From Candidatus Latescibacterota bacterium (GTDB lineage: Bacteria; Latescibacterota; UBA2968; GCA-2709665), in NCBI GenBank assembly GCA_965205485.1, contig OZ242180.1:1280001-1344000 (forward strand): a DNA stretch of 64,000 bases, given 5' to 3'. Made by a program: the position numbers and the translations under genes. Of the stretch, positions 1 to 64,000 are shown one piece after another. Position 1 is the first letter of the stretch. Every line of letters begins with the position of its first letter. The notes beneath the pieces were generated by a model that saw only the letters and a list, made by a program, of their open reading frames with translations, was not told the origin of the DNA and did no database searches.

Positions 1-1
1 G

Positions 2-568
2 GTGCTGGTGATGTTCTGCTATATCCTGTTCATGCCCGGGGTGATCAACTTCGCGGTTAGCCGGGCCAGCCGCAGGCCGGACCTACCGGCGCAACTTGAC
101 GACATTCCGTTGGGAATATACCGCTTCGCGCTGGAAGACATCACGATTGATGACATTCTGGACCGCTCGCGTCGGCATCCTGCGCCCTCGGTCACGGTAC
201 GTGATTTCACGGAGCAATGGATCGTTCCGCACCAGCACCACTACGTGGTGGCAGACAATGAAGTGCTGGTCGGGATCGTGTCCCTGGAAATGCTCCGCTA
301 CCTGCCTAAGGAAGCCTGGGACAAGACCCGGCTCGACGCCGTGGTACGCCGCCAAACCCCATTGGCCTGGCCTGATGAGCATGTCGAAGACGTGCTGCAG
401 CGAATGTCAGAGAATTCCCTTTCCATCATACCCGTCGTGGAGAGGGATTCGGAGACGTATTTAGGGGCGGTCACCAGCAACGACATCATCCAGCTCATGA
501 CCATGGAGACGACAGGCGAAAGCGCGTCGCCGGTCTCCATCCGGACGTTGTCTCGACGGAATAAATGA
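2..568 (+). CDS. C-terminal part of a membrane protein with a tandem CBS pair (possibly a cation:proton antiporter); 5' truncated by window edge
   Basis: Hydrophobic segment LVMFCYILFMPGVINFAV, then CBS-like repeats (VVADNEVLVGIVSLEML; IPVVERDSETYLGAVTSNDII). Confidence 0.7.
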   Translation: MLVMFCYILFMPGVINFAVSRASRRPDLPAQLDDIPLGIYRFALEDITIDDILDRSRRHPAPSVTVRDFTEQWIVPHQHHYVVADNEVLVGIVSLEMLRYLPKEAWDKTRLDAVVRRQTPLAWPDEHVEDVLQRMSENSLSIIPVVERDSETYLGAVTSNDIIQLMTMETTGESASPVSIRTLSRRNK

Positions 569-589
569 AACAGCGGGAGGAGGAAACGG

Positions 590-1483
590 ATGAAGCTCGT
601 CCTGTTCGATAATGTCAGGACCGGCCTGCTCCGCGATGGCCGGATCGTGGATCTCAGTCCGGCACTCGGCAGCCTGGCTGAGCAGCCCGCGCAATGGCGC
701 ATGGAAGCTGTGATCGAAGCCTTCGATGAGTACCGCCCGCGGTTCGAGCAGTTGGCAGAGAGCGAGAGGGGTGTGCCCAAAGATTCCGTACAGATCCAGG
801 CGCCGCTGCCGAGGCCGCGCCACCTGCTCTGCGCATTCTCGAACTACCTGGAACGGGAGGGCGCGACAAGGGGCGCCCTCGATTTCTTCTACAAGGGCGC
901 GACGAGCATCGTCGGAACGGGAACGACGATTGAGGTACCAAACCTGGAAGGCGCGGTGGCCTATCAGCCGGAGCCGGAGATCGCATACGTGATCGGCAGG
1001 CAGGCGCGGCATGTGTCCGGGGAAGACGCCATGGACCACGTCTTCGGGTACGTCAACTTCATCGACGTGTCCTGCCGGGGGCTGCAGGCGCGTCGCACCA
1101 CGTTCCTATCCAAGGGGATCGACAACTGGGCGCCGATGGGCCCCGCACTCGTCACCAGAGACGAGATCGCCGACCCGCAGGACGTAGGGGTACGGCTGTG
1201 GCTGAACGAAGAGCTTCAACAGGACTACAGCACGTCGGCGATGGCGTACCCGATCGAAGAGCAGATCGCCTGGCTCAGCCGATACATCACCCTCATGCCC
1301 GGCGACGTGATCGCTTGCGGCACCCACCACGGAGGTCTCTGCAATATCAACGACGGGGACCGCGTGGACGTCGAAGTCGACGGCCTCGAGCGGCTCACCA
1401 TCAAAGTGCGCTCGTACGCGCCGAGGCTCACCGAGCGGTGGCGGCCCCCCGGCCTTCGCGATACAGGCCCGGCCACCTCATAG
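590..1483 (+). CDS. Fumarylacetoacetate hydrolase family protein
   Basis: Motifs EPEIAYVIG, GYVNFIDVS, KGIDNWAPMGP, TLMPGDVIACGT; RBS GGAGG upstream. Confidence 0.9.
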   Translation: MKLVLFDNVRTGLLRDGRIVDLSPALGSLAEQPAQWRMEAVIEAFDEYRPRFEQLAESERGVPKDSVQIQAPLPRPRHLLCAFSNYLEREGATRGALDFFYKGATSIVGTGTTIEVPNLEGAVAYQPEPEIAYVIGRQARHVSGEDAMDHVFGYVNFIDVSCRGLQARRTTFLSKGIDNWAPMGPALVTRDEIADPQDVGVRLWLNEELQQDYSTSAMAYPIEEQIAWLSRYITLMPGDVIACGTHHGGLCNINDGDRVDVEVDGLERLTIKVRSYAPRLTERWRPPGLRDTGPATS

Positions 1484-1762
1484 CGGCAGCCGGGCCTCGC
1501 TGGCTATGAAGCAACCGCACGATCGTGCTTGCTTGATCTCTCTCTTGCACTACTCTAGGTATAGCAGCCGCTGCGTTTGCGCGCCCGGAAGGAAGACGTC
1601 CGTGCCGTCTGCGCGCCGGGGATAGACGCGCAATGCCACGTAAGGACAAAAACACGATCTTTTCAGCTTTTTATTTGCACCTCGTCATTCGCATGCTTAA
1701 TTTTGTCATATTCGCGTGTTCTTGTAAACGCTTGGCTGTGTGCCATCCCGTACCTCACATTT

Positions 1763-2083
1763 ATGATCGAAAGCGAAGAATACATAGATGCCAATGGCTG
1801 AAATCCCTACGCCCGATGGTTCAATCGTCTCAACCGACAAGCCTCAGCCCGTGCGTCTGAAGCTCTAGCCAGGATGAAGGATGGCAATTTTTCTAACGCA
1901 AGAGGCGTGGGTGCCGGCGTCTTTGAATGCCGGATAGACTTCGGCCCTGGCTATCGGATCTACTTTGGCAGAGAACGTGATGTCTTGATCATCCTTTTGG
2001 GTGGCGGAACGAAGCAGCGACAGCAATGGGATATCGAAACTGCCCGACAACTCTGGCACGAATACAAACGCCGCAAACGGTAG
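1763..2083 (+). pseudogene. RelE/ParE-superfamily addiction-module toxin with in-frame TGA at 1799-1801
   Basis: Reads MIESEEYIDANG*NPYARWFNRL...GVFECRIDFGPGYRIYFG...LLGGGTKQRQQWDI in one frame; typical addiction-module killer sequence. Confidence 0.8.
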
Positions 2084-2096
2084 GAGGCTTGAGACC

Positions 2097-2456
2097 ATGT
2101 CCCCCTTGACCCGACCATCCTGGAAAACGATCCATGAGCGCATAGAGCGCGAGCCAGCTTTCGGCGCAGAACTGCTCAACGTCATGTTCGAGTGCCTGCT
2201 TAAAGGCGAAGTGGGCACAGGCAGTGCGATGTTGTACGACTATATCAGGGCGACCATCGGCTTTGAGGCATTGGGTAAACTGACCAGTGATTCACCTGAT
2301 CGCCTGATGCAAATGTTCAAATCCGAGGACAGTCTTGACGCACACACACTCTTCTCGGTCATCCACTGCCTTCAGCAGCAGGCAGGCTTGCAACTTGAGG
2401 TCAGAGCCGTCGCAAAACAAAGCCAACCCACACAACAAGCCGCTATTTCGCATTAG
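2097..2456 (+). CDS. Cognate antitoxin / HTH transcriptional regulator
   Basis: MSPLTR...ERIEREPAF...DYIRATIGFEALGKLT...LMQMF pattern; directly downstream of toxin, RBS AGGAGG. Confidence 0.75.
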   Translation: MSPLTRPSWKTIHERIEREPAFGAELLNVMFECLLKGEVGTGSAMLYDYIRATIGFEALGKLTSDSPDRLMQMFKSEDSLDAHTLFSVIHCLQQQAGLQLEVRAVAKQSQPTQQAAISH

Positions 2457-2628
2457 ATTTATATTCCAGTCGTGTGGATCGGAGAGCCGGGAACAGAGAT
2501 GCCATCACATGTCCAAATGCGGAGCGGGAGAACTAAATGCCCCCGATGCCATTGTGGCGTCAGGGGATTTTTGTGGGTGGGCGGTCCACGAAGTGTAGAT
2601 ATTCTCCATCGCTCGGCCCGGTGAATTC

Positions 2629-3366
2629 TCAGCGCTTACGCGCCACGTGTCGATCTTCGTATACTCCCTTTCGAAACCTTTCCGGATTGAGTTCCTCGGG
2701 CATATAGTGCCAGGCCGTACTGTAGCGCGTGCGATTGCTGTGGTTATCATAGGCGCCGTGCAGGAGATTGGCGGAAAACAGAACGACCGTGCCGGCGGGA
2801 ATGACCAGATCCACAGCCCGTGATTCATCGACCTCCGTCCAGCTGCCATGCCTGCCCGGATTCCTGCGGTGCTCGACAATCTCGCCCATCCGGTGGCTGC
2901 CGGGCACCACGCGCAGACATCCGTTCTCCACGTCTGAATCTTCCAGATAAATTCCACAACTGATAATGCGGTCCGTATCGGTGCCGAAATAGAAATTGTC
3001 CTGATGCCAGCTCGTTGACGTGCCGCCGTTGGGCAGCTTCGGAAAGAACTTGGTGCCGAACACATCGATGTTTTTACCGGTCAATACGGCCACGCGGTCC
3101 AGAATCGCCGGTTCACGCGCCAGTTCCAGCACGCGGGCGTCGACCACGCAAACTCCCTGAACCTTGTGAAGCAAACCCGCCCGGGGGTTGCCGCTTTCGT
3201 CCAGTTCCAGCGCCCAGTGCGGCGTCTGTCCGTTCATTTTGCTCCCCTTTGCGACCAGTTCATCGAACACGCGCTTGTAATAGGCCAGTCGCTCGCCCTG
3301 TATCAGGGCTTCGAAAACGAGATAGCCGTCTTCCCGAAACTGGCGGACCTGTACGTCAGTCAACAT
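2629..3366 (-). CDS. Phytanoyl-CoA dioxygenase (PhyH) family Fe(II)/2-oxoglutarate dioxygenase
   Basis: QFREDGYL, WHQD (HxD), NGCLRVVPGSH, LLHGA..N.S..R. Confidence 0.9.
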   Translation of the reverse strand: MLTDVQVRQFREDGYLVFEALIQGERLAYYKRVFDELVAKGSKMNGQTPHWALELDESGNPRAGLLHKVQGVCVVDARVLELAREPAILDRVAVLTGKNIDVFGTKFFPKLPNGGTSTSWHQDNFYFGTDTDRIISCGIYLEDSDVENGCLRVVPGSHRMGEIVEHRRNPGRHGSWTEVDESRAVDLVIPAGTVVLFSANLLHGAYDNHSNRTRYSTAWHYMPEELNPERFRKGVYEDRHVARKR

Positions 3367-3379
3367 AAAGACCTCCTCA

Positions 3380-3681
3380 ATGGTTTTGTCCTGGAAATAA
3401 GTTGCCTGAATTCAACCGCCGAGTCGCCTAGCTCGCAATCTGCGACAGGCGCAGGGCAGCGCCCTCGACAGGCTCAGGAATCGGCGGGCGAGCCCTGAGC
3501 CGCTCCCTGAGCCGTTGTCCTGAGCTTGTCGAAGGGTTGTCGAAGGGTCGGCGAAGGGATATTGATTGGCCATCGACTGGTATTGAAACGCGGGCATTTC
3601 GACAAGCTCAATGACCACGTTTCAGCGAGACGGGATGAATCGTCGGGAGAATGGTGAGGTATTTATGGGACAGTACAGTGG
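3380..3681. mobile_element. MITE family A copy 1, with a nested REP-like insertion
   Basis: Ends TGTCCTGGAAATAAGTTGCCTGAATTC and GCGAGACGGGATGAATCG...GGTGAGGTATTTATGGGACAG match the element at 5505-5673; centre holds CCCTGAGCTTGTCGAAGGG-type repeats. Confidence 0.75.
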
Positions 3682-3899
3682 TTCGCTAGGCAACGTCGGC
3701 CACCCGAAGGCGACCGGCGCCGTGGGTACCCGTCCGGGGATGATCAAGCCAATTCGTACGAGACACGGGATCGTTCTTTGGCTATATTTCGCCGGGAGTC
3801 AAGGTCAGAAGCGCTCGAACATGTTCCGGCCGGTGACTCTTCCTATTCGCTGAGAATTCCGACCGCAACTGAAACGTAAGATCAGAAAGGAGAAAACCC

Positions 3900-4637
3900 G
3901 TGTCAAGAATCGAACCCGCATCACGACTGACCCGTCTGAGTGGGGCCAGGATCGGACTTCTGGACCCTGGAAAGCGTACCGCGGGAGCCGTTCTAAATGG
4001 CGTCGGTGAGCGGCTGGCGGCGGAGTACGACGCGAATGTCGTGGGACCCTGGAAGAAGTCGTCCCCCTACCGCGTCTGCACGAAGAAGCTTGTGGAGGAA
4101 ATCGTCCCGCAGTGCGACGGGCTGGTCATGGGGGTCGTGGACTGATGCGGCGCCAGTTCGTGCAGTTTGCACGATATGCTGGAGTTCGAGTTGAGAGGCA
4201 TACCCACCGCCTACATCACGGCCGCGGGCAGGGTGCCAAAGATCGAACGCGATGGCGATGGGTTCAAGCTTTCTCATGCTACAGGGGATTATCTGATTAG
4301 GGGATGGGAGGCATCCGGACCGCAGCCGGACAATGTGCATCGCGGTTTGATTCACTTCGGAGTACACCGCAGGATGAGGATGCATGATGTGAAGGAGGGG
4401 GACCGGGTCCGCTACCGCGGCAGGGACCTGCGATGGGAGTATCCTCGAAAGGAACTGGAAGCCAGGTTCAGGCCTTCCGGAGCCGGCGTCTGGTCGAGCA
4501 CCCTTGACGGCGTCACAGGCTACAGGTATATCGAACTGCGTGCGAACGCTGGCCCCATGGAAGGCGATATAGTGGATGAATGCGTGGAAGAGGCCGTACC
4601 GCAGGTGGTGTCGATTCTGACGGGCGGGAGGGAGTGA
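3900..4637 (+). CDS. UGSC-family-like selenoprotein (Sec at TGA 4143-4145) with inserted Obg C-terminal-like domain
   Basis: ORFs 3900-4145 and 4167-4637 share a frame; read-through gives CDGLVMGVVD-U-CGASSCSLHDMLEFELRGIPT; hairpin 13 nt after TGA; RBS AAGGAG before GTG start. Confidence 0.8.
4158..4174 (+). promoter_or_regulatory. Putative bacterial SECIS element
   Basis: Perfect 7-bp stem TCGTGCA-GTT-TGCACGA; loop starts with G 20 nt after the UGA. Confidence 0.65.
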
Positions 4638-4668
4638 ATTTACGCATCGAATCATCGAGGCAGTTTGA

Positions 4669-5469
4669 CTACACCGCCTCCGGTTGGACGATGCAGAAGT
4701 CGGCGCCTTGCGGGTCCCGGGCGACCACCATTCGTCCGAACCCTGGAAATTTTCCCGGCTCAGCCATCAAACGCCCCCCGTGCCCCTTTACATAACCCGC
4801 CGATACGTCAAAGTCCTTGACCTGAAAATACACGTACCACTCGGACGCGACCCCTTCTTCGATCATCCGGTCCGGCATCTGCATGATGCCCCCGACACCC
4901 TTGCCTCCCACCAGCACGGTCGAGTATTGAACCGGCTGTTCCTCACCCGCCGTCGCGGTTTCGATACCGAATACCTGCTCGAAAAACCGAACCGATGCCG
5001 CACGATCCGTGCTCAGATGCTCACACCAGGAAAACGCGCCCGCCTCCGACATCACGCCGCATCCCACGAACTCGCCGGGCTCCCACAGCGTCGTCGCACA
5101 ACCCGTCGGGTCCGCGATCACCGCCACCCGACCCGCGCGACCAACGTCTCTGGAATCCGCCAGCACAGCCCCGCCATTCGTTGCCGCCCGCCCGACGACG
5201 GCGTCGACATCATCCACCGAAACGTAGAGGTTCCACTTGGCGCCGCCGTCTGAACGGACCTGCCCGGGGCCCGATTCATATATCGCCGTCGCTGCCGACC
5301 CGTCCAGCATCGCCATCGAATAGACCCCGATGTCCATCTCTCCCATCTCTTCGTCCACATACTCCCAACCGAACAACCCGGCGTAGAACGCCCTCGCCCC
5401 GGCCACATCAACTGTCGCCAGATCAACCCAACACGGCGTTCCGTGTGTGTACTCTCCAACTCTTGCCAT
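4669..5469 (-). CDS. VOC/glyoxalase family protein with two VOC domains (Cfp32-like)
   Basis: GTPCWVDLAT, FYAGLFGW, WNLYVSVDDVD, GRVAVIADPTG, WYVYFQV, RDPQGA. Confidence 0.9.
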   Translation of the reverse strand: MARVGEYTHGTPCWVDLATVDVAGARAFYAGLFGWEYVDEEMGEMDIGVYSMAMLDGSAATAIYESGPGQVRSDGGAKWNLYVSVDDVDAVVGRAATNGGAVLADSRDVGRAGRVAVIADPTGCATTLWEPGEFVGCGVMSEAGAFSWCEHLSTDRAASVRFFEQVFGIETATAGEEQPVQYSTVLVGGKGVGGIMQMPDRMIEEGVASEWYVYFQVKDFDVSAGYVKGHGGRLMAEPGKFPGFGRMVVARDPQGADFCIVQPEAV

Positions 5470-5504
5470 TGAGTCTCCGGATCCTCAGCAAGACCCCCGA
5501 CGAC

Positions 5505-5673
5505 CTGGTGTTCTGTCCCGGAAATAAGTTGCCTGAATTCGGCCGACGAGTCGCCCGGCTCGCAAGGCGCCACAGCGCAGGCGACCTGCGTAAGGTCGGC
5601 GAGCGAAGGCAACGCCGCGAGACGGGATGAATCGGCGGAAGAATGGTGAGGTATTTTTGGGACAGGACACTAG
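5505..5673. mobile_element. MITE family A copy 2 (about 169 bp)
   Basis: Imperfect 22-bp terminal inverted repeats CTGGTGTTCTGTCCCGGAAATA / TATTTTTGGGACAGGACACTAG; no transposase. Confidence 0.8.
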
Positions 5674-5762
5674 TTTCATCATCAATCGCCATCGCCCACC
5701 ACACGCATACCGAACACCGTCTCTTGCGGGTCCGCCGATCATTCGGCAATGGACGTTTTGCG

Positions 5763-6698
5763 TCACGTCGGCGCGTGTCCCGCGGTCAATCGCGGACTCT
5801 CGACAAGGCCCTGCCGGCTCAGGAAGTCCAGCATCACCGCCGCGCACGCCTCCGGTTTCTCGAGCTGCAGAAAGTGTGTCGTTCCGGGCACGAACTCGTG
5901 GTCGACGCCTGCGGCGGCGCTGTAGTCGAACTTCGGACGATTGGGATCCAGGGCGGGATCTGACCCGACGATCATGGTGGGACATCGCAGGGAGCCGAAG
6001 TCCACAGACACCGCAGGTTGCGAGGCTTCATACCAGATTTGCGCTTCGTACTCGCGAGGGCATCGGAGCTCGAAACCCTGTCCCGTCCCGGACTCCCTGA
6101 GGGTCGTCCTGGCAACGAGATCCAGGACGCCCGGCACAGCGTGCTGGAAGTAATGGAGGTTGGTATGAAGTTCGGCGAGTTCTTCCCGGGCCCTGAACCA
6201 CGGCGCCCTCCAACTGAGCATGTCACCCGTTCGCACCGCCCGCAGCTCGAACTCCCTGTATTTCGAGCCCGGGTTGCACAGAGGCGGCGCGAACAGTACC
6301 ATCGCAAAGTAGTGCCTGCCTCTCGAAGGCGTGTGCATGGCGGCCAGGGCAGAAATGGAGTGGAAGACGCCCACCGTGGGTTTCTCGCCGTAGAGCCTTT
6401 CGATCGCTTCGAAGATGCTGTCGTGGTCGCGGGAAAACGCATCGAAACGGTGGTTCTCCAGGGCTCCGACTTCGTTCCAGCCGTGGTTCCTGAGGTCATG
6501 GACCACCAGGTCGAAGCCGGCGGCCAGCAACGACCAGAACGGGTAGTAGAGGTCGATGGCGAGGCCATTCCCGTGACTGAGGACAAGCCGGGGACCCGCC
6601 GGATTCCCGTGGCGTCTCAGGACGATGACGGCGGCGTCGTCCACCTTCACGCTGTCAGTGGACAGCGGCGCGGGTATCTCCCAGATGGCTGGAGGCAC
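5763..6698 (-). CDS. Alpha/beta hydrolase (start uncertain; GTG at 6698 chosen)
   Basis: LSHGNG oxyanion region, DLRNHG, nucleophile elbow GVFHSISA, C-terminal THFLQLEKP. Confidence 0.8.
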   Translation of the reverse strand: MPPAIWEIPAPLSTDSVKVDDAAVIVLRRHGNPAGPRLVLSHGNGLAIDLYYPFWSLLAAGFDLVVHDLRNHGWNEVGALENHRFDAFSRDHDSIFEAIERLYGEKPTVGVFHSISALAAMHTPSRGRHYFAMVLFAPPLCNPGSKYREFELRAVRTGDMLSWRAPWFRAREELAELHTNLHYFQHAVPGVLDLVARTTLRESGTGQGFELRCPREYEAQIWYEASQPAVSVDFGSLRCPTMIVGSDPALDPNRPKFDYSAAAGVDHEFVPGTTHFLQLEKPEACAAVMLDFLSRQGLVESPRLTAGHAPT

Positions 6699-6994
6699 TG
6701 TCAAATCAGCTTCCTTTACGGCCGGCGCGACCGCCGGCTGTTGTGCTCTGGGACTCGGGAGGCGGCTTGTCGAACCAGCGAAATCGAGCCATTCACAGAG
6801 GACCCCGATGCGGATCACCTGGTCGCCTACAGCTGCGTGCAAATATAATCCCAATCCAGCAGGATCACAAATTAACTCTGATGAAACGGAATTACAATGT
6901 TCGCACGGCTGCGACGAGCTGGCTGAAGTTCATTCGCAGATCCTGACAGCCGAAATCACCCTGGCGAGAAGGATTAACAGACGATTGTCGTTTG

Positions 6995-7195
6995 CTATTT
7001 TTGACACTCGTCAATCCCCGCCGATCCGCCCAGCATCGCCATCGAATAGACACAGATGTCCATCTGCCCCAGCTCTTCATCCACATACTCCCAACCGAAC
7101 AGCCCCGCGTAGAACACCCTTGCCCCAGCCAAATCAGTTGTCGCCAGATCAACCCAACACGGCGTTCCGTGTCGGTACTCTTCAACCATTGGCAT
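6995..7195 (-). pseudogene. Truncated duplicate of the 5' end of the VOC gene at 4669-5469
   Basis: EYRHGTPCWVDLATTDLAGARVFYAGLFGWEYVDEELGQMDICVYSMAMLGGSA is nearly identical to the VOC N-terminus, then stops after about 60 aa. Confidence 0.85.
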
Positions 7196-7421
7196 CACGT
7201 CTCCTGATCCCTGGCAGCCCCCCGTCGAAAGCAGCTTCCATCTGCTCGCCCGAAACACTTGCGAAACACGCCCCTTGATGTCTATCTTGACCTTCCAATG
7301 TAGTTTCTTCCAAGTTCATTGTTGTCTGGTTATCGGTCTAACCATAATATAATACAATGACTTGTGTAATGAAACTACCTTTTTTGTTTGTAATTCAGAC
7401 TTTTCTACTGAGGGGGCATTC

Positions 7422-8636
7422 ATGTTCCTCAGATCGGTTGTCCTGTTCGCGGTACTGGTTCTCACAGCCCAGGCTTCCGGTTGTCCCGGTGACTTCGACG
7501 ACAACAGGCAGGTTGACTTCGCGGACTTTCTCGCCCTGGCCGGTGCATATGGCAGTCAGCAGGGTGAGGCGGGCTATGACGCTGTGATGGATCTGGACAC
7601 GAATGGCTCAATTGATATGGCCGACTTTCTGGCCTTCGCGAAGCTGTTTGGTCAACTCTGCGTTGCCGAACTCACCCGATTGACGAATAACGAGACCATC
7701 GAGTTACATCCCACGTGGTCACCTCCGGACGGCGGGAAGATTGCTTTTCTTTCCGGTTTTGAAGACCCCGAATTGTGGGTGATGTATGCGGACGGCGGTG
7801 AATCATTAAGATTGGCCACTTCGATTGCTGTCGACTCCGAACTGTACACGACGCTGGCCTGGTCACCGGACGGTGAGCACATCGCTTTTTCATCTGTTCG
7901 GGATGGGAATTCAGAGATTTATAGGGTAGGCGCCAATGGTGATGGTCTCACTCGTCTTACCAATAATGACGCGGAAGATATTTATCCTTCCTGGTCGCCT
8001 GACGGCGCCAGGATCGCCTTTTCTTCGAACCAGGACGGGAACTTCGAAATCTATGTGACGCGTCCGGAAGGCTCAGATCTCACACGGCTGACGAACAGTA
8101 CTGTCCAGGATCTGTTCCCGGTTTGGTCACCCGACAGTAAGAAAATTGCCTATACGTCCATAGGGGTCGATTCCAACCAAAGCAAGTTCGCTGTAATTTC
8201 CGTAGTGGATGTTGTGTCGGCAACGGTTACGCAACTCACCGCGGATTCCGAAGGTAGTGTTCTGCCCGCGTGGTCGCCTGACGGAACAAGAATCACCTTC
8301 TGGTCAAGGCGCGACAATGCCCGTACAAACTACGGCGACATGTATGTGATGAATGCCGAAGGCAGCGAGGTTACTCGCCTGACTAATCAGGATGTCTGGG
8401 ATGATTTGTGGTTCGATGCCGCGTGGTCACCGGACGGAACCAGAGTCGTTTACTCAGCCGTGGGAGACGGCCCACTCTATGTAATGAACGCCGACGGTAC
8501 GAATGTCAAACGCTTGACGAACAGAGAGACTCCGGAGTATTTTCCGGCCTGGTCGCCTGACGGCAGAAAAATTGCCTTTCTATCCAACCCCGAAACGACT
8601 TTTGATATTTATGTTGTAGAGGTCCCGTCAGAGTAA
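7422..8636 (+). CDS. Secreted TolB-like PD40 beta-propeller protein with N-terminal EF-hand/dockerin-like module
   Basis: Signal peptide; paired DFDDNRQVDFADF / DLDTNGSIDMADF; seven WSP(P)D-type repeats. Confidence 0.85.
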   Translation: MFLRSVVLFAVLVLTAQASGCPGDFDDNRQVDFADFLALAGAYGSQQGEAGYDAVMDLDTNGSIDMADFLAFAKLFGQLCVAELTRLTNNETIELHPTWSPPDGGKIAFLSGFEDPELWVMYADGGESLRLATSIAVDSELYTTLAWSPDGEHIAFSSVRDGNSEIYRVGANGDGLTRLTNNDAEDIYPSWSPDGARIAFSSNQDGNFEIYVTRPEGSDLTRLTNSTVQDLFPVWSPDSKKIAYTSIGVDSNQSKFAVISVVDVVSATVTQLTADSEGSVLPAWSPDGTRITFWSRRDNARTNYGDMYVMNAEGSEVTRLTNQDVWDDLWFDAAWSPDGTRVVYSAVGDGPLYVMNADGTNVKRLTNRETPEYFPAWSPDGRKIAFLSNPETTFDIYVVEVPSE

Positions 8637-8722
8637 CTCATGCAACGAAACACGCATGATGACTTGCACGGTATTGTATTTCATCGCGTGATCCCGCAGT
8701 CTAAACGGAACTGAAAGACCCA

Positions 8723-9562
8723 ATGTCAAGCGTTTGGAGCCAACAGGAGGTCGAAGCCACTGTTCGAGACTATTTCGACATGCTGGCTTTAGAACTTCGA
8801 GGTGAACAGTATAACAAAGCTGCTCACAACAGAGGGCTCCGCGCGCGGCTGGATGGCCGCTCACGCGGCGCGGTAGAACGCAAACACCAGAACATCAGTG
8901 CAGTCCTGATTGAGTTGGGTTTCCCTTACATCAGCGGATACAAGCCGCTTCCCAACGTTCAACACATGTTGCGGGACGTGGTGAGCGAGCAGATTCCGTC
9001 GCTCCAGCACCTGGTCAAAGCCGATGTCGAAGCAACCCAGATCCCGGTCACAGTCGATGATATCCTCGACATTGGTGTCGATCCGCCTGTGCCTGCATCA
9101 GTCTCGGTGGGTGAGAAAGCGACCGACTACGTGGTTCGCGGTCGCCGCTCCACGACGATAGACTACCTCGAGATGGAGGCGCGCAATCGATCGCTCGGGT
9201 GCGCTGGAGAAGCGCTGGTGATGGAGTTCGAACGCGAGCGTCTGATGCGCAAAGGCAAGGATCGCCTGGCCAGAAATGTCGAGCAGGTCTCCAAAACTGT
9301 GGGCGACCACGCCGGCTTTGATATTCGTTCGTACGAAGTCAACGGGCAGGACCGATTCATCGAGGTCAAAACAACGCGTTACGGGAAGCTCACGCCGTTC
9401 TACATCAGCGCCGGCGAGGTCCGATTCTCCGAAGCGAACGCAAACGCCTACCATCTCTACAGGCTCTTCGAGTTTCGACAGCGTCCCGGCCTATTCCAGT
9501 TACACGGGGATGTCGGACGTCACGTACACTTGCAGCCAATAAACTACCGCGCACGATTCTGA
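8723..9562 (+). CDS. DUF3883 (PD-(D/E)XK) domain protein, putative restriction-type endonuclease
   Basis: G..GEALV..FE, GDHAGFDIRS, RFIEVKTT, FYISAGE, YHLYRLF. Confidence 0.75.
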   Translation: MSSVWSQQEVEATVRDYFDMLALELRGEQYNKAAHNRGLRARLDGRSRGAVERKHQNISAVLIELGFPYISGYKPLPNVQHMLRDVVSEQIPSLQHLVKADVEATQIPVTVDDILDIGVDPPVPASVSVGEKATDYVVRGRRSTTIDYLEMEARNRSLGCAGEALVMEFERERLMRKGKDRLARNVEQVSKTVGDHAGFDIRSYEVNGQDRFIEVKTTRYGKLTPFYISAGEVRFSEANANAYHLYRLFEFRQRPGLFQLHGDVGRHVHLQPINYRARF

Positions 9563-9677
9563 AAGCCGGACCTGCCTCTAATGGAATCGTCGCTGAAAGA
9601 CGAACTTCGAGAGATCGGCGCCAGCGAGAACAACGTCACGGCGCACAGGCTGGATCTCTGCGATCGGGACTGCTGAC

Positions 9678-10436
9678 ATGACGGAGACGGACATCCAACG
9701 CCTGCTGGTTTGGGTCATATTCGGCCTGGCCGGCGTGACCTTCCTGTATTTGCTTCGGAGACCGGCGCCTTACGGCCGCCACTTTCCGGGCTCCGGTTGG
9801 GGGCCGACCGTCTCCGGCAGGGCGGGCTGGATCGGCATGGAATCTCCGGCGGTCTTCTTCTTCCTGTTCGTTTATCTGGAAGGGAGCTTGAAGGGCAGCC
9901 TCCTGTCGCTGGTTTTCCTGGCGATGTGGCAGGGCCACTACCTGAACCGGACGCTCATCTACCCGTTCCGGATGCGGACCGGCCGAAGAATGCCGCTTGT
10001 CGTAGCCGGTTCGGGGTTCTTCTTCAATATGCTGAATGCTTATGTTAACGCCCGGTTCGTCTCCCATCTCGGCGAGTACCCTGTTTCATGGCTGACCAAC
10101 CCGTGTTTCCTGATCGGAGCGGCAGTTTTCGCCGGTGGCATCGTTCTGAATGTGCACAGCGACGGCATCCTGCGCGGCCTGCGGAAACAGGAAGGCACAG
10201 GTTACGTCGTCCCGGACCGCGGCGCCTTCCGGCACGTCTCCTGCCCGAACTACCTCGGCGAGATTCTGGAATGGACGGGTTGGGCGATCGCCACGTGGTC
10301 GCCCGGCGGGCTCGCGTTCTGCGTCTATACGATCGCCAATCTGGTCCCCCGGGCCCGCAGCAATCACCGCTGGTACCAGGAACGCTTCCCGGACTACCCG
10401 CCCAACCGCCGTGCCCTCATCCCGGGCGTGTTCTGA
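9678..10436 (+). CDS. 3-oxo-5-alpha-steroid 4-dehydrogenase (SRD5A-like)
   Basis: APYGRH, GWIGMESP, HYLNR.LIYPF, NVHSDGILRGLR, VSCPNYLGEILEW.GWA, NLVPRA..NHRWY. Confidence 0.9.
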   Translation: MTETDIQRLLVWVIFGLAGVTFLYLLRRPAPYGRHFPGSGWGPTVSGRAGWIGMESPAVFFFLFVYLEGSLKGSLLSLVFLAMWQGHYLNRTLIYPFRMRTGRRMPLVVAGSGFFFNMLNAYVNARFVSHLGEYPVSWLTNPCFLIGAAVFAGGIVLNVHSDGILRGLRKQEGTGYVVPDRGAFRHVSCPNYLGEILEWTGWAIATWSPGGLAFCVYTIANLVPRARSNHRWYQERFPDYPPNRRALIPGVF

Positions 10437-10576
10437 GCAGGTCGGGAACGCCGGCGCGGCGGGTTCCGTCCAGGTATCCTTCGCCCGTGGAATGACCGAT
10501 GGTATCGCGCGCAGGTACACGGCCCGGTACCATCCCAGCCCTTGTCGAGTAATACCCTTTGGAAGGACGAATCGAA

Positions 10577-12313
10577 ATGTCCGGAAGCCATCGACCGTCG
10601 ATCCGCGCGAAACGGTATGTCGTCTCGTCGCTGCACTATCTGGCAACCATGGGTGGGGTCCGGATTCTCGAAAATGGCGGTAATGCCGCGGATGCCGGGG
10701 TCGCCACCGGGATCTGCATTAACGTCCTTCAACCGGGGTCCACCCATTTCGGCGGCGTCGCGCCGATTATCTATTGCCCGGGAACGGGCGCGCCCGTAGA
10801 AACCATCAGCGGCCTCGGACGCTGGCCCCGGGCTGCAAGCATCGACACCTTTCAGGAATATCACGGCGGCGACCTGCCCCCCGGTATCCTGAGGACCGTT
10901 ACGCCGGCATCGCCTGATGCGTGGTTGACGGCGCTGGCGCGGTTCGGCACCATGAGCTTCGAGCAGGTCATTCAGCCCGCGCTGGACCTCGCCGAAAACG
11001 GACTCCCGGTCGACGATCAGTTCCACGCCTTCGCCAGCGGGGCACTGGGAGATGCGCCGTCGACAACTGCCGTTTTCAATCCCGGTGGACACATTCCACA
11101 GATCGGGGAAGTTTTCTGCCAGAAGGACCTTGTGAACACCTTCCGGCGGATGATCGATGCCGAACGAGGGGCACGGGGCGATCGGGTAACGGGAATCAGG
11201 GCCGCGCGCGATCTGATCTACGAGGGTGCAATCGCACGGGAAATTGCCGAATTCTACGCGCGGGAAGGGGGCCTGCTCACGTACGAGGATCTTGCGGCAT
11301 TCACGGTTAGGGTCGAACCCCCCGCACACATCACCTACAAAGGCTATGACGTCTATACCTGCGGTCCCTGGTGCCAGGGGCCAACGTTGAACATGGCGCT
11401 GAAGATCCTCGAAGGAGTTGACCTGCGGAGAATGGGGCACGAATCCGCGGATTATCTCCATGCGATTATCGAGGGGATCAAACTGGTGTTTGCCGATCGC
11501 GAGGCGTACTTCGGCGACCCCGATTTCGTGCAGGTGCCGCTGGCGGGTTTACTCGACGAGCGCTATGCCGCTGGAAGACGGAACGCCATTGATCCGGATC
11601 GCGCCGCTGCCGACATGCCGCCCGCCGGCGATCCGTGGCCGTTCCATCCGGAGCCGCGGGGGAAAAACGGTCCCTTCCCGACCCTGGATCCGGACCGACC
11701 GCAGCCGGAGCGACTGTCTCATTGGGAAAGCGACACCAGTTTCCTCTGCGTGGTGGATGAACAGGGCAACGCCTTCTCGTCGACCCCGTCCGACGTGGTG
11801 GGTTGGACCCCTGTCGTGCCTGGCCTGGGTTTTCCAGTCTCGGGACGCGGGACGCAGACGTGGCTTGATCCTTCCCATCCCTCATCTCTGCAGCCCTGGA
11901 AGCGGCCGCGCCTCACCCCGAACCCGGCGCTGGTCCTGAAGGATGGCAGGCCGTTTATGCCCTTTGGATGTCCCGGCGGCGATGCGCAGGTCCAGGGGAT
12001 GCTGCAGGTATTCCTCAATATCGTCGAGTTCGGCATGGACCCGCAGGAAGCGATCGACGCCCCGCGCGTCATCAGCCACAGCTTTCCGAATTCGTTCTGG
12101 CCCCACGGATCGTTGCCCGGCGAGGTCACGGTCGAAGCCCGCATCGCCCCGCACGTGCGTGAGAACCTGCGAGGTCGCGGGCACATCGTCGACGATACTG
12201 ACGATTGGAGCGGTGGGGTCAGCCGGGTGTGCGCCATTACGGTCGATCATGAGACGGGCACGCGCATGGGCGGCGCGGACCCCCGCTCAACGTCGTATGC
12301 GATCGGCTGGTGA
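10577..12313 (+). CDS. ggt: Gamma-glutamyltransferase family Ntn hydrolase, no signal peptide
   Basis: GGNAADAGVA, FADREAYFGDP, autocleavage Thr in ESD/TSFLCVVDEQGN, GCPGGDAQ, GGADPR. Confidence 0.85.
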   Translation: MSGSHRPSIRAKRYVVSSLHYLATMGGVRILENGGNAADAGVATGICINVLQPGSTHFGGVAPIIYCPGTGAPVETISGLGRWPRAASIDTFQEYHGGDLPPGILRTVTPASPDAWLTALARFGTMSFEQVIQPALDLAENGLPVDDQFHAFASGALGDAPSTTAVFNPGGHIPQIGEVFCQKDLVNTFRRMIDAERGARGDRVTGIRAARDLIYEGAIAREIAEFYAREGGLLTYEDLAAFTVRVEPPAHITYKGYDVYTCGPWCQGPTLNMALKILEGVDLRRMGHESADYLHAIIEGIKLVFADREAYFGDPDFVQVPLAGLLDERYAAGRRNAIDPDRAAADMPPAGDPWPFHPEPRGKNGPFPTLDPDRPQPERLSHWESDTSFLCVVDEQGNAFSSTPSDVVGWTPVVPGLGFPVSGRGTQTWLDPSHPSSLQPWKRPRLTPNPALVLKDGRPFMPFGCPGGDAQVQGMLQVFLNIVEFGMDPQEAIDAPRVISHSFPNSFWPHGSLPGEVTVEARIAPHVRENLRGRGHIVDDTDDWSGGVSRVCAITVDHETGTRMGGADPRSTSYAIGW

Positions 12314-12576
12314 AGGAAACGCCGAAAGGCGGGTAGAGGGTAGAAGACCACACCCCGCCCCACCACCACCTGGTGAGACGTAATACGTTAGAGGTTAGAG
12401 ATGACACGCCACGTTCGGTTGTCCATACGCGCCGGAGGCCTAGAGGAATAACAGATCGGCAAAGATCTCTTCTAACGGCTCACGTCTCCCCTCTACCCGC
12501 TTCTAAGGGACCGTGGGGAGAGATCACCGCGCATACCTGACGGCTTGTTAACAGGATGTCTATAAAGAAAGGTTAT

Positions 12577-14070
12577 ATGCTCACACAAATCGATTATGGC
12601 GTCATCGCGGTCTACGCGGTGTTGATGGCCTGGATTGGAATTCTGGCGAAGCGAAAGTCCGCCAACGTGGAACAGTATTTCGTGGCGGGACACGGATTGC
12701 CCTGGTGGATGGCGGCCATCTCGCACCATGTCTCCGGGTACAGCGCGGTGGCGTTTGTGGGTTTCGCCGGCCGCGCGGCGGTGACGGGATTCAGCATGTG
12801 GACCCTGTTTTCGCTCGGGGTGTTCGTGGCGCTGGTGATCGGATGCCTCGTGTGGGCGCCGCGATGGTCCAGGCTGAAAGTGCTCACGCCGGTGGAATAC
12901 CTGGAAGCGCGTTACGGCAATTCCGTTCGGGGCCTGATCGCGGTGTCCGGTATCCTCATCAAGTTTATCGACCTTGGCATCAAGCTGTTCGCGATCTCGA
13001 TCGTGGTCCACGTGGTTACCGGCTGGGCGGTGCTGCCCGTGATCGTCGTTTCGGGTCTGATCACCATCGCGTACGTGTTCATCGGCGGCTTGTGGGCGAC
13101 GGTACTTACGGACCTGGTACAGTTCGTGGTACAACTCGTCATGAGTCTGGCCGTACTGTTTATCGCGCTGGATATGGTGGGCGGCTGGAACGCGATGTGG
13201 GAAAGCCTGCCCAGGGAGCGTGCCGGCTTTTTCAATGCGTCGGGCGGTATCAGTGTGAGCTTCTGGCTGGTCTACGTGGTTGTGATCATCTTCAGCTACA
13301 ACGGAGGTACCTGGGGTCTGGCGCAGCGATTCGTGTCGGTGGAAAAGCCGAGGGATGCCCAGAAGGCGGCGCTTTTGTCGGCGATTCTCTATCTGTTCTA
13401 TCCCATCGTCATCTTCGTCCCCGCCTGGGCCGCGCCGCTGCTGATGCCCGAATACTTCGATCCGCAGACACTTCAGCCGATCGCCGGTTTCGACCTGGAC
13501 CAGACGTATATCCTTGTGACGCAGAAAATCCTCTCCGCTCTGGCGCCGGGGCTGATCGGACTGCTGGTTTGCTCGATGTTTGCCGCGACGATGTCGATGA
13601 TCGACAGCGATATCAACGCGTTGGCCGCCGTATTCACCAAGGACTTCTACCAGCGGAACTTCAGGCGCGAAATCGACGACAGGGCGCTGTTCAGGGCGGG
13701 CATGACGATAACGGCGATCTTCGGGCTCGCGGTACTGATTACCGCGATCGTGATCTCCCAGAGTCAGGGCATGAACAAGGTCTTCGGCCTCACGGTAAAG
13801 CTGTTCGGCGGCCTCCTGTCGCCCATCGCGATCCCGCTGATGTTCGGGATGATATGGAAACGACCGACGGCGCGCGGCGCGATCCTGTCGTTTATCGGAG
13901 GCGTCATCACCTACTTCATCGCGATTCAATACACCGACAGGTTCGAATTCTACACCGGTCTGGAAATCCTGGTCGCGCTGGTTATCTACTTCGGCGAGGG
14001 TTATCTCTCCCGGCGCAGCGCGGAGAAGGAGGCGGAGGTCGAGGCGCTGTTCGAGAGAATTGAAAAGTGA
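12577..14070 (+). CDS. Sodium:solute symporter family protein
   Basis: YFVAGHGLPWW, TPVEYLEARYG, GGLWATVLTDLVQ, AATMSMIDS; multiple TM helices. Confidence 0.9.
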   Translation: MLTQIDYGVIAVYAVLMAWIGILAKRKSANVEQYFVAGHGLPWWMAAISHHVSGYSAVAFVGFAGRAAVTGFSMWTLFSLGVFVALVIGCLVWAPRWSRLKVLTPVEYLEARYGNSVRGLIAVSGILIKFIDLGIKLFAISIVVHVVTGWAVLPVIVVSGLITIAYVFIGGLWATVLTDLVQFVVQLVMSLAVLFIALDMVGGWNAMWESLPRERAGFFNASGGISVSFWLVYVVVIIFSYNGGTWGLAQRFVSVEKPRDAQKAALLSAILYLFYPIVIFVPAWAAPLLMPEYFDPQTLQPIAGFDLDQTYILVTQKILSALAPGLIGLLVCSMFAATMSMIDSDINALAAVFTKDFYQRNFRREIDDRALFRAGMTITAIFGLAVLITAIVISQSQGMNKVFGLTVKLFGGLLSPIAIPLMFGMIWKRPTARGAILSFIGGVITYFIAIQYTDRFEFYTGLEILVALVIYFGEGYLSRRSAEKEAEVEALFERIEK

Positions 14071-14093
14071 TACATCGTCAACAGGAAATAAAG

Positions 14094-14615
14094 CCGTCAG
14101 CTATCAGCCATCAGCTGTCAGCTTGAATCAAGAGCCAGATCCGAAGACGGGAGCGCCTTGAACAGCAAGACAATGGATGGCGCAGTCCTCTCCCCCCAGC
14201 CCCGTCAGACTGCGCTGTCTGATATCAGCCAAGACCGGTTAGCGATACGGACACGCGAAAGCCATGACCGATTTCAGCGCCGCTGAGTGGGCGACCGGCC
14301 GGTCGCCCCTACAAGAACGACGACAGCGCGGGAACCAGCGAGATCGATTCGTGGATTGTTGGTTATTGTAGGGGCGGTTCGCGAACCGCCCGGCCTTTGC
14401 GCGGTAACACCGCATGTCACGCGAGGGTCCTTTCGCGTCCATCAGACGTCCGTCCGGAAGTGGTGATGGGGGTTTGTTCGCGGAAAAACCCACGCCGCTC
14501 ACGATCAGCGAAAGCATGCCAGGCGGCAAACCCAGGGAAAGTTGCGACACCTGGATCTCCCGCTTCGCGCAGACCTCTCCCCCCGACCCCCTCTCCTGCG
14601 AGGAGAGGGGGAGGA
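14094..14615. repeat. Composite intergenic repeat cluster (heptamer run, inverted GTAG-REP doublet, purine/pyrimidine hairpin)
   Basis: CCGTCAGCTATCAGCCATCAGCTGTCAGC at 14094; GGGCGACCGGCCGGTCGCCCCTAC 14289-14312 and GTAGGGGCGGTTCGCGAACCGCCC 14368-14391; CCCCCTCTCCTGCGAGGAGAGGGGG near 14587. Confidence 0.75.
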
Positions 14616-14792
14616 AAATCAGACGATGTATCGTACAAGGAAATAGGGGAATTTAGACGGGAGGGGTAGAAACAATGAGAACGCAAGAACGAATTTGGGA
14701 GATTTAATATCCGCATTTCGGCAGGATCCCTGCCTTCGGCGGAGAAAACCGGCCCTTTGATTCGCCAGGATGTTTTTGACAGGAGAGCCTTT

Positions 14793-15848
14793 ATGCTGAT
14801 CGTCGATTCTCACCTGGATATCGCCCACAACGCGCTCGAATGGGACCGGGACCTGCTCCGGCCCATCGCCGAAATACGCGAGGCCGAAGCCGGAATGGCG
14901 CAGAAGGGCCGCGGTCAGAACGCAGTGAATTTTGCCGAACTGCGGCGCGGCGGGATCGGCCTGTTCTTCGTCACGGTACACTCCCGGCTCGCCTCGATGG
15001 GCAAGCGATTTCCCGGTGTGCGCACGCAGGACATCGCCTACGCCAGATGCAGGGGCGAGTTAGCCTACTACCGCCTGATGGTGGCCAGGGGCGTCTTGCG
15101 CCAGATACGCGATCGCGCCGGACTCGACGACCATCTTGCCGAGTGGGATAACGATCCGCAGACGACCCCGCTGGGATTCGTCCTCAGCATGGAAGGGGCG
15201 GACGGCATTGTGGCGCCGGATCAGGTACCGGAGTGGTGGGATGAGGGCCTGAGGATTGTGAGCCTGTGCCACTACGGGGTCAGCGCCTACTCGCACGGGA
15301 CCCAGGCTCCCGGCGGCCTGACGGCCAGAGGCCGCCCCATGCTCGAAGCCCTGGAGGCTGCCGGGATCATCCTCGATGTGAGCCACCTGGCCGAGCAGGC
15401 ATTCTGGGAAGCCCTGGAGGTCTTCAACGGTCCCGTGGTAGCCACGCACAACTGCTGCCGGACCCTGTGCGACCACGACCGCCAGCTCGACGATCGACAG
15501 ATCAAGACGCTGGCGCAGCGCGGGGGCGTCATTGGCACAGCCATGGACGTCTGGATGGTCTCTCCCCTATGGGACCCGGCCGCCATGGACAACACGGGAA
15601 TCACGCTGGAGACCGTGGTGGACCACATCGACCACGTCTGCCAACTGACCGGGAACTCGCGCCACGCCGCCATCGGCACCGACCTGGACGGCGGCTTCGG
15701 CAAGGAGCAGTGCCCGTCCGATCTCGACACCATCGCCGACCTGCGGAAGATTCCCGCCATCCTCGAAAGGCGCGGTTACTCGCAGGCCGACGTTGCAAAC
15801 ATTATGCACGGAAACTGGCTCCGCATGCTGCGCGCTGCGTGGAGATGA
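14793..15848 (+). CDS. Membrane dipeptidase (peptidase M19) family
   Basis: IVDSHLD, LSMEGAD, ILDVSHL, ATHNC, DHIDHVC, IGTDLDG, GNWLR. Confidence 0.9.
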   Translation: MLIVDSHLDIAHNALEWDRDLLRPIAEIREAEAGMAQKGRGQNAVNFAELRRGGIGLFFVTVHSRLASMGKRFPGVRTQDIAYARCRGELAYYRLMVARGVLRQIRDRAGLDDHLAEWDNDPQTTPLGFVLSMEGADGIVAPDQVPEWWDEGLRIVSLCHYGVSAYSHGTQAPGGLTARGRPMLEALEAAGIILDVSHLAEQAFWEALEVFNGPVVATHNCCRTLCDHDRQLDDRQIKTLAQRGGVIGTAMDVWMVSPLWDPAAMDNTGITLETVVDHIDHVCQLTGNSRHAAIGTDLDGGFGKEQCPSDLDTIADLRKIPAILERRGYSQADVANIMHGNWLRMLRAAWR

Positions 15849-15877
15849 ACGGGATAGTGCCGGAGGAGGTTTCGAAT

Positions 15878-18004
15878 ATGTCGAATGAGAGCAATGTTTG
15901 TTTTTCGCTCGACGCTGCTGCGCTCGAAGCGCGGGGTCAGTTCGATCAACTCATATACTGCGAGTTGAAAAAGGCCATCGTCCTCAATGATATGCTCCTT
16001 GTCGAAGACGATGCGCCGGCCATCGGCCGCCCCGAGGGCGCCGAGGACCGGTCGTGGTTCGAGAAATTGCAGGAAGGCGTGATGGTCCGCAAAGATCTGG
16101 TCCTGGACGATCCTCGCGCAAAAGCTGCCTATTTGATCTTCAACGGACGGGAAATGGACGACAATGACCATGCGCTCCACATCTCCGTCAATGGTCACCA
16201 CCTGATCCGACCTCCGAGTAAGATAGCCCACCCAACCGCTCGCCAATACTATACCAGCGACTGGGGCGGCTCGCACTTCGACAACTGGTTCGAGGTGCCC
16301 GTGCCGGTGGATGCCCTGCGGCAGGGTACCAATGAATTCGTCCTTTGGGCCGAATCGGAGGAGACCAGTTGGGAAATGATGGTGGCCGCCGATGGAGAAT
16401 ATCAGCGTGGATCTGAAACACGATTCTGCCACCCAAACCGAAGCGCAAAGAGCCGGGACGGAGGCCGTACATGGGATTTTGAGCGCCTGGGCTGGAAGGA
16501 TGAAATCGACGGGGAATACGCCATCCGCCTCAGCCTGGATCGCAGCGTACCGCGAGGAACTCTTGTCTCGCCGGTGATCGACCTGGCTGAAGGATGTAAC
16601 AAAAATAGAATAGGGAAATTGCTCGATATCGAAGAGTGCCGGGTAGGATGGCAGGTGGATGTGCCAGAGGGATGCCAGGTGGAAATAGAGGCGCGCCTGG
16701 GCGATAATCCAGTGCCTGCGGCCGCCGCATGGTGCCCTTTCGAGTCCGTGGCGGATTTCTCAAGGACATGGCGCGATCGGGTCGGGCGCTACTTGCAGTT
16801 CAGGATTGTCATGTACGCCCGCAATCCGCTGGTGACGCCGGCGTTCAATGGTGTCACCGTGGAAGTGAAGTGCCGCGAGCACAAACACCGGCCGAATAGA
16901 CGTTACCACCTTCACAGGTTCCGCAACGGTCGCGTCATCCGCCCATCTCTGCCCTACGTCCACGAAGATTTCGCCCGCCTGAACGAACTTCGCCAGCACT
17001 TTGAACTGGACGCGGTGATCTCAGACGCGGCGACTGAATTCGAAGCCCAACTGAAACTCATGCACTGGGCCTACAAGGTGCCGCTGGGTCGCCTGGACGC
17101 GTACCAATGGAATTACTTCGATCTGCCTCAACTCGACAGGGATGCAAGCGGACGCCCCGGCCTGCTGGGCGACTACCGGATGCGCCGGCGCGACGGCCAC
17201 TGCCTCTACTGTAACCTGACCTTGATCGCCGCCTGTCTGGCCATGGGCTTTCCGGCCCGCTGGGTCAACATCTCGACCAAACACACTTACGGGCACGAAG
17301 TGGCGGAAGTATGGTCCAACGAGTACGACAAGTGGATTTTCCTGGATGCGACGCGCGATTACTACATTTACGATCCCGACACGGGAATTCCCCTGAGTCT
17401 GGTGGAAATCAGCGGGCGCCTGGCCGAAATCATGCCAGGGCCGGCAACCTGGGAATATCCCATCCAGTGGCGCCTGCCGGACCTCGAAATGCTCCGTGCC
17501 GCTCGCGTTGCCTATCGCCAGGGCGACAACGCGTTTTCGATTGATGACCTGAGCGGAGGACCCGAGCATCTGATGCTCAAGGGACACCTGCAAATGGTCC
17601 GGCGCAACGACTTCGCCAGCCGGCCATGGCCGCTGCCGTGGCGACTCTCCAGCAACTGGGGAAGCGATCTCTTCTATTGTTTCTACAGCGATGTGTTCCC
17701 CCGCAAACGCGAATACCCCCAACACACCAGGCGCTGGCAGGATTTCAGTCCCCCTCTTAACCAGACGGAACTCTTTTTGAGCGAAACCGCCGAGCCGGAC
17801 GTCCTGCGCGTGGACATGGATACCGAAACGCCTTGCTTTGACGCGTTTCTAGTAAAGATCGACGGAGCCGAATGGAGGGAACAAAAAAACCCCTCGCTGG
17901 AGTGGCGCCTGCACGAAGGCCTGAATCAACTGCGGCTCAAGGCGCGCAACAGCGCGGGGGTTTGCGGCCCGGAAAGCCACGCGGCGGTCGTGATGAATAC
18001 CTGA
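15878..18004 (+). CDS. Transglutaminase-like (Cys-His-Asp) domain protein
   Basis: GHCLYCN, GHEVAEVWSNEYDKWIFLDAT; Asp-box-like SRDGGRTW; RBS GGAGGAGG before ATG 15878. The upstream extension in the ORF track overlaps the dipeptidase and is spurious. Confidence 0.7.
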   Translation: MSNESNVCFSLDAAALEARGQFDQLIYCELKKAIVLNDMLLVEDDAPAIGRPEGAEDRSWFEKLQEGVMVRKDLVLDDPRAKAAYLIFNGREMDDNDHALHISVNGHHLIRPPSKIAHPTARQYYTSDWGGSHFDNWFEVPVPVDALRQGTNEFVLWAESEETSWEMMVAADGEYQRGSETRFCHPNRSAKSRDGGRTWDFERLGWKDEIDGEYAIRLSLDRSVPRGTLVSPVIDLAEGCNKNRIGKLLDIEECRVGWQVDVPEGCQVEIEARLGDNPVPAAAAWCPFESVADFSRTWRDRVGRYLQFRIVMYARNPLVTPAFNGVTVEVKCREHKHRPNRRYHLHRFRNGRVIRPSLPYVHEDFARLNELRQHFELDAVISDAATEFEAQLKLMHWAYKVPLGRLDAYQWNYFDLPQLDRDASGRPGLLGDYRMRRRDGHCLYCNLTLIAACLAMGFPARWVNISTKHTYGHEVAEVWSNEYDKWIFLDATRDYYIYDPDTGIPLSLVEISGRLAEIMPGPATWEYPIQWRLPDLEMLRAARVAYRQGDNAFSIDDLSGGPEHLMLKGHLQMVRRNDFASRPWPLPWRLSSNWGSDLFYCFYSDVFPRKREYPQHTRRWQDFSPPLNQTELFLSETAEPDVLRVDMDTETPCFDAFLVKIDGAEWREQKNPSLEWRLHEGLNQLRLKARNSAGVCGPESHAAVVMNT

Positions 18005-18036
18005 AAGGCGACAATCGCGGGTCGACTTCTTGCTCT

Positions 18037-19218
18037 TCAGTTGTCCTCCACCGATCCGTCCTCGTACCTGAGTTCCTCCCGAAGAATCGGCCTATAGGGA
18101 TGTGCACGGGCGACCTCCTCGTTCAGTTCGAGTCCGAGACCGGGGGTGTCCGGCAACGTCACGAACCCGTCCTCGACCTGGAACCGGTGCCCGTAGAACA
18201 GGTCGTCCCGCCAGTCGGTCTTCTCTCTGGTGGAGTCGTCCGCATAGGAAGCCATCTCCTGGATCACGCTGTTCGGGCAGTTCAGGCCCATGTGGATCTC
18301 GGCGGCCACGCCCACCCTGCTGTAGGTGATGTGTGGTGAGACCTGGATGTACTGCGCCTCCGCCATGGCTGCAATCTTCTTGAACTCCGAGATGCCGCCG
18401 CAATGGACGATGTCCGGATTGAGGTAGCTCACCAGGCGTTTGGCGATGATGTCCTGGAAGCCCCACTTGGTGAAGTTCCTTTCTCCCATGCACAGAGGCA
18501 CCGTCGTGCGTTCGCTGAGCCACTCGAGGGCGTCGTTGGATCCTTCCACCTGGATCGGTTCCTCCACCCAGAAGGGGCGGTAGGGTTCGACGGCCTTGCA
18601 GTACTCCAGGGCCATGGTCGGCGTCAGCCGGCCGTGGGCGTCGATGAGGATATCGAAGTCATCGCCTCCTTCGATGCGCATTTCCTCGATCTGCGCGACC
18701 GCGCGCTTCAGGTCCCATGGCATGGGTACGGTGAGCGGGTCGCCGACTTTCGTCACAGGCGGACCCGTCTTGACGGCATTGCATCCCATGGCCCGTGCGC
18801 GCTGCACGCCCGCTTTGCCCCCGCCGCCGGCGTAGATGCGGACCTTGTCTCGCGCGGCGCCTCCGAGAAGTTTGTAGATCGGCAGGCCCGCGATCTTTCC
18901 CACGATATCCCACAGTGCGATATCGATGGCGCTCAGAGCGGTGGTGAAGAGCACGCCCACGTGCCACCGGTTCCACCTGAAAAGCCCCTGCCATATATGT
19001 TCGATATCCGTTGGATTCCTGCCGATGAGGTGGCCCTCGAAGTCCCTGATGCACTGGGCGATGGTGCCCACCTTGTTGTCGCTGATCGAACCCTCGCCGA
19101 GTCCCGTGATCCCCTCGTTCGTGCTGATCTTCACGAAACAGCAGTTGCCTTCCACCAGGAAGGTGTCCACGGCGGTGATCCTGATACCGGAGTAAATTGA
19201 TGGATCCTCGTGCGTCAT
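18037..19218 (-). CDS. Mandelate racemase/muconate lactonizing enzyme family, galactonate dehydratase-like
   Basis: SAIDIALWDIVGK, IYKLLGG, DAHGR, WVEEP, GER, PDIVHCGGISE, PGLGLE. Confidence 0.85.
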   Translation of the reverse strand: MTHEDPSIYSGIRITAVDTFLVEGNCCFVKISTNEGITGLGEGSISDNKVGTIAQCIRDFEGHLIGRNPTDIEHIWQGLFRWNRWHVGVLFTTALSAIDIALWDIVGKIAGLPIYKLLGGAARDKVRIYAGGGGKAGVQRARAMGCNAVKTGPPVTKVGDPLTVPMPWDLKRAVAQIEEMRIEGGDDFDILIDAHGRLTPTMALEYCKAVEPYRPFWVEEPIQVEGSNDALEWLSERTTVPLCMGERNFTKWGFQDIIAKRLVSYLNPDIVHCGGISEFKKIAAMAEAQYIQVSPHITYSRVGVAAEIHMGLNCPNSVIQEMASYADDSTREKTDWRDDLFYGHRFQVEDGFVTLPDTPGLGLELNEEVARAHPYRPILREELRYEDGSVEDN

Positions 19219-19289
19219 CTTCAGTGTCTCCTCTGAAAGTCCTCTCAAAAGGCACTTCAAGCGTTTTTTAAGTGGTTTCCCGTGAGTGA

Positions 19290-19660
19290 AGAGCTATAAG
19301 TTATCAGCTATCGTGTAAAAGCAAAAAACGAAAGACAAAAGTCAAAATCAAAATCCACATCTCCCCAAATTCCCTGCCTACGGCGTGTTCCTTTTGAAGC
19401 GACCAAAAGGAACCAAAAGTCGCCGCTGGGCGCGGGGCCTGCCATATGCATAGCGCGAATTGCCACACTGGTTGCACCAAATCCGCTGCCCTACAAGCCA
19501 CCTGATAAAAACAATCGTCGGCGATGAACGGAACCGCGCGCTCTGCTTTGGTAGTGCTTGGGTCGGGTAATGTGATAAACAACCGACGGGCAATCCGGGT
19601 GCAAGCAGGAATTCGTGGTTTTTTGTAGGGGCGACCGGCCGGTCGCCCTTGCGCAATCAA
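19290..19660. repeat. Intergenic repeat cluster (heptamer run, A-rich tract, GTAG-REP)
   Basis: AGCTATAAGTTATCAGCTATC near 19292; GTAGGGGCGACCGGCCGGTCGCCC at 19625-19648 is identical to 23319-23342. Confidence 0.65.
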
Positions 19661-19811
19661 CGGGTGGGTTGGCACAACAAGTAGACATTCGCGGAATAGT
19701 GTTCCGCATATTTCGCCTGCACGCCTTACCTCTTCTTGCGTCTGCCCGATGTTCCCACCTCTCCCGTCTCCCTGCCCTTCATCCTTCTTCCTTTTTCCTT
19801 CTTCGTTTTTT

Positions 19812-20924
19812 TTACACCGGATAATTGACCTTTAAATCGTTGAAATCATCGTTCAGTTCGTACGCTTTCCCTTCCGCGCGGGCGCGGTCCTTGTCAACAT
19901 CGTTGGCGTTCTTGACGAAGGCGTTGCTGACGACGTCCTCCGCCTTGTAGTGATTCTGAATCTGACCGAGTTCGTGGACGGTGTCGATATAGGCCTGCCA
20001 GGATTCCAGGTCGCTGTACCCGTAGCCTTTTCCGATGCGGTCGCCGTCAAAGTAGATGGTGCCCAGTTCGAGCATGGAATCCAGCGCGAGTTGCGGCGCC
20101 ATCTGCTCGCGCAGGGCCGGAAAGCGGCCATAGGTGATCTGGCCGGCCGCGCGCGGATTGGCCCGCGAAAACTCGTAGGCCAGACAGTTGGCCTTGAAGA
20201 AGCGCGTCCAGATGTCCACGCGTTTTTCGTCCTTCAGGTCATCGCTGTGTATGGCGTAACCGTTGGAAGGATGATTTGAGAACTCCATCCCGACCAGAAA
20301 CTTGAGCTTCATTCCGAGGGCCTTCCACTGGGCGGCCAGCCCCCGCCAGGCAAGCCCCGCGTCCGCTCGTCCGAGCGCGACCATTTGTCCCCACTGAGGG
20401 CCGCCATTGAGGTAGGTGACGGATTTGGGATCCAGCCCGGCTTCCACGAGGATGGGATCGATGATCACGCGCCATCCTTCCGAGGCGACGGCGATCTTCT
20501 TCCCTGCCAGATCCTGCACTTTCGTGATCGGACTGTCTTCCGGCAACGCGAAGTCAAAGACCTGCTTCATCACCATCTCCCACACGAGGACCACCGGGAT
20601 CCCCGCGTCGATGCTGGAGAGCAGGACGCCGGGAGACGGAAACCCCATATCAGCCTGTTTCTGGCCGACCAGTTTGGTTACCGCCAGGGCTTCCGTGGGA
20701 CCGGGTTGCAGCACCACGTCCAGGTTCATTTCCTTGAAGTAGCCCATTTCGTGGGCGACCCAGAGGTTGAAGTCGTCCATCACCTCCAGGTTTCCGCGGG
20801 GAGAAACCCAGACGACTTTGTCGGCTTCGCCCGCATTGAGCGGGTTGGCGGGGATGCAGAGCATGACGCCCATGGCCGATGAATACCCCAGAAATTCGCG
20901 GCGGGTAAGGGTGTCTTTCTTCAT
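19812..20924 (-). CDS. ABC transporter substrate-binding protein (NMT1/THI5/SsuA-like) with Tat signal
   Basis: MKKDTLTRREFLG twin-arginine motif; GYFKEMNLDV, DLAGKKIAV, NPRAA. Confidence 0.85.
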   Translation of the reverse strand: MKKDTLTRREFLGYSSAMGVMLCIPANPLNAGEADKVVWVSPRGNLEVMDDFNLWVAHEMGYFKEMNLDVVLQPGPTEALAVTKLVGQKQADMGFPSPGVLLSSIDAGIPVVLVWEMVMKQVFDFALPEDSPITKVQDLAGKKIAVASEGWRVIIDPILVEAGLDPKSVTYLNGGPQWGQMVALGRADAGLAWRGLAAQWKALGMKLKFLVGMEFSNHPSNGYAIHSDDLKDEKRVDIWTRFFKANCLAYEFSRANPRAAGQITYGRFPALREQMAPQLALDSMLELGTIYFDGDRIGKGYGYSDLESWQAYIDTVHELGQIQNHYKAEDVVSNAFVKNANDVDKDRARAEGKAYELNDDFNDLKVNYPV

Positions 20925-20997
20925 TTCATTTCCTCCGGTTTGAATCTTGCCGGTTGGCGAAAGCGTCGTCACCTCTCCACTCGGCCCCCTCGGCACA

Positions 20998-21235
20998 AGC
21001 TATCAGCTGTCAGCCCTCAGCCGTCAGCCAAAAACGAAAACCAAAGTCAAAACCAACCTCTCCCCCCGTCCCCCTCTCCTAAAGGAAAGGGGGAGACAAG
21101 CGAAGCGGTACGTTGACGCCCGACCAGATTAACTCTCATTGACGCGAGAACGTCATCTCCGTTTTTTCTCAAGGACAAGACACCGACGAACCCCGGTTCC
21201 CCCTTCCTTCAGGAAGGGGGTCAGGGGGTAGGTCT
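20998..21235. repeat. Heptamer run plus inverted pair of CCCCTCTCC/GGAAGGGG hairpin repeats
   Basis: AGCTATCAGCTGTCAGCCCTCAGCCGTCAGC; ACCTCTCCCCCCGTCCCCTCTCCTAAAGGAAAGGGGGAG at 21056; CCCCTTCCTTCAGGAAGGGGTCAGGGGGTAGGT at about 21200. Confidence 0.7.
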
Positions 21236-21330
21236 CGTGAGGATTCTTATCGTCCCGGAGGCAAGGTGGTATAACAAACCGGGCAAGGGCTTCTTCTCAC
21301 GTCTCACCTCTTCCGTCTCCCCGCCTTTCG

Positions 21331-22131
21331 CTAATTCTCCCAGTTCGCCCATTTCTTGCCGATCAGGTAAAAGGCGACATAAAGGCCGATCCCGATCGCG
21401 GCGATGAGGATGATCACGGCGAAAAAACTGGACATGCGCGCGAGTGAAGAATAATAGACGAGTCGATTGCCCAGGCCGGACCCGCCACCCACCATCTCCG
21501 CGCCGATCGCCGTCAGCAGTCCGAAAATGCCGCCGACCATGAGTCCGACGATGATCATCGGCAGCGCGAGTGGAAAGCGGACCTTGTAGAAGATCTGAAG
21601 CGTCGAGGCGCCGTATGAGCGGGCCAGGGCGATCTTCGCAAGGTCGGTCCTGCGGAAACCCGTAGCTGCGTTGATCATGACCATCGGACCCACCGCGAGA
21701 GCGACCGCGATGACACGGGGCGTCTGTCCGAACCCGAACTTGAGGATCAGCAGCGGGACGAGGGCGAGCATGGGCGTGGTGACCAGAATCAGGATATAAG
21801 GCGTGACGATCTTTTCTGCAAAGGGGAACTGCGTGATGAGCGCGGCCAAAAGAATGCCGGCGACGGCACCGATCGCGTATCCCAGACCCAGTTCCTGAAG
21901 CGTAACCAGCAGGTGGGGCCAGAGTAACGGGAAGGACCGGTAGAGCGCGGATGCGATCTCGCTCGGAAGCGGGAAGACATAGGACGGGATGTCCCACGCG
22001 CGGACCACGAGTTCGGAAGCCCCCACAACCGCTACCGCCACACCGGCGATTACGGCGACCTGTACGCCGGCGAAGCTGACGGACGTCAGCGCGGACCAGT
22101 TGATGGGTTGTTTTTCGTGTTTAGTAGACAT
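21331..22131 (-). CDS. ABC transporter permease (NitT/TauT family)
   Basis: FPLPSEI, EAA-like LARSYGASTLQIFYKVRFPLALP, AEMVGGGSGLG. Confidence 0.9.
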   Translation of the reverse strand: MSTKHEKQPINWSALTSVSFAGVQVAVIAGVAVAVVGASELVVRAWDIPSYVFPLPSEIASALYRSFPLLWPHLLVTLQELGLGYAIGAVAGILLAALITQFPFAEKIVTPYILILVTTPMLALVPLLILKFGFGQTPRVIAVALAVGPMVMINAATGFRRTDLAKIALARSYGASTLQIFYKVRFPLALPMIIVGLMVGGIFGLLTAIGAEMVGGGSGLGNRLVYYSSLARMSSFFAVIILIAAIGIGLYVAFYLIGKKWANWEN

Positions 22132-22281
22132 AGAATGAGCTATCAGCTATCAGTGGTCAGCTGTCAGCAAAAAGCAAGAAACGGAAACCAACAGCCACCT
22201 CCCCACCGCCACGCAGACCTCTCTCGCGCGGGAGAGTGGGAGGGAAAGCAGGTTTCGCGTGCCGAGTTGTGTTGCCAATCG

Positions 22282-23070
22282 TCACGTTGACGTCGCATAA
22301 TTCTGAACGTCCTGAAAGATCGTCTGTTTGATTTCGGCGACGATTTCGAAGAAATGGGGTTCGGCGGTCACGGACAGCGGCCGCGGGCGAGGTAGATCGA
22401 TGTCGTAGATCTTCGAGTTCCTGCCCGGACGGGGCGTCATCACGTAAACCCGATCGGAAAGGTAGACGGCTTCGGGGATCTGGTGGGTGACGAAGACAAT
22501 GGTCTTGCGGGACTGTTCCCAGATGTTGAGGAGCATCAGGTTCATTTCGTCCCGCGTGAAGGCGTCCAGGGCGCCGAAGGGTTCGTCCATCAGCAGGACC
22601 CGCGGGTCGTACGCCAGCGCACGGACGATGGAAGCCCGTTGCTGCATGCCTCCCGAGAGTTCGCCGGGGTAATGGCGTTCGAAGCCCTTCAGGGCCGTGA
22701 TCTCGATCAGGTCGTCGATTCGTTCCCGGTATTTCCCGGGGTCTTCCCTCATGATTTCGAATGGAAAACGGATATTCTGCAGCAGGTTCCGCCATGGCAG
22801 CAGATTGGAGGTCTGGAAAACCATGCCGATCTCCCGCCGGGGTTCCACGACCTGCTGTCCGTTTACCGTAATTTTCCCTTCGGTGAGCGGCCAGAGCGCC
22901 GCCATGGCCCAGAGCAGCGTGCTCTTTCCGCAGCCGCTCGGACCGACGATCGACACCAGTTCGCCTTCCCGAACAGAAAGATCGAACCCGTCCAGCGCCT
23001 GGACTTCCCCGCGGTCTCCGGCAAAGGTCTTGCACGCATTCTCAACGGTGATGATGGGCGGGCTTTGCAT
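22282..23070 (-). CDS. ABC transporter ATP-binding protein (NitT/TauT family)
   Basis: Walker A GPSGCGKST, LSGGMQQR, LLMDEPFGALD, FVTH. Confidence 0.95.
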   Translation of the reverse strand: MQSPPIITVENACKTFAGDRGEVQALDGFDLSVREGELVSIVGPSGCGKSTLLWAMAALWPLTEGKITVNGQQVVEPRREIGMVFQTSNLLPWRNLLQNIRFPFEIMREDPGKYRERIDDLIEITALKGFERHYPGELSGGMQQRASIVRALAYDPRVLLMDEPFGALDAFTRDEMNLMLLNIWEQSRKTIVFVTHQIPEAVYLSDRVYVMTPRPGRNSKIYDIDLPRPRPLSVTAEPHFFEIVAEIKQTIFQDVQNYATST

Positions 23071-23318
23071 CGGCTGAAATATAGAACGCCGCAAGTGCGC
23101 GGGGAACGAGGGCAATAGATTCGAGCCCAACGGGATGGGCGCGTTGCGGCTGGTTGGAAACACCAGGATGACGACCGGGAGTATATCGGATTTAGGGAGA
23201 TGGAACAAGGGATTTCTGGCGTGAAGGAAGTAGGAAAAAGGAAGAAGAAAGAGGACCACACCGCGCCCACGGCACGTCGATACGGCCTGGCGAAATCAAT
23301 TCACGGATGCCTGATTTC

Positions 23319-23495
23319 GTAGGGGCGACCGGCCGGTCGCCCATTTGCAACCCGGATTCCGGTTCACACGAAGGCGCCAAGACCTCTCCCCCCGGCCCCC
23401 TCTCCTGAAGGAAAGGGGAAGTAAAACCAGGGGATGGGCTAATGCGAAATTTGTCCGATGTCCGGTTTATGTAGGGGCCGTCCGCGAACCATCCA
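23319..23495. repeat. GTAG-REP elements and hairpin repeat
   Basis: GTAGGGGCGACCGGCCGGTCGCCC at 23319; CCCCCGGCCCCCTCTCCTGAAGGAAAGGGGAAG near 23388; GTAGGGGCCGTCCGCGAACC at 23471. Confidence 0.7.
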
Positions 23496-23652
23496 TGCAG
23501 CGTACAGGAGCCGGCGGTGGGGGACCAGACTACGAATCCACGCGACGGTCGGCGACGAAGAACAGAGATGGGAAGCCGGGTTCGATTCATCAGACGATAT
23601 GTGCTGTTTCAGACCGAGTTTTCCGGCACCTCCCTGATACTTTAAACTGGAT

Positions 23653-25623
23653 TCAAACGGCTTCAGTTACCGCTCCTCGCATCGCCAGGATGTACTTCGC
23701 CCGATCCAGCGGCGATATCCCCTTGTAGGGCCGCACGACGCCCTCGCCCGGCGGGCACGGCTCATATCCGTCGTACTTGAAGGAGAATTTCGCCGTTCCG
23801 CCTGTCAACGAGTTCAGCCGGATCGAATAGTCCATCGAAGTCGCAAGGGGTAATCGTCCCGTAACCGATAACGCACCTCCGTCTGCCTCTACTGGATCGA
23901 AGGTGCCGCGCGCGTTTATGATGTCCGACGTGATCCTGCCAACGTAGGTCTCGGCCACCGTGATTTTGAACGCCAGTATCGGTTCGAGCAGAATCGACCC
24001 GGTCTCGGTCAGCCCTTTCAACACCGCGATATTCGTCGCGAGTTTGAAATTGCCCGCACGGCTGTGCAGAACGTGATCGCTCCCCTCCACCAGGGTAATC
24101 TTCAGATCCGTGACTTCCCATCCCTTGATTCCCTGCCTGAACGCGCCCTCGATCGATCTTTCGATCTCCTTCTGATATCGTGCCTTGATGTCGTTGACGC
24201 CGACCTGTGACGAATAAACGACACCGCTTCCCGGCTCGCCCGGTTCGATCCGATACTTCACGATGGCCCAACACGGTTTCGGCATCGTGTAGCGCTCGAT
24301 GCCGAAGCCGACCGAAGCAGGTGTCTCCTTGTAAATGACCGCTGGGTCACTAAACCGCGCCTTTATGCCAAATCGCGCATCGAGCATCTCGGTCAGAATC
24401 TCCGCCTGAACCGGGCCCATGATCTTCAACTGCAGTTCGCGTTCATCCTCGAACCACGTGAAGTTGAGGTGTGGGTCTTCGCTCGACAACTGTTGCAGCG
24501 CCCCGGCCAGCAGAGCGTGATCCGCCTCGTGTTCCGGGATTGCCTGTACCGACAGCAGCGGCTCTCCGAGTTCGCAGGACCCGGGGATGGGGCCCGGGTC
24601 GCCCAGGATGTCGCCAATCTTCGCCTCCGGCATCCCGCAGAAGAAACCGATGTCGCCGGCGGAGAGGGCGCCCGTGTCCTCGTATCGATTGAGATAGGAT
24701 TTCTTGATCTGCGTAATCTTCTCGTCGCGATCAGCCGTAACATTCCGGATGATATCTCTGTTTTGGAGTCGTCCTGCAAAGAGACGAACGCCGGCGATGC
24801 GCCCAAGTTTCGGATCGTGGTCGAGCTTGAACACCACACCGGAGGGTGGACGTGAGTCATCGACATTCGCATCGGGGAACCAGGCCACGATCTTCCCCAG
24901 CAGTTCCTCCGTTCCGATCATGTTCTTGGCCACACCGCAGAGTATGGGAAACAGTTCTCTCCTGGCCGTGCAAGCCGCAATCACTTTCTCGATCTCTGCT
25001 TTTGAAATTGGCTCCTCGTTCAGAAATCGCTCCAGGAGTGCGTCGTCCTTCGCGGCTACGGTCTCTGCCAGGACGGCTTGACCGTCCGCGTCAAGATCGG
25101 TCATGCGCGCGTCCGATTCGCCTTCCTTCTCCGGCTGATTGACCAGTATCACGTCGCGCGAAAATCGACGCTTCAGATCATCGACGACCCTCGCCGTATC
25201 CGCGCCGATCCGATCCAGTTTGTTCACGAACACGATGACGGGTACGTTCAGCGCTTCCAGCGCGGCCCATATCGACTCAGTCTGGGCCTGGATGCCTTCG
25301 ACCGCGGAAAGAACGAGAACGGCGCAGTCCAGCACCCGAAGAGACCGTTCGACTTCGGCGGAAAAATCGACGTGACCCGGCGTGTCGATCAGGTTGATCC
25401 TCACGCCCTCCCACTCAAATGACATCGCCGATGCCCGGACCGAGATCCCTCGCCGCCTCTCCACGTCGAGCGTGTCGGAGAGGCTTGTTCCCTTGTCGAC
25501 ACTTCCGGCCATGCGGATGGCACCGCTCTGGAACAGCAGATTCTCAGTCACGGTCGTCTTGCCGGCATCGACGTGCGCGAGGATACCAAGATTGCGTATT
25601 CTCGAGGGATCTCCAGGAGACAC
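23653..25623 (-). CDS. TetM/TetO-like translational GTPase (ribosomal protection protein-like, EF-G paralog)
   Basis: AHVDAGKTT, GSVDKG, ERRRGIS, DTPGHVDF, NKLD, GIKGWEVTDLKITL; about 656 aa from GTG 25623. Confidence 0.85.
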   Translation of the reverse strand: MSPGDPSRIRNLGILAHVDAGKTTVTENLLFQSGAIRMAGSVDKGTSLSDTLDVERRRGISVRASAMSFEWEGVRINLIDTPGHVDFSAEVERSLRVLDCAVLVLSAVEGIQAQTESIWAALEALNVPVIVFVNKLDRIGADTARVVDDLKRRFSRDVILVNQPEKEGESDARMTDLDADGQAVLAETVAAKDDALLERFLNEEPISKAEIEKVIAACTARRELFPILCGVAKNMIGTEELLGKIVAWFPDANVDDSRPPSGVVFKLDHDPKLGRIAGVRLFAGRLQNRDIIRNVTADRDEKITQIKKSYLNRYEDTGALSAGDIGFFCGMPEAKIGDILGDPGPIPGSCELGEPLLSVQAIPEHEADHALLAGALQQLSSEDPHLNFTWFEDERELQLKIMGPVQAEILTEMLDARFGIKARFSDPAVIYKETPASVGFGIERYTMPKPCWAIVKYRIEPGEPGSGVVYSSQVGVNDIKARYQKEIERSIEGAFRQGIKGWEVTDLKITLVEGSDHVLHSRAGNFKLATNIAVLKGLTETGSILLEPILAFKITVAETYVGRITSDIINARGTFDPVEADGGALSVTGRLPLATSMDYSIRLNSLTGGTAKFSFKYDGYEPCPPGEGVVRPYKGISPLDRAKYILAMRGAVTEAV

Positions 25624-26061
25624 AGGATAATCGTTCCAATGGCGGGTGGCTTGAGACAATCGACGTGCTGGGGTGGTACACACTTCATGATAAACAAAAG
25701 TCGTCATGCCTGCGAGAAAGTCCCGCAGCGGGGCAGGCGTAAACGTCGGTTCTGACGACGGCGCCAGACGTCTCCCCCCGGCCCCCTCTCCTGAAGGAAA
25801 GGGGAAGGAAAACCAGGAAAACCGGCCTAACACGGAAACATGAAAGGACACAAAGCGAATGCCGGATACAGGGACAAGGCGGGCAACCACAAGGGTTGCC
25901 CCGACAAATGCGAGGATTTCTCCGGACGGGCAATACCTCCCTGCCGAGCGGAACCCGGCGCATGCCGGTTCCTTGATACAACAGCATCTGTCTTTTAACC
26001 TCTTCGCTTGACAAGATGAACCCAATTGACGTACTTTTTCCGAACAGATCGGAGGTGCGCC

Positions 26062-26292
26062 ATGAGTGGGAAACTCTTCAACGAAGACAATATGCGATTG
26101 GTCGTCTTGCTATTGGCCATCTGGGGTCTGATGTGGAACTTTTCATCCGGAATCAACCAAAGAATAGACAGATTGGAAGATAAGATTGAAACGAAATTTG
26201 ATACCGTTGACAGGAAACTGGAAAGAATAGATGCACGTCTGGACGCCTTCGGGGAACGCATCGCCGCAAACGAAGCAAGACTCAAAGAGTAA
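26062..26292 (+). CDS. Small membrane-anchored coiled-coil protein
   Basis: RBS GGAGG; one TM helix LVVLLLAIWGLMW; heptad-like tail RIDRLEDKIETKFDTVDRKLERIDARLD; hairpin downstream at 26318-26355. Confidence 0.65.
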   Translation: MSGKLFNEDNMRLVVLLLAIWGLMWNFSSGINQRIDRLEDKIETKFDTVDRKLERIDARLDAFGERIAANEARLKE

Positions 26293-26495
26293 AAATCCAT
26301 CCCATCCAAGACGATGACAACGGCCTGCCAGCAAGACACATTGGCAGGCCTTGTTATTTCCCCCTTCTTTTCCCCTTCCTCCTTGCCTCTATCCGCGCAT
26401 TTTCTTAAAATTACAAGCCCGTGCGCTTCGCGCAGGATGCAACTCGACGCGGTGTTTTCGAAAGACTTCTTCCCTTTCCGGCAACAGGAGAACGA

Positions 26496-27779
26496 ATGCA
26501 GACCGATTACGCGTTTGAGATGGGGACTTCGAATTTGCGGTTCGGACCGGGCGCGACAAGGGAAGTGGGCATGGATCTGTCCGAACTTGGCGCCAGGCGC
26601 GCGATGCTGTTAACGGACCCCAATCTCGTGGACCTGCCGCCTGTGCGGACGGCTGTCGAATCCCTCAAGAGCGAGGGGGTCGATTACGCGCTTTTTGACC
26701 GTGTCCGGGTCGAACCCACGGACGTGTCGTTTCAGGAAGCCATCGACTTTGCACTGGATGGAAACTTCGATGCGTTCGTTGCCGTGGGCGGCGGTTCCTC
26801 CATCGATACGGCAAAAGCCGCGAATCTCTATTCCACCTTTCCCGATGATTTCTACGCGTACGTGAACGCCCCGATCGGCAGCGGCAAGCCGGTTCCCGGC
26901 GCGCTCAAGCCATTGATCGCGATTCCGACGACCGCCGGAACCGGCAGCGAGACCACGGGAGTCACGATATTCGATATCTCCGAGAAACACGTCAAGACCG
27001 GCATCGCCCACCGCCGCCTGAAACCGTCGCTGGGCATTGTCGATCCTGAGAATACGCGAACCATGCCGCCGGTTGTTGCGGCCTCGACGGGCCTGGACGT
27101 GCTCTGCCACGCCCTTGAGTCGTATACGGCGATTCCGTACGACCAGCGCCCGTTGCCCGAACGGCCGATTCTGCGGCCGGCTTACCAGGGTACCAATCCC
27201 ATCAGCGACATGTGGGCGATCAGGGCCATCGAACTGGTCGCGGAGAACATCGTGCGCGCGGTTGCGGATCCGGATGATGACGAGGCGAGGTCGAATATGA
27301 TTCTGGCATCGAGCATGGCTGGGATGGGCTTCGGCAACGCGGGCGTTCATCTCCCTCACGGGATGTCCTATCCCGTCTCGGGGATGGTGCGGGAATACCG
27401 GCCGGAGGGGATGGTAAGCGACCATCCCATCGTGCCCCATGGGATGTCGGTCTTCCTGAACGCGCCGGCAGCCTTCCGGTTTACCGGTCCTGCATGCCCG
27501 GAACGCCATCTCAAGGCCGCGCAACTGCTGGGCGCGGACATTTCCGGGGTGAAGGACCCTGAGACGGAGGCGGGAGGGAACCTCGCCGACCGCATCGTCG
27601 TGCTGATGAAGCGTCTCGAAATGCCCAACGGACTTTCCGCGATCGGGTTTACGGAGGCCGACGTGCCCGCGCTGGTGGAGGGCACGCTACCCCAGCACCG
27701 AGTAACCAAACTGTCGCCGAGGCCGGCCGGCAGAGATGACCTGGCAGCTCTATTCAGGGACGCGCTGACTGCCTGGTAG
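26496..27779 (+). CDS. Hydroxyacid-oxoacid transhydrogenase (iron-containing ADH, ADHFE1-like)
   Basis: DYAFEM..SNLRFGPG.T.EVG, GGGSSID, YVNAPIG.G, PTTAGTGSETT, RPAYQG.NP, GVHLPHGMSYPVSG. Confidence 0.9.
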   Translation: MQTDYAFEMGTSNLRFGPGATREVGMDLSELGARRAMLLTDPNLVDLPPVRTAVESLKSEGVDYALFDRVRVEPTDVSFQEAIDFALDGNFDAFVAVGGGSSIDTAKAANLYSTFPDDFYAYVNAPIGSGKPVPGALKPLIAIPTTAGTGSETTGVTIFDISEKHVKTGIAHRRLKPSLGIVDPENTRTMPPVVAASTGLDVLCHALESYTAIPYDQRPLPERPILRPAYQGTNPISDMWAIRAIELVAENIVRAVADPDDDEARSNMILASSMAGMGFGNAGVHLPHGMSYPVSGMVREYRPEGMVSDHPIVPHGMSVFLNAPAAFRFTGPACPERHLKAAQLLGADISGVKDPETEAGGNLADRIVVLMKRLEMPNGLSAIGFTEADVPALVEGTLPQHRVTKLSPRPAGRDDLAALFRDALTAW

Positions 27780-27812
27780 GAATTGAGCGGATTTCAGGAG
27801 GATGAGACTCGC

Positions 27813-28877
27813 ATGGCTTCGACACGATCGTCAGAGCCACAGGTCGATTTCACCAGAGGACCCGGCGCGGATGGTTCGGATCATTTGCCCCCGTTTCCCG
27901 AAGGATGGTATCTGGTAGAGACGCGGGAGTCCCTTCTGCGGGAAAAACTGATCGAAAAGACCTGGATGGGAGAAGAAATCGTCGCATGGTGCGACGAGGA
28001 GGGCCGCGTCTGCGTGGCCGACTCGATATGCCCGCACCTGGGCTCATCCCTTGGGCCGGACGTTGGCGGGATGGTCTGCAACGGCCGTCTCGTCTGTCCG
28101 TTTCATGGATTCGAGTTCGATACGACCGGCCAATGCGTCGCGACGCCGAACGCTCCGGCGCCCAGAGCCGCGAAGCTGAAGGTCTACGAAACCAGAGAGA
28201 TTCTCGGCCTCGTCTTCGCCTGGTTCGGGAACGGCGGCAGGCCGTCACACTGGGACCTTCCGGGCGAGCCGCCCACCGGCGCCGAGTGGGGCGAAATCGG
28301 ATTCCGGACCCTCCGGTTCCGCGGCCATCCACAGGAAACGGCGGAAAACTCCGTCGACGTGGGGCACCTCCGCTACGTGCACGGCTACGACAAGGTAAAT
28401 CCAGTCGGTTCGTTAACTGTGGACGGTGCCTATCTTAAGAGTTGCTTCGACTTCAGACGCGTTCGCAGGATCCTGGGAGTAAAGGACCTCGTGTACGAAA
28501 TCTCGGCTGTCGCCCACATCCACGGACTGGGCTACTCTTTCGTCGAAATCCACGAGAAAACCATCGACATGCACGCAAGACTGTGGGTGCTTCCCACACC
28601 TGTTGACGGCTCCGTAATCGACCTCGTTCTGGCCGGCCAACTGAGGGAAATCCCAAAGCCCAGGCGGTTCATCTCGGGGCTGGGTTTCTTACCGATGACG
28701 TTGCGCCAACGGCTGATGAATCACATTCTGCTTTCAGCGCAAGAACAGGATGTATTGCAGGACGTGGTAATCTGGGAAAAGAAGCGGCATCGGTCGCCTC
28801 CGCGGCTCTGCCGGGCCGACGGCCCCATAGGCGCCTACCGCCGCTACTGCCGGCAGTTCTATCCGGAACAGCCTTAG
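27813..28877 (+). CDS. Rieske non-heme iron oxygenase, Neverland/DAF-36/KshA-like
   Basis: FPEGWY, Rieske CPHLG...CPFHG, mononuclear Fe ENSVDVGHLRYVH, C-terminal QDVVIWEKK...ADGPI..YRRYC.QFY. Confidence 0.85.
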   Translation: MASTRSSEPQVDFTRGPGADGSDHLPPFPEGWYLVETRESLLREKLIEKTWMGEEIVAWCDEEGRVCVADSICPHLGSSLGPDVGGMVCNGRLVCPFHGFEFDTTGQCVATPNAPAPRAAKLKVYETREILGLVFAWFGNGGRPSHWDLPGEPPTGAEWGEIGFRTLRFRGHPQETAENSVDVGHLRYVHGYDKVNPVGSLTVDGAYLKSCFDFRRVRRILGVKDLVYEISAVAHIHGLGYSFVEIHEKTIDMHARLWVLPTPVDGSVIDLVLAGQLREIPKPRRFISGLGFLPMTLRQRLMNHILLSAQEQDVLQDVVIWEKKRHRSPPRLCRADGPIGAYRRYCRQFYPEQP

Positions 28878-29020
28878 GGCTGATCGATGCGGCCTCCAGC
28901 TCCGCTGATCTGGATCGGAGCATTTTAGATGAGCTATGCAGATAGTATACAGATATATTCCAACGTCAATTACCAAAACAACGCCAGGACTAAATCAGAG
29001 GTTCCAAGCAACCTTGACAA

Positions 29021-29215
29021 GGTAACTGAAATGCTGTATCTTATAATTATATGAACAAGTTACACACTTCCAAAGCGAGTTCGAATCCTTCACCTTCTGC
29101 TTGAGGGAACGTCGATGCGGGCAGAATTTCGCATCATGCGCGTTTCAGTAAAACACCGTCTTCAGGCTGCTGATTGATGCACCCCTTGCCTGCGCAAGAT
29201 TCCACTCTGCTACGC
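29021..29215 (+). mobile_element. Degenerate IS1-family-like transposase N-terminal remnant
   Basis: With two frameshifts reads MNKLHTSK/RVRILHLLLEGTSMRA..RIMRVS/NTVFRLLIDA..ACARFH (HTH); preceded by GGTAACTGAAAT resembling an IS end. Confidence 0.55.
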
Positions 29216-29276
29216 CGAGGCCGTTATTGAGGGCCGCCATCCGACGACAGCAGGTGGCCAGAGGATAATTGGTTAA

Positions 29277-31313
29277 GTGATGACTCACGAAACAGCAGTT
29301 GGAACGGGCCCGGGGGCTTCCACGCTGAGTCTGCCGGAAGAGTTGCTGCTGGCGCTGCTGGACGAAGAGAGCGGTTATTTTCGTCAGGTGCCCGGCTGGA
29401 ACCTGAACTGCGCCATGGCCGGCGCAGCGCTGGGTGAACTGTCGCTGCGCGGTCGCATCGACACCGATCTTGAGTCGCTGACTCTGGTGGATGCGACCGA
29501 CACCGGTCGTCCGGTACTCGACCCGATCTTGCGGGAGATCTCGACCGAAACGGAAACACATGATGCCCGCTACTGGGTTGAGCGGCTTGCTCCGCAGTCC
29601 GAGTCGATGATCCCCCTGGCGCTGGACGGGCTCGTTCGGCGACAGATTCTCGACCTTCACCCGGGCGATTTCTATACCTTCACCAAGCGCCCGCCGCAGG
29701 ACGAAACACCGCAAGGAGACGTCCACCTGGCGGGCGAGTCCGTAAGGGCCCGGCTGACCAGGATCATCTTCTCGGACGAGATTCCGGGTCCGCGCGACGT
29801 CATTATCACCGGCCTCATCAACACCTGCCGCGTTTTCCATCTGATGTTTCAGATCGACGAGGAGGTGGAAGAACGGATTCAGTTCGTCAGCCAGATGGAC
29901 CTGATCGGCCAGGCGATTGCGGCAGCGGTGAGCCAGAGCATCATCGCACCCTCTCTTCGCCAGCCTTCGCTGACCAAACCGATTCCAACCGTGTCCCTGC
30001 GCGATCTGGTGTTCAACCGCGAGTTGCGAGAGGGCAGGCTGCCGGCAGGGTTCGCCATTCTGGCCGAAAAGTACGGTCCGGTATTCGAGCTTCGGCTCCC
30101 GTTCCGACAGAATATGATTGTCCTGGCAGGGCTGAAGACAAACGAATGGGCTCACCGCATGGGGCGGGTGTTCTTGCGGTCGAAAGAGTACTTCGAGGGC
30201 GTCGACAAGGCCTATGGCGTGTCGCGCTCGATGCACTCGGTTGACGGCGCCGATCACTTTCGCTTTCGCAAATCGTTGCAGCCCGCCTACTCTCGCAGGA
30301 CTTTGACCAGGCGTCTGGACGAGGTCTATGACCTGGCCCGTTCGCACATGGCGAGTTGGGACGTTGGCGCCGCGATGCCGGTGCAGGAGATGCTGCGACC
30401 ATTGCTGAACGCGCAGTCATCGCCGCTCCTGGCCAGCATTAACACCCAGGCCGAAATTGCCGACGCGCTCGAATACAAGATACGAGTACTCAATGTGGGC
30501 ATCGTCAAGATCCTGCCGCGCTTCATGCTCAAGACCCCGTCGATGCGCCGCCGGGCGAAGGCCATGCAAAAGATCGTAGACCGCATGCAGAGGACACATA
30601 CGGCCGCGCAGCGGGTTGGGATGCATGAGGACGTGGTGGACGCGTATCTGGCCCTGAACGCGTCCGATCCCCAGTTCCTCCCCGAATCGGACCTGTCGCT
30701 GCCGCTGGGCGCGATTCTGATGACCGCTATGTACATGGGCGATCAGATTGGCTTCGCCCTTTACTGGTTGGTGCAGAATCCCGAGTTGTACGAGCGAGTC
30801 ACGGCCGAAGCGGACGCGTTGTGGGCCGAGGGCGATCCCAGCGAGGAGGACTTCACTCGAGACCGGATCGACGTGACCCACCGGGTGCTGATGGAGGCTC
30901 TGCGGATGTCGCCGATCGTGGCCATGTCGATGCGCACGGTGATGAATACCTGCGTGGTGGAGGGTTACGAACTGCCGGTCGGGTCGCAACTCATGATTGC
31001 GCAGACGGCCACGCACTACTCAGAAGAGTCGTTTCCCGATCCGTGGACGTTCGACATCGACCGCTACCTGCCCCCGCGAAACGAGCACCTTGGCAGAGGC
31101 TACGCGCCCTTCGGACTGGGCACGCACTCATGTCTCGGGAGCCGCTGGGCCGACATGCAAATGGCGATCAATCTGCTGATGCTCACGCATCACTTCAAGA
31201 TCGAACTGGACCGTCCCTACGAGCGGTTGCCGATGGACCCGTTGCCCTCACAATCCCCCAGCAACAAACTGAAATTCAGGCTCGTTGAGCAGCGGCACGA
31301 ACTTCGAGTCTGA
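29277..31313 (+). CDS. GOLPH3/GPP34-domain - cytochrome P450 fusion protein
   Basis: N-terminal LSLPEELLLALLDEESG...AGAALGELSLRGRI...TG.PVLD.IL (GPP34-like); C-terminal KYGPVF, EALR, FPDPWTFDIDRY, FGLGTHSCLG (heme Cys codon 31131). Confidence 0.85.
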   Translation: MMTHETAVGTGPGASTLSLPEELLLALLDEESGYFRQVPGWNLNCAMAGAALGELSLRGRIDTDLESLTLVDATDTGRPVLDPILREISTETETHDARYWVERLAPQSESMIPLALDGLVRRQILDLHPGDFYTFTKRPPQDETPQGDVHLAGESVRARLTRIIFSDEIPGPRDVIITGLINTCRVFHLMFQIDEEVEERIQFVSQMDLIGQAIAAAVSQSIIAPSLRQPSLTKPIPTVSLRDLVFNRELREGRLPAGFAILAEKYGPVFELRLPFRQNMIVLAGLKTNEWAHRMGRVFLRSKEYFEGVDKAYGVSRSMHSVDGADHFRFRKSLQPAYSRRTLTRRLDEVYDLARSHMASWDVGAAMPVQEMLRPLLNAQSSPLLASINTQAEIADALEYKIRVLNVGIVKILPRFMLKTPSMRRRAKAMQKIVDRMQRTHTAAQRVGMHEDVVDAYLALNASDPQFLPESDLSLPLGAILMTAMYMGDQIGFALYWLVQNPELYERVTAEADALWAEGDPSEEDFTRDRIDVTHRVLMEALRMSPIVAMSMRTVMNTCVVEGYELPVGSQLMIAQTATHYSEESFPDPWTFDIDRYLPPRNEHLGRGYAPFGLGTHSCLGSRWADMQMAINLLMLTHHFKIELDRPYERLPMDPLPSQSPSNKLKFRLVEQRHELRV

Positions 31314-31378
31314 GTTCGCTGCGCCCGCTCCTCCAAAGCCTGGAACTGGTCCGCGATTCCCGAATTGAGCCTTTCGCA

Positions 31379-32407
31379 ATGAAATCATCTGGCGGCGGAC
31401 GACCTCGCACCGTACGGGTGATCACGGGCGCGAGCGGGCAGATCGGCGGGGTGTTGACGCGGGCCCTTACCGGTAAGTACGGGCCCCGTCAGGTCCGTGC
31501 GATCTTTCGGAAGCGTCGAGGAACGGCGGCGGATCTCGACATCGCATGGGTCAATGGCGACATTCTCGACAAGAAATCGCTGATCGCCGCCTTCGCGGGC
31601 GCGGAAACCGTGTTCCATCTGGCCGCGTTGGTCTCGATCGGTAGCGTCAGGGCGCACGAATTCCATCGCACGAATGTCCTGGGCACCCGCAATGTCGTGG
31701 AAGCGGCCCTCGAGTGTGGCGTGAGACGCCTGGTTCATGTTTCCTCGATCCACGCTTACGAACAGCACCCGCTGGACGAAGTACTTGACGAGAGCCGCCG
31801 TGCTGTGGACAGCCCGCGCGACGCTCCCTACGACCGTTCGAAAGCCGCCGGCGAAGTGGAAGTCCGCCGCGGCATCGACCGCGGGCTTGACGCCGTAATC
31901 CTGAATCCAACCAGCGTCATTGGCCCCTATGACGGCGAGCCCTCGCCTATGGGGCAGTTTTTTCTCGACCTCTACCGCGGGCGGCTTCCCGCGTTGATTG
32001 CAGGTGGCTACGACTGGGTCGATGTGCGCGATGTCGTGGCAGCCGCTATGGCCGCCGAGTCGCGGGCGAGATGTGGCGAAAACTACCTCGTCTCAGGTCA
32101 CTGGCACACCGTGCGCGAACTGGCGGAACTCTCCCGGCAGGCGACCGGTGTAGCCCCGCCCCGCCTCCAGTTCCCGATGTTCGCCGCCCGGTTATGGGCG
32201 CCCTGCCAGGTCGTCCTGGATCGGTGTCGCGGACGCCGTCCGCTCTACACGCCGGTGTCCGTCCGCGTCATGGCCCACGGCAATCGGCGGATATCCAGCG
32301 CCAGGGCGAAGGCGGAACTCGGGTTCCACTCGCGCTCGCTCGCAGAATCGGTCAGGGACACGTACCGCTGGTTCGACGAACACGGCATGCTGGGTGAAGA
32401 CGCGTGA
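31379..32407 (+). CDS. NAD-dependent epimerase/dehydratase, extended SDR (3beta-HSD/HpnA-like)
   Basis: TGASGQIG, FHLAA, NVLGTRNV, HVSS, YDRSK (YxxxK), VDVRDV. Confidence 0.85.
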   Translation: MKSSGGGRPRTVRVITGASGQIGGVLTRALTGKYGPRQVRAIFRKRRGTAADLDIAWVNGDILDKKSLIAAFAGAETVFHLAALVSIGSVRAHEFHRTNVLGTRNVVEAALECGVRRLVHVSSIHAYEQHPLDEVLDESRRAVDSPRDAPYDRSKAAGEVEVRRGIDRGLDAVILNPTSVIGPYDGEPSPMGQFFLDLYRGRLPALIAGGYDWVDVRDVVAAAMAAESRARCGENYLVSGHWHTVRELAELSRQATGVAPPRLQFPMFAARLWAPCQVVLDRCRGRRPLYTPVSVRVMAHGNRRISSARAKAELGFHSRSLAESVRDTYRWFDEHGMLGEDA

Positions 32408-32478
32408 CATGACCGAAGAGCGTCCGCTGTCTGTTGATCAGCGTGTGCGCCCCCATGTCCGAATGTCGTTCGTTCGCA

Positions 32479-35400
32479 TTACCGGACGGGAACCAGATGC
32501 AGACGGATGGCGTACAGCGCGGGGACGATCATCAGCAGGATTGAAGTGGCGATGAGTATTCCGAAGCCCAGCGAAGCGGCGAAAGGGACGAGGAACTGGG
32601 CCTGAACGGCGCGTTCCAGGATGAGGGGAAAGAAGCCGAGGAAAGTCGTCAGGGAAGTGAGCATAATGGGTCGAAAACGTCCCTTTGCGCCTTCGATGAT
32701 CGCAGTTCGCACCGGGGCGCCTTCATCGAGTTTCTGATCGATGAAGTCGATCATCACCAGAGAATCGTTCACGACCACGCCGCTCAGGCCGAAGACGCCC
32801 ATGAAGGATACCGCGCTCAGGGCCAGCCCCAGGACCCAGTGACCAAGGATCACGCCGATCAGGCCGAATGGGATGACGGCCATGATGATGAACGGTTTGG
32901 TGTAGGAGCGCAACGGAATGGCAAGCAGCCCGAAAATCATAATCAACGCAATCCCAAACCCGCGAAACAGTGCGTCAAGAGACTCGAGCTGCTGTTGTTG
33001 TTCCCCTCCAAACGTGTATGTCAGGTCCGGGTCCGCTGCGATGAGGTTCGCCAGGATGGAATTGGCCAGGATGTCGTTGGCTTCGTCGCCCGTGATCACC
33101 GCCTCGTCCACGTCGGCTGTGACCGTGACCACCCGCTGCCCGTCCTTCCGTCGAATCGCCGGCGGCGACATGCCCGATTTCAACGCGGCAACGCTGGTTA
33201 CAGGAACCTCGGACCCGTTCGGCGTGCGGATCAGGTACCCTTCGATATCGGTAATGGAATTCCGCTCATCCTCTGGCAGCCGCACGTAGACCCGGACCTC
33301 TTCCCGACCGCGCTGCACCCTAACGGCCTCCGCTCCGAAAAAAGCCGCGCGCGCCTGTCCAGCCAACGCATCAAGCGTGAGACCGAGCGTCTGCGCTTCG
33401 GGCCGCAGCTCGAGTTGGACCTCCGGGACGCCCGGCGTGTGGTCCGAACGTACGTCGTGGACGCCCCCAATGCCGCGGAGTCCGTCAACCACCGTCCCTG
33501 CGACCCTGACAAGCCGCTCCGGTTTCGGGTGGGACAGGACGGCCTCCACGGGGTTGCCGAAGTCGATGATCTCGCCGCTGTACGTGATCCCCCGCACGTA
33601 GGGCAATACCCCAACCTCCTCGCGCCAGGCCTGCACGAAATCGACGGTGGAGATCTGTCTTTGCTGTGCGCCCAGCAGTTTGAATTCTATGGTGGCGATG
33701 TTGGCTTCCGGATTCAGGGTCGGCGCCGGGTTCAGGCCTCCGCCCTGGATGCGCGGCCGCAGACCTACCGTTACGATAACGCCGGTTAGCAGCGGAGGCG
33801 CGTCCGCCGGCCGGTCCCGGGATAGGCGGTCGATGACCCGGTGTCCGGCATCTTCCAGTTCCCGCGCCACCTCGTACGTCCTCGTCGCGGTCGTCCCGTC
33901 GGGCATCTCCAGTGTTACGGTTGCGAAATCTCCCTCGACGTCAGCCGCCAATGTGGTTGGGATGATACCCGCGGCGACCAATGAGAAACACAGCACAAGC
34001 AACCCCACCGCACCCGACATTGTCACCCATGGCTGGTCGGCGGCAAACCGCAATGCCCGGTCCAGAGGGCCCTGCACGAAACCGTTCAGCAGCACGTCCA
34101 CCCGGTCCTGCACCCGTGCAAAGAAACGATCGAAAGCATATGCCGGCACCCATTCCGGGCCGTGCATGTGCGACAGGTGGTTGGGCAGGATCAGCAGGGA
34201 TTCGATAAGAGAAACGATTAGGATAGCGATCATGATAATCGGCAGCGCCCGCCACGAATCACCAACCCCGCCCGGGATGAACAGCAGCGGCACGAAAGCA
34301 ACCACCGTCGTGAGTACCGCGAAAATCAGCGGTACCTTTATCCGGCGTGCGCCCCGGATCGCAGCCAGGACCCCGGGCGTACCGCGCTTTCGTTCGTTCT
34401 GGATGAGTTCGGATACGACAATGGCGTCGTCCACGACGATTCCTATGGCGAGGACGAATGAGAACAGGCTCTGAGCGTTGATGGCAACGTCGAGTACCAG
34501 CATCACCGCAAGGGCGCCGATGCCCGAAACGGCCAGTCCGACCGCGACCCACATCGCAAGACGGATCTGGAGAAAGAGGCTGAGTGAGACCAACACCAGC
34601 AGAAGGCCCAGTACCCCGTTCTTGAGGAGAATATCGGTGCGTTCCTTGAAGTCCTGGGACTCGTCGTTCCATATGGTAACGCCCACGCCGTCAGGCAGTG
34701 ACGGAATCACCTCGTTCGCCAGGTGTTCCCTGACGGACGTGGCGACGTCCATCACGTGTTCGCCATCGGCCCGGTAGACTTCCACGAACACTGCCGGATG
34801 GTTCTGATGCCGGACAACCAGGTCGGCTTCCTGGAAATCGTCCTGGACTTCGGCGATATCGCCGATGCGCAGAACCGTACCGTCACGCTTGGTCAGAAGC
34901 ACGATTGCTTCGAAATCCTGCTGATCGTAATTCTGGCCGAGGGTCCGAACGCGCACCTGGGACTCCCGGGTGTCGATACTGCCGGCCGACAGGTCCAGAG
35001 AACTGCGGCGTACCGCGTTGGCGACGTCGTTGAGTGTAAGCCCGAGGGACCTCAGGTGATGAAGCGGCACCTCGATGGAGATCTCGTAATTTCTGACGCC
35101 GCTGACCTCCACCTGTGATACGGAGGAAAGCGTCTTGAGCTCATCCTCGATCTGGTATGCCAGTTCCTTCAGCGAGCGCTCCGGCACATCGCCGTAGACA
35201 ATGAGACGCATCATGCTCTGGCGGTTGGTCATCTCCCAGAACAGGGGACGTTCGGCGCCGCCGGGGAACGTCTGTATCCGGTTGACCACGGATTCGATAT
35301 CGTCCAGGGCCCGGGCCATGTCCGTACCGGAATCCATTTGAATTCTTACGGACGCGATACCCGGCGCCGCCACTGACTTGACCGCCTTCACGTCGTCCAA

Positions 35401-35652
35401 ACCGCTGACCCGGTCCTCGATCTTGACAACGATCGACTCCTCCACCTCCTCCGGTGTGGCGCCGGGATAGGCCATGGAGACTTCGATGTGGTAGAAGGGC
35501 ACCGTGGGCCACGCTTCCCGCTCCAGGCCGGTCAGCGACACCAGCCCGAACGCGACAATGGCCAACATCAGCAAATTGGCCGCGATGCTGTTGCCGGCCA
35601 TATAGGCGATCGGCCCGGGCCGTTCGCCCCGGATGTCGTCATTCGTACTCAT
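32479..35652 (-). CDS. RND efflux transporter permease (AcrB/AcrD/AcrF family)
   Basis: YPGATPEEVE, GIVVDDAIVV, GVVVNDSLV, RFRPIMLTSLTT; 1057 aa. Confidence 0.95.
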   Translation of the reverse strand: MSTNDDIRGERPGPIAYMAGNSIAANLLMLAIVAFGLVSLTGLEREAWPTVPFYHIEVSMAYPGATPEEVEESIVVKIEDRVSGLDDVKAVKSVAAPGIASVRIQMDSGTDMARALDDIESVVNRIQTFPGGAERPLFWEMTNRQSMMRLIVYGDVPERSLKELAYQIEDELKTLSSVSQVEVSGVRNYEISIEVPLHHLRSLGLTLNDVANAVRRSSLDLSAGSIDTRESQVRVRTLGQNYDQQDFEAIVLLTKRDGTVLRIGDIAEVQDDFQEADLVVRHQNHPAVFVEVYRADGEHVMDVATSVREHLANEVIPSLPDGVGVTIWNDESQDFKERTDILLKNGVLGLLLVLVSLSLFLQIRLAMWVAVGLAVSGIGALAVMLVLDVAINAQSLFSFVLAIGIVVDDAIVVSELIQNERKRGTPGVLAAIRGARRIKVPLIFAVLTTVVAFVPLLFIPGGVGDSWRALPIIMIAILIVSLIESLLILPNHLSHMHGPEWVPAYAFDRFFARVQDRVDVLLNGFVQGPLDRALRFAADQPWVTMSGAVGLLVLCFSLVAAGIIPTTLAADVEGDFATVTLEMPDGTTATRTYEVARELEDAGHRVIDRLSRDRPADAPPLLTGVIVTVGLRPRIQGGGLNPAPTLNPEANIATIEFKLLGAQQRQISTVDFVQAWREEVGVLPYVRGITYSGEIIDFGNPVEAVLSHPKPERLVRVAGTVVDGLRGIGGVHDVRSDHTPGVPEVQLELRPEAQTLGLTLDALAGQARAAFFGAEAVRVQRGREEVRVYVRLPEDERNSITDIEGYLIRTPNGSEVPVTSVAALKSGMSPPAIRRKDGQRVVTVTADVDEAVITGDEANDILANSILANLIAADPDLTYTFGGEQQQQLESLDALFRGFGIALIMIFGLLAIPLRSYTKPFIIMAVIPFGLIGVILGHWVLGLALSAVSFMGVFGLSGVVVNDSLVMIDFIDQKLDEGAPVRTAIIEGAKGRFRPIMLTSLTTFLGFFPLILERAVQAQFLVPFAASLGFGILIATSILLMIVPALYAIRLHLVPVR

Positions 35653-36860
35653 GGCGACTCGTCAGTCTCCGTCTGAACGGGCATTCCCTCCGTGGCGAAG
35701 TGAATCCCGCCGGTGATTGCCGCCAGACCGTGTTCCAGCGAACCCGTCACGTACGCCTCATCGTTGGAACGCTGCAAAACCCGAACCGGAACGATATTCA
35801 CAGCGCCGCTCTTCACCATCCAGACCTCGTTGCCGGGCTTCAGCGATGCCCGTGGGATCCTGAAAAAGCCCTCCCCGAACCTGCCCTCGATTTCCACCTG
35901 GACAAACTTGCCCACCAACAGTGGCGGACGAACACCGGGGTTGACGTTCCCGTTCGCCGGGACGTCCGCGGAAAACGGATCCGGTACGCGCACGATGACG
36001 TCGATGGTGCGCGATTGCTCGTCGAGGGCTGCCTCGGCTCGATCCACGTAGCCTTCCCATTCGTATTGCCCGTCGCCGTGCCGGGCGACCACCCGGGCAG
36101 CCACGCCCAGATTGCCGTCACCCGCCTTCAGTTTCCACAGGTCCGGAATGAGGGCGGCGTTGCCGTCGGTCAGGGGTACGACCACTTCCACCGCGTCGGC
36201 GGCAAACAGCCGGCCCACCGGCTGGCCTGGGCTGACGATCTTTCCCCGGTCCACGGATTCCTCGCGCACCACGCCGTTGAAAGGCGCGGTTATCGTGGTC
36301 CTGGACAGGGCGAGCCTGGCGTCGGCAAGCCTGGCTTCGTCGCGATTCAGCGCGGCCTTCGCCGCGTTCAACTGGGGCTCTCTCAGCGTAAGGGGATTCG
36401 TATCGGACGGCGAAGCCCCGTCCCCACGCTGCCGCGCGTAAAGTTCGTACTGTGAGCGGGCAATGGATGCCTGTTCCTGTTCGCTGAGCAATGCCACCCG
36501 GCTGGCCGCAAGAATGGCCTCGGCTTCCCGAACACGAAACCGATAGTGGACCTCCTCGATCCGGAACAGGGGCTGTCCGGCGGTTACCCGGCCCCCGCTC
36601 TTGAAGCCCGGGTCCACCCAGACCACCCTGCCGCCCACCTGAGGAACGATGTCGACCTCCGCACCGGGCCGCACGGTACCGGCACCGAATACCGGTATGG
36701 CCCCTGCCCCGGCGGCAACCGGACCCGTCTGCACGAACGGTATCTGGGGAGGCTGTTCGGTCCGCGTGGGTTCGGGCGCAAGCGAGACCAGAAGGGCAGC
36801 CAGACCCACGGAAAACAAGATTATGGCGCTGGCGGTCAAGACAGTGGTTATGCGGGACAT
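35649..36860 (-). CDS. RND efflux periplasmic adaptor (MFP)
   Basis: N-terminal TM, PQVGGRVV, RTTITAPFNG; 4-nt overlap with permease start. Confidence 0.9.
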   Translation of the reverse strand: MSRITTVLTASAIILFSVGLAALLVSLAPEPTRTEQPPQIPFVQTGPVAAGAGAIPVFGAGTVRPGAEVDIVPQVGGRVVWVDPGFKSGGRVTAGQPLFRIEEVHYRFRVREAEAILAASRVALLSEQEQASIARSQYELYARQRGDGASPSDTNPLTLREPQLNAAKAALNRDEARLADARLALSRTTITAPFNGVVREESVDRGKIVSPGQPVGRLFAADAVEVVVPLTDGNAALIPDLWKLKAGDGNLGVAARVVARHGDGQYEWEGYVDRAEAALDEQSRTIDVIVRVPDPFSADVPANGNVNPGVRPPLLVGKFVQVEIEGRFGEGFFRIPRASLKPGNEVWMVKSGAVNIVPVRVLQRSNDEAYVTGSLEHGLAAITGGIHFATEGMPVQTETDESP

Positions 36861-36866
36861 GGCAAT

Positions 36867-38396
36867 CTACTCCGTTGGAGGTCGGGAGACAGGCTGCGTC
36901 GGTGATTCCGGACCGGTTGCCTGGCGGGGGTCGGGGGTCCATGCGCCTCCCAGCGCCCGGTGCAGGGCAAGACGGGCCAGACCCAGATCGCGTTCCGCCG
37001 TCGCGAGCAAGGATTTCGCGGTCAGCCGGATCTGCATTGCGTTAAGTAAAGCTCTATAGCCAACGACACCGGAAACGTACCGCTGCTCCTGCAGTTCTTT
37101 TTCCGCTTGAGCCGTGTTCGATCGAGCGGTTAGCAGCGAATGGCGCCGGCGGCTGGCCTGCAGGCCGGCAAGGGCGGCCTCAACCTCGTTGACCGCGGTG
37201 ATCACGGATTTCCCGTAGACCGCGACTGCGCCTTTCAATCCGGCTTTCGCAAGAGCGAGATTGGCTTGAAGCCGGGTACCCTGGAATACGGGTCCCAGGA
37301 GGTTCATGCTCAGATTCCGGAACCATTGCTCCGGGTTGAACCACTCGCTCGACTCCGTACTCTGCAGCCCGATGGATCCGTGAAGGGACAGTCTCGGCGC
37401 CAGGTCCGCGCGGCGTGCGCCAACCTGGAGTCGGGCCGCTTCCATCCGCTGCCTGGCCGCGACGACGTCGGGACGCTGCGTCAGAAGGCGGGTCGGAATG
37501 CCCGCAGGAACGGGTTGCAGGGCTCCGTTGCTGTAAGGGGAGTCCGACATCAATCCCGCGAGGTCCACGCGGTTGTCTCCCATGAGCACCCGGAGCCTCC
37601 CCTCGGCATTGGCCAGCAGCGCTTCGATCTGCGGGAGTTCGGCCTGTGCGGTGCGCGAATCCTGCCGCGCCCTGTGGAGGACGCTCACGTCGGTCAGCCC
37701 GCGATCGTAGCGGGACTCGGCCAGCGACTCCCGCTTCCGGGAGACCTCCGCTATTTCGGTTGCCAGCGTCCGTTGGCGGCGCAGGTTGACAATTTCAAGG
37801 TAGGTCCGGACGGTTTCGGCCAGAACGCCCATCCTGGCTGTCATATAGTCCGACTCGGATGCGAGGCGCTCCGCGCCCGCGGCCAGCCCGTCGTTCCGGT
37901 TCCGGCCCCAGAAATCCAGTTCGTAGGCGAATTCCACACCGGCCGTATAGGTCGTCAGCCCGATTCGATCCGGGAGCGTGATTCCCGGCACGCCGCCCCC
38001 TCCCGAACCGACTCCCAGTTCGTCCAGCTGGGCGCCGATACCCGCGTTGGTGGGCGCGTCGAACTCATTGACGCCGGCTGTCGGCTGAATGGAGGGGAAC
38101 AGGGGCGCCCTGGCGATGCGTGCGCGCGCCCTGGCCTGATCGACCCGGGCGACCGCGGCCGCCAGGTCGAAGTTCGATTCCAGCACGTTCTCGATTATCC
38201 TGTTCAGGGCCGGATCGGCGAAGGATATCCACCATTCCCGGCGTTGGATTGAGACAGTGACTTCACCCCCTGCGGATCCGTCGGTCAGCTCGGAAACCGA
38301 TTCAGCGACCGGCGGCGCTGAACGCGGCGCAAGGGTGCAGGCGGAGACGAAAAAGCCGACGAGAGCCGGCGTGAGTCTTTTTCGCGAGATAGACAT
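36867..38396 (-). CDS. Outer-membrane efflux lipoprotein (TolC/NodT family)
   Basis: Lipobox FVSAC, WWISFADPALN, YELDFWGR, LLTQRPDV, ALGGAW. Confidence 0.9.
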   Translation of the reverse strand: MSISRKRLTPALVGFFVSACTLAPRSAPPVAESVSELTDGSAGGEVTVSIQRREWWISFADPALNRIIENVLESNFDLAAAVARVDQARARARIARAPLFPSIQPTAGVNEFDAPTNAGIGAQLDELGVGSGGGGVPGITLPDRIGLTTYTAGVEFAYELDFWGRNRNDGLAAGAERLASESDYMTARMGVLAETVRTYLEIVNLRRQRTLATEIAEVSRKRESLAESRYDRGLTDVSVLHRARQDSRTAQAELPQIEALLANAEGRLRVLMGDNRVDLAGLMSDSPYSNGALQPVPAGIPTRLLTQRPDVVAARQRMEAARLQVGARRADLAPRLSLHGSIGLQSTESSEWFNPEQWFRNLSMNLLGPVFQGTRLQANLALAKAGLKGAVAVYGKSVITAVNEVEAALAGLQASRRRHSLLTARSNTAQAEKELQEQRYVSGVVGYRALLNAMQIRLTAKSLLATAERDLGLARLALHRALGGAWTPDPRQATGPESPTQPVSRPPTE

Positions 38397-38480
38397 GTCG
38401 CTGAACCGAGGAAGCTCGAGCTTACGCTTGGTGTTCTGTAGGATGTTGAAGCCCTGACAGCGTATGGTGAACACGCTTTA

Positions 38481-38642
38481 ACAGTCCGTTGATAAAGCCG
38501 CTCTGCAGGCGAGGCCGAGCCATTGTGGCCGAAGACAAGGCGCGCGACCGAGTCGAATCGAGCGATTCGGCGAGGGAACGCAACGCAGTATTTCGACCGC
38601 AATGGCCGACCATAGACCGGATGGGCTTTTTCAACGGGCTGT
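38481..38642. mobile_element. MITE family B copy 1
   Basis: TIRs ACAGTCCGTTGATAAAGC / GCTTTTTCAACGGGCTGT; homologous in inverted orientation to 51905-52052. Confidence 0.8.
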
Positions 38643-38849
38643 AAAGGGCTCAACACTGCAACTTTCCATACGAAAATATCCCCGTTTTGTCAAATCAAAA
38701 ATCGGATTCGGGTCCGCGGATCCCGGCTGCCGAAACGGGCCGCGGCGAGTCGCGTTTGGGCAATTTGTCGTTGCGTATCAGGGCTATTCTTCATACCTTG
38801 CCGAGCCTGTTCTTCGTTTTCCTTCACTTCCACTGGAGGGACGGACGTT

Positions 38850-40811
38850 GTGGAAGCCAAACTGATCTGGTTGCTGATCTTCGTGGGCCTGTACTGGGCT
38901 TATTGCCTTTTCTGGGGGTTCCGGGGGGCCCTGCGATCGCGCACGTCCGCGGATTATTTCGTGGCCGGCCGCAGCATCGGCATCTGGGTTTTCGTGCTGG
39001 CCGCCACCGCCACCAGTTTTTCGGGCTGGACCTTCGTGGGTCATCCCGGACTCATTCTGGAGGCAGGCCTACCTTATGCGTTCGCTTCCTTCTATGCGCT
39101 GACGATTCCGTTTACCGGCGTGCTTTTCCTGAGGCGACAATGGCTCATCGGGAAGGCGTTTCAGCATATCACGCCCGGCGAGATGTATTCCCACTACTAC
39201 GGCGGCGATACGATCAGACTGCTGACGGTACTCGTGGCGTTTCTTTTCAGCGTGCCGTATCTGGGTGTCCAGCTTCGAGCCTCGGGGTTCCTGTTCAACG
39301 TGCTCTCTGATAACTTGCTGAGCGTGGAAGTGGGGATGTTCGCGCTGTCCGCCATTGTGATGATCTATGTGGCTGCCGGCGGGCTGCGGTCTGTGGCTTA
39401 CGTGGACTGCGCGCAGTGCATTCTCCTTGCGTTCGGGATCGTCGCCCTGGGCATTGTCGCGATTCAATTTTCCGGTGGATGGACGGCTTTCACGGAGGGC
39501 GTGGGCAATCTTGTTCGACAGGACCTGGCTTCGGGAAAGGGACTGACGCCCGCGGGGCATTCCCATTACGTGGCGTTGCCCGGCTCGATTCAGGTTGTTT
39601 CCGAGGGGTCGAAAGCGGTTGGAGGCGTCTGGACCGGAATGATGTGTATGACCTATATGTTCGCGCTGATGGGCATCCAGTCTTCGCCCGCCTTTTCAAT
39701 GTGGGCGTTTTCCAACCGCACAAGCGAACCCTTCCGCTGGCAGCAGGTGGTGGCGTCCTCGGTGATCATCGGAATCATCCTGTTTACCTTTACTATATTC
39801 CAGGGACTGGGCGGTAACGTGCTGCTGGCCAACGGGGTCTTCGAAGAGGTGAGCCGGCCGGAACTGGTGCCCCAGTTGATCAACCTCCTGGCGGACAACT
39901 ATCCGTGGCTGGTGGGACTGCTTGCCGTGTGTGCGCTGGGGGCCATGCAGAGTACCGGGGCGGCCTATATGTCCACGTTCAGCGGAATGGTGACCCGGGA
40001 CCTCTATCGGCGTTACGTTTCACCCGATGCTTCGGACAGCACGCAGAAGCTGTACGGCAGGATTTTCGTGATACTGGTCACGCTTGCCGCGCTGATTGTG
40101 GCAGCCAAATCCACGCAGGCTATCGTGATGCTGGGCGGACTCGCCGTGGCCTACGGGTTTCAGATGTATCCGGCATTGATGGGGCTATGTTATTTCCGGT
40201 TCTTCACCAGGAAGGGCGTGGTATGGGGGCTGGTTGCGGGACTGGCAGCGGTTACGCTTACCGACCGCACGGTCAGCGAGGCGCTTCCCGTGATCATGGG
40301 ATTTGTGAAGCTGTTCCTGCCGGACCGCATCGCTTCCACAATCAGCGACACGCCCTGGGGCGCGTACCCGCTGACGATTCACAGCGCGGGCTGGGGCATT
40401 TTCTTCAACATGCTGGTTGCCGTTCTTGTGTCGTATCTGCGGCCGGACGGCGGGAAAGACAGGGACAGGAAAGCGAGCCATCACCTCTTCGTCCAGGCGG
40501 TTTCGGGTATTACGCGGGAGCGGCGCCGGCACGTACCCTGGGCCTGGCTGTTCACCGTGGTCTGGTTCCTCGTGGGCTTCGGGCCCTTTGCCGTGGTCGG
40601 CAATACGCTGTTCGGCGACCCCAATACGCCTGCGACGTGGGGCCCGTTCGGCCTGCCGTCTCTGTGGGTCTGGCAGTTGTTGATGCTTGCCTTCGGCATC
40701 TTCGTCATGTGGTACCTGGCGTTTTGCGTGGGGCTTTCCAGGCCCGTTCCGCCCGAGCGCGTGGAGGAGGCGCGAAAGGCGCATCTGGCTGAGACGGACG
40801 ACGCGACCTGA
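38850..40811 (+). CDS. Sodium:solute symporter family protein (long form)
   Basis: DYFVAGRSI, ATATSFSGWTF.GHPG, GGLRSVAYVD, AMQSTG; many TM helices. Confidence 0.9.
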   Translation: MEAKLIWLLIFVGLYWAYCLFWGFRGALRSRTSADYFVAGRSIGIWVFVLAATATSFSGWTFVGHPGLILEAGLPYAFASFYALTIPFTGVLFLRRQWLIGKAFQHITPGEMYSHYYGGDTIRLLTVLVAFLFSVPYLGVQLRASGFLFNVLSDNLLSVEVGMFALSAIVMIYVAAGGLRSVAYVDCAQCILLAFGIVALGIVAIQFSGGWTAFTEGVGNLVRQDLASGKGLTPAGHSHYVALPGSIQVVSEGSKAVGGVWTGMMCMTYMFALMGIQSSPAFSMWAFSNRTSEPFRWQQVVASSVIIGIILFTFTIFQGLGGNVLLANGVFEEVSRPELVPQLINLLADNYPWLVGLLAVCALGAMQSTGAAYMSTFSGMVTRDLYRRYVSPDASDSTQKLYGRIFVILVTLAALIVAAKSTQAIVMLGGLAVAYGFQMYPALMGLCYFRFFTRKGVVWGLVAGLAAVTLTDRTVSEALPVIMGFVKLFLPDRIASTISDTPWGAYPLTIHSAGWGIFFNMLVAVLVSYLRPDGGKDRDRKASHHLFVQAVSGITRERRRHVPWAWLFTVVWFLVGFGPFAVVGNTLFGDPNTPATWGPFGLPSLWVWQLLMLAFGIFVMWYLAFCVGLSRPVPPERVEEARKAHLAETDDAT

Positions 40812-40899
40812 CCTGCGACGATGTCACTATGGAAAAGGACGGGTACACCGTGTGGTGCCCGTCCTTTTCGGCTTTCTGATACCGTCGACGTGACAGGTG

Positions 40900-43227
40900 T
40901 CAACGCAATAACGCCGGTCCTTTCTCGTTCTCCCAGTCCATGCGCACACGGTCCCGCCTTCCGTCGGCATGGTCGACGTTGACGGTCCACACGTTTGCGC
41001 GCCGGACGGTTCTTGTCGTGATTCCGGCGGTGACGCGGTCCGTGCCGAAGGGGTATATCACGTACCCCGCTCGGAACGGGAGCCGCGTCCTTCTTCTGTA
41101 TACGGCCACCGGCGCAGGCACGTCCTCCCCGCTGACCGCCAGCCAGCCCTGGACCGGGTCGTTTTGGCCGCAGACCAGCCGGGGCGTCATCCGGGTCAGA
41201 GGAATCAACTCCAGGTTGGGTGCATCCATGCGCCCGGTGCGGACGGCGCCGGTTTCGGAATCTGTCAGCAGACGGAACGGCATGAAGTGGAACAATGCCT
41301 CGTACGTATGGCTGCCCTCGCCCGTCAGTTCATCGAAAACCATGAAATAATCCGGTTTGACGAAAATCACGGCGCGGCGATGCCGGACGGCCGCATCCAG
41401 GTCCGCGTAGGGCGCGTCGTAACTCGCCGCGGCAACATCGGAACCGTCATCCGAATGCCAGAATGTGGAATCGCGGGCGGAACGGGTCCATTGTTCGACG
41501 GTCTGGTTGCGGCCACGGGCCTGCGCGCGGCCGTCCACAAGGACGGTATTGTGGGCCTGCGTGGTCGCATAGAACCGGGTCCAGGGGTTGGTGTAGTACG
41601 ACGTGATGCCGGGATCCACGATAAAGGGCGTGCCGTAGGCATAGACTTCGAAGCTGAGTTTGTCTTCGTGCTGGTGCCAGCGGCCGTAAGGGGCCCCCTC
41701 GAAGAAGAGATATCGCGCGTCCCGGTCCCAGCCGCTCCTCATGATGAAATAGCCCGAGTCGCGCAGGGCGACCGATTCATAGTCCGGCGGCGCGCCCTCA
41801 CGTCCCCCGGTGCCCACCCACACCGCGGTCGGATTGTCGAGGACGCGTCCGGGTCGCTCAAGGGACTCTCCATATTTGGAGTCCATGCTGCCGGCGTCGG
41901 AGACGGAGGGATGGGTGAAGTCCGGTCGGGTGATGGCCACGCACCAGTCGAACATCGATCGAATGCCGGCTTCCAGTTCGGGATCGAGCGGATGGTTGAA
42001 CTTTCGCGCAACCTGAAACGACTCAAGGAACCACGTGGCGATGCTCATTTGGTAACCGGGAGTCAGCTCGTAGGAAGCCCCGTCGGGCATCACCTGGATG
42101 CGCATGTCCTCCAACAGCCTGCGATAGCCTTCTTCCCGCCATTGGGCGGCGTCCCTGAATTCGGGAAAGGCGCAGCCCAATGCGGCGATGGTCCGTGCCT
42201 CGGCAATGGTCTTGTTCGAGGGCGGGAAGGACTGGAAACGCAGCAGACAGGCCTGATGCTCGTAGATCGACTTGAGCATATCGATAATCGTGGTGTCATC
42301 GGTTTCCTGACACGCGCAGAGGACGCGGAACACGTCAACGAGTGTGCTGAACGGCCGGATGGCCACCACGAGCGAATGGCCCCACGGGTACCCGCCGGCG
42401 CGAACGCCGTAGGGTACCGGGCAACGCCGCATCCAGTCCGCGATATATCGCTCGATGGCCTTCGCGTATTTCACGTCACCGGTTTCCCAGAACGCGTCAA
42501 TCGCCGGCCTCAGGAACAGGAGATAGTGGATGGCCAGCGTCCATTCGATGTAGCCGGTTGGATTGGCTTCCCAGTCGATCTCCGTCGACCAGTCCTGCCC
42601 CAGGACCCGGCCTTCCAGCACGCGGTCGGCCTGGTCGGGATCGGCGTTCGGCTCCTGTTCGCTCGGGACCAGTTCCCGGTCGAAGCCGCTGGACCTGAAA
42701 TATCTCGCGACTTCCGTCAGAAGGGACCCATCCCGCGCGTCCTTCAGCATTTCCAGTCCCGGGTATTCCGGGTCCAGCGCGGTGATGAGGTCTTCATCCG
42801 TCATCCGCGGGCCGGGCGTTATTTCCCGCTCCACCAGACGAATATTGCGAAACCGGCTGCCTTGCGGACCTTCAAGCGCTGCCGATCGCGTCTGGTGCCA
42901 TCCCGACGGAATCCCCCGCGTATAGAAACACTCGGAGGGAAACCGGAATTCCCGCCAGCCCTCCCAGATGTTCCCGCCTCGCGGGGAGACGATGGCGTGG
43001 AACAGATAGCCGTCGTCCTCGCTCATGCCCTCGGTGCGGTGGCCCGACGTCAACCGGCACCAGAGCAGGCCGTTCGCGCCGGGCGGCAGATACACGTCGG
43101 CGCGAACTTCGTTTACCCGCCGCCAGTCACTTGAATTCACAGGCAGGTCGACGTCCACTTCGTGCTCGGATTCCACAAGAAGCTGTTCCGAGATTATCGT
43201 ATCGTCCTCAAACTTCGCGAGGTCCAT
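40900..43227 (-). CDS. Heparinase II/III family polysaccharide lyase
   Basis: QVMPDGASYELTPGYQ, SGYFIMRSGW, HQHEDKLSF, VDPG..Y, T.AHNTVLVDG, HRRAVIFVKPDY. Confidence 0.85.
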   Translation of the reverse strand: MDLAKFEDDTIISEQLLVESEHEVDVDLPVNSSDWRRVNEVRADVYLPPGANGLLWCRLTSGHRTEGMSEDDGYLFHAIVSPRGGNIWEGWREFRFPSECFYTRGIPSGWHQTRSAALEGPQGSRFRNIRLVEREITPGPRMTDEDLITALDPEYPGLEMLKDARDGSLLTEVARYFRSSGFDRELVPSEQEPNADPDQADRVLEGRVLGQDWSTEIDWEANPTGYIEWTLAIHYLLFLRPAIDAFWETGDVKYAKAIERYIADWMRRCPVPYGVRAGGYPWGHSLVVAIRPFSTLVDVFRVLCACQETDDTTIIDMLKSIYEHQACLLRFQSFPPSNKTIAEARTIAALGCAFPEFRDAAQWREEGYRRLLEDMRIQVMPDGASYELTPGYQMSIATWFLESFQVARKFNHPLDPELEAGIRSMFDWCVAITRPDFTHPSVSDAGSMDSKYGESLERPGRVLDNPTAVWVGTGGREGAPPDYESVALRDSGYFIMRSGWDRDARYLFFEGAPYGRWHQHEDKLSFEVYAYGTPFIVDPGITSYYTNPWTRFYATTQAHNTVLVDGRAQARGRNQTVEQWTRSARDSTFWHSDDGSDVAAASYDAPYADLDAAVRHRRAVIFVKPDYFMVFDELTGEGSHTYEALFHFMPFRLLTDSETGAVRTGRMDAPNLELIPLTRMTPRLVCGQNDPVQGWLAVSGEDVPAPVAVYRRRTRLPFRAGYVIYPFGTDRVTAGITTRTVRRANVWTVNVDHADGRRDRVRMDWENEKGPALLR

Positions 43228-43415
43228 GAATCGTCCCCTTCGCGTAGGCGGTTTCAAATCCACTTCAAGGTCTTCTCAGTCGCTCCATCTGGCGGTCGCC
43301 CGGAATTGTCCCCATTTCTCTCTTGCTTTCTGGTACTCTGACCGTACTGAGTCAATTGAATCTGCCGGCGTCCCCTTCAGGACCGAATTTTCCAGCTTTG
43401 ATTCGAGGATTGCTC

Positions 43416-44047
43416 TCACTCCTCATCTTCCTCTCTGTAAAACGCTTTCAATGCTGCCTCCGAACCCGTCAGATCAAATTTAAATCTCCACTCATTGAGG
43501 TTTTCTGTAACTTCAGACGGATGTCGTCCTGCCTTCCGCTCTGGTAAATCTTGCAGATGTACATATAGTGTTTGAAATACTTCCTGGTACATTTTCCACA
43601 ATATGGGGCGAAAGGTCTTGACGCGATATATCAGCAGATTACGACCCTTGTATACTTCAACAAACGCATCCTTGAATACACCCATCGCTTCCGTACTGTC
43701 TTTGACAGAAATGAGACGAATAACCACATCTTCATTAGATTCGGCCGCGCCGTGCATTTTGGAGAATCGATCTCCTGGATATTCAATGACAACTGATTTT
43801 TGTGATATCAGTAAGAGACAGTACATCGAATCATCCGAAGCTGGCTTCTTGTACCAATGGCGATGTTTTGGATTTATTGTGCCTCGCTTAATTAACGTCT
43901 TTACCTCATCGAATGGAGAGTGTTCATAGCTGATATACCAGCCCTTCTCCAAAGGCTGGCTCAGGGCGGTGTTGCCGATGAAAATCAAGAGTAAGTACAA
44001 GATAATCCAAAGGCTGGCTCAATCAAGAGTAAGTACAAGATAATCAT
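43416..44047 (-). pseudogene. Low-GC hypothetical secreted protein; 5' end disrupted by a 38-bp duplication (may still initiate at TTG 44000)
   Basis: ATG 44047 overlaps the RDD stop (ATGA) but is frameshifted by duplicated segment 44007-44044; the 194-aa downstream frame is intact. Confidence 0.55.
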
Positions 44048-44736
44048 AAGTTAAATGCCCTTTCGAAGTGAACCGGTCCCTCGATGTTCGTCCTCACCAC
44101 AACCGTCCCGGCGATATAATCATGTACGGCCCGACGCTTATCATTCGTAAGCATCGTAACGCATTCCGCAACCCACCAGGCCAGTACAACGACAGACGTC
44201 CAAATCTCACGCGAAGTCGTTGCTTCGGTATCGGTTTCGGTGCCAATCAACAGCTCGCCAATAGGTAATCCCACCAAGAATCGATAAGACTCGTAAATAA
44301 GCAGGGGGGCCAGGATAACCAATGGGATGCTGTCTCGGATCAAGGCATGTTTGAAAGTTATCGGTTCCTCGGTTTTTGCGTCAACAACCCTTACGTATGT
44401 AGAACGCTTCCCCACAGTTTGCCCGAATCGACCATGCATATAAATCGTGTAAACCCACCAGTAAGCAGTATTCACGATTAAGACGATCACGAACAACCAA
44501 CGCATATTCTCCCAGAATGATGCCTCCAGTGTAACATAGTATTGCAGAATCAAGCCAACTGGAAAGAGTATCACGCCATCAGTATAACTTGCCCATAATC
44601 GAGGCCAAAAGGTACGATACTTCTGTTCAGGATAAGCAGAATAACCCTTGTAGAATCGCCGGGTATACAATGGAACAACAAGAGGTGACAAACCAAAAGC
44701 TGCAAGAATTAAGAACGCGAAAAAAGCAAATATCAT
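44044..44736 (-). CDS. RDD family membrane protein
   Basis: FWPRLWASYTD, GQTVGKR...RVVD, ALIRD, RRAVHDYIAGTVVV. Confidence 0.9.
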   Translation of the reverse strand: MIFAFFAFLILAAFGLSPLVVPLYTRRFYKGYSAYPEQKYRTFWPRLWASYTDGVILFPVGLILQYYVTLEASFWENMRWLFVIVLIVNTAYWWVYTIYMHGRFGQTVGKRSTYVRVVDAKTEEPITFKHALIRDSIPLVILAPLLIYESYRFLVGLPIGELLIGTETDTEATTSREIWTSVVVLAWWVAECVTMLTNDKRRAVHDYIAGTVVVRTNIEGPVHFERAFNL

Positions 44737-45165
44737 AAATGCCTCCTGGGCCCACTCTCAAGATCATATGTAATTTCCACCCAGACAAGAGTTTATATTA
44801 CTACCCCGACAATGTTGAAAAAAGACGGGGTAATATGTATCCCGGAGGTCCGGTTACGCCGACAGCCCGGGCAGCTTTCAAACCTGCCCCCGGTGTGCCC
44901 TTTCATGCCAGGACGTCGCCAAGCCCGGCTTGAATCCAGGGGTTGACATCAACACCAGCGAGAGTACATTCTGAATGTGCGTGGATTCGCATCACGCGCC
45001 GTGCTTCCTGCGATGTTCGACCCGGGCCGGCGGCGACAGCATCTGATGAAATGCGAAATCTGACAGCTCAGGGCGATGTAGCACGTTCTTATTACCGGGA
45101 GCAGTAAATAGCTGACATCTATTGTGCCTGCTACGGTGACGAGGAAATGGCCCGAACGGGGACGC

Positions 45166-45245
45166 TGAGCTTGTCGAAGCGCCCGCGTTTCGGTACCCTT
45201 CTTCCTTCGCCGACCCTTCGACAAGCTCAGGGAGCGGCTCAGGGT
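45166..45245. repeat. REP-like inverted repeats (CCCTTCGACAAGCTCAGG family)
   Basis: CTGAGCTTGTCGAAG ... CCCTTCGACAAGCTCAGGGAGCGGCTCAGGG; a 20-mer is the exact reverse complement of 3493-3512. Confidence 0.7.
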
Positions 45246-45353
45246 GTCCGGTCGATGTTATGGAAGGAAGTACCTATCGGGTACCCCCCGTAATAAGACT
45301 TAAGGATTCATCGCTTTGTCCCGGAAAGTAAACATTCGTCCTGCTCTTGGCTT

Positions 45354-45430
45354 TAATCCTGATCGGTTTTGTTCCTGATCCTAGTTTTTAATCCTGCTCA
45401 ATCCTGCAAATCCTGTAAATCCTGATCGGT
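45354..45430. repeat. Short tandem AATCCTG-type repeats
   Basis: TAATCCTGATC...AATCCTGCTC AATCCTGCA AATCCTGTA AATCCTGATC. Confidence 0.7.
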
Positions 45431-45456
45431 TTGGGTTTTTGCACAAAAGAGGCAAT

Positions 45457-46449
45457 ATGGAACTGACCTACCGGCCCCGGCGGTTGAGGCGTACGGAACC
45501 CATAAGGACGCTGACGAGGGAGACCGTGCTGAACGTGGGAGACCTGATCTATCCCATGTTCGTGACGGAAGGCGCCAACGTGCGGGAACCCATCGACTCG
45601 ATGCCCGGTCAATTCCGGTTTTCGGTCGACGAACTCGTGCGTGAGTGCGAGACAGTGTACGGCCTCGGCATCTGCGGGGTGAATCTGTTCGGCTATTCGG
45701 AGGAAAAGGACGAGCGAGCAACAATGGCGTACGCGCCGGACGGATTGATCCAGAAGGCGGTCCGTGCGCTGAAGTCGGCGCTTCCCGACCTATGCGTGCA
45801 GACCGACGTGGCGTTGGACCCTTATACCACGCACGGACACGACGGCCTGCTGATCGACGGCGAGATCGCCAACGACGAGAGCGTCGGGGTGCTGTGCAGG
45901 ATGTCGCTGTCTCACGCAGAGGCGGGCGTGGACTGGGTCACCCCGTCTGACATGATGGATGGACGGATTGGCGCCATCCGGGTGGCGCTGGACGACCATG
46001 GATTCAGTAACGTCGGCATCTTGGCCTATTCCGCCAAATATGCATCATGCTTCTACGGTCCGTTCCGTGGAGCGCTCAAGTCCGCGCCGGTAAAGGCGCG
46101 GGGTGTCCCTGAGGACAAGAAGACGTACCAGATGGATCCTGCCAATATCCGGGAAGCGATGAAGGAGATCGCACTGGATATCGAGGAAGGGGCCGACGTG
46201 GTGATGGTGAAGCCCGCACTGCCGTACCTGGACGTCATTGCGAGCGCGAGGCAGAGCTTCGAAACGCCCATCGCGGCCTACAACGTGTCCGGCGAATACG
46301 GGATGGTCCTTGCGGCCTCGGAGCGCGGCTGGGTGGAGAAGGAGCGCGCGATGGTCGAAACGCTTACGTCCATCAAGCGGGCCGGCGCGGATATGATCCT
46401 GACCTACTTTGCCCCGGAAATGGCGCAATTGTTGAGGGATACTACATAG
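45457..46449 (+). CDS. hemB: Porphobilinogen synthase (ALA dehydratase)
   Basis: RPRRLR, DVALDPYTTHGHDG, PSDMMDGRI, AYSAKYAS.FYGPFR, MVKPAL, AYNVSGEY. Confidence 0.97.
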   Translation: MELTYRPRRLRRTEPIRTLTRETVLNVGDLIYPMFVTEGANVREPIDSMPGQFRFSVDELVRECETVYGLGICGVNLFGYSEEKDERATMAYAPDGLIQKAVRALKSALPDLCVQTDVALDPYTTHGHDGLLIDGEIANDESVGVLCRMSLSHAEAGVDWVTPSDMMDGRIGAIRVALDDHGFSNVGILAYSAKYASCFYGPFRGALKSAPVKARGVPEDKKTYQMDPANIREAMKEIALDIEEGADVVMVKPALPYLDVIASARQSFETPIAAYNVSGEYGMVLAASERGWVEKERAMVETLTSIKRAGADMILTYFAPEMAQLLRDTT

Positions 46450-46500
46450 CCTTTACACGGGGTGCATTACCCGTAGAAAAACCGAAAAATCAGAATTCGC

Positions 46501-46529
46501 TTGACATCACATTGAGATTTCGATATCGT
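46501..46529 (+). promoter_or_regulatory. Sigma70-type promoter of the trpS leader
   Basis: TTGACA (46501-46506), 17-bp spacer, TATCGT (46524-46529). Confidence 0.6.
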
Positions 46530-46569
46530 TGTCCGGTCAGTCACAATCATGTTTAGGAAGGAAAAAGAG

Positions 46570-46647
46570 ATGGCGGCGCGCGGCGGAAGTTCCGGAAGCT
46601 GGTGGTGGTACGACTTCAATTGTACCGGCCGGCTGACTGCGTGCTGA
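46570..46647 (+). CDS. Trp-rich leader peptide MAARGGSSGSWWWYDFNCTGRLTAC (alternative in-frame ATG at 46549)
   Basis: Three consecutive TGG codons upstream of trpS; RBS-like AGGAAGGA; followed by a terminator. Confidence 0.8.
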   Translation: MAARGGSSGSWWWYDFNCTGRLTAC

Positions 46648-46679
46648 ATTTGAGATTCGGATTTTCTTAAAGATCAACG

Positions 46680-46711
46680 TCCCTGCCGGCCTGCGGCGGG
46701 GATATTTTTTT
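46680..46711 (+). terminator. Attenuator terminator upstream of trpS
   Basis: TCCCTGCCG-GCCTG-CGGCGGGGA stem followed by TATTTTTTT. Confidence 0.75.
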
Positions 46712-46724
46712 GGAGGAGATGGCG

Positions 46725-47801
46725 ATGGACGAACGGAAACGGATACTCACGGGCGACCGGCCCACCGGAAGGATGCACCTTGGACATTACGTGGGCTCGT
46801 TGAAGAACCGGGTGCGGCTGCAGGACGAATACGAGTGCTTTTTCCTGGTGGCGGACCTGCACATGCTTACGACCCGGCCGCAGAAGGAACACATTCATGC
46901 CCTGCGCGAGAACGTGCGGGAGATGCTGCTGGACTATCTGGCGGTGGGCATCGATCCGTCCAGGTCGACCATTTATCTTCAGTCCGCCATCCACGCCGTT
47001 TACGAGATGAATCTGTTTTTCGAGATGCTGGTGACGCTGCCGAGGGTGGCGCGATTGCCCAGCATCAAGGATATGGCGCGCGCCGCAAGGCTGGATGAAG
47101 AGGCGATTCCGTTCGGGCTGGTCGGATACCCCATTTTGCAGGCGGCGGATATCTTGACGCCCAGGTCGCACCTGGTTCCAGTGGGAAAGGACAATCTGGC
47201 GCACGTGGAGGTCACCCGTGAAATCGCCCGCCGGTTCAACAGCTACTACGGGGAGGTCTTTCCGATTCCGGACGCGTTGATCGGCGAGGTCCCGATTCTC
47301 GTGGGAACGGATGGCCAGGCCAAGATGAGCAAGAGCCTGGACAATGCGATTTTTCTGTCCGACGATGCACAGACCGTGAAGAAGAAGGTGCGGGGGATGT
47401 TTACGGATCCCAACCGGGTCAGAGCCGACATACCCGGCAGGGTGGAAGGGAATCCCGTATTCGTCTACCACGACGCCTTCAACCCGGACAGGGAGGAAGT
47501 AGCGGACCTGAAGTCGAGATACCTCAAGGGGACGGTCGGCGACGTGGAGGTGAAGGAAAAGCTCACCCGGGCGCTGAACGACTTTCTCGATCCGATCCGG
47601 GAGCGGAGGGCGCGATACGAAGCGGATTCCGGTTACGTGGAAAAGGTATTGTACGAGGGAACCCAGCGCGTCCAGGTGGTCGCCGATGAAACGCTCAAGG
47701 CCATGAAGAAGGCGATGGGGCTCACGGGCGTCTGGAACCGCATCTCCAGGAAGGCGCGGGACCGGATGCGGAAATCTGAGCAGATTGACGCCGGATCTTG
47801 A
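46725..47801 (+). CDS. trpS: Tryptophan--tRNA ligase
   Basis: [13 protein letters not shown] (HIGH motif), [22 protein letters not shown]. Confidence 0.97.
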
Positions 47802-47861
47802 GAATATCCATTGGATAACGTCAAGGCGATTCGACAGGTATCGAACACCGGCAATCCCGTT

Positions 47862-48854
47862 TCACACGTCGGCGTCGGACCGCTCGCTGTTTGCCGCCTC
47901 GAACAGGCCGGCGGCGAGCGCCTCCAGGCGGTCGCGCCAGGCCAGTTTGTCGAGCCACGCGGCGGGGGCGCCCGACATGCCCCACAGCGCGCCGGCAAGC
48001 TGACCGGTCACCGCGGCCACGGTGTCAGCGTCACTGGCGAGATTGGCGGCCAGAATCAGGGCATCCTCGATGGACTCCGACCGGTCCACGCACCACAGCG
48101 CCGCTTCGAGCGTGTGCACGACGTATCCCGACGAGGAGATGGCGTCGCGCTCCTTTGCGCGCCACGAACCCGAGGCCACGTCGGCGATCAGCGCGTCGCC
48201 GGTCCAGTCCCTGGTGCGCATGACGGTTTCCTTCGGCGCGCCGGCGATCGCCTCGATAAGCAGTTCGACAAAGAGCGCGCACGCCTCCACCGCCTGCGCG
48301 GCGCCGTGTGTCGTACGGCTCTGCAACCGGGCGGCCGCCGTCGCTTTGCCTCGATCATGCCACCAACGGATCGCCACCGGCGAGAGGCGCATCAGTGAAC
48401 CGTTGCCCGCGCTTCGCGGATCGGTGCTGCCGCTCAGCGACTCACCGGTTTTTTTAAAAGACCGGAGCGCGGCTTCGGTGGCATTCCCGATATCGAAACA
48501 CACGCCGGTGACCGAATTGTATCCTTCCTCACGCCACCGGAGAAACCGCACCATCAGGTCGTGAACGTCCAACCCGCTCCGTTCCAGCAACGATTCCGCG
48601 AGGCACAGGGCCATGCTCGTATCGTCGGTCCACTCCCCGGCGGCCAACCCGAACGGACCCCCGCCGATCAGATCGGTAACCGGCGGTCTTGCATCCCTCG
48701 ACGAGAATTCGAGTGTCGTGCCGAGCGCGTCGCCCAGCGCCAGCCCCACCAGCGCCCCCTTCGCGCGGTAAAGCGCCGCCGCCATGTCAGGTACGGACGC
48801 CCCGCCGTCACGCAACTTTCGCAAATCCTCCACTGATCGCCTGCTGCCAGACAT
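47862..48854 (-). CDS. ADP-ribosylglycohydrolase (DraG/ARH family); start may be 48786
   Basis: GLALGDALG, GEWTDDTSMA, AGNGSLMR, SRTTH, DADTVAAVTGQLAG. Confidence 0.92.
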   Translation of the reverse strand: MSGSRRSVEDLRKLRDGGASVPDMAAALYRAKGALVGLALGDALGTTLEFSSRDARPPVTDLIGGGPFGLAAGEWTDDTSMALCLAESLLERSGLDVHDLMVRFLRWREEGYNSVTGVCFDIGNATEAALRSFKKTGESLSGSTDPRSAGNGSLMRLSPVAIRWWHDRGKATAAARLQSRTTHGAAQAVEACALFVELLIEAIAGAPKETVMRTRDWTGDALIADVASGSWRAKERDAISSSGYVVHTLEAALWCVDRSESIEDALILAANLASDADTVAAVTGQLAGALWGMSGAPAAWLDKLAWRDRLEALAAGLFEAANSERSDADV

Positions 48855-48875
48855 ATTCTCAGACCTCTGCCTCGC

Positions 48876-48913
48876 AAAAGAGGGGCTGCGGCAGTCGCCG
48901 CAGCCCCTCTTTT
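48876..48913. terminator. Intrinsic (bidirectional-type) terminator after the TonB receptor gene
   Basis: Perfect 17-bp stem AAAAGAGGGGCTGCGGC-AGTC-GCCGCAGCCCCTCTTTT. Confidence 0.85.
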
Positions 48914-48930
48914 GTTATCCTGCGGCTTCA

Positions 48931-51889
48931 TCAGAACCGCATGCTGACCTGGCTGAAGACGAGGCGGCCCACTTCCGGTGCGCCGATGAATGAACGGTAG
49001 CGCGTATTGAGAAGATTGCTCGCATCCAGGTGCAGGTCCACCTCCCGCTCGACGGGCAACCGGTATTTTACCGACATGTCGACAACCGTATAGGCATCAA
49101 CGTCGCCCACGTACACTCCCGATTGCATGGGAAAGGAATCGGTGAATCGCAGCGCGCTGCCGACCGACAGGCCCAACCCGGAAAAGTCGTACGACGCCCC
49201 CAGCTTGAATTTGTGCCGGGGCGAATTCAGTGTGATATCGCCAACGCCCGGGACGTGCGTGTATTTCAGGTTCTTGAAGAAGTTCTTGCTCACGTAGGAA
49301 TAGTTGCCGGTCAGTCTCCATCTGCGCCGTTGGATACCAGGCCAGGCCCAGGTCCAGCCCGCGGATGGTGACATCTTCATAATTGCGGTAGGTCAACACC
49401 ATCGCGTAGGGATCGGTCGCCTGTTCCGGTGACACCGTTCCGTATGGAATCGCCGCGGCACCGGCCACGAAGATGGCGGTCAGTTCATCCACCGGAGAAC
49501 CGTTCCGATTGCCCTCCAGGAGCCCCGGCACCTGCACATTGTCAACCAGCTGGAGACCGGCGGCGAGCACGGCGTTGGCCGGATCGGACAGCGTCTGTTC
49601 GAATCCGCGACTCAGAGCCTCGGCGAGACTCTCCGGTTCGAGAAACACGTTGGGGGTTTCCACCGAAACCGAACCCACGTAGTTTTCGATCCTGGACTGA
49701 TAAAGGTCCGCGGCCACAATGAGTTTGTCCGCAATGACGCCCTTGTAGCCGATCTCGAACGTCCTGGTAATCGCGGACTGGATGCGGGGAACGTCGTAGG
49801 CCGTCACGGGCGTTGCGCCGTCAGACTCCAAAAAGAAAAACGGCTGCTGGATATCTTGCGGATCTTCGCCCAGCGGCGGCGTTGCAATGTTCAGCCGGCC
49901 CATGACATTGCGAAGCCCCGTCAATCGCTCGGGAACGACTCCGGGAAAGGCTTCTGCCAGTCCGTTCGCGACAGCCCGGGCTTCTTCGGCGCCCATGCCC
50001 TGTTGGATCAGGATGTCGACGGCCATTTCCTTTACGGTCGGCAACAGCTGCTCGAGCACCACCTCCCTGCCGATGCCCCACATCACGTTGGTAAAATCCG
50101 GGTCGTCCAGTCGCAGATACTGATCGGCCGGCAGGCCGGCCATGGCGGCAAACGGCGAGCGGAAGAGGGGCCGTCCGCCTTCCCGCCGGAATGTGAAGCC
50201 GAAGTCGTTGTCCTGGTAGTTGCCCTGGGTCCAGAGATCGATCGGGTCGAACGTCAGACCGCGCGCCGTGAACATCGGCGAGAAGATTCCGCTGAACCCG
50301 AAGGGGTCTCTGGTGGCCAGCAGATCGAGATACAGATTGTTCGAGGTGGGCGTGGTGAAAGCACGGTTGTATGTCAAACGCCACGTCTGGGTGGGCTTCG
50401 GCTTCAACACCAGCGCGGCCCGGGGCGAGAACTCGGGGTCCGCGAGGCGGCTGTGGTAGTCGTAACGCAGGGCAAGCACGAGGTCAACCATTTTGGAAAG
50501 GGAAGTTTCACTCTGCAAGTAGACCCCGAACTCGTTCAGGTCATCGTCATCCTCATTCCTGCCCATGACGGTTTCTTCGGTATCCGGCCGCGTAAACAGT
50601 GCATCCAGGCCGTACGTAAACCGCTGGCGTATACCCAGTTTCGACACGTGCTGCGCCTGGAAGACCGTGAGGGAGGACTTGTCGACCACGGGATCGCCGG
50701 TACGCAGCAGGAAAGTGCCGCCGGAATCGGTCCAGTTGCGGAAGGCCTGGACAAACCAGTCGTCATACAGAACGCGCATCTGAGCGTAGTTGTACTGCCA
50801 GTCTCTCGTCTGGGAGGCCCCCACGCCGGTGAGTCCGACCAGGTCCGCCTTGTTGTGTCCGGCTGAAAAAATGGCCGTGAAATTGTCGGAGGCGCGCCAG
50901 TCCAGACGCGCTTCGAGGCCGAGATTGTTGGTTTCGGGGTTGCGCAGCGGAAGAGACGGCAGGTTCAGACCCGAGGCAATCTGCTCCTCCCGGCGTTCTC
51001 GGGCCCTCACCTCCTCCGGATCGACATATTCCCACTCGGTCCCTGTGTAGTACCGGGCGGAAACCTTGTAGCCCACCCGGTCCCCGACCTTGCCCGCGTG
51101 GCGAATCGAGGCCTGACGCAGGTTGCGCTCTCCGTATCCGAAATGCGCACTCGTGCCCTGCGACGTAAAGGGCGAATGGGTGATGATGTGCATCACACCG
51201 TCCGCGCTGTTGGGTCCGTAGAGCGCAGATCCAGGCCCCAGGACCACCTCGATACGTTCCACGTCGTCGCTTGTAATGGGAATGAAATTCGGGGCGTTAA
51301 CCCGAACGGACGGCACCCTGGCAAGCCGGTTGTCCGTCATCATCAGCAGAGTGCCGGTGAATACGCTGTTGAAGCCGCGAACCACGATGCTGCTGTTCGC
51401 CAGTCCGGTTTTCGCGAAGTCCACCGACGGCAGGTTCTTAACGTGGTCGGCTACGTTCATCGAGGGGTTGCTGCGGATATCGGCGGTTTCGACCACGGAG
51501 ACGGAGGCGGGAGCGTCCAGGATCTTTTCCCTGCGACGGGAGGCGGAGACCACGCTCTTCTCGAGAAATATCACCTGCTCCTTGAGGATCACATCCAGCC
51601 TGGCGGATCGACCTGACAGCACAGCTACGTCTTCTCGAATCTCGGACTTGTACCCGATGAATGTGATCTCCATCCGGTAATTCCCTGCCGGAACGGCAAA
51701 TCGGAACCGGCCCTCGTCGCCTGTCGCGGCGCGGGTTTGCACCCCGACGTCCATCCCCGTAACGACGACATTCGCTCCGGGCAGGGCTTCGCCGCCTTCC
51801 CCTCTTACGGTCCCCTCGATATAGCCATTGGGCTGGGACCAGACCGTCCCGCACCCCACCACCAGCCAGCAAAACAGAAATACACGCAC
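48931..51889 (-). pseudogene. TonB-dependent receptor with a frameshift near 49321 (or a sequencing error)
   Basis: Signal peptide, carboxypeptidase-regulatory-like N-domain, plug VERIEVVLGPGSALYG; barrel continues in another frame (WRLTGNYSY...NLLN...QVSMRF). Confidence 0.85.
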
Positions 51890-51904
51890 CGTCTATCTCC
51901 CTTG

Positions 51905-52052
51905 GCAGCCCGTTGAAAAAGCCCATCCGGACTACGGCCGGCCCTTGCGGTCGAAAACCTGCGTTGCGCGCCATCGCCGAATCGCCCGATGGGACCCGGT
52001 TGCGCGCCTTGTCTTCGGCCTCGCCTGAAGAGCGACTTTCTCAACAAACTGT
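51905..52052. mobile_element. MITE family B copy 2
   Basis: GCAGCCCGTTGAAAAAGCCCATCCGG...CTTTCTCAACAAACTGT; matches the reverse complement of 38481-38642. Confidence 0.8.
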
Positions 52053-52437
52053 CAGACGATCAGGGCGGGACCCTGAAGACGGCCGATCGGGACAACAATC
52101 GCTTCTGGAATTCGTCGCATTGCCAATGACATACCGACCACCCCGCCCCAGTCTGGCAGTTGTCCGCCGTCCGGCGCCAGCAAGCCGAAATCGGCTCATT
52201 GGAAGAATTCAGGATGCGCCGGTGATCCGGGCGGTCGCCACCTGCCATTGTAAAATCCGCAACTTTTGTTATATATTAAAGTTACAACGGACGCGACGGC
52301 ATTGTCAACTTCAGAACTGACCCGCCGGCGTACAAAGGGCTTGATTGTTCGACAGGGCTCACCCGCCGGTTGAGTCGATGTTCTTCAAATGCCGGGAACA
52401 ACGCAACAGGTTGTGCAACCCGTTGAAGGAGGTCCAT

Positions 52438-53229
52438 ATGCGATCCGGAAAGCTTGTTCTTCCCCTCGTTCTGACCCTGGCATCCTCCGCGTGTAAAGAC
52501 GCGGTCGGACCGGGTTATATCGAGATTATTGAAGTTACCGTGGGTCCGACCCTGGCCAGGTGCTACGGCGTTGGCGAGCAGACATGCATGGTGGTTGACG
52601 GGTCGGTGTTTTACGACGGGATCGATGGCTTCAACTACGAACCCGGCTACACCTACCGTCTGAGGATCGGGAAATACGACCCCTGGAATGGAAACGAACC
52701 GCCTCAGGATGCAGGCCGGTACGCATATCGCCTTCTGGAGCAACTTGAAAAAGCCCGCGCGCCGTCCACTCCGGCGACGTTGCTTGTCGGACCTACACGG
52801 GTTACGTGCTCAGACTCGGATGACTTCTGCCTGCTGGTTGACGGTGTTCCATACAACGACATCATCACGAATTTCGAATACGAAGCGGGTTTTTACTATA
52901 CCTTGAATGTAAACAAATATGGCGATGGCCGCCATGTGCTGGATGAAATCGTCGCAAAGAACGAGGCGACGGGCACGGACGAAGAAATAATCGCAGTTGG
53001 GCCGGGCCGGGTGCACTGCAACGACAATCGTTCCATCTACTGCAAAGTTGTCAACGGAGCCCCGTTCCCAAGTGAAATCGTCGGCTTCAAGCCGGTGCAT
53101 GGCTTTAGCTACCGATTACGCGTGGTGCGATTCAGCATGTTCCCGAGCGGCGTAACGCCCCCGTCAGACAATATCCCGACTTACGGGTATCGCTGGCTGG
53201 AAACGCTTGAGCGAAATCCGGCCAATTGA
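52438..53229 (+). CDS. Lipoprotein with three DUF4377-like repeats
   Basis: Lipobox ASSAC; three VGP...C....C..V.G.....I..F.....G..Y.L units. Confidence 0.75.
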   Translation: MRSGKLVLPLVLTLASSACKDAVGPGYIEIIEVTVGPTLARCYGVGEQTCMVVDGSVFYDGIDGFNYEPGYTYRLRIGKYDPWNGNEPPQDAGRYAYRLLEQLEKARAPSTPATLLVGPTRVTCSDSDDFCLLVDGVPYNDIITNFEYEAGFYYTLNVNKYGDGRHVLDEIVAKNEATGTDEEIIAVGPGRVHCNDNRSIYCKVVNGAPFPSEIVGFKPVHGFSYRLRVVRFSMFPSGVTPPSDNIPTYGYRWLETLERNPAN

Positions 53230-53327
53230 TTATCCCGCCGCCTGCGATGCAAATCCCGTTCGGCACATACACGGGTCGGCAGATGACCGGTTCGGATTCG
53301 GCGAAGTCCGCAAAATAGGAGAAGTAC

Positions 53328-56300
53328 ATGATGGAAGCAGATGGGCACATTGAATCCCTGGGGAACCCGGACGACCGGAGCACGAGTTCCGGGTCCGCGC
53401 AGCCGATAGCAATCGTGGGCATGGCGTGTCGATTCCCCGGCGCGGCGGACATCGCTTCGTTCTGGCGATTGCTCGAAGCCGGCGGGAATGCCGTAGGTGA
53501 GGGTGTCCCGGGCTCCGGGGCAGGCCGCTGGGGGCAGATCTTCGCCGAAAACGCAGGGCAGAGTGAGGGTTGCCGTTTCGGCGCGTTCGTCGACGACATC
53601 GACCTCTTCGACGACGCCTTTTTCCGGATTTCGCCTGTGGAAGCTGAGTTTTTGGACCCGCAGCAGCGAATGATGCTGGAGACGAGCTGGGAGGCGCTTG
53701 AGGACGCCGGAATCGATCCGGAGGGGTTGAGAGAGACCCGCACGGGCGTTTACACGGGGATCAGCAACGACGAATACCGGATGCTCGTGGTGGACTCGAT
53801 CAAGCCCGCCGAGGCTGCCGGCTGTCTCTATGCCCTCAGCGGCACGAACCTGAACGGCGCCAGCGGCCGGGTCTCGTTCGTACTGGGGCTCAGGGGTCCG
53901 GCCAAGGCGGTCGACGCCGCGTGCGCGTCGTCCATGGTATCGGTCAATGACGCGGTGGCGGACCTGCAACAGGGCAAAGCCGATCTGGCCATCGCCGGCG
54001 GCGTGCAGGCAATACTGAACGGTCGCATCTACGAATTGCGCGCGGAGGCGATGATGCTGTCACCGGACGGGCAATGCAAGACCTTTGACGCCTCGGCAAA
54101 CGGTTACGTGCGTGGCGAGGGCTGCGGGGTCGTCGTGCTGAAGCGGCTGAGCGAGGCTGAGGCGGACGGGGACCGGATCTGGGCGGTCATCCGGGGCTCG
54201 GCGGTGAACCACGGCGGGGCCAGTACGGGGCTGACGGTGCCGAACACGCCAGCGCTCGAAGAGGTGATCGAAACCGCATTGTCCGAGGGCGGCGTCTCCC
54301 CGCTGGACGTGGATTACCTCGAGGCGCACGGGACGGGAACCACCGTCGGCGATCCTATCGAGATCGATGCCGTGGCGAGTGTCTACGGGCGTGGACGAAA
54401 GACCGACCGGCCGCTCCTCATCGGATCCGTGAAGACCAATATCGGCCACCTGGAGTCTGCCGCCGGCGTAGCCGGTGTGATCAAGACCGCGCTCGTACTG
54501 AACCGGGGCGTGATCCCTAAGCACCTCCATTTCCGGGACCCCAATCCGAGCGTAGACTGGGACCGGCTGCCCCTGCGGGTGACGTCGTCTATGACGGACT
54601 GGCCGCGCCGTTCCGGAAAGACACGCCTCGCCGGGGTGAACTCCTTCGGCATTTCCGGGACCAACGCCCATATCGTAATGGAGGAATACCGCGCGCCGGA
54701 CGCCGCCGCCGGAATACCAGGGACTGCCGGTGCCGCGATGCCCGTAGCGGTCTCACTGCCGGCAGCGGTGGGGGATTTACCTGTCGCTGAACGGAAAATC
54801 CAACCGCGCCGGGTCCGCCTGCTTCCGCTATCGGGAAAATCCGATGGAGCGCTGTGCGATCTTGCCGGGCGTTACCTTTCGCGGCTGGGGGAAGCCGCTG
54901 ACGAAATCTCCTCCGGCGAAAGTGAGATCCTGGCGGACATGGCCTGGACCGCGGGCGTGGGCCGTAGCCACTTCGACCACCGCGCGGGCGTCGTCTTCAA
55001 GGACGTGGAAACGTTGCAGAATCAGCTCAGGGACGTCCAGGAGGGAAACCTGGGCGCCTTCTCGCGGACTCGCGCCCGGGTGGCGTTCGCCTACACGGGA
55101 CAGGGGAGCCAGTGGGCAGGCATGGGACGGGGACTGTACGAGACCGAGCCCGTCGCGAGGGCCGTGATGGACCGCTGCGAGGCGGTGATACTTGAAGAAC
55201 GGGGAGCCTCGCTGCTGGACGTGATGTTCGGAAACGTCGGAAGCGAGGGTGAACTCGGCGACACGGCCTGGGAGCAACCGGCTCTCTACGCGCTGGAATG
55301 CGCGCTGACGGCGCTCTGGTCGAGCGTCGGTATCCGTCCCGACGTCGTTCTGGGACACAGCATCGGGGAACTCGCGGCGTCGCAGGCGGCGGGGGTATTC
55401 AGCCTGGAGGACGGAATGCGGTTCGCCGCGGTACGCGGCGCGTTGATGTCGAAGATGGAACCGGGAAGCATGGCCGCTGTATTTGCGCCCGCCGATCGCG
55501 TCGAGGAAGTCGTGAACGCGACCTCTCAGGATGTGGGTTTGAGCATCTCGGGCTACAACGGTACCCACCAGGTTGTCAGTGGTCCAACGGCGGGCATCGA
55601 GGCGATCTCGAATCAATTCGCCGCGGCAGGCGTGAGGGTCAGGCGGTTGAACACGACCAAGGCGTTCCACAGCGCCCTCGTCGAGCCCATTCTTGACGAA
55701 CTGGAGCGCTTTCTCAGCAACCTGGAGTTCAAGTCTCCCTCACTCGCCGTTGTCAGCAACCTGACGGGTCTGGCTGTTGAACCGGGGCAGACTCAGGGCG
55801 GCGCTTATTGGCGCAGGCACGCCCGGGAGGCGGTGGCGTTTGCCCAGGGTGTGAAGACGCTGGCGGATCAGGGCGTCGACGTGGTGCTGGAGATCGGTCC
55901 GCGCACTGTACTCGCTCCGCTGGCGGCCGCGTCCTGGCCGGAATCGCCGGAAACACCGGCGCCGGTGGTGCTGTCCAGCCTCCGCCCGCCTTCGGACGGG
56001 GCTGAGGAGTCCCGGAATGCCGATGGTTTCGTAGCGGCAGCGGCAGCGGCATACGAGGCGGGACTCCCGGTTGGCTTCGCCGGGCTCTTCGCGGGGGAGA
56101 CACGCCGGCGGATTTCAGTGCCCAGCTATCCGTTTCAGCGCCGGAGACATTGGATCCAGCCTCCGCGTCGACGGGCCGGCGGCGCCGGTCACCCGCTGCT
56201 CGGCGACCGCCACGAATCCGCTCGCGGAGAGGTCACGTTCGAGACGGAAGTGTTTCCATCGGACCCGGCCTGGCTGAACGACCACAAGGTATTCGGCAGG

Positions 56301-59300
56301 ATCGTCGCGCCCGGCGCGCTGTATGGCGCGATGGCCTGCGCCGCGTCCCGCCTCGAGGAAGGCGGCCCCGTGGTTGTGGAAAATTTCCAGTTGCACAATG
56401 CCCTGGTCTTCGAAGAGGACGAAGACGGGACGGGTGACGCCGGCCGGAGGATGCAGGTCATGCTCGAAACCGGCGAACCGGGTTCGCCGCGCGGTGTCCG
56501 GATCTTCAGCAGAGGAGGGGAGGGAAACTGGACCGTCCACGTGGAAGGCGTGCTTGCACTCGGAGCTGCGGGCCCAGAGCCGGGCGGGCGGATCGACCCC
56601 GATAGCCTGAAGACCGAGCTCTCGCCACTGGACGTGGCGGAATACTACCGCCACAGGGCGAGTACCGGCGTCGACCTGGGCCCGTTCTTCCGGACGCTTG
56701 GCAGAGCCTGGTCTCGTCCCGGTGAGGCGCTGGGCGAGGTGTCTCTTCCCGAGGCGCTTTCAGGGCATGGTCTGGATGTCCATCCGCTCGTGCTGGACGG
56801 CTGTTTCCAGGTCGTGGGTGCGGCGCGCAATCTGGCAGGCAGGGAAGGCGGCGCCACGTATCTGCCGTTTGCCTGGGAGCGGCTCTGGCTGGCGGGACCG
56901 CTGCCGGACCGGGTCCTCTGTCACGTGCGGCTCAGCGAAGCATCCAGCGAGGCGGAAGCCGCGCCGGGCGAGCCGCCGGAAGTGCTCAGCGGTGAAATCA
57001 ACATCTACGACCCGAACGGAGCCCCTCTGGGCCGCCTGAGCGGCTATGCCGTTAAACGCGCGACGCCGGAAGCGCTGCTCGCCGCGGTCGAGGGCGTTAA
57101 AGATCTCCTGTACGAGGTCGTCTGGCGCGAACGTGACCTACCGGCCGGAATTACATCCGCGGGCTTTTTCCCGGGTCCGGCGGAAGTCGCGGCCGGCTCA
57201 CAGTCGTTCGCCGGCTATCTGCGGAACGCGGGAGTCGATCCCGATGACCGGGACGCCCTGCTCTCGGACCTGGAAAGGTGGTCCCGGTCCCGCGCGCTCG
57301 CGACCCTGGAGGAACTGGGCTGGCAAAGGCAGGTCGGAGAAACCGTCGACCCGGAGGTTTTGCGGGAAGAATTGGACGTCCTTCCGGAGCACAGGCGCCT
57401 CTTTCGGAGGCTGTTTGAGATGCTCGCCAGGTCGGGGGTCGTGAAGGAAGCGGGCGACGGATTCACCGTCGTCATAGGGCCGGGTGATCCGCTTCCCGAA
57501 GGCCTGCCCGCAGACCTCGAGGCGTATGCCTCGCGCATGGCCGACCGGCACCCCGACGGCCAGATCGAGATCGGCCTGTTCAGGCGTTCCGGCATCGCCC
57601 TGGCGGAGGTGCTTCGCGGTCGTGAAGACCCGCTGACGCTCCTGTTCAGCAGCGGTGAACCGACAGCGGCCGATCTGTATCTGAAGGCGCCGGTCGCGCG
57701 CGCGGCGAACCGGATGCTGGCGGATGCGGTCGAAGCGCTCGTGGCCGCGCTGCCCGAAGGCCGGCGCCTGAGGGTCATCGAGGTCGGCGCAGGTACCGGA
57801 TCGGCGACCGCTTCCGTCCTTCCGGAACTTCCGGATGGACAGTTCGACTACATGTATACGGATATCTCCGCGGGTTTCTTTTCCGAGGCGGAAGCGCGGT
57901 TCGGCGACGGCGGCGGTTGCATCGAGTACCGTCCGCTGGATATCGAAAAGGACCCGGTCGAACAGGGCTTCGACGCCCACGGATACGACCTGCTGATCGC
58001 ATCCAACGTGCTGCACGCAACGCGGTACCTGACCGAGACGCTGGGCCACTGCCGGGACCTTCTCGCGCCGTCAGGGCATCTGATCGCACTCGAAAACCTG
58101 AGTGGGCTGGGATGGATGGATCTGACCTTCGGCCAGTTGGACGGCTGGTGGCGGTTCGCCGACGACTATCGTCCACACCACGCCCTCGCCGGTCCCCCGG
58201 TCTGGCGTTACGCTCTGGGCGGCGCGGGATTCGAAGGCGTGGAGGTCCTGGGGGTGGATGAGTCCGACACGTCACGGACGCTGGACAAGGGTGTCATCGT
58301 TGCGCAGGGTCCGTCGAAAGTGGCCGAGGCGCCCGGCGTCTGGGTTCTGGCCGCGGACCGGGGAGGTTCGGCGGCGAAACTGGCAGCCGAATTGGCCGCG
58401 CGGGACCAGACAGTCGTGCTTGCCGGCAGCGGAACGCAGGACGACAGAGAACCTGTGGGCGACGGTCCGGGCGTATTCAACGCTTCTGTAGAAACCGACC
58501 TGCGTGAGTCCTGGTGCGCGCTTCTGGCAGGTCTGCCGCATGAAGTGCCGCTGCGCGGCGTTGTGCACCTCGCGGGACTGGACGGTCACGGGCCGGAAGC
58601 CACGACACAGGAAATGGCGGAAGACGTAAGAAGGACGGGAGCGAGCGCGCTCGCGCTCGTGCAGGGCATCGCCGACGCCGACGTCGTCCCGGAAAACGGA
58701 GTCTGGTTGATCACCCGGGGCGCCCAGATACTGGAACGCGAGCGCGGCGGAGAACTCGCTGGCGCGGCGCTGTGGGGCTTCGGCAAGGCCATAGCCCGGG
58801 AAGCGGCGCATCTTCAGCCGAGGATGATCGATCTGGACCCGGGCGAGATGGCGCCCGCGCCCGACCTCGCCAACGAACTTCTCTATCCGGATTCCGAAAA
58901 CCACATCGCGTATCGGTCCGACCGCCGCCAGGTGGCGCGCCTGGTCCGGGCAGGCACCGAGGGTGAGCGGCTGTCGCTCCCGGAGGCGTCGGATTGGGTG
59001 CTGGCTCCGGACCCGACCGGCGTGTTCGACCGGCCGCAGGTCCTCCCCCTGCCCGCACGGTCACTCGAGCCGTGGGAGGTTCGCGTTGGGGTGGAAGCGT
59101 CCGGGCTCAACTTCTGGGATGTCTTCCGGTCGCTCGGCTTTATCGAAGAGGGCAATCTCGGCAGGGAAATGTGCGGCCGCATTCTCGAGGTCGGCGCCGA
59201 AGTATCAACCGTCTCGGTGGGCGACCATGTGGTCGGATTGGGTTTCGGCGCGTTCGCGCAGCAGATGGTTACGCACGAGCAACTGGTTGCGCCCGCGCCG

Positions 59301-62300
59301 TCGGGATACTCCGTCTCCGGACTTGCCACGGTGCCAAGCGCGTTCGTGTCCGCGGCATTGTCATTCGAGTTCTCCGGGCTGGAGGCCGGCGAGCGGGTTC
59401 TGATTCACGCTGGGGCGGGCGGCGTCGGGCTGGCTGCCATCCAGCTTGTACAGGCCGCGGGAGCTGAGGTCTTCGCCACCGCGAGCGCGCCCAAACGGGC
59501 GTATCTCCGATCGCTGGGCGTGAATCACATTTTCGACAGCCGCACGACGAACTTCGGCCGTGAAATCCTGGAGGCCACGGACGGCGCGGGTGTGGACGTG
59601 GTGCTGAACAGCCTTACGGGAGAGGGCTTCATCGAAGCGAGTCTGTCCTGCCTCAGGCACGGCGGGCGCTTCGTGGAACTGGCCAGGCGGGACATCCTCA
59701 GCGAGGAGGAGATGGCGGCGGTGCGTCCGGACGTGCCTTACGACATCCTTGAACTGGACGTGATGAAGAAGACCGACCCCGAATGGGTGGGAAGGGTACT
59801 TCGGGACGTGATGGCTCGTCTCTCGTCCGGAGAACTCGAAGCGATCACCCACAGCCGATGGCCCCTCGCCGAGGCCGGCGCAGCCCTGAGCTTCATGCGC
59901 GCCGCACGCCACCTCGGAAAGATCGTCGTAACGACGCCGCCTGTGCAGAACGGCAGGTTGCGGCAGGACCGGACCTATCTCGTTACGGGCGGACTCGGCG
60001 GAATCGGATGCGCTGTCGCCGCCTGGCTGGCGGACCGCGGAGCGGGGGCCATCGTATTGAACGGACGCCGGGCGCCCGATGACGAGGCCGAGGAAGCGAT
60101 TGGCAGGCTGCGGGAGGCCGGTGCTACAGTACAGGTGGAACTCGCGGACGTTACCGACGCCGCCGCGATCGATCAGATGCTGGCGAGGATGGATGCGACG
60201 CTCCCTCCGCTCGGGGGCGTGATCCACAGCGTGGGCGTACTCTCCGACGGCGCGCTGACCAATCAGACCTGGGACCGATTCGAAACGGTGCTCTGGCCGA
60301 AGGTCCTGGGCGCCTGGCACCTGCACCGGGCAACGATAGACCGCGATCTGGATATGTTCGTGTTGTTCTCCAGCCGGGTCGGCGTCATGGGCAATCCGGG
60401 GCAGGCGAACCATGCTTCGGCAAACGCGTTTCTGGATCAGCTCGCCGGTCACCGCCGTGCGCTGGGACTCCCCGGACAGGCCATCGCCTGGGGGGCGTGG
60501 TCGGAAATCGGCGAGGCTGCGGAACAAAGGGAACGCATCGACCGGCAGCGTTCGGCGCTGGGCGGGCGCTGGTTCACCCCGCAGCAGGGTATGCGGGCAT
60601 TCGACCAGCTCGTACGCCAGGACGTTACGAATTCCGTGGTGATGTCGATGGACTGGTCCGTGTTCGAAGAAGCTGTCCAGGACCGGCCGCCTTTTCTCGA
60701 TGATTTGCTCTCCGCGACAAAGGATGACGAGGCCGGCACGGCTGCGTCTTCTGAGAACCTGATGTCCAGTCTGCAGGGAACGCCCGCGGCGCCGGAAGAA
60801 CTGCTCGTGTCGTTCCTGCAGCAGGAGGTGCAGGCAGTACTCAGGCTTCCGGCGGTGCCAGAGCCCTCGGTGGGATTCTTCGATCTGGGTATGGACTCGC
60901 TTATGGCCGTCGAGCTGCGAAACCGCCTGAATCGGGCATTTGCCGACCAGTACGTCGTGCCCAATACCGTGGTATTCGACTACCCGGATATTGCCAGCCT
61001 GGCGAGTCACCTTGCTGAAGAACTTGGCGGGGTCAGCACTGAACCGGCCGTCGAGGAAGAGCCCGAGCCAGAGGTCATGACCGTTGTGCAGCGCGAGAGA
61101 GAGAACGACGGCATTGCGATCGTGGGTATGGCGTGCCGGTTCCCCGGCGCACCGGATATCGATGCGTTCTGGTGTCAACTCGTCGCGGGCAGGGACGCGG
61201 TGACGGACGGACGCGGAGATTCAGGCACATGGGGGGGGCTCACCAAAGAGCTTCCGGCTGAGTACGCCGCGTACCGCCAGGGCGGATTCGTGGATGAGAT
61301 TGACCGGTTTGATTCCAGGTTCTTTCGGATTGCGCCCATTGAAGCGCGCACGATGGATCCGCGGCAACGCATGCTTATGGAGACAAGCTGGCAGGCGCTT
61401 GAAGACGCGGGGATGAATCCGGACTTGCTCCGGGGCAGCCGCACCGGAGTCTATGCGGGCATATCCACCAGCGAATACCGGGACCTGATGACAGGCAGCG
61501 CCTACGGCGTCAGTTACCTGGGCACAGCCGCCAGCATGGCTGTCGGGCGTCTTTCTTTCGCGCTGGGACTGGAGGGACCCACCATCCCGGTGGAACTCAA
61601 CTGCGCGTCGTCACTTGTTGCGGTACACTATGCCGCCGCCGCCCTGTGGAACGAGGAAGTGGATATGGCCCTGGTTGGGGGCTCGCACGCCATTCTTTCG
61701 CCTGCGCTTACAAGAGAAATGGGCGATCTGGGGATGCTGTCGCCAAGCGGGCGGTGCAGGGCCTTCGATGCATCCGCCGACGGTTTCGTGCGAGCGGAGG
61801 GTTGTGGTATGGTCGTTCTGAAACGCTTGAGCGAAGCGGAGGCCGACGGGGACCGCATCTGGGGCGTGATTCGTGGTTCGGCGGTTAACCAGAACGGTGC
61901 CGCCGCCGGACCGACGGTGCCGAACGGCCCCGCACAGGAGCGGGTCATCGAGTCTGCCCTCGCGCGCGGGAATGTCGACCCGTCGGAAGTCGACTATCTC
62001 GAGGCGCACGGGTCCGGATCGGGATTCGGCGATCCGATCGAGGTGCAGGCGGCAGCGGCGGTCTACGGTAGGGAACGTGAAGCCGACCGACCGCTGTTGA
62101 TTGGCTCCGTGAAGACGAACATCGGGCATCTGGAACCGGCCGCGGGGGTCGCAAGCCTCATCAAGACCGTGCTGGCGATGCATCGTGGCGTGATCCCGCG
62201 TAACCTGCACTTCCACGAACCGAATCCAAACCTGGACTGGGGCAGTCTCCCGGTGCGCGTGGTGTCGGCCAACACCGATTGGCCGGCCCTCGCCGATCGA

Positions 62301-63593
62301 CCGCCGCGAGCCGGGGTGAGCGCCTTCGGCATATCGGGCACGAACGCCCACGTCGTGGTGGAAGGGTACCTGTCCGGGGGCGATTCACGCACGGATGCAG
62401 ACCCCGTCCTCGCAGGCGCCCCGTGTTCCGTGGACGTATCGCTGCCGGAGCCGATGGCCGGCCTGCCGCTGCCGGAGAACGACGTGCTGCAGACGCGAAA
62501 GACGCGTTTCCTCCCGCTCTCCGGAAAGGCGGATGGCGCGCTGATCGATCTGGCGGGGCGTTATCTCGACTGGGTCGACGCCATGGCAGGGACGTCTGCT
62601 TCCGATGAGGCGGTGCAGGACTTGCTAGCGGACATGGCATGGACCGCGGGAACGGGGCGGAGCCATTTCGACTACAGAGCCGGCGTGGTCTTCAGCGATG
62701 CCGGGTCGTTACGGGACGGATTGAAGGCGGTGGCTGATACTCCCGTATCGCCGGAAGCGGCGGAAGCGGGAAGGGTTGCTTTCGCATTCGGGGGGTCAGG
62801 CATCCAACGGACGGGCATGGGCCGGACGCTGTACGAAACCGAGCCGGTGGCGCGTGCGGTCCTGGATCGCTGCGAGGAGGCCTTTGGCGAAATTCGTGGC
62901 GATTCGCTGCTGTCCGCGATGTTCGAGCGCGCCGGAACGGACGGTCTCCTTGAAGATCCCGCGTTGGCGCGAACGGCCGTCTACGCGTTGCAATGCGCGC
63001 TCACCGCACTGTGGTCCAGTGCGGGTATCAGACCGAACGCGGTCACCGGTCGAGGCCCCGGAGAACTCGCGGCGGCGCAGGCGGCGGGAGTTCTCAGTCT
63101 CGAGGAAGGATTGCGACTTGCGTCGGCGCAGGGCGCGGATGAACTTGTGGGCGACGTCGCTTGCGCGTCACCTTCGCTCGACTTCGTCAGCGGCATTACG
63201 GGTCGGGTAATCGCGTCGGACGAGGCTCTCGACGCGGAGTACTGGCGACGTCAGCAGGACGAAACGGCGTCGTTCCGCAAATCCATCGACACACTGGCCG
63301 AATTGGGGATAAGCGTCATCATTGCGATCGGTATGGACGCCGTACAGAATTCCGACGTGCGTCGGGCGTGGCCGGTGGCCGCGAACGGTGGCGGGGCGCC
63401 GGTTGTGATCGACAGCCTGCGAATTCCGGGAGGTGAAAATTCGGAGGCGGATGACGGCGGAATCGTCAAGGCGGTTGCAGACGCATACGAGTCGGGGCTC
63501 GCAGTACGGTTCGAGGGCCTTTTCGCAGGCGAAGAACGGCGCCGCATCGCTCTCCCGCCCTACCCGTTCCAGCGGCGGCGCCACTGGATTTAA
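53328..63593 (+). CDS. Type I PKS/FAS, KS-AT-DH-cMT-ER-KR-ACP-KS-AT0 (SupA-type architecture)
   Basis: KS1 DAACASS/HGTGT/NIGH; AT1 GHSIG, AFHS; DH DHKVFG....P; MT EVGAGTG; ER IHAGAGGVG; KR TGGLGGIG; ACP LGMDSL; KS2 LNCASS; AT2 GRGPG (no Ser). Confidence 0.92.
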   Translation: MMEADGHIESLGNPDDRSTSSGSAQPIAIVGMACRFPGAADIASFWRLLEAGGNAVGEGVPGSGAGRWGQIFAENAGQSEGCRFGAFVDDIDLFDDAFFRISPVEAEFLDPQQRMMLETSWEALEDAGIDPEGLRETRTGVYTGISNDEYRMLVVDSIKPAEAAGCLYALSGTNLNGASGRVSFVLGLRGPAKAVDAACASSMVSVNDAVADLQQGKADLAIAGGVQAILNGRIYELRAEAMMLSPDGQCKTFDASANGYVRGEGCGVVVLKRLSEAEADGDRIWAVIRGSAVNHGGASTGLTVPNTPALEEVIETALSEGGVSPLDVDYLEAHGTGTTVGDPIEIDAVASVYGRGRKTDRPLLIGSVKTNIGHLESAAGVAGVIKTALVLNRGVIPKHLHFRDPNPSVDWDRLPLRVTSSMTDWPRRSGKTRLAGVNSFGISGTNAHIVMEEYRAPDAAAGIPGTAGAAMPVAVSLPAAVGDLPVAERKIQPRRVRLLPLSGKSDGALCDLAGRYLSRLGEAADEISSGESEILADMAWTAGVGRSHFDHRAGVVFKDVETLQNQLRDVQEGNLGAFSRTRARVAFAYTGQGSQWAGMGRGLYETEPVARAVMDRCEAVILEERGASLLDVMFGNVGSEGELGDTAWEQPALYALECALTALWSSVGIRPDVVLGHSIGELAASQAAGVFSLEDGMRFAAVRGALMSKMEPGSMAAVFAPADRVEEVVNATSQDVGLSISGYNGTHQVVSGPTAGIEAISNQFAAAGVRVRRLNTTKAFHSALVEPILDELERFLSNLEFKSPSLAVVSNLTGLAVEPGQTQGGAYWRRHAREAVAFAQGVKTLADQGVDVVLEIGPRTVLAPLAAASWPESPETPAPVVLSSLRPPSDGAEESRNADGFVAAAAAAYEAGLPVGFAGLFAGETRRRISVPSYPFQRRRHWIQPPRRRAGGAGHPLLGDRHESARGEVTFETEVFPSDPAWLNDHKVFGRIVAPGALYGAMACAASRLEEGGPVVVENFQLHNALVFEEDEDGTGDAGRRMQVMLETGEPGSPRGVRIFSRGGEGNWTVHVEGVLALGAAGPEPGGRIDPDSLKTELSPLDVAEYYRHRASTGVDLGPFFRTLGRAWSRPGEALGEVSLPEALSGHGLDVHPLVLDGCFQVVGAARNLAGREGGATYLPFAWERLWLAGPLPDRVLCHVRLSEASSEAEAAPGEPPEVLSGEINIYDPNGAPLGRLSGYAVKRATPEALLAAVEGVKDLLYEVVWRERDLPAGITSAGFFPGPAEVAAGSQSFAGYLRNAGVDPDDRDALLSDLERWSRSRALATLEELGWQRQVGETVDPEVLREELDVLPEHRRLFRRLFEMLARSGVVKEAGDGFTVVIGPGDPLPEGLPADLEAYASRMADRHPDGQIEIGLFRRSGIALAEVLRGREDPLTLLFSSGEPTAADLYLKAPVARAANRMLADAVEALVAALPEGRRLRVIEVGAGTGSATASVLPELPDGQFDYMYTDISAGFFSEAEARFGDGGGCIEYRPLDIEKDPVEQGFDAHGYDLLIASNVLHATRYLTETLGHCRDLLAPSGHLIALENLSGLGWMDLTFGQLDGWWRFADDYRPHHALAGPPVWRYALGGAGFEGVEVLGVDESDTSRTLDKGVIVAQGPSKVAEAPGVWVLAADRGGSAAKLAAELAARDQTVVLAGSGTQDDREPVGDGPGVFNASVETDLRESWCALLAGLPHEVPLRGVVHLAGLDGHGPEATTQEMAEDVRRTGASALALVQGIADADVVPENGVWLITRGAQILERERGGELAGAALWGFGKAIAREAAHLQPRMIDLDPGEMAPAPDLANELLYPDSENHIAYRSDRRQVARLVRAGTEGERLSLPEASDWVLAPDPTGVFDRPQVLPLPARSLEPWEVRVGVEASGLNFWDVFRSLGFIEEGNLGREMCGRILEVGAEVSTVSVGDHVVGLGFGAFAQQMVTHEQLVAPAPSGYSVSGLATVPSAFVSAALSFEFSGLEAGERVLIHAGAGGVGLAAIQLVQAAGAEVFATASAPKRAYLRSLGVNHIFDSRTTNFGREILEATDGAGVDVVLNSLTGEGFIEASLSCLRHGGRFVELARRDILSEEEMAAVRPDVPYDILELDVMKKTDPEWVGRVLRDVMARLSSGELEAITHSRWPLAEAGAALSFMRAARHLGKIVVTTPPVQNGRLRQDRTYLVTGGLGGIGCAVAAWLADRGAGAIVLNGRRAPDDEAEEAIGRLREAGATVQVELADVTDAAAIDQMLARMDATLPPLGGVIHSVGVLSDGALTNQTWDRFETVLWPKVLGAWHLHRATIDRDLDMFVLFSSRVGVMGNPGQANHASANAFLDQLAGHRRALGLPGQAIAWGAWSEIGEAAEQRERIDRQRSALGGRWFTPQQGMRAFDQLVRQDVTNSVVMSMDWSVFEEAVQDRPPFLDDLLSATKDDEAGTAASSENLMSSLQGTPAAPEELLVSFLQQEVQAVLRLPAVPEPSVGFFDLGMDSLMAVELRNRLNRAFADQYVVPNTVVFDYPDIASLASHLAEELGGVSTEPAVEEEPEPEVMTVVQRERENDGIAIVGMACRFPGAPDIDAFWCQLVAGRDAVTDGRGDSGTWGGLTKELPAEYAAYRQGGFVDEIDRFDSRFFRIAPIEARTMDPRQRMLMETSWQALEDAGMNPDLLRGSRTGVYAGISTSEYRDLMTGSAYGVSYLGTAASMAVGRLSFALGLEGPTIPVELNCASSLVAVHYAAAALWNEEVDMALVGGSHAILSPALTREMGDLGMLSPSGRCRAFDASADGFVRAEGCGMVVLKRLSEAEADGDRIWGVIRGSAVNQNGAAAGPTVPNGPAQERVIESALARGNVDPSEVDYLEAHGSGSGFGDPIEVQAAAAVYGREREADRPLLIGSVKTNIGHLEPAAGVASLIKTVLAMHRGVIPRNLHFHEPNPNLDWGSLPVRVVSANTDWPALADRPPRAGVSAFGISGTNAHVVVEGYLSGGDSRTDADPVLAGAPCSVDVSLPEPMAGLPLPENDVLQTRKTRFLPLSGKADGALIDLAGRYLDWVDAMAGTSASDEAVQDLLADMAWTAGTGRSHFDYRAGVVFSDAGSLRDGLKAVADTPVSPEAAEAGRVAFAFGGSGIQRTGMGRTLYETEPVARAVLDRCEEAFGEIRGDSLLSAMFERAGTDGLLEDPALARTAVYALQCALTALWSSAGIRPNAVTGRGPGELAAAQAAGVLSLEEGLRLASAQGADELVGDVACASPSLDFVSGITGRVIASDEALDAEYWRRQQDETASFRKSIDTLAELGISVIIAIGMDAVQNSDVRRAWPVAANGGGAPVVIDSLRIPGGENSEADDGGIVKAVADAYESGLAVRFEGLFAGEERRRIALPPYPFQRRRHWI

Positions 63594-63653
63594 CGATACG
63601 GTCGCCAGGATGTGGAGGTCCGGAACAACAAGAAGGTTGCGCCGCGAAAGGAC

Positions 63654-63846
63654 TTAGAAGCCGTTTTAAAATTACCGGTGAGTTCCCGTGCACGAGCGAA
63701 AAAGTGGCGGTTATGAGGCGCGAGGGGCGCGCAGCGCCGACGGGAAAACCCGCCCATATTTGTCTATAAGGGTGGGTTTGACCAACGCCGACCGGCGCTT
63801 TTGCAGCCGTGCGAAGACCGCAGGGAATTTTAAGCCGGCTTTCTAG
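63654..63846. mobile_element. MITE-like element family C
   Basis: Imperfect TIRs TAGAAGCCGTTTTAAAATT / AATTTTAAGCCGGCTTTCTA; TTAG/CTAG flanks. Confidence 0.55.
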
Positions 63847-63998
63847 AGAAGGGCTTCGATAAATCGGCGCGCGGAAATGGCAGCCGGCATCGGATGATCC
63901 CAGTCGACACCCTTGAGTTCAACCACCAGCGGGCCATCGTAACTGCAGTCTGTCAACAGATTCAGCAACTCCTCAAAAGGCGCTTCTCCTTCGCCGAA
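63843..63998 (-). CDS. C-terminus of a sugar phosphate isomerase/epimerase (xylose isomerase-like TIM barrel); truncated by window edge
   Basis: Translated by hand: FGEGEAPFEELLNLLTDCSYDGPLVVELKG...RRFIEALL*. Confidence 0.65.
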   Translation of the reverse strand, partial: FGEGEAPFEELLNLLTDCSYDGPLVVELKGVDWDHPMPAAISARRFIEALL

Positions 63999-64000
63999 GG

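Follow-up and report, generated by a model that had tools for sequence, protein, structure and literature searches.

A GPP34-cytochrome P450 fusion of sponge-associated bacteria as a possible component of a sterol-modifying gene module

What does a bacterium do with a cytochrome P450 that begins with a GOLPH3-like domain and lacks the usual acid-alcohol pair of its I-helix? The gene that raises this question lies at 29277..31313 (+) of the window, by which we mean the whole 64,000-nucleotide stretch of Latescibacterota DNA analyzed here. An earlier note, made from the sequence, had described it as a single open reading frame (ORF) with GPP34 and P450 domains and an odd I-helix; Pfam matches, an alignment, and a predicted structure (pLDDT 89.9, pTM 0.86) confirmed that description. 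Domain matches, homologues, and the predicted structure place the 678-residue protein in an SDR-linked subfamily of a P450 clade with a short I-helix. Its arrangement, PF05719 N-terminal and PF00067 C-terminal in one chain, recurs in 120 of the 120 homologues listed. At three other loci (L025, L051, and L060) the fusion appears as two ORFs broken inside the P450 part, by a frameshift or a sequencing error.

The architecture itself is known. Ferreira et al. (2025, Microbiome 13:4; PMC11706023) named it GPP34_L and reported that 656 of 663 long forms combine GPP34 with a P450. In that work GPP34_L, with 656 copies in a 780-genome set, was found only in sponge symbionts, was monophyletic, and was expressed; in architecture, habitat, and phyla it matches our fusion. 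The earlier note had allowed that the fusion might already be characterized, which holds for the architecture and, in the portions of the paper available, not for the biochemistry: these portions do not touch on heme, sterols, the I-helix, or the pocket residues, the words "heme" and "sterol" being absent from the main text and "sterol" and "steroid" from the spreadsheet supplement. In the literature searched, which lay outside subscription journals, we found no prior report of a short-helix Tyr clade, of subfamily-specific sterol partners, or of a missing PI4P pocket in this family, and these three features are apparently new.

A sponge-associated bacterial origin was borne out by sequencing run X5, labeled sponge metagenome, which contains 0.84 of the sequence words and has one contig covering positions 26303-32791; the four best-matching runs bear a coded organism label.

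The two domains of the fusion

The GPP34 domain spans residues 19 to 219 (29331..29933, +) by Pfam, alignment, and fold search. The fold search found the fold of GOLPH3 and Vps74, as the earlier note had expected, at about 17 to 20% identity to human GOLPH3 and yeast Vps74. In GOLPH3 the PI4P pocket is formed by W81, R90, R171, and R174 (PMC2806290). In a profile alignment, which is not a residue-level superposition, the three arginines fall opposite A48, E109, and I112 of the fusion. No Arg or Lys occupies the R90 and R171 columns in the 65, 66, and 36 bacterial sequences aligned; the R171 column holds Glu or Asp in 65 of 65 fused proteins, and in the R174 column the query has Ile, as do 54 of the 65 (7 have Arg). 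A Trp near the W81 position is kept in 58 of the 65, with a placement that varies by method: HMMER sets W81 against P39, and phmmer sets W88 of Vps74 against W41. The domain is acidic (35 D+E versus 17 K+R). Unlike GOLPH3, the fusion is missing an insert of roughly 10 residues before the arginines and is attached to an enzyme. Membrane targeting in the manner of GOLPH3 and PI4P, one element of the earlier proposal, is thus not supported. By hydropathy, no segment of the fusion exceeds a mean of 1.45, and there is neither a hydrophobic leader nor a membrane span.

At eight mosaic loci, of which one pair looks like a single record counted twice, the P450 is 84 to 92% identical to the query and the GPP34 domain only 54 to 60%; the latter is nearer to that of a sister subfamily (67 to 79%). 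The GPP34 domain is therefore exchangeable between P450 subfamilies, which would fit a generic docking role. A stand-alone GPP34 protein of 217 residues is also encoded in the source genome (L069, G000:C1:1810933-1811556; Pfam E value, 5.5e-48), divergent from a SulP-like transporter and without a recognized P450 or sterol gene in its vicinity; most relatives have similar genes.

The P450 domain takes up about residues 230 to 678 (29964..31310, +), as defined by sequence and fold search. The Cys ligand loop, ExxR, the His and Arg residues for the heme propionates, and the P450 fold are all present in the sequence and the predicted structure. Cys619 (31131..31133, +), the heme thiolate ligand, is conserved in 120 of 120 close homologues, and it, H327, and R553 are unchanged in all 66 sequences of alignment A1. 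The top PDB matches, by sequence and by Foldseek, are CYP51 enzymes, including Methylococcus CYP51 (PDB 6mcw), with which the fusion shares the long-P450 fold; in Foldseek the fatty-acid P450s BM3 and CYP184A1 are nearly tied with them. The likeness to CYP51 is weak, however, at 23% identity, and the source genome has no sterol cyclase over the cut-off. A CYP family is by rule defined at 40% identity or more, and the AGxHT motif (AGHHT in the CYP51 compared) is absent from the fusion, which has a shorter helix with a Tyr. By these two marks the protein falls outside CYP51.

The I-helix clade and its gene partners

The I-helix (residues 474 to 500; 30696..30776, +) is, by the alignments and the predicted structure, one residue shorter than the canonical helix, and Tyr486 (30732-30734) stands in place of Asp-Thr. 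The canonical A/G-G-x-D/E-T motif is absent, as the earlier note had observed, and T483, Y486, G488, D489, and Q490 are found in all 120 sequences of the query and its 119 close homologues. The register of Tyr486 depends on the method (opposite the Thr in MAFFT, opposite the Asp in hhalign); in both, one Tyr replaces the pair.

We then compared the helix across the query and 105 of the best 150 distant representatives, the other 45 having a P450 part outside 380 to 560 residues; a GPP34 domain is present in 50 of those 150. The helix is one residue shorter in 13 of the 106 sequences, with Tyr at the site in 10 of the 13, and 80 of the remaining 93 retain D-T or E-T. A tree built after masking of the I-helix columns still unites these 13 in one clade (FastTree support of 1.0, midpoint-rooted, without an outgroup). 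No more than 9 of 42 fused sequences belong to this clade, which makes the odd helix a trait of one clade and not of the fusion. The short helix is probably the derived state, and in the aligned sequences the acid-alcohol pair is replaced across the whole clade, by a one-residue deletion usually accompanied by Tyr. The residues around the I-helix are under strong purifying selection and are among the most constrained parts of the protein: median dN/dS was 0.07 for residues 470 to 500, 0.19 for the P450, and 0.47 for GPP34, in 33 comparisons that all have the window sequence as their common reference.

On the forward strand the fusion is preceded by a Rieske oxygenase with a steroid-type KshA_C domain (27783..28877, +) and followed, 65 nucleotides past its stop, by an extended SDR (31379..32407, +); the permease, adaptor, and outer-membrane factor of an RND pump, recognized by domain matches, come next on the other strand (32479..38474, -). 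The intergenic gap contains a weak sigma-70-like match to a promoter (29014..29042, +), with 3 such matches found versus 1.3 ± 1.1 in shuffles. The SDR resembles 3beta-HSD, SdmB, and HpnA and has TGxxGxxG, S123, Y151xxxK155, and R44, the last invariant in 9 of 9; it scored 206.6 bits against SdmB and 204 bits against the hopanoid-linked HpnA, far under both NCBIfam cut-offs. The Rieske enzyme was ruled out as SdmA at 37.1 bits versus a cut-off of 600, and assignment of the pair as an SdmAB C-4 demethylase fails on both counts (NF052579, 37.1 bits; NF052578, 206.6 bits; both below 600). A steroid 5alpha-reductase family protein (PF02544; 9678..10436, +) is unlinked in the window, 19 kb from the fusion; many related loci have it immediately after the SDR. 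Another Rieske-KshA_C gene, followed by a sterol C-24 methyltransferase-like gene, is found 10 to 12 kb before the window (L071:7846-10000 in G000).

Other genes of the window include an EF-G/TetM-like GTPase (23653-26025, -), whose best NCBIfam model is a tetracycline ribosomal protection protein (548 bits, below the cut-off of 775), a 702-residue protein with only a weak transglutaminase-like match (15896-18004, +), a PD40 beta-propeller protein (7362-8636, +), a NOV_C-domain protein (8723-9562, +), and a heparinase II/III-like lyase (40900-43263, -).

The earlier note had also reported that no ferredoxin is encoded nearby, which held: the window has no Fer2 gene, no redox partner is linked to the fusion, and no ferredoxin occurs among the recurring neighbor clusters of 120 residues or more. 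Unlinked ferredoxins are common for bacterial P450s, so this absence is by itself no pointer to peroxide use.

Across GTDB, 68 loci were surveyed out of 95 matching stretches. By record titles they belong to Latescibacterota, Gemmatimonadota, Alpha- and Gammaproteobacteria, Acidobacteria/Bryobacterales, Rhodothermales, Dehalococcoidia, Binatia, and Opitutales, and the P450 domains are up to 90 to 91% identical between phyla, an identity that points to horizontal spread. The SDR is present at 46 of the 68 loci, the 5alpha-reductase at 33, a Rieske protein at 21, a related RND permease at 17, MMPL at 13, and a methyltransferase at 6. Of the loci assigned to this subfamily, 44 extend at least 2.5 kb downstream; in 32 of them the SDR directly follows the fusion, in 37 an SDR is nearby (in 3 of these a distant SdmB-like one), in 28 the 5alpha-reductase is near the fusion and in 16 it is absent, and in 17 there is a Rieske gene. 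Some loci have genes for an ERG2-type isomerase, a sterol methyltransferase, or MMPL/sterol-sensing proteins, and the partners include steroid-specific families (PF02544, PF08498, PF04622, and PF19298). In six Dehalococcoidia loci (64 to 67% identity) none of the partner genes lies within the stretches examined; at three Dehalococcoidia loci the SDR next to the P450 resembles SdmB more strongly (284 bits at L048). These genomes and loci are related and overlapping, and the counts are not independent.

In 41 genomes (the source genome and its relatives) the P450 subfamily (at least 78% identity) and the SDR orthologue (at least 87%) coincide: both are in 5, and neither is in the other 36. The 5alpha-reductase is in all 5 of these and in 9 more in which the subfamily was not found, 2 of the 9 having their match at a contig edge. 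In the source genome, which is 97% complete, there is no squalene epoxidase, and neither a sterol cyclase nor a squalene-hopene cyclase scored over the cut-off.

Four further arrangements were seen among the loci. An ERG2/sigma-1 sterol isomerase and a 296-residue protein of no assigned family lie between the P450 and the SDR at L003:10560-11180 and at L022. A recurring 245-residue protein without a Pfam match (L026:12441-13172 and 5 other loci) sits beside MMPL or a sterol methyltransferase and is a weak lead to an EBP isomerase. Locus L094 (G017:C1:377000-396000) has a sterol-synthesis-like cluster, broken by transposase-like ORFs, with an SdmA-like Rieske protein (515 bits) and two SdmB-like SDRs (481 and 506 bits). 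At L095:8079-10343 a 755-residue P450-containing protein is divergent from genes that, read by eye, are tocopherol-pathway-like.

The partners of the P450 change with subfamily. In a hand-picked sample of 18 of the 30 strongest genome matches (E ≤ 1e-98), drawn from one order and not independent, 9 were of a sister short-helix subfamily (52 to 55% identity), 8 were of canonical type, and 1 was a mosaic. A sterol-methyltransferase-like gene follows the fusion in 8 of the 9 sister loci, and the SDR and 5alpha-reductase are in none; sulfotransferases are near 6 of the 8 canonical-type fusions. The sister loci (L072-L079 and L088) have a similar setting, with RND and Rieske genes and, in four of them, an Fe-ADH gene; their sterol methyltransferase is divergent and is accompanied by an FAD oxidoreductase, which looks like cassette replacement among relatives. 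At L080 and L081 a canonical-type fusion lies right behind a tandem array of two or three sulfotransferases, which is a lead toward sulfated sterols, of which trisulfated stanols are a compound class.

A proposed function and its alternatives

We propose that the intact heme-thiolate P450, with its GOLPH3-fold domain, performs the oxidative step of a mobile ring-A sterol module, a reading to which we give a probability of about 0.45. That the substrate is a sterol is likely; a ring-A step coupled to the SDR is slightly favored; C-3 oxidation as the exact reaction is a tentative choice. Since neither a sterol cyclase over the cut-off nor a squalene epoxidase turned up in the genome, any sterol substrate would be imported, and the P450 would likely work in the bacterial cytoplasm on sterols taken from the sponge host.

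The choice of reaction follows from the partners. 5alpha-Reductases need 3-oxo-Delta4 steroids as substrates, and SDRs with a basic residue after beta-2, here R44, prefer NADP(H) and tend to reduce, which would leave oxidation of the Delta5-3beta-ol to the enone to the P450. A host Delta5-3beta-hydroxy sterol would enter the membrane, and the P450, supplied with electrons from an unlinked ferredoxin system, would convert its C-3 alcohol to the 3-oxo-Delta4 steroid, the substrate hydroxyl and Tyr486, Asp489, and Thr483 possibly replacing the lost proton relay. Plant CYP90A1 oxidizes sterol C-3, and in EryF a substrate hydroxyl can replace the lost Thr. The 5alpha-reductase would then reduce Delta4, and the SDR, probably NADPH dependent, would reduce the 3-ketone to give a 5alpha-stanol, which Rieske enzymes and methyltransferases encoded elsewhere might modify further and an RND or MMPL pump might move. 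The part of the GPP34 domain would be that of a general docking or scaffold module, neither a PI4P reader nor a specificity element. The earlier suggestion of a lipid-targeted P450 with nonstandard chemistry survives in part: action on a lipid and unusual chemistry are favored by the replaced pair, its strong constraint (dN/dS of 0.07), and the sterol-type neighbors, whereas PI4P-like targeting is not.

Known systems offer partial parallels. SdmA/SdmB(C) C-4 demethylation (PMC10202945) likewise combines an oxygenase and an extended SDR that works on C-3, and the sterol clusters known from sponge symbionts (PMC10070321 and PMC7074536) are gene clusters of the same sort. Here, in contrast, the oxygenase adjoining the SDR is a P450, a 5alpha-reductase is added, and the SDR and Rieske proteins score far under the SdmB and SdmA cut-offs; the main text of PMC10070321 does not contain "cytochrome P450," nor that of PMC7074536 "P450."

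The nearly equal SdmB and HpnA scores of the SDR (206.6 and 204) count against our proposal, as do the 9 genomes with a 5alpha-reductase in which the subfamily was not found, the 16 of 44 loci that lack this reductase, its distance of 19 kb from the fusion in the window, the six Dehalococcoidia loci bare of partners, and the weak likeness to CYP51. SdmB and SdmC decarboxylate and reduce (PMC10202945); an SDR of this family can itself both oxidize and reduce C-3, and so the P450 may do another reaction. Oxidative demethylation and ring contraction draw on the same three genes as the ring-A reading. In the former, which is unlikely, the P450 would take the C-19 (or C-4) methyl group to the acid, the SdmB-like SDR would oxidize C-3 and decarboxylate, and the 5alpha-reductase and SDR would yield a 19-nor-5alpha-stanol (or a 4-desmethyl sterol). 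SdmB is indeed the best NCBIfam model of the SDR, the SDRs beside the P450 in three Dehalococcoidia loci are more SdmB-like, the nearest solved P450s are methyl-removing CYP51s, and the route to 19-nor-stanols runs through a Delta4-3-one. Such stanols are reported from a sponge (a reference title in PMC8398655), but the literature available names one species and the module spans many symbiont phyla. Moreover, the SDR, at 207 bits, is far from the 481 to 506 bits of the SdmB-like proteins in a cluster for de novo sterol synthesis, and triple methyl oxidation leaves the loss of the acid-alcohol pair unexplained.

Unlikely to the same degree is a non-sterol substrate (hopanoid, fatty-acyl, or other lipid), or a P450 domain that carries heme but binds or senses a lipid with no turnover. 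The HpnA score, the near tie of BM3 and CYP184A1 in the fold search, the missing catalytic pair, and the lack of a linked redox partner would all suit it. Against it stand the source genome without a squalene-hopene cyclase over the cut-off, the steroid-specific partner families, the invariant heme ligands, and a new I-helix that is among the most constrained parts.

Slightly less probable still is an enzyme free of redox partners, either a peroxygenase or an isomerase rearranging a sterol hydroperoxide or endoperoxide, as CYP152, CYP74, or CYP8A do. Both the acid and the Thr are gone, no ferredoxin was found in the window or among the recurring neighbors of 120 residues or more, and the nearby Rieske-KshA_C enzyme could make Delta5,7-sterols, which form endoperoxides. 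CYP152 is marked by an I-helix Arg-Pro and a Pro after the Cys, and CYP74 by a Cys-loop insertion, but the fusion has neither set of hallmarks: its Cys loop has the usual length and carries Phe/Tyr at 612, the residue after the Cys is not Pro in 119 of 120 close homologues, and there is no I-helix Arg. Canonical-helix fusions equally have no ferredoxin among their recurring neighbors (ORFs of 150 residues or more), and the link to the 5alpha-reductase would go unexplained. Peroxide use or rearrangement, as the earlier note had imagined, thus has no positive sign in its favor, and a peroxide-driven enzyme is less likely than the ring-A module, as is a secreted PI4P effector.

Ring contraction is very unlikely. 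The P450 would form a C-2 or C-4 cation on a 5alpha-stanol made by the SDR and 5alpha-reductase, a semipinacol shift would extrude C-3 as an aldehyde, and the SDR would reduce this to a 3beta-hydroxymethyl-A-nor-sterane. The three-gene set has the right parts, and A-nor-5alpha-sterols, for which a bacterial origin has been suggested, occur in sponges (PMC11117879), but the hydroxymethyl-A-nor-sterols are apparently limited to one sponge family (PMC8398655) and the module is widespread. In CYP114, which contracts a ring in gibberellin synthesis, clade-wide loss of the I-helix acid is likewise tied to unusual chemistry, and the contraction relies on the missing acid; CYP114, however, retains the Thr and requires a dedicated ferredoxin (PMC10293830), whereas in the fusion one Tyr replaces both residues and no ferredoxin is linked.

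The published hypothesis (PMC11706023), in which the protein is a secreted effector that blocks the maturation of phagosomes and binds PI4P of the host through its GPP34 domain, is the least credible: the shared fold, the Trp near W81, and restriction to and expression in sponge symbionts speak for it, but the pocket arginines are replaced, the domain is acidic, a hydrophobic leader is absent, the gene sits in an enzyme cassette, and the main text of that paper has no signal-peptide analysis.

Meaning for sponge symbionts

GPP34_L is among the most widespread symbiont-specific proteins of sponges, and its sole published function is a host-manipulation hypothesis (PMC11706023). Where that work proposed a PI4P effector, our data point to sterol tailoring with subfamily-specific partners. 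If this is true, GPP34_L would be a sterol-tailoring enzyme, with consequences for sterane biomarkers and for the question of which organism produces the modified sterols of sponges. The P450, with one Tyr for Asp-Thr, would be a natural test of how far a proton relay can be rebuilt, and the three-gene set is directly expressible.

A broader reading is speculative and, taken whole, rather doubtful. The short-helix Tyr clade would be a catalytic class new among P450s, with the GPP34-P450 family as a modular kit swapped among symbiont phyla for rebuilding host sterols, in which the SDR/5alpha-reductase subfamily acts on ring A by cutting or rearranging it (giving 19-nor or A-nor sterols) or resets C-3, the methyltransferase-paired subfamily activates the side chain, and the sulfotransferase-paired subfamily makes sulfated polyhydroxy steroids. 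Were it true, unusual "sponge" sterols would be bacterial products of an identifiable and expressible pathway.
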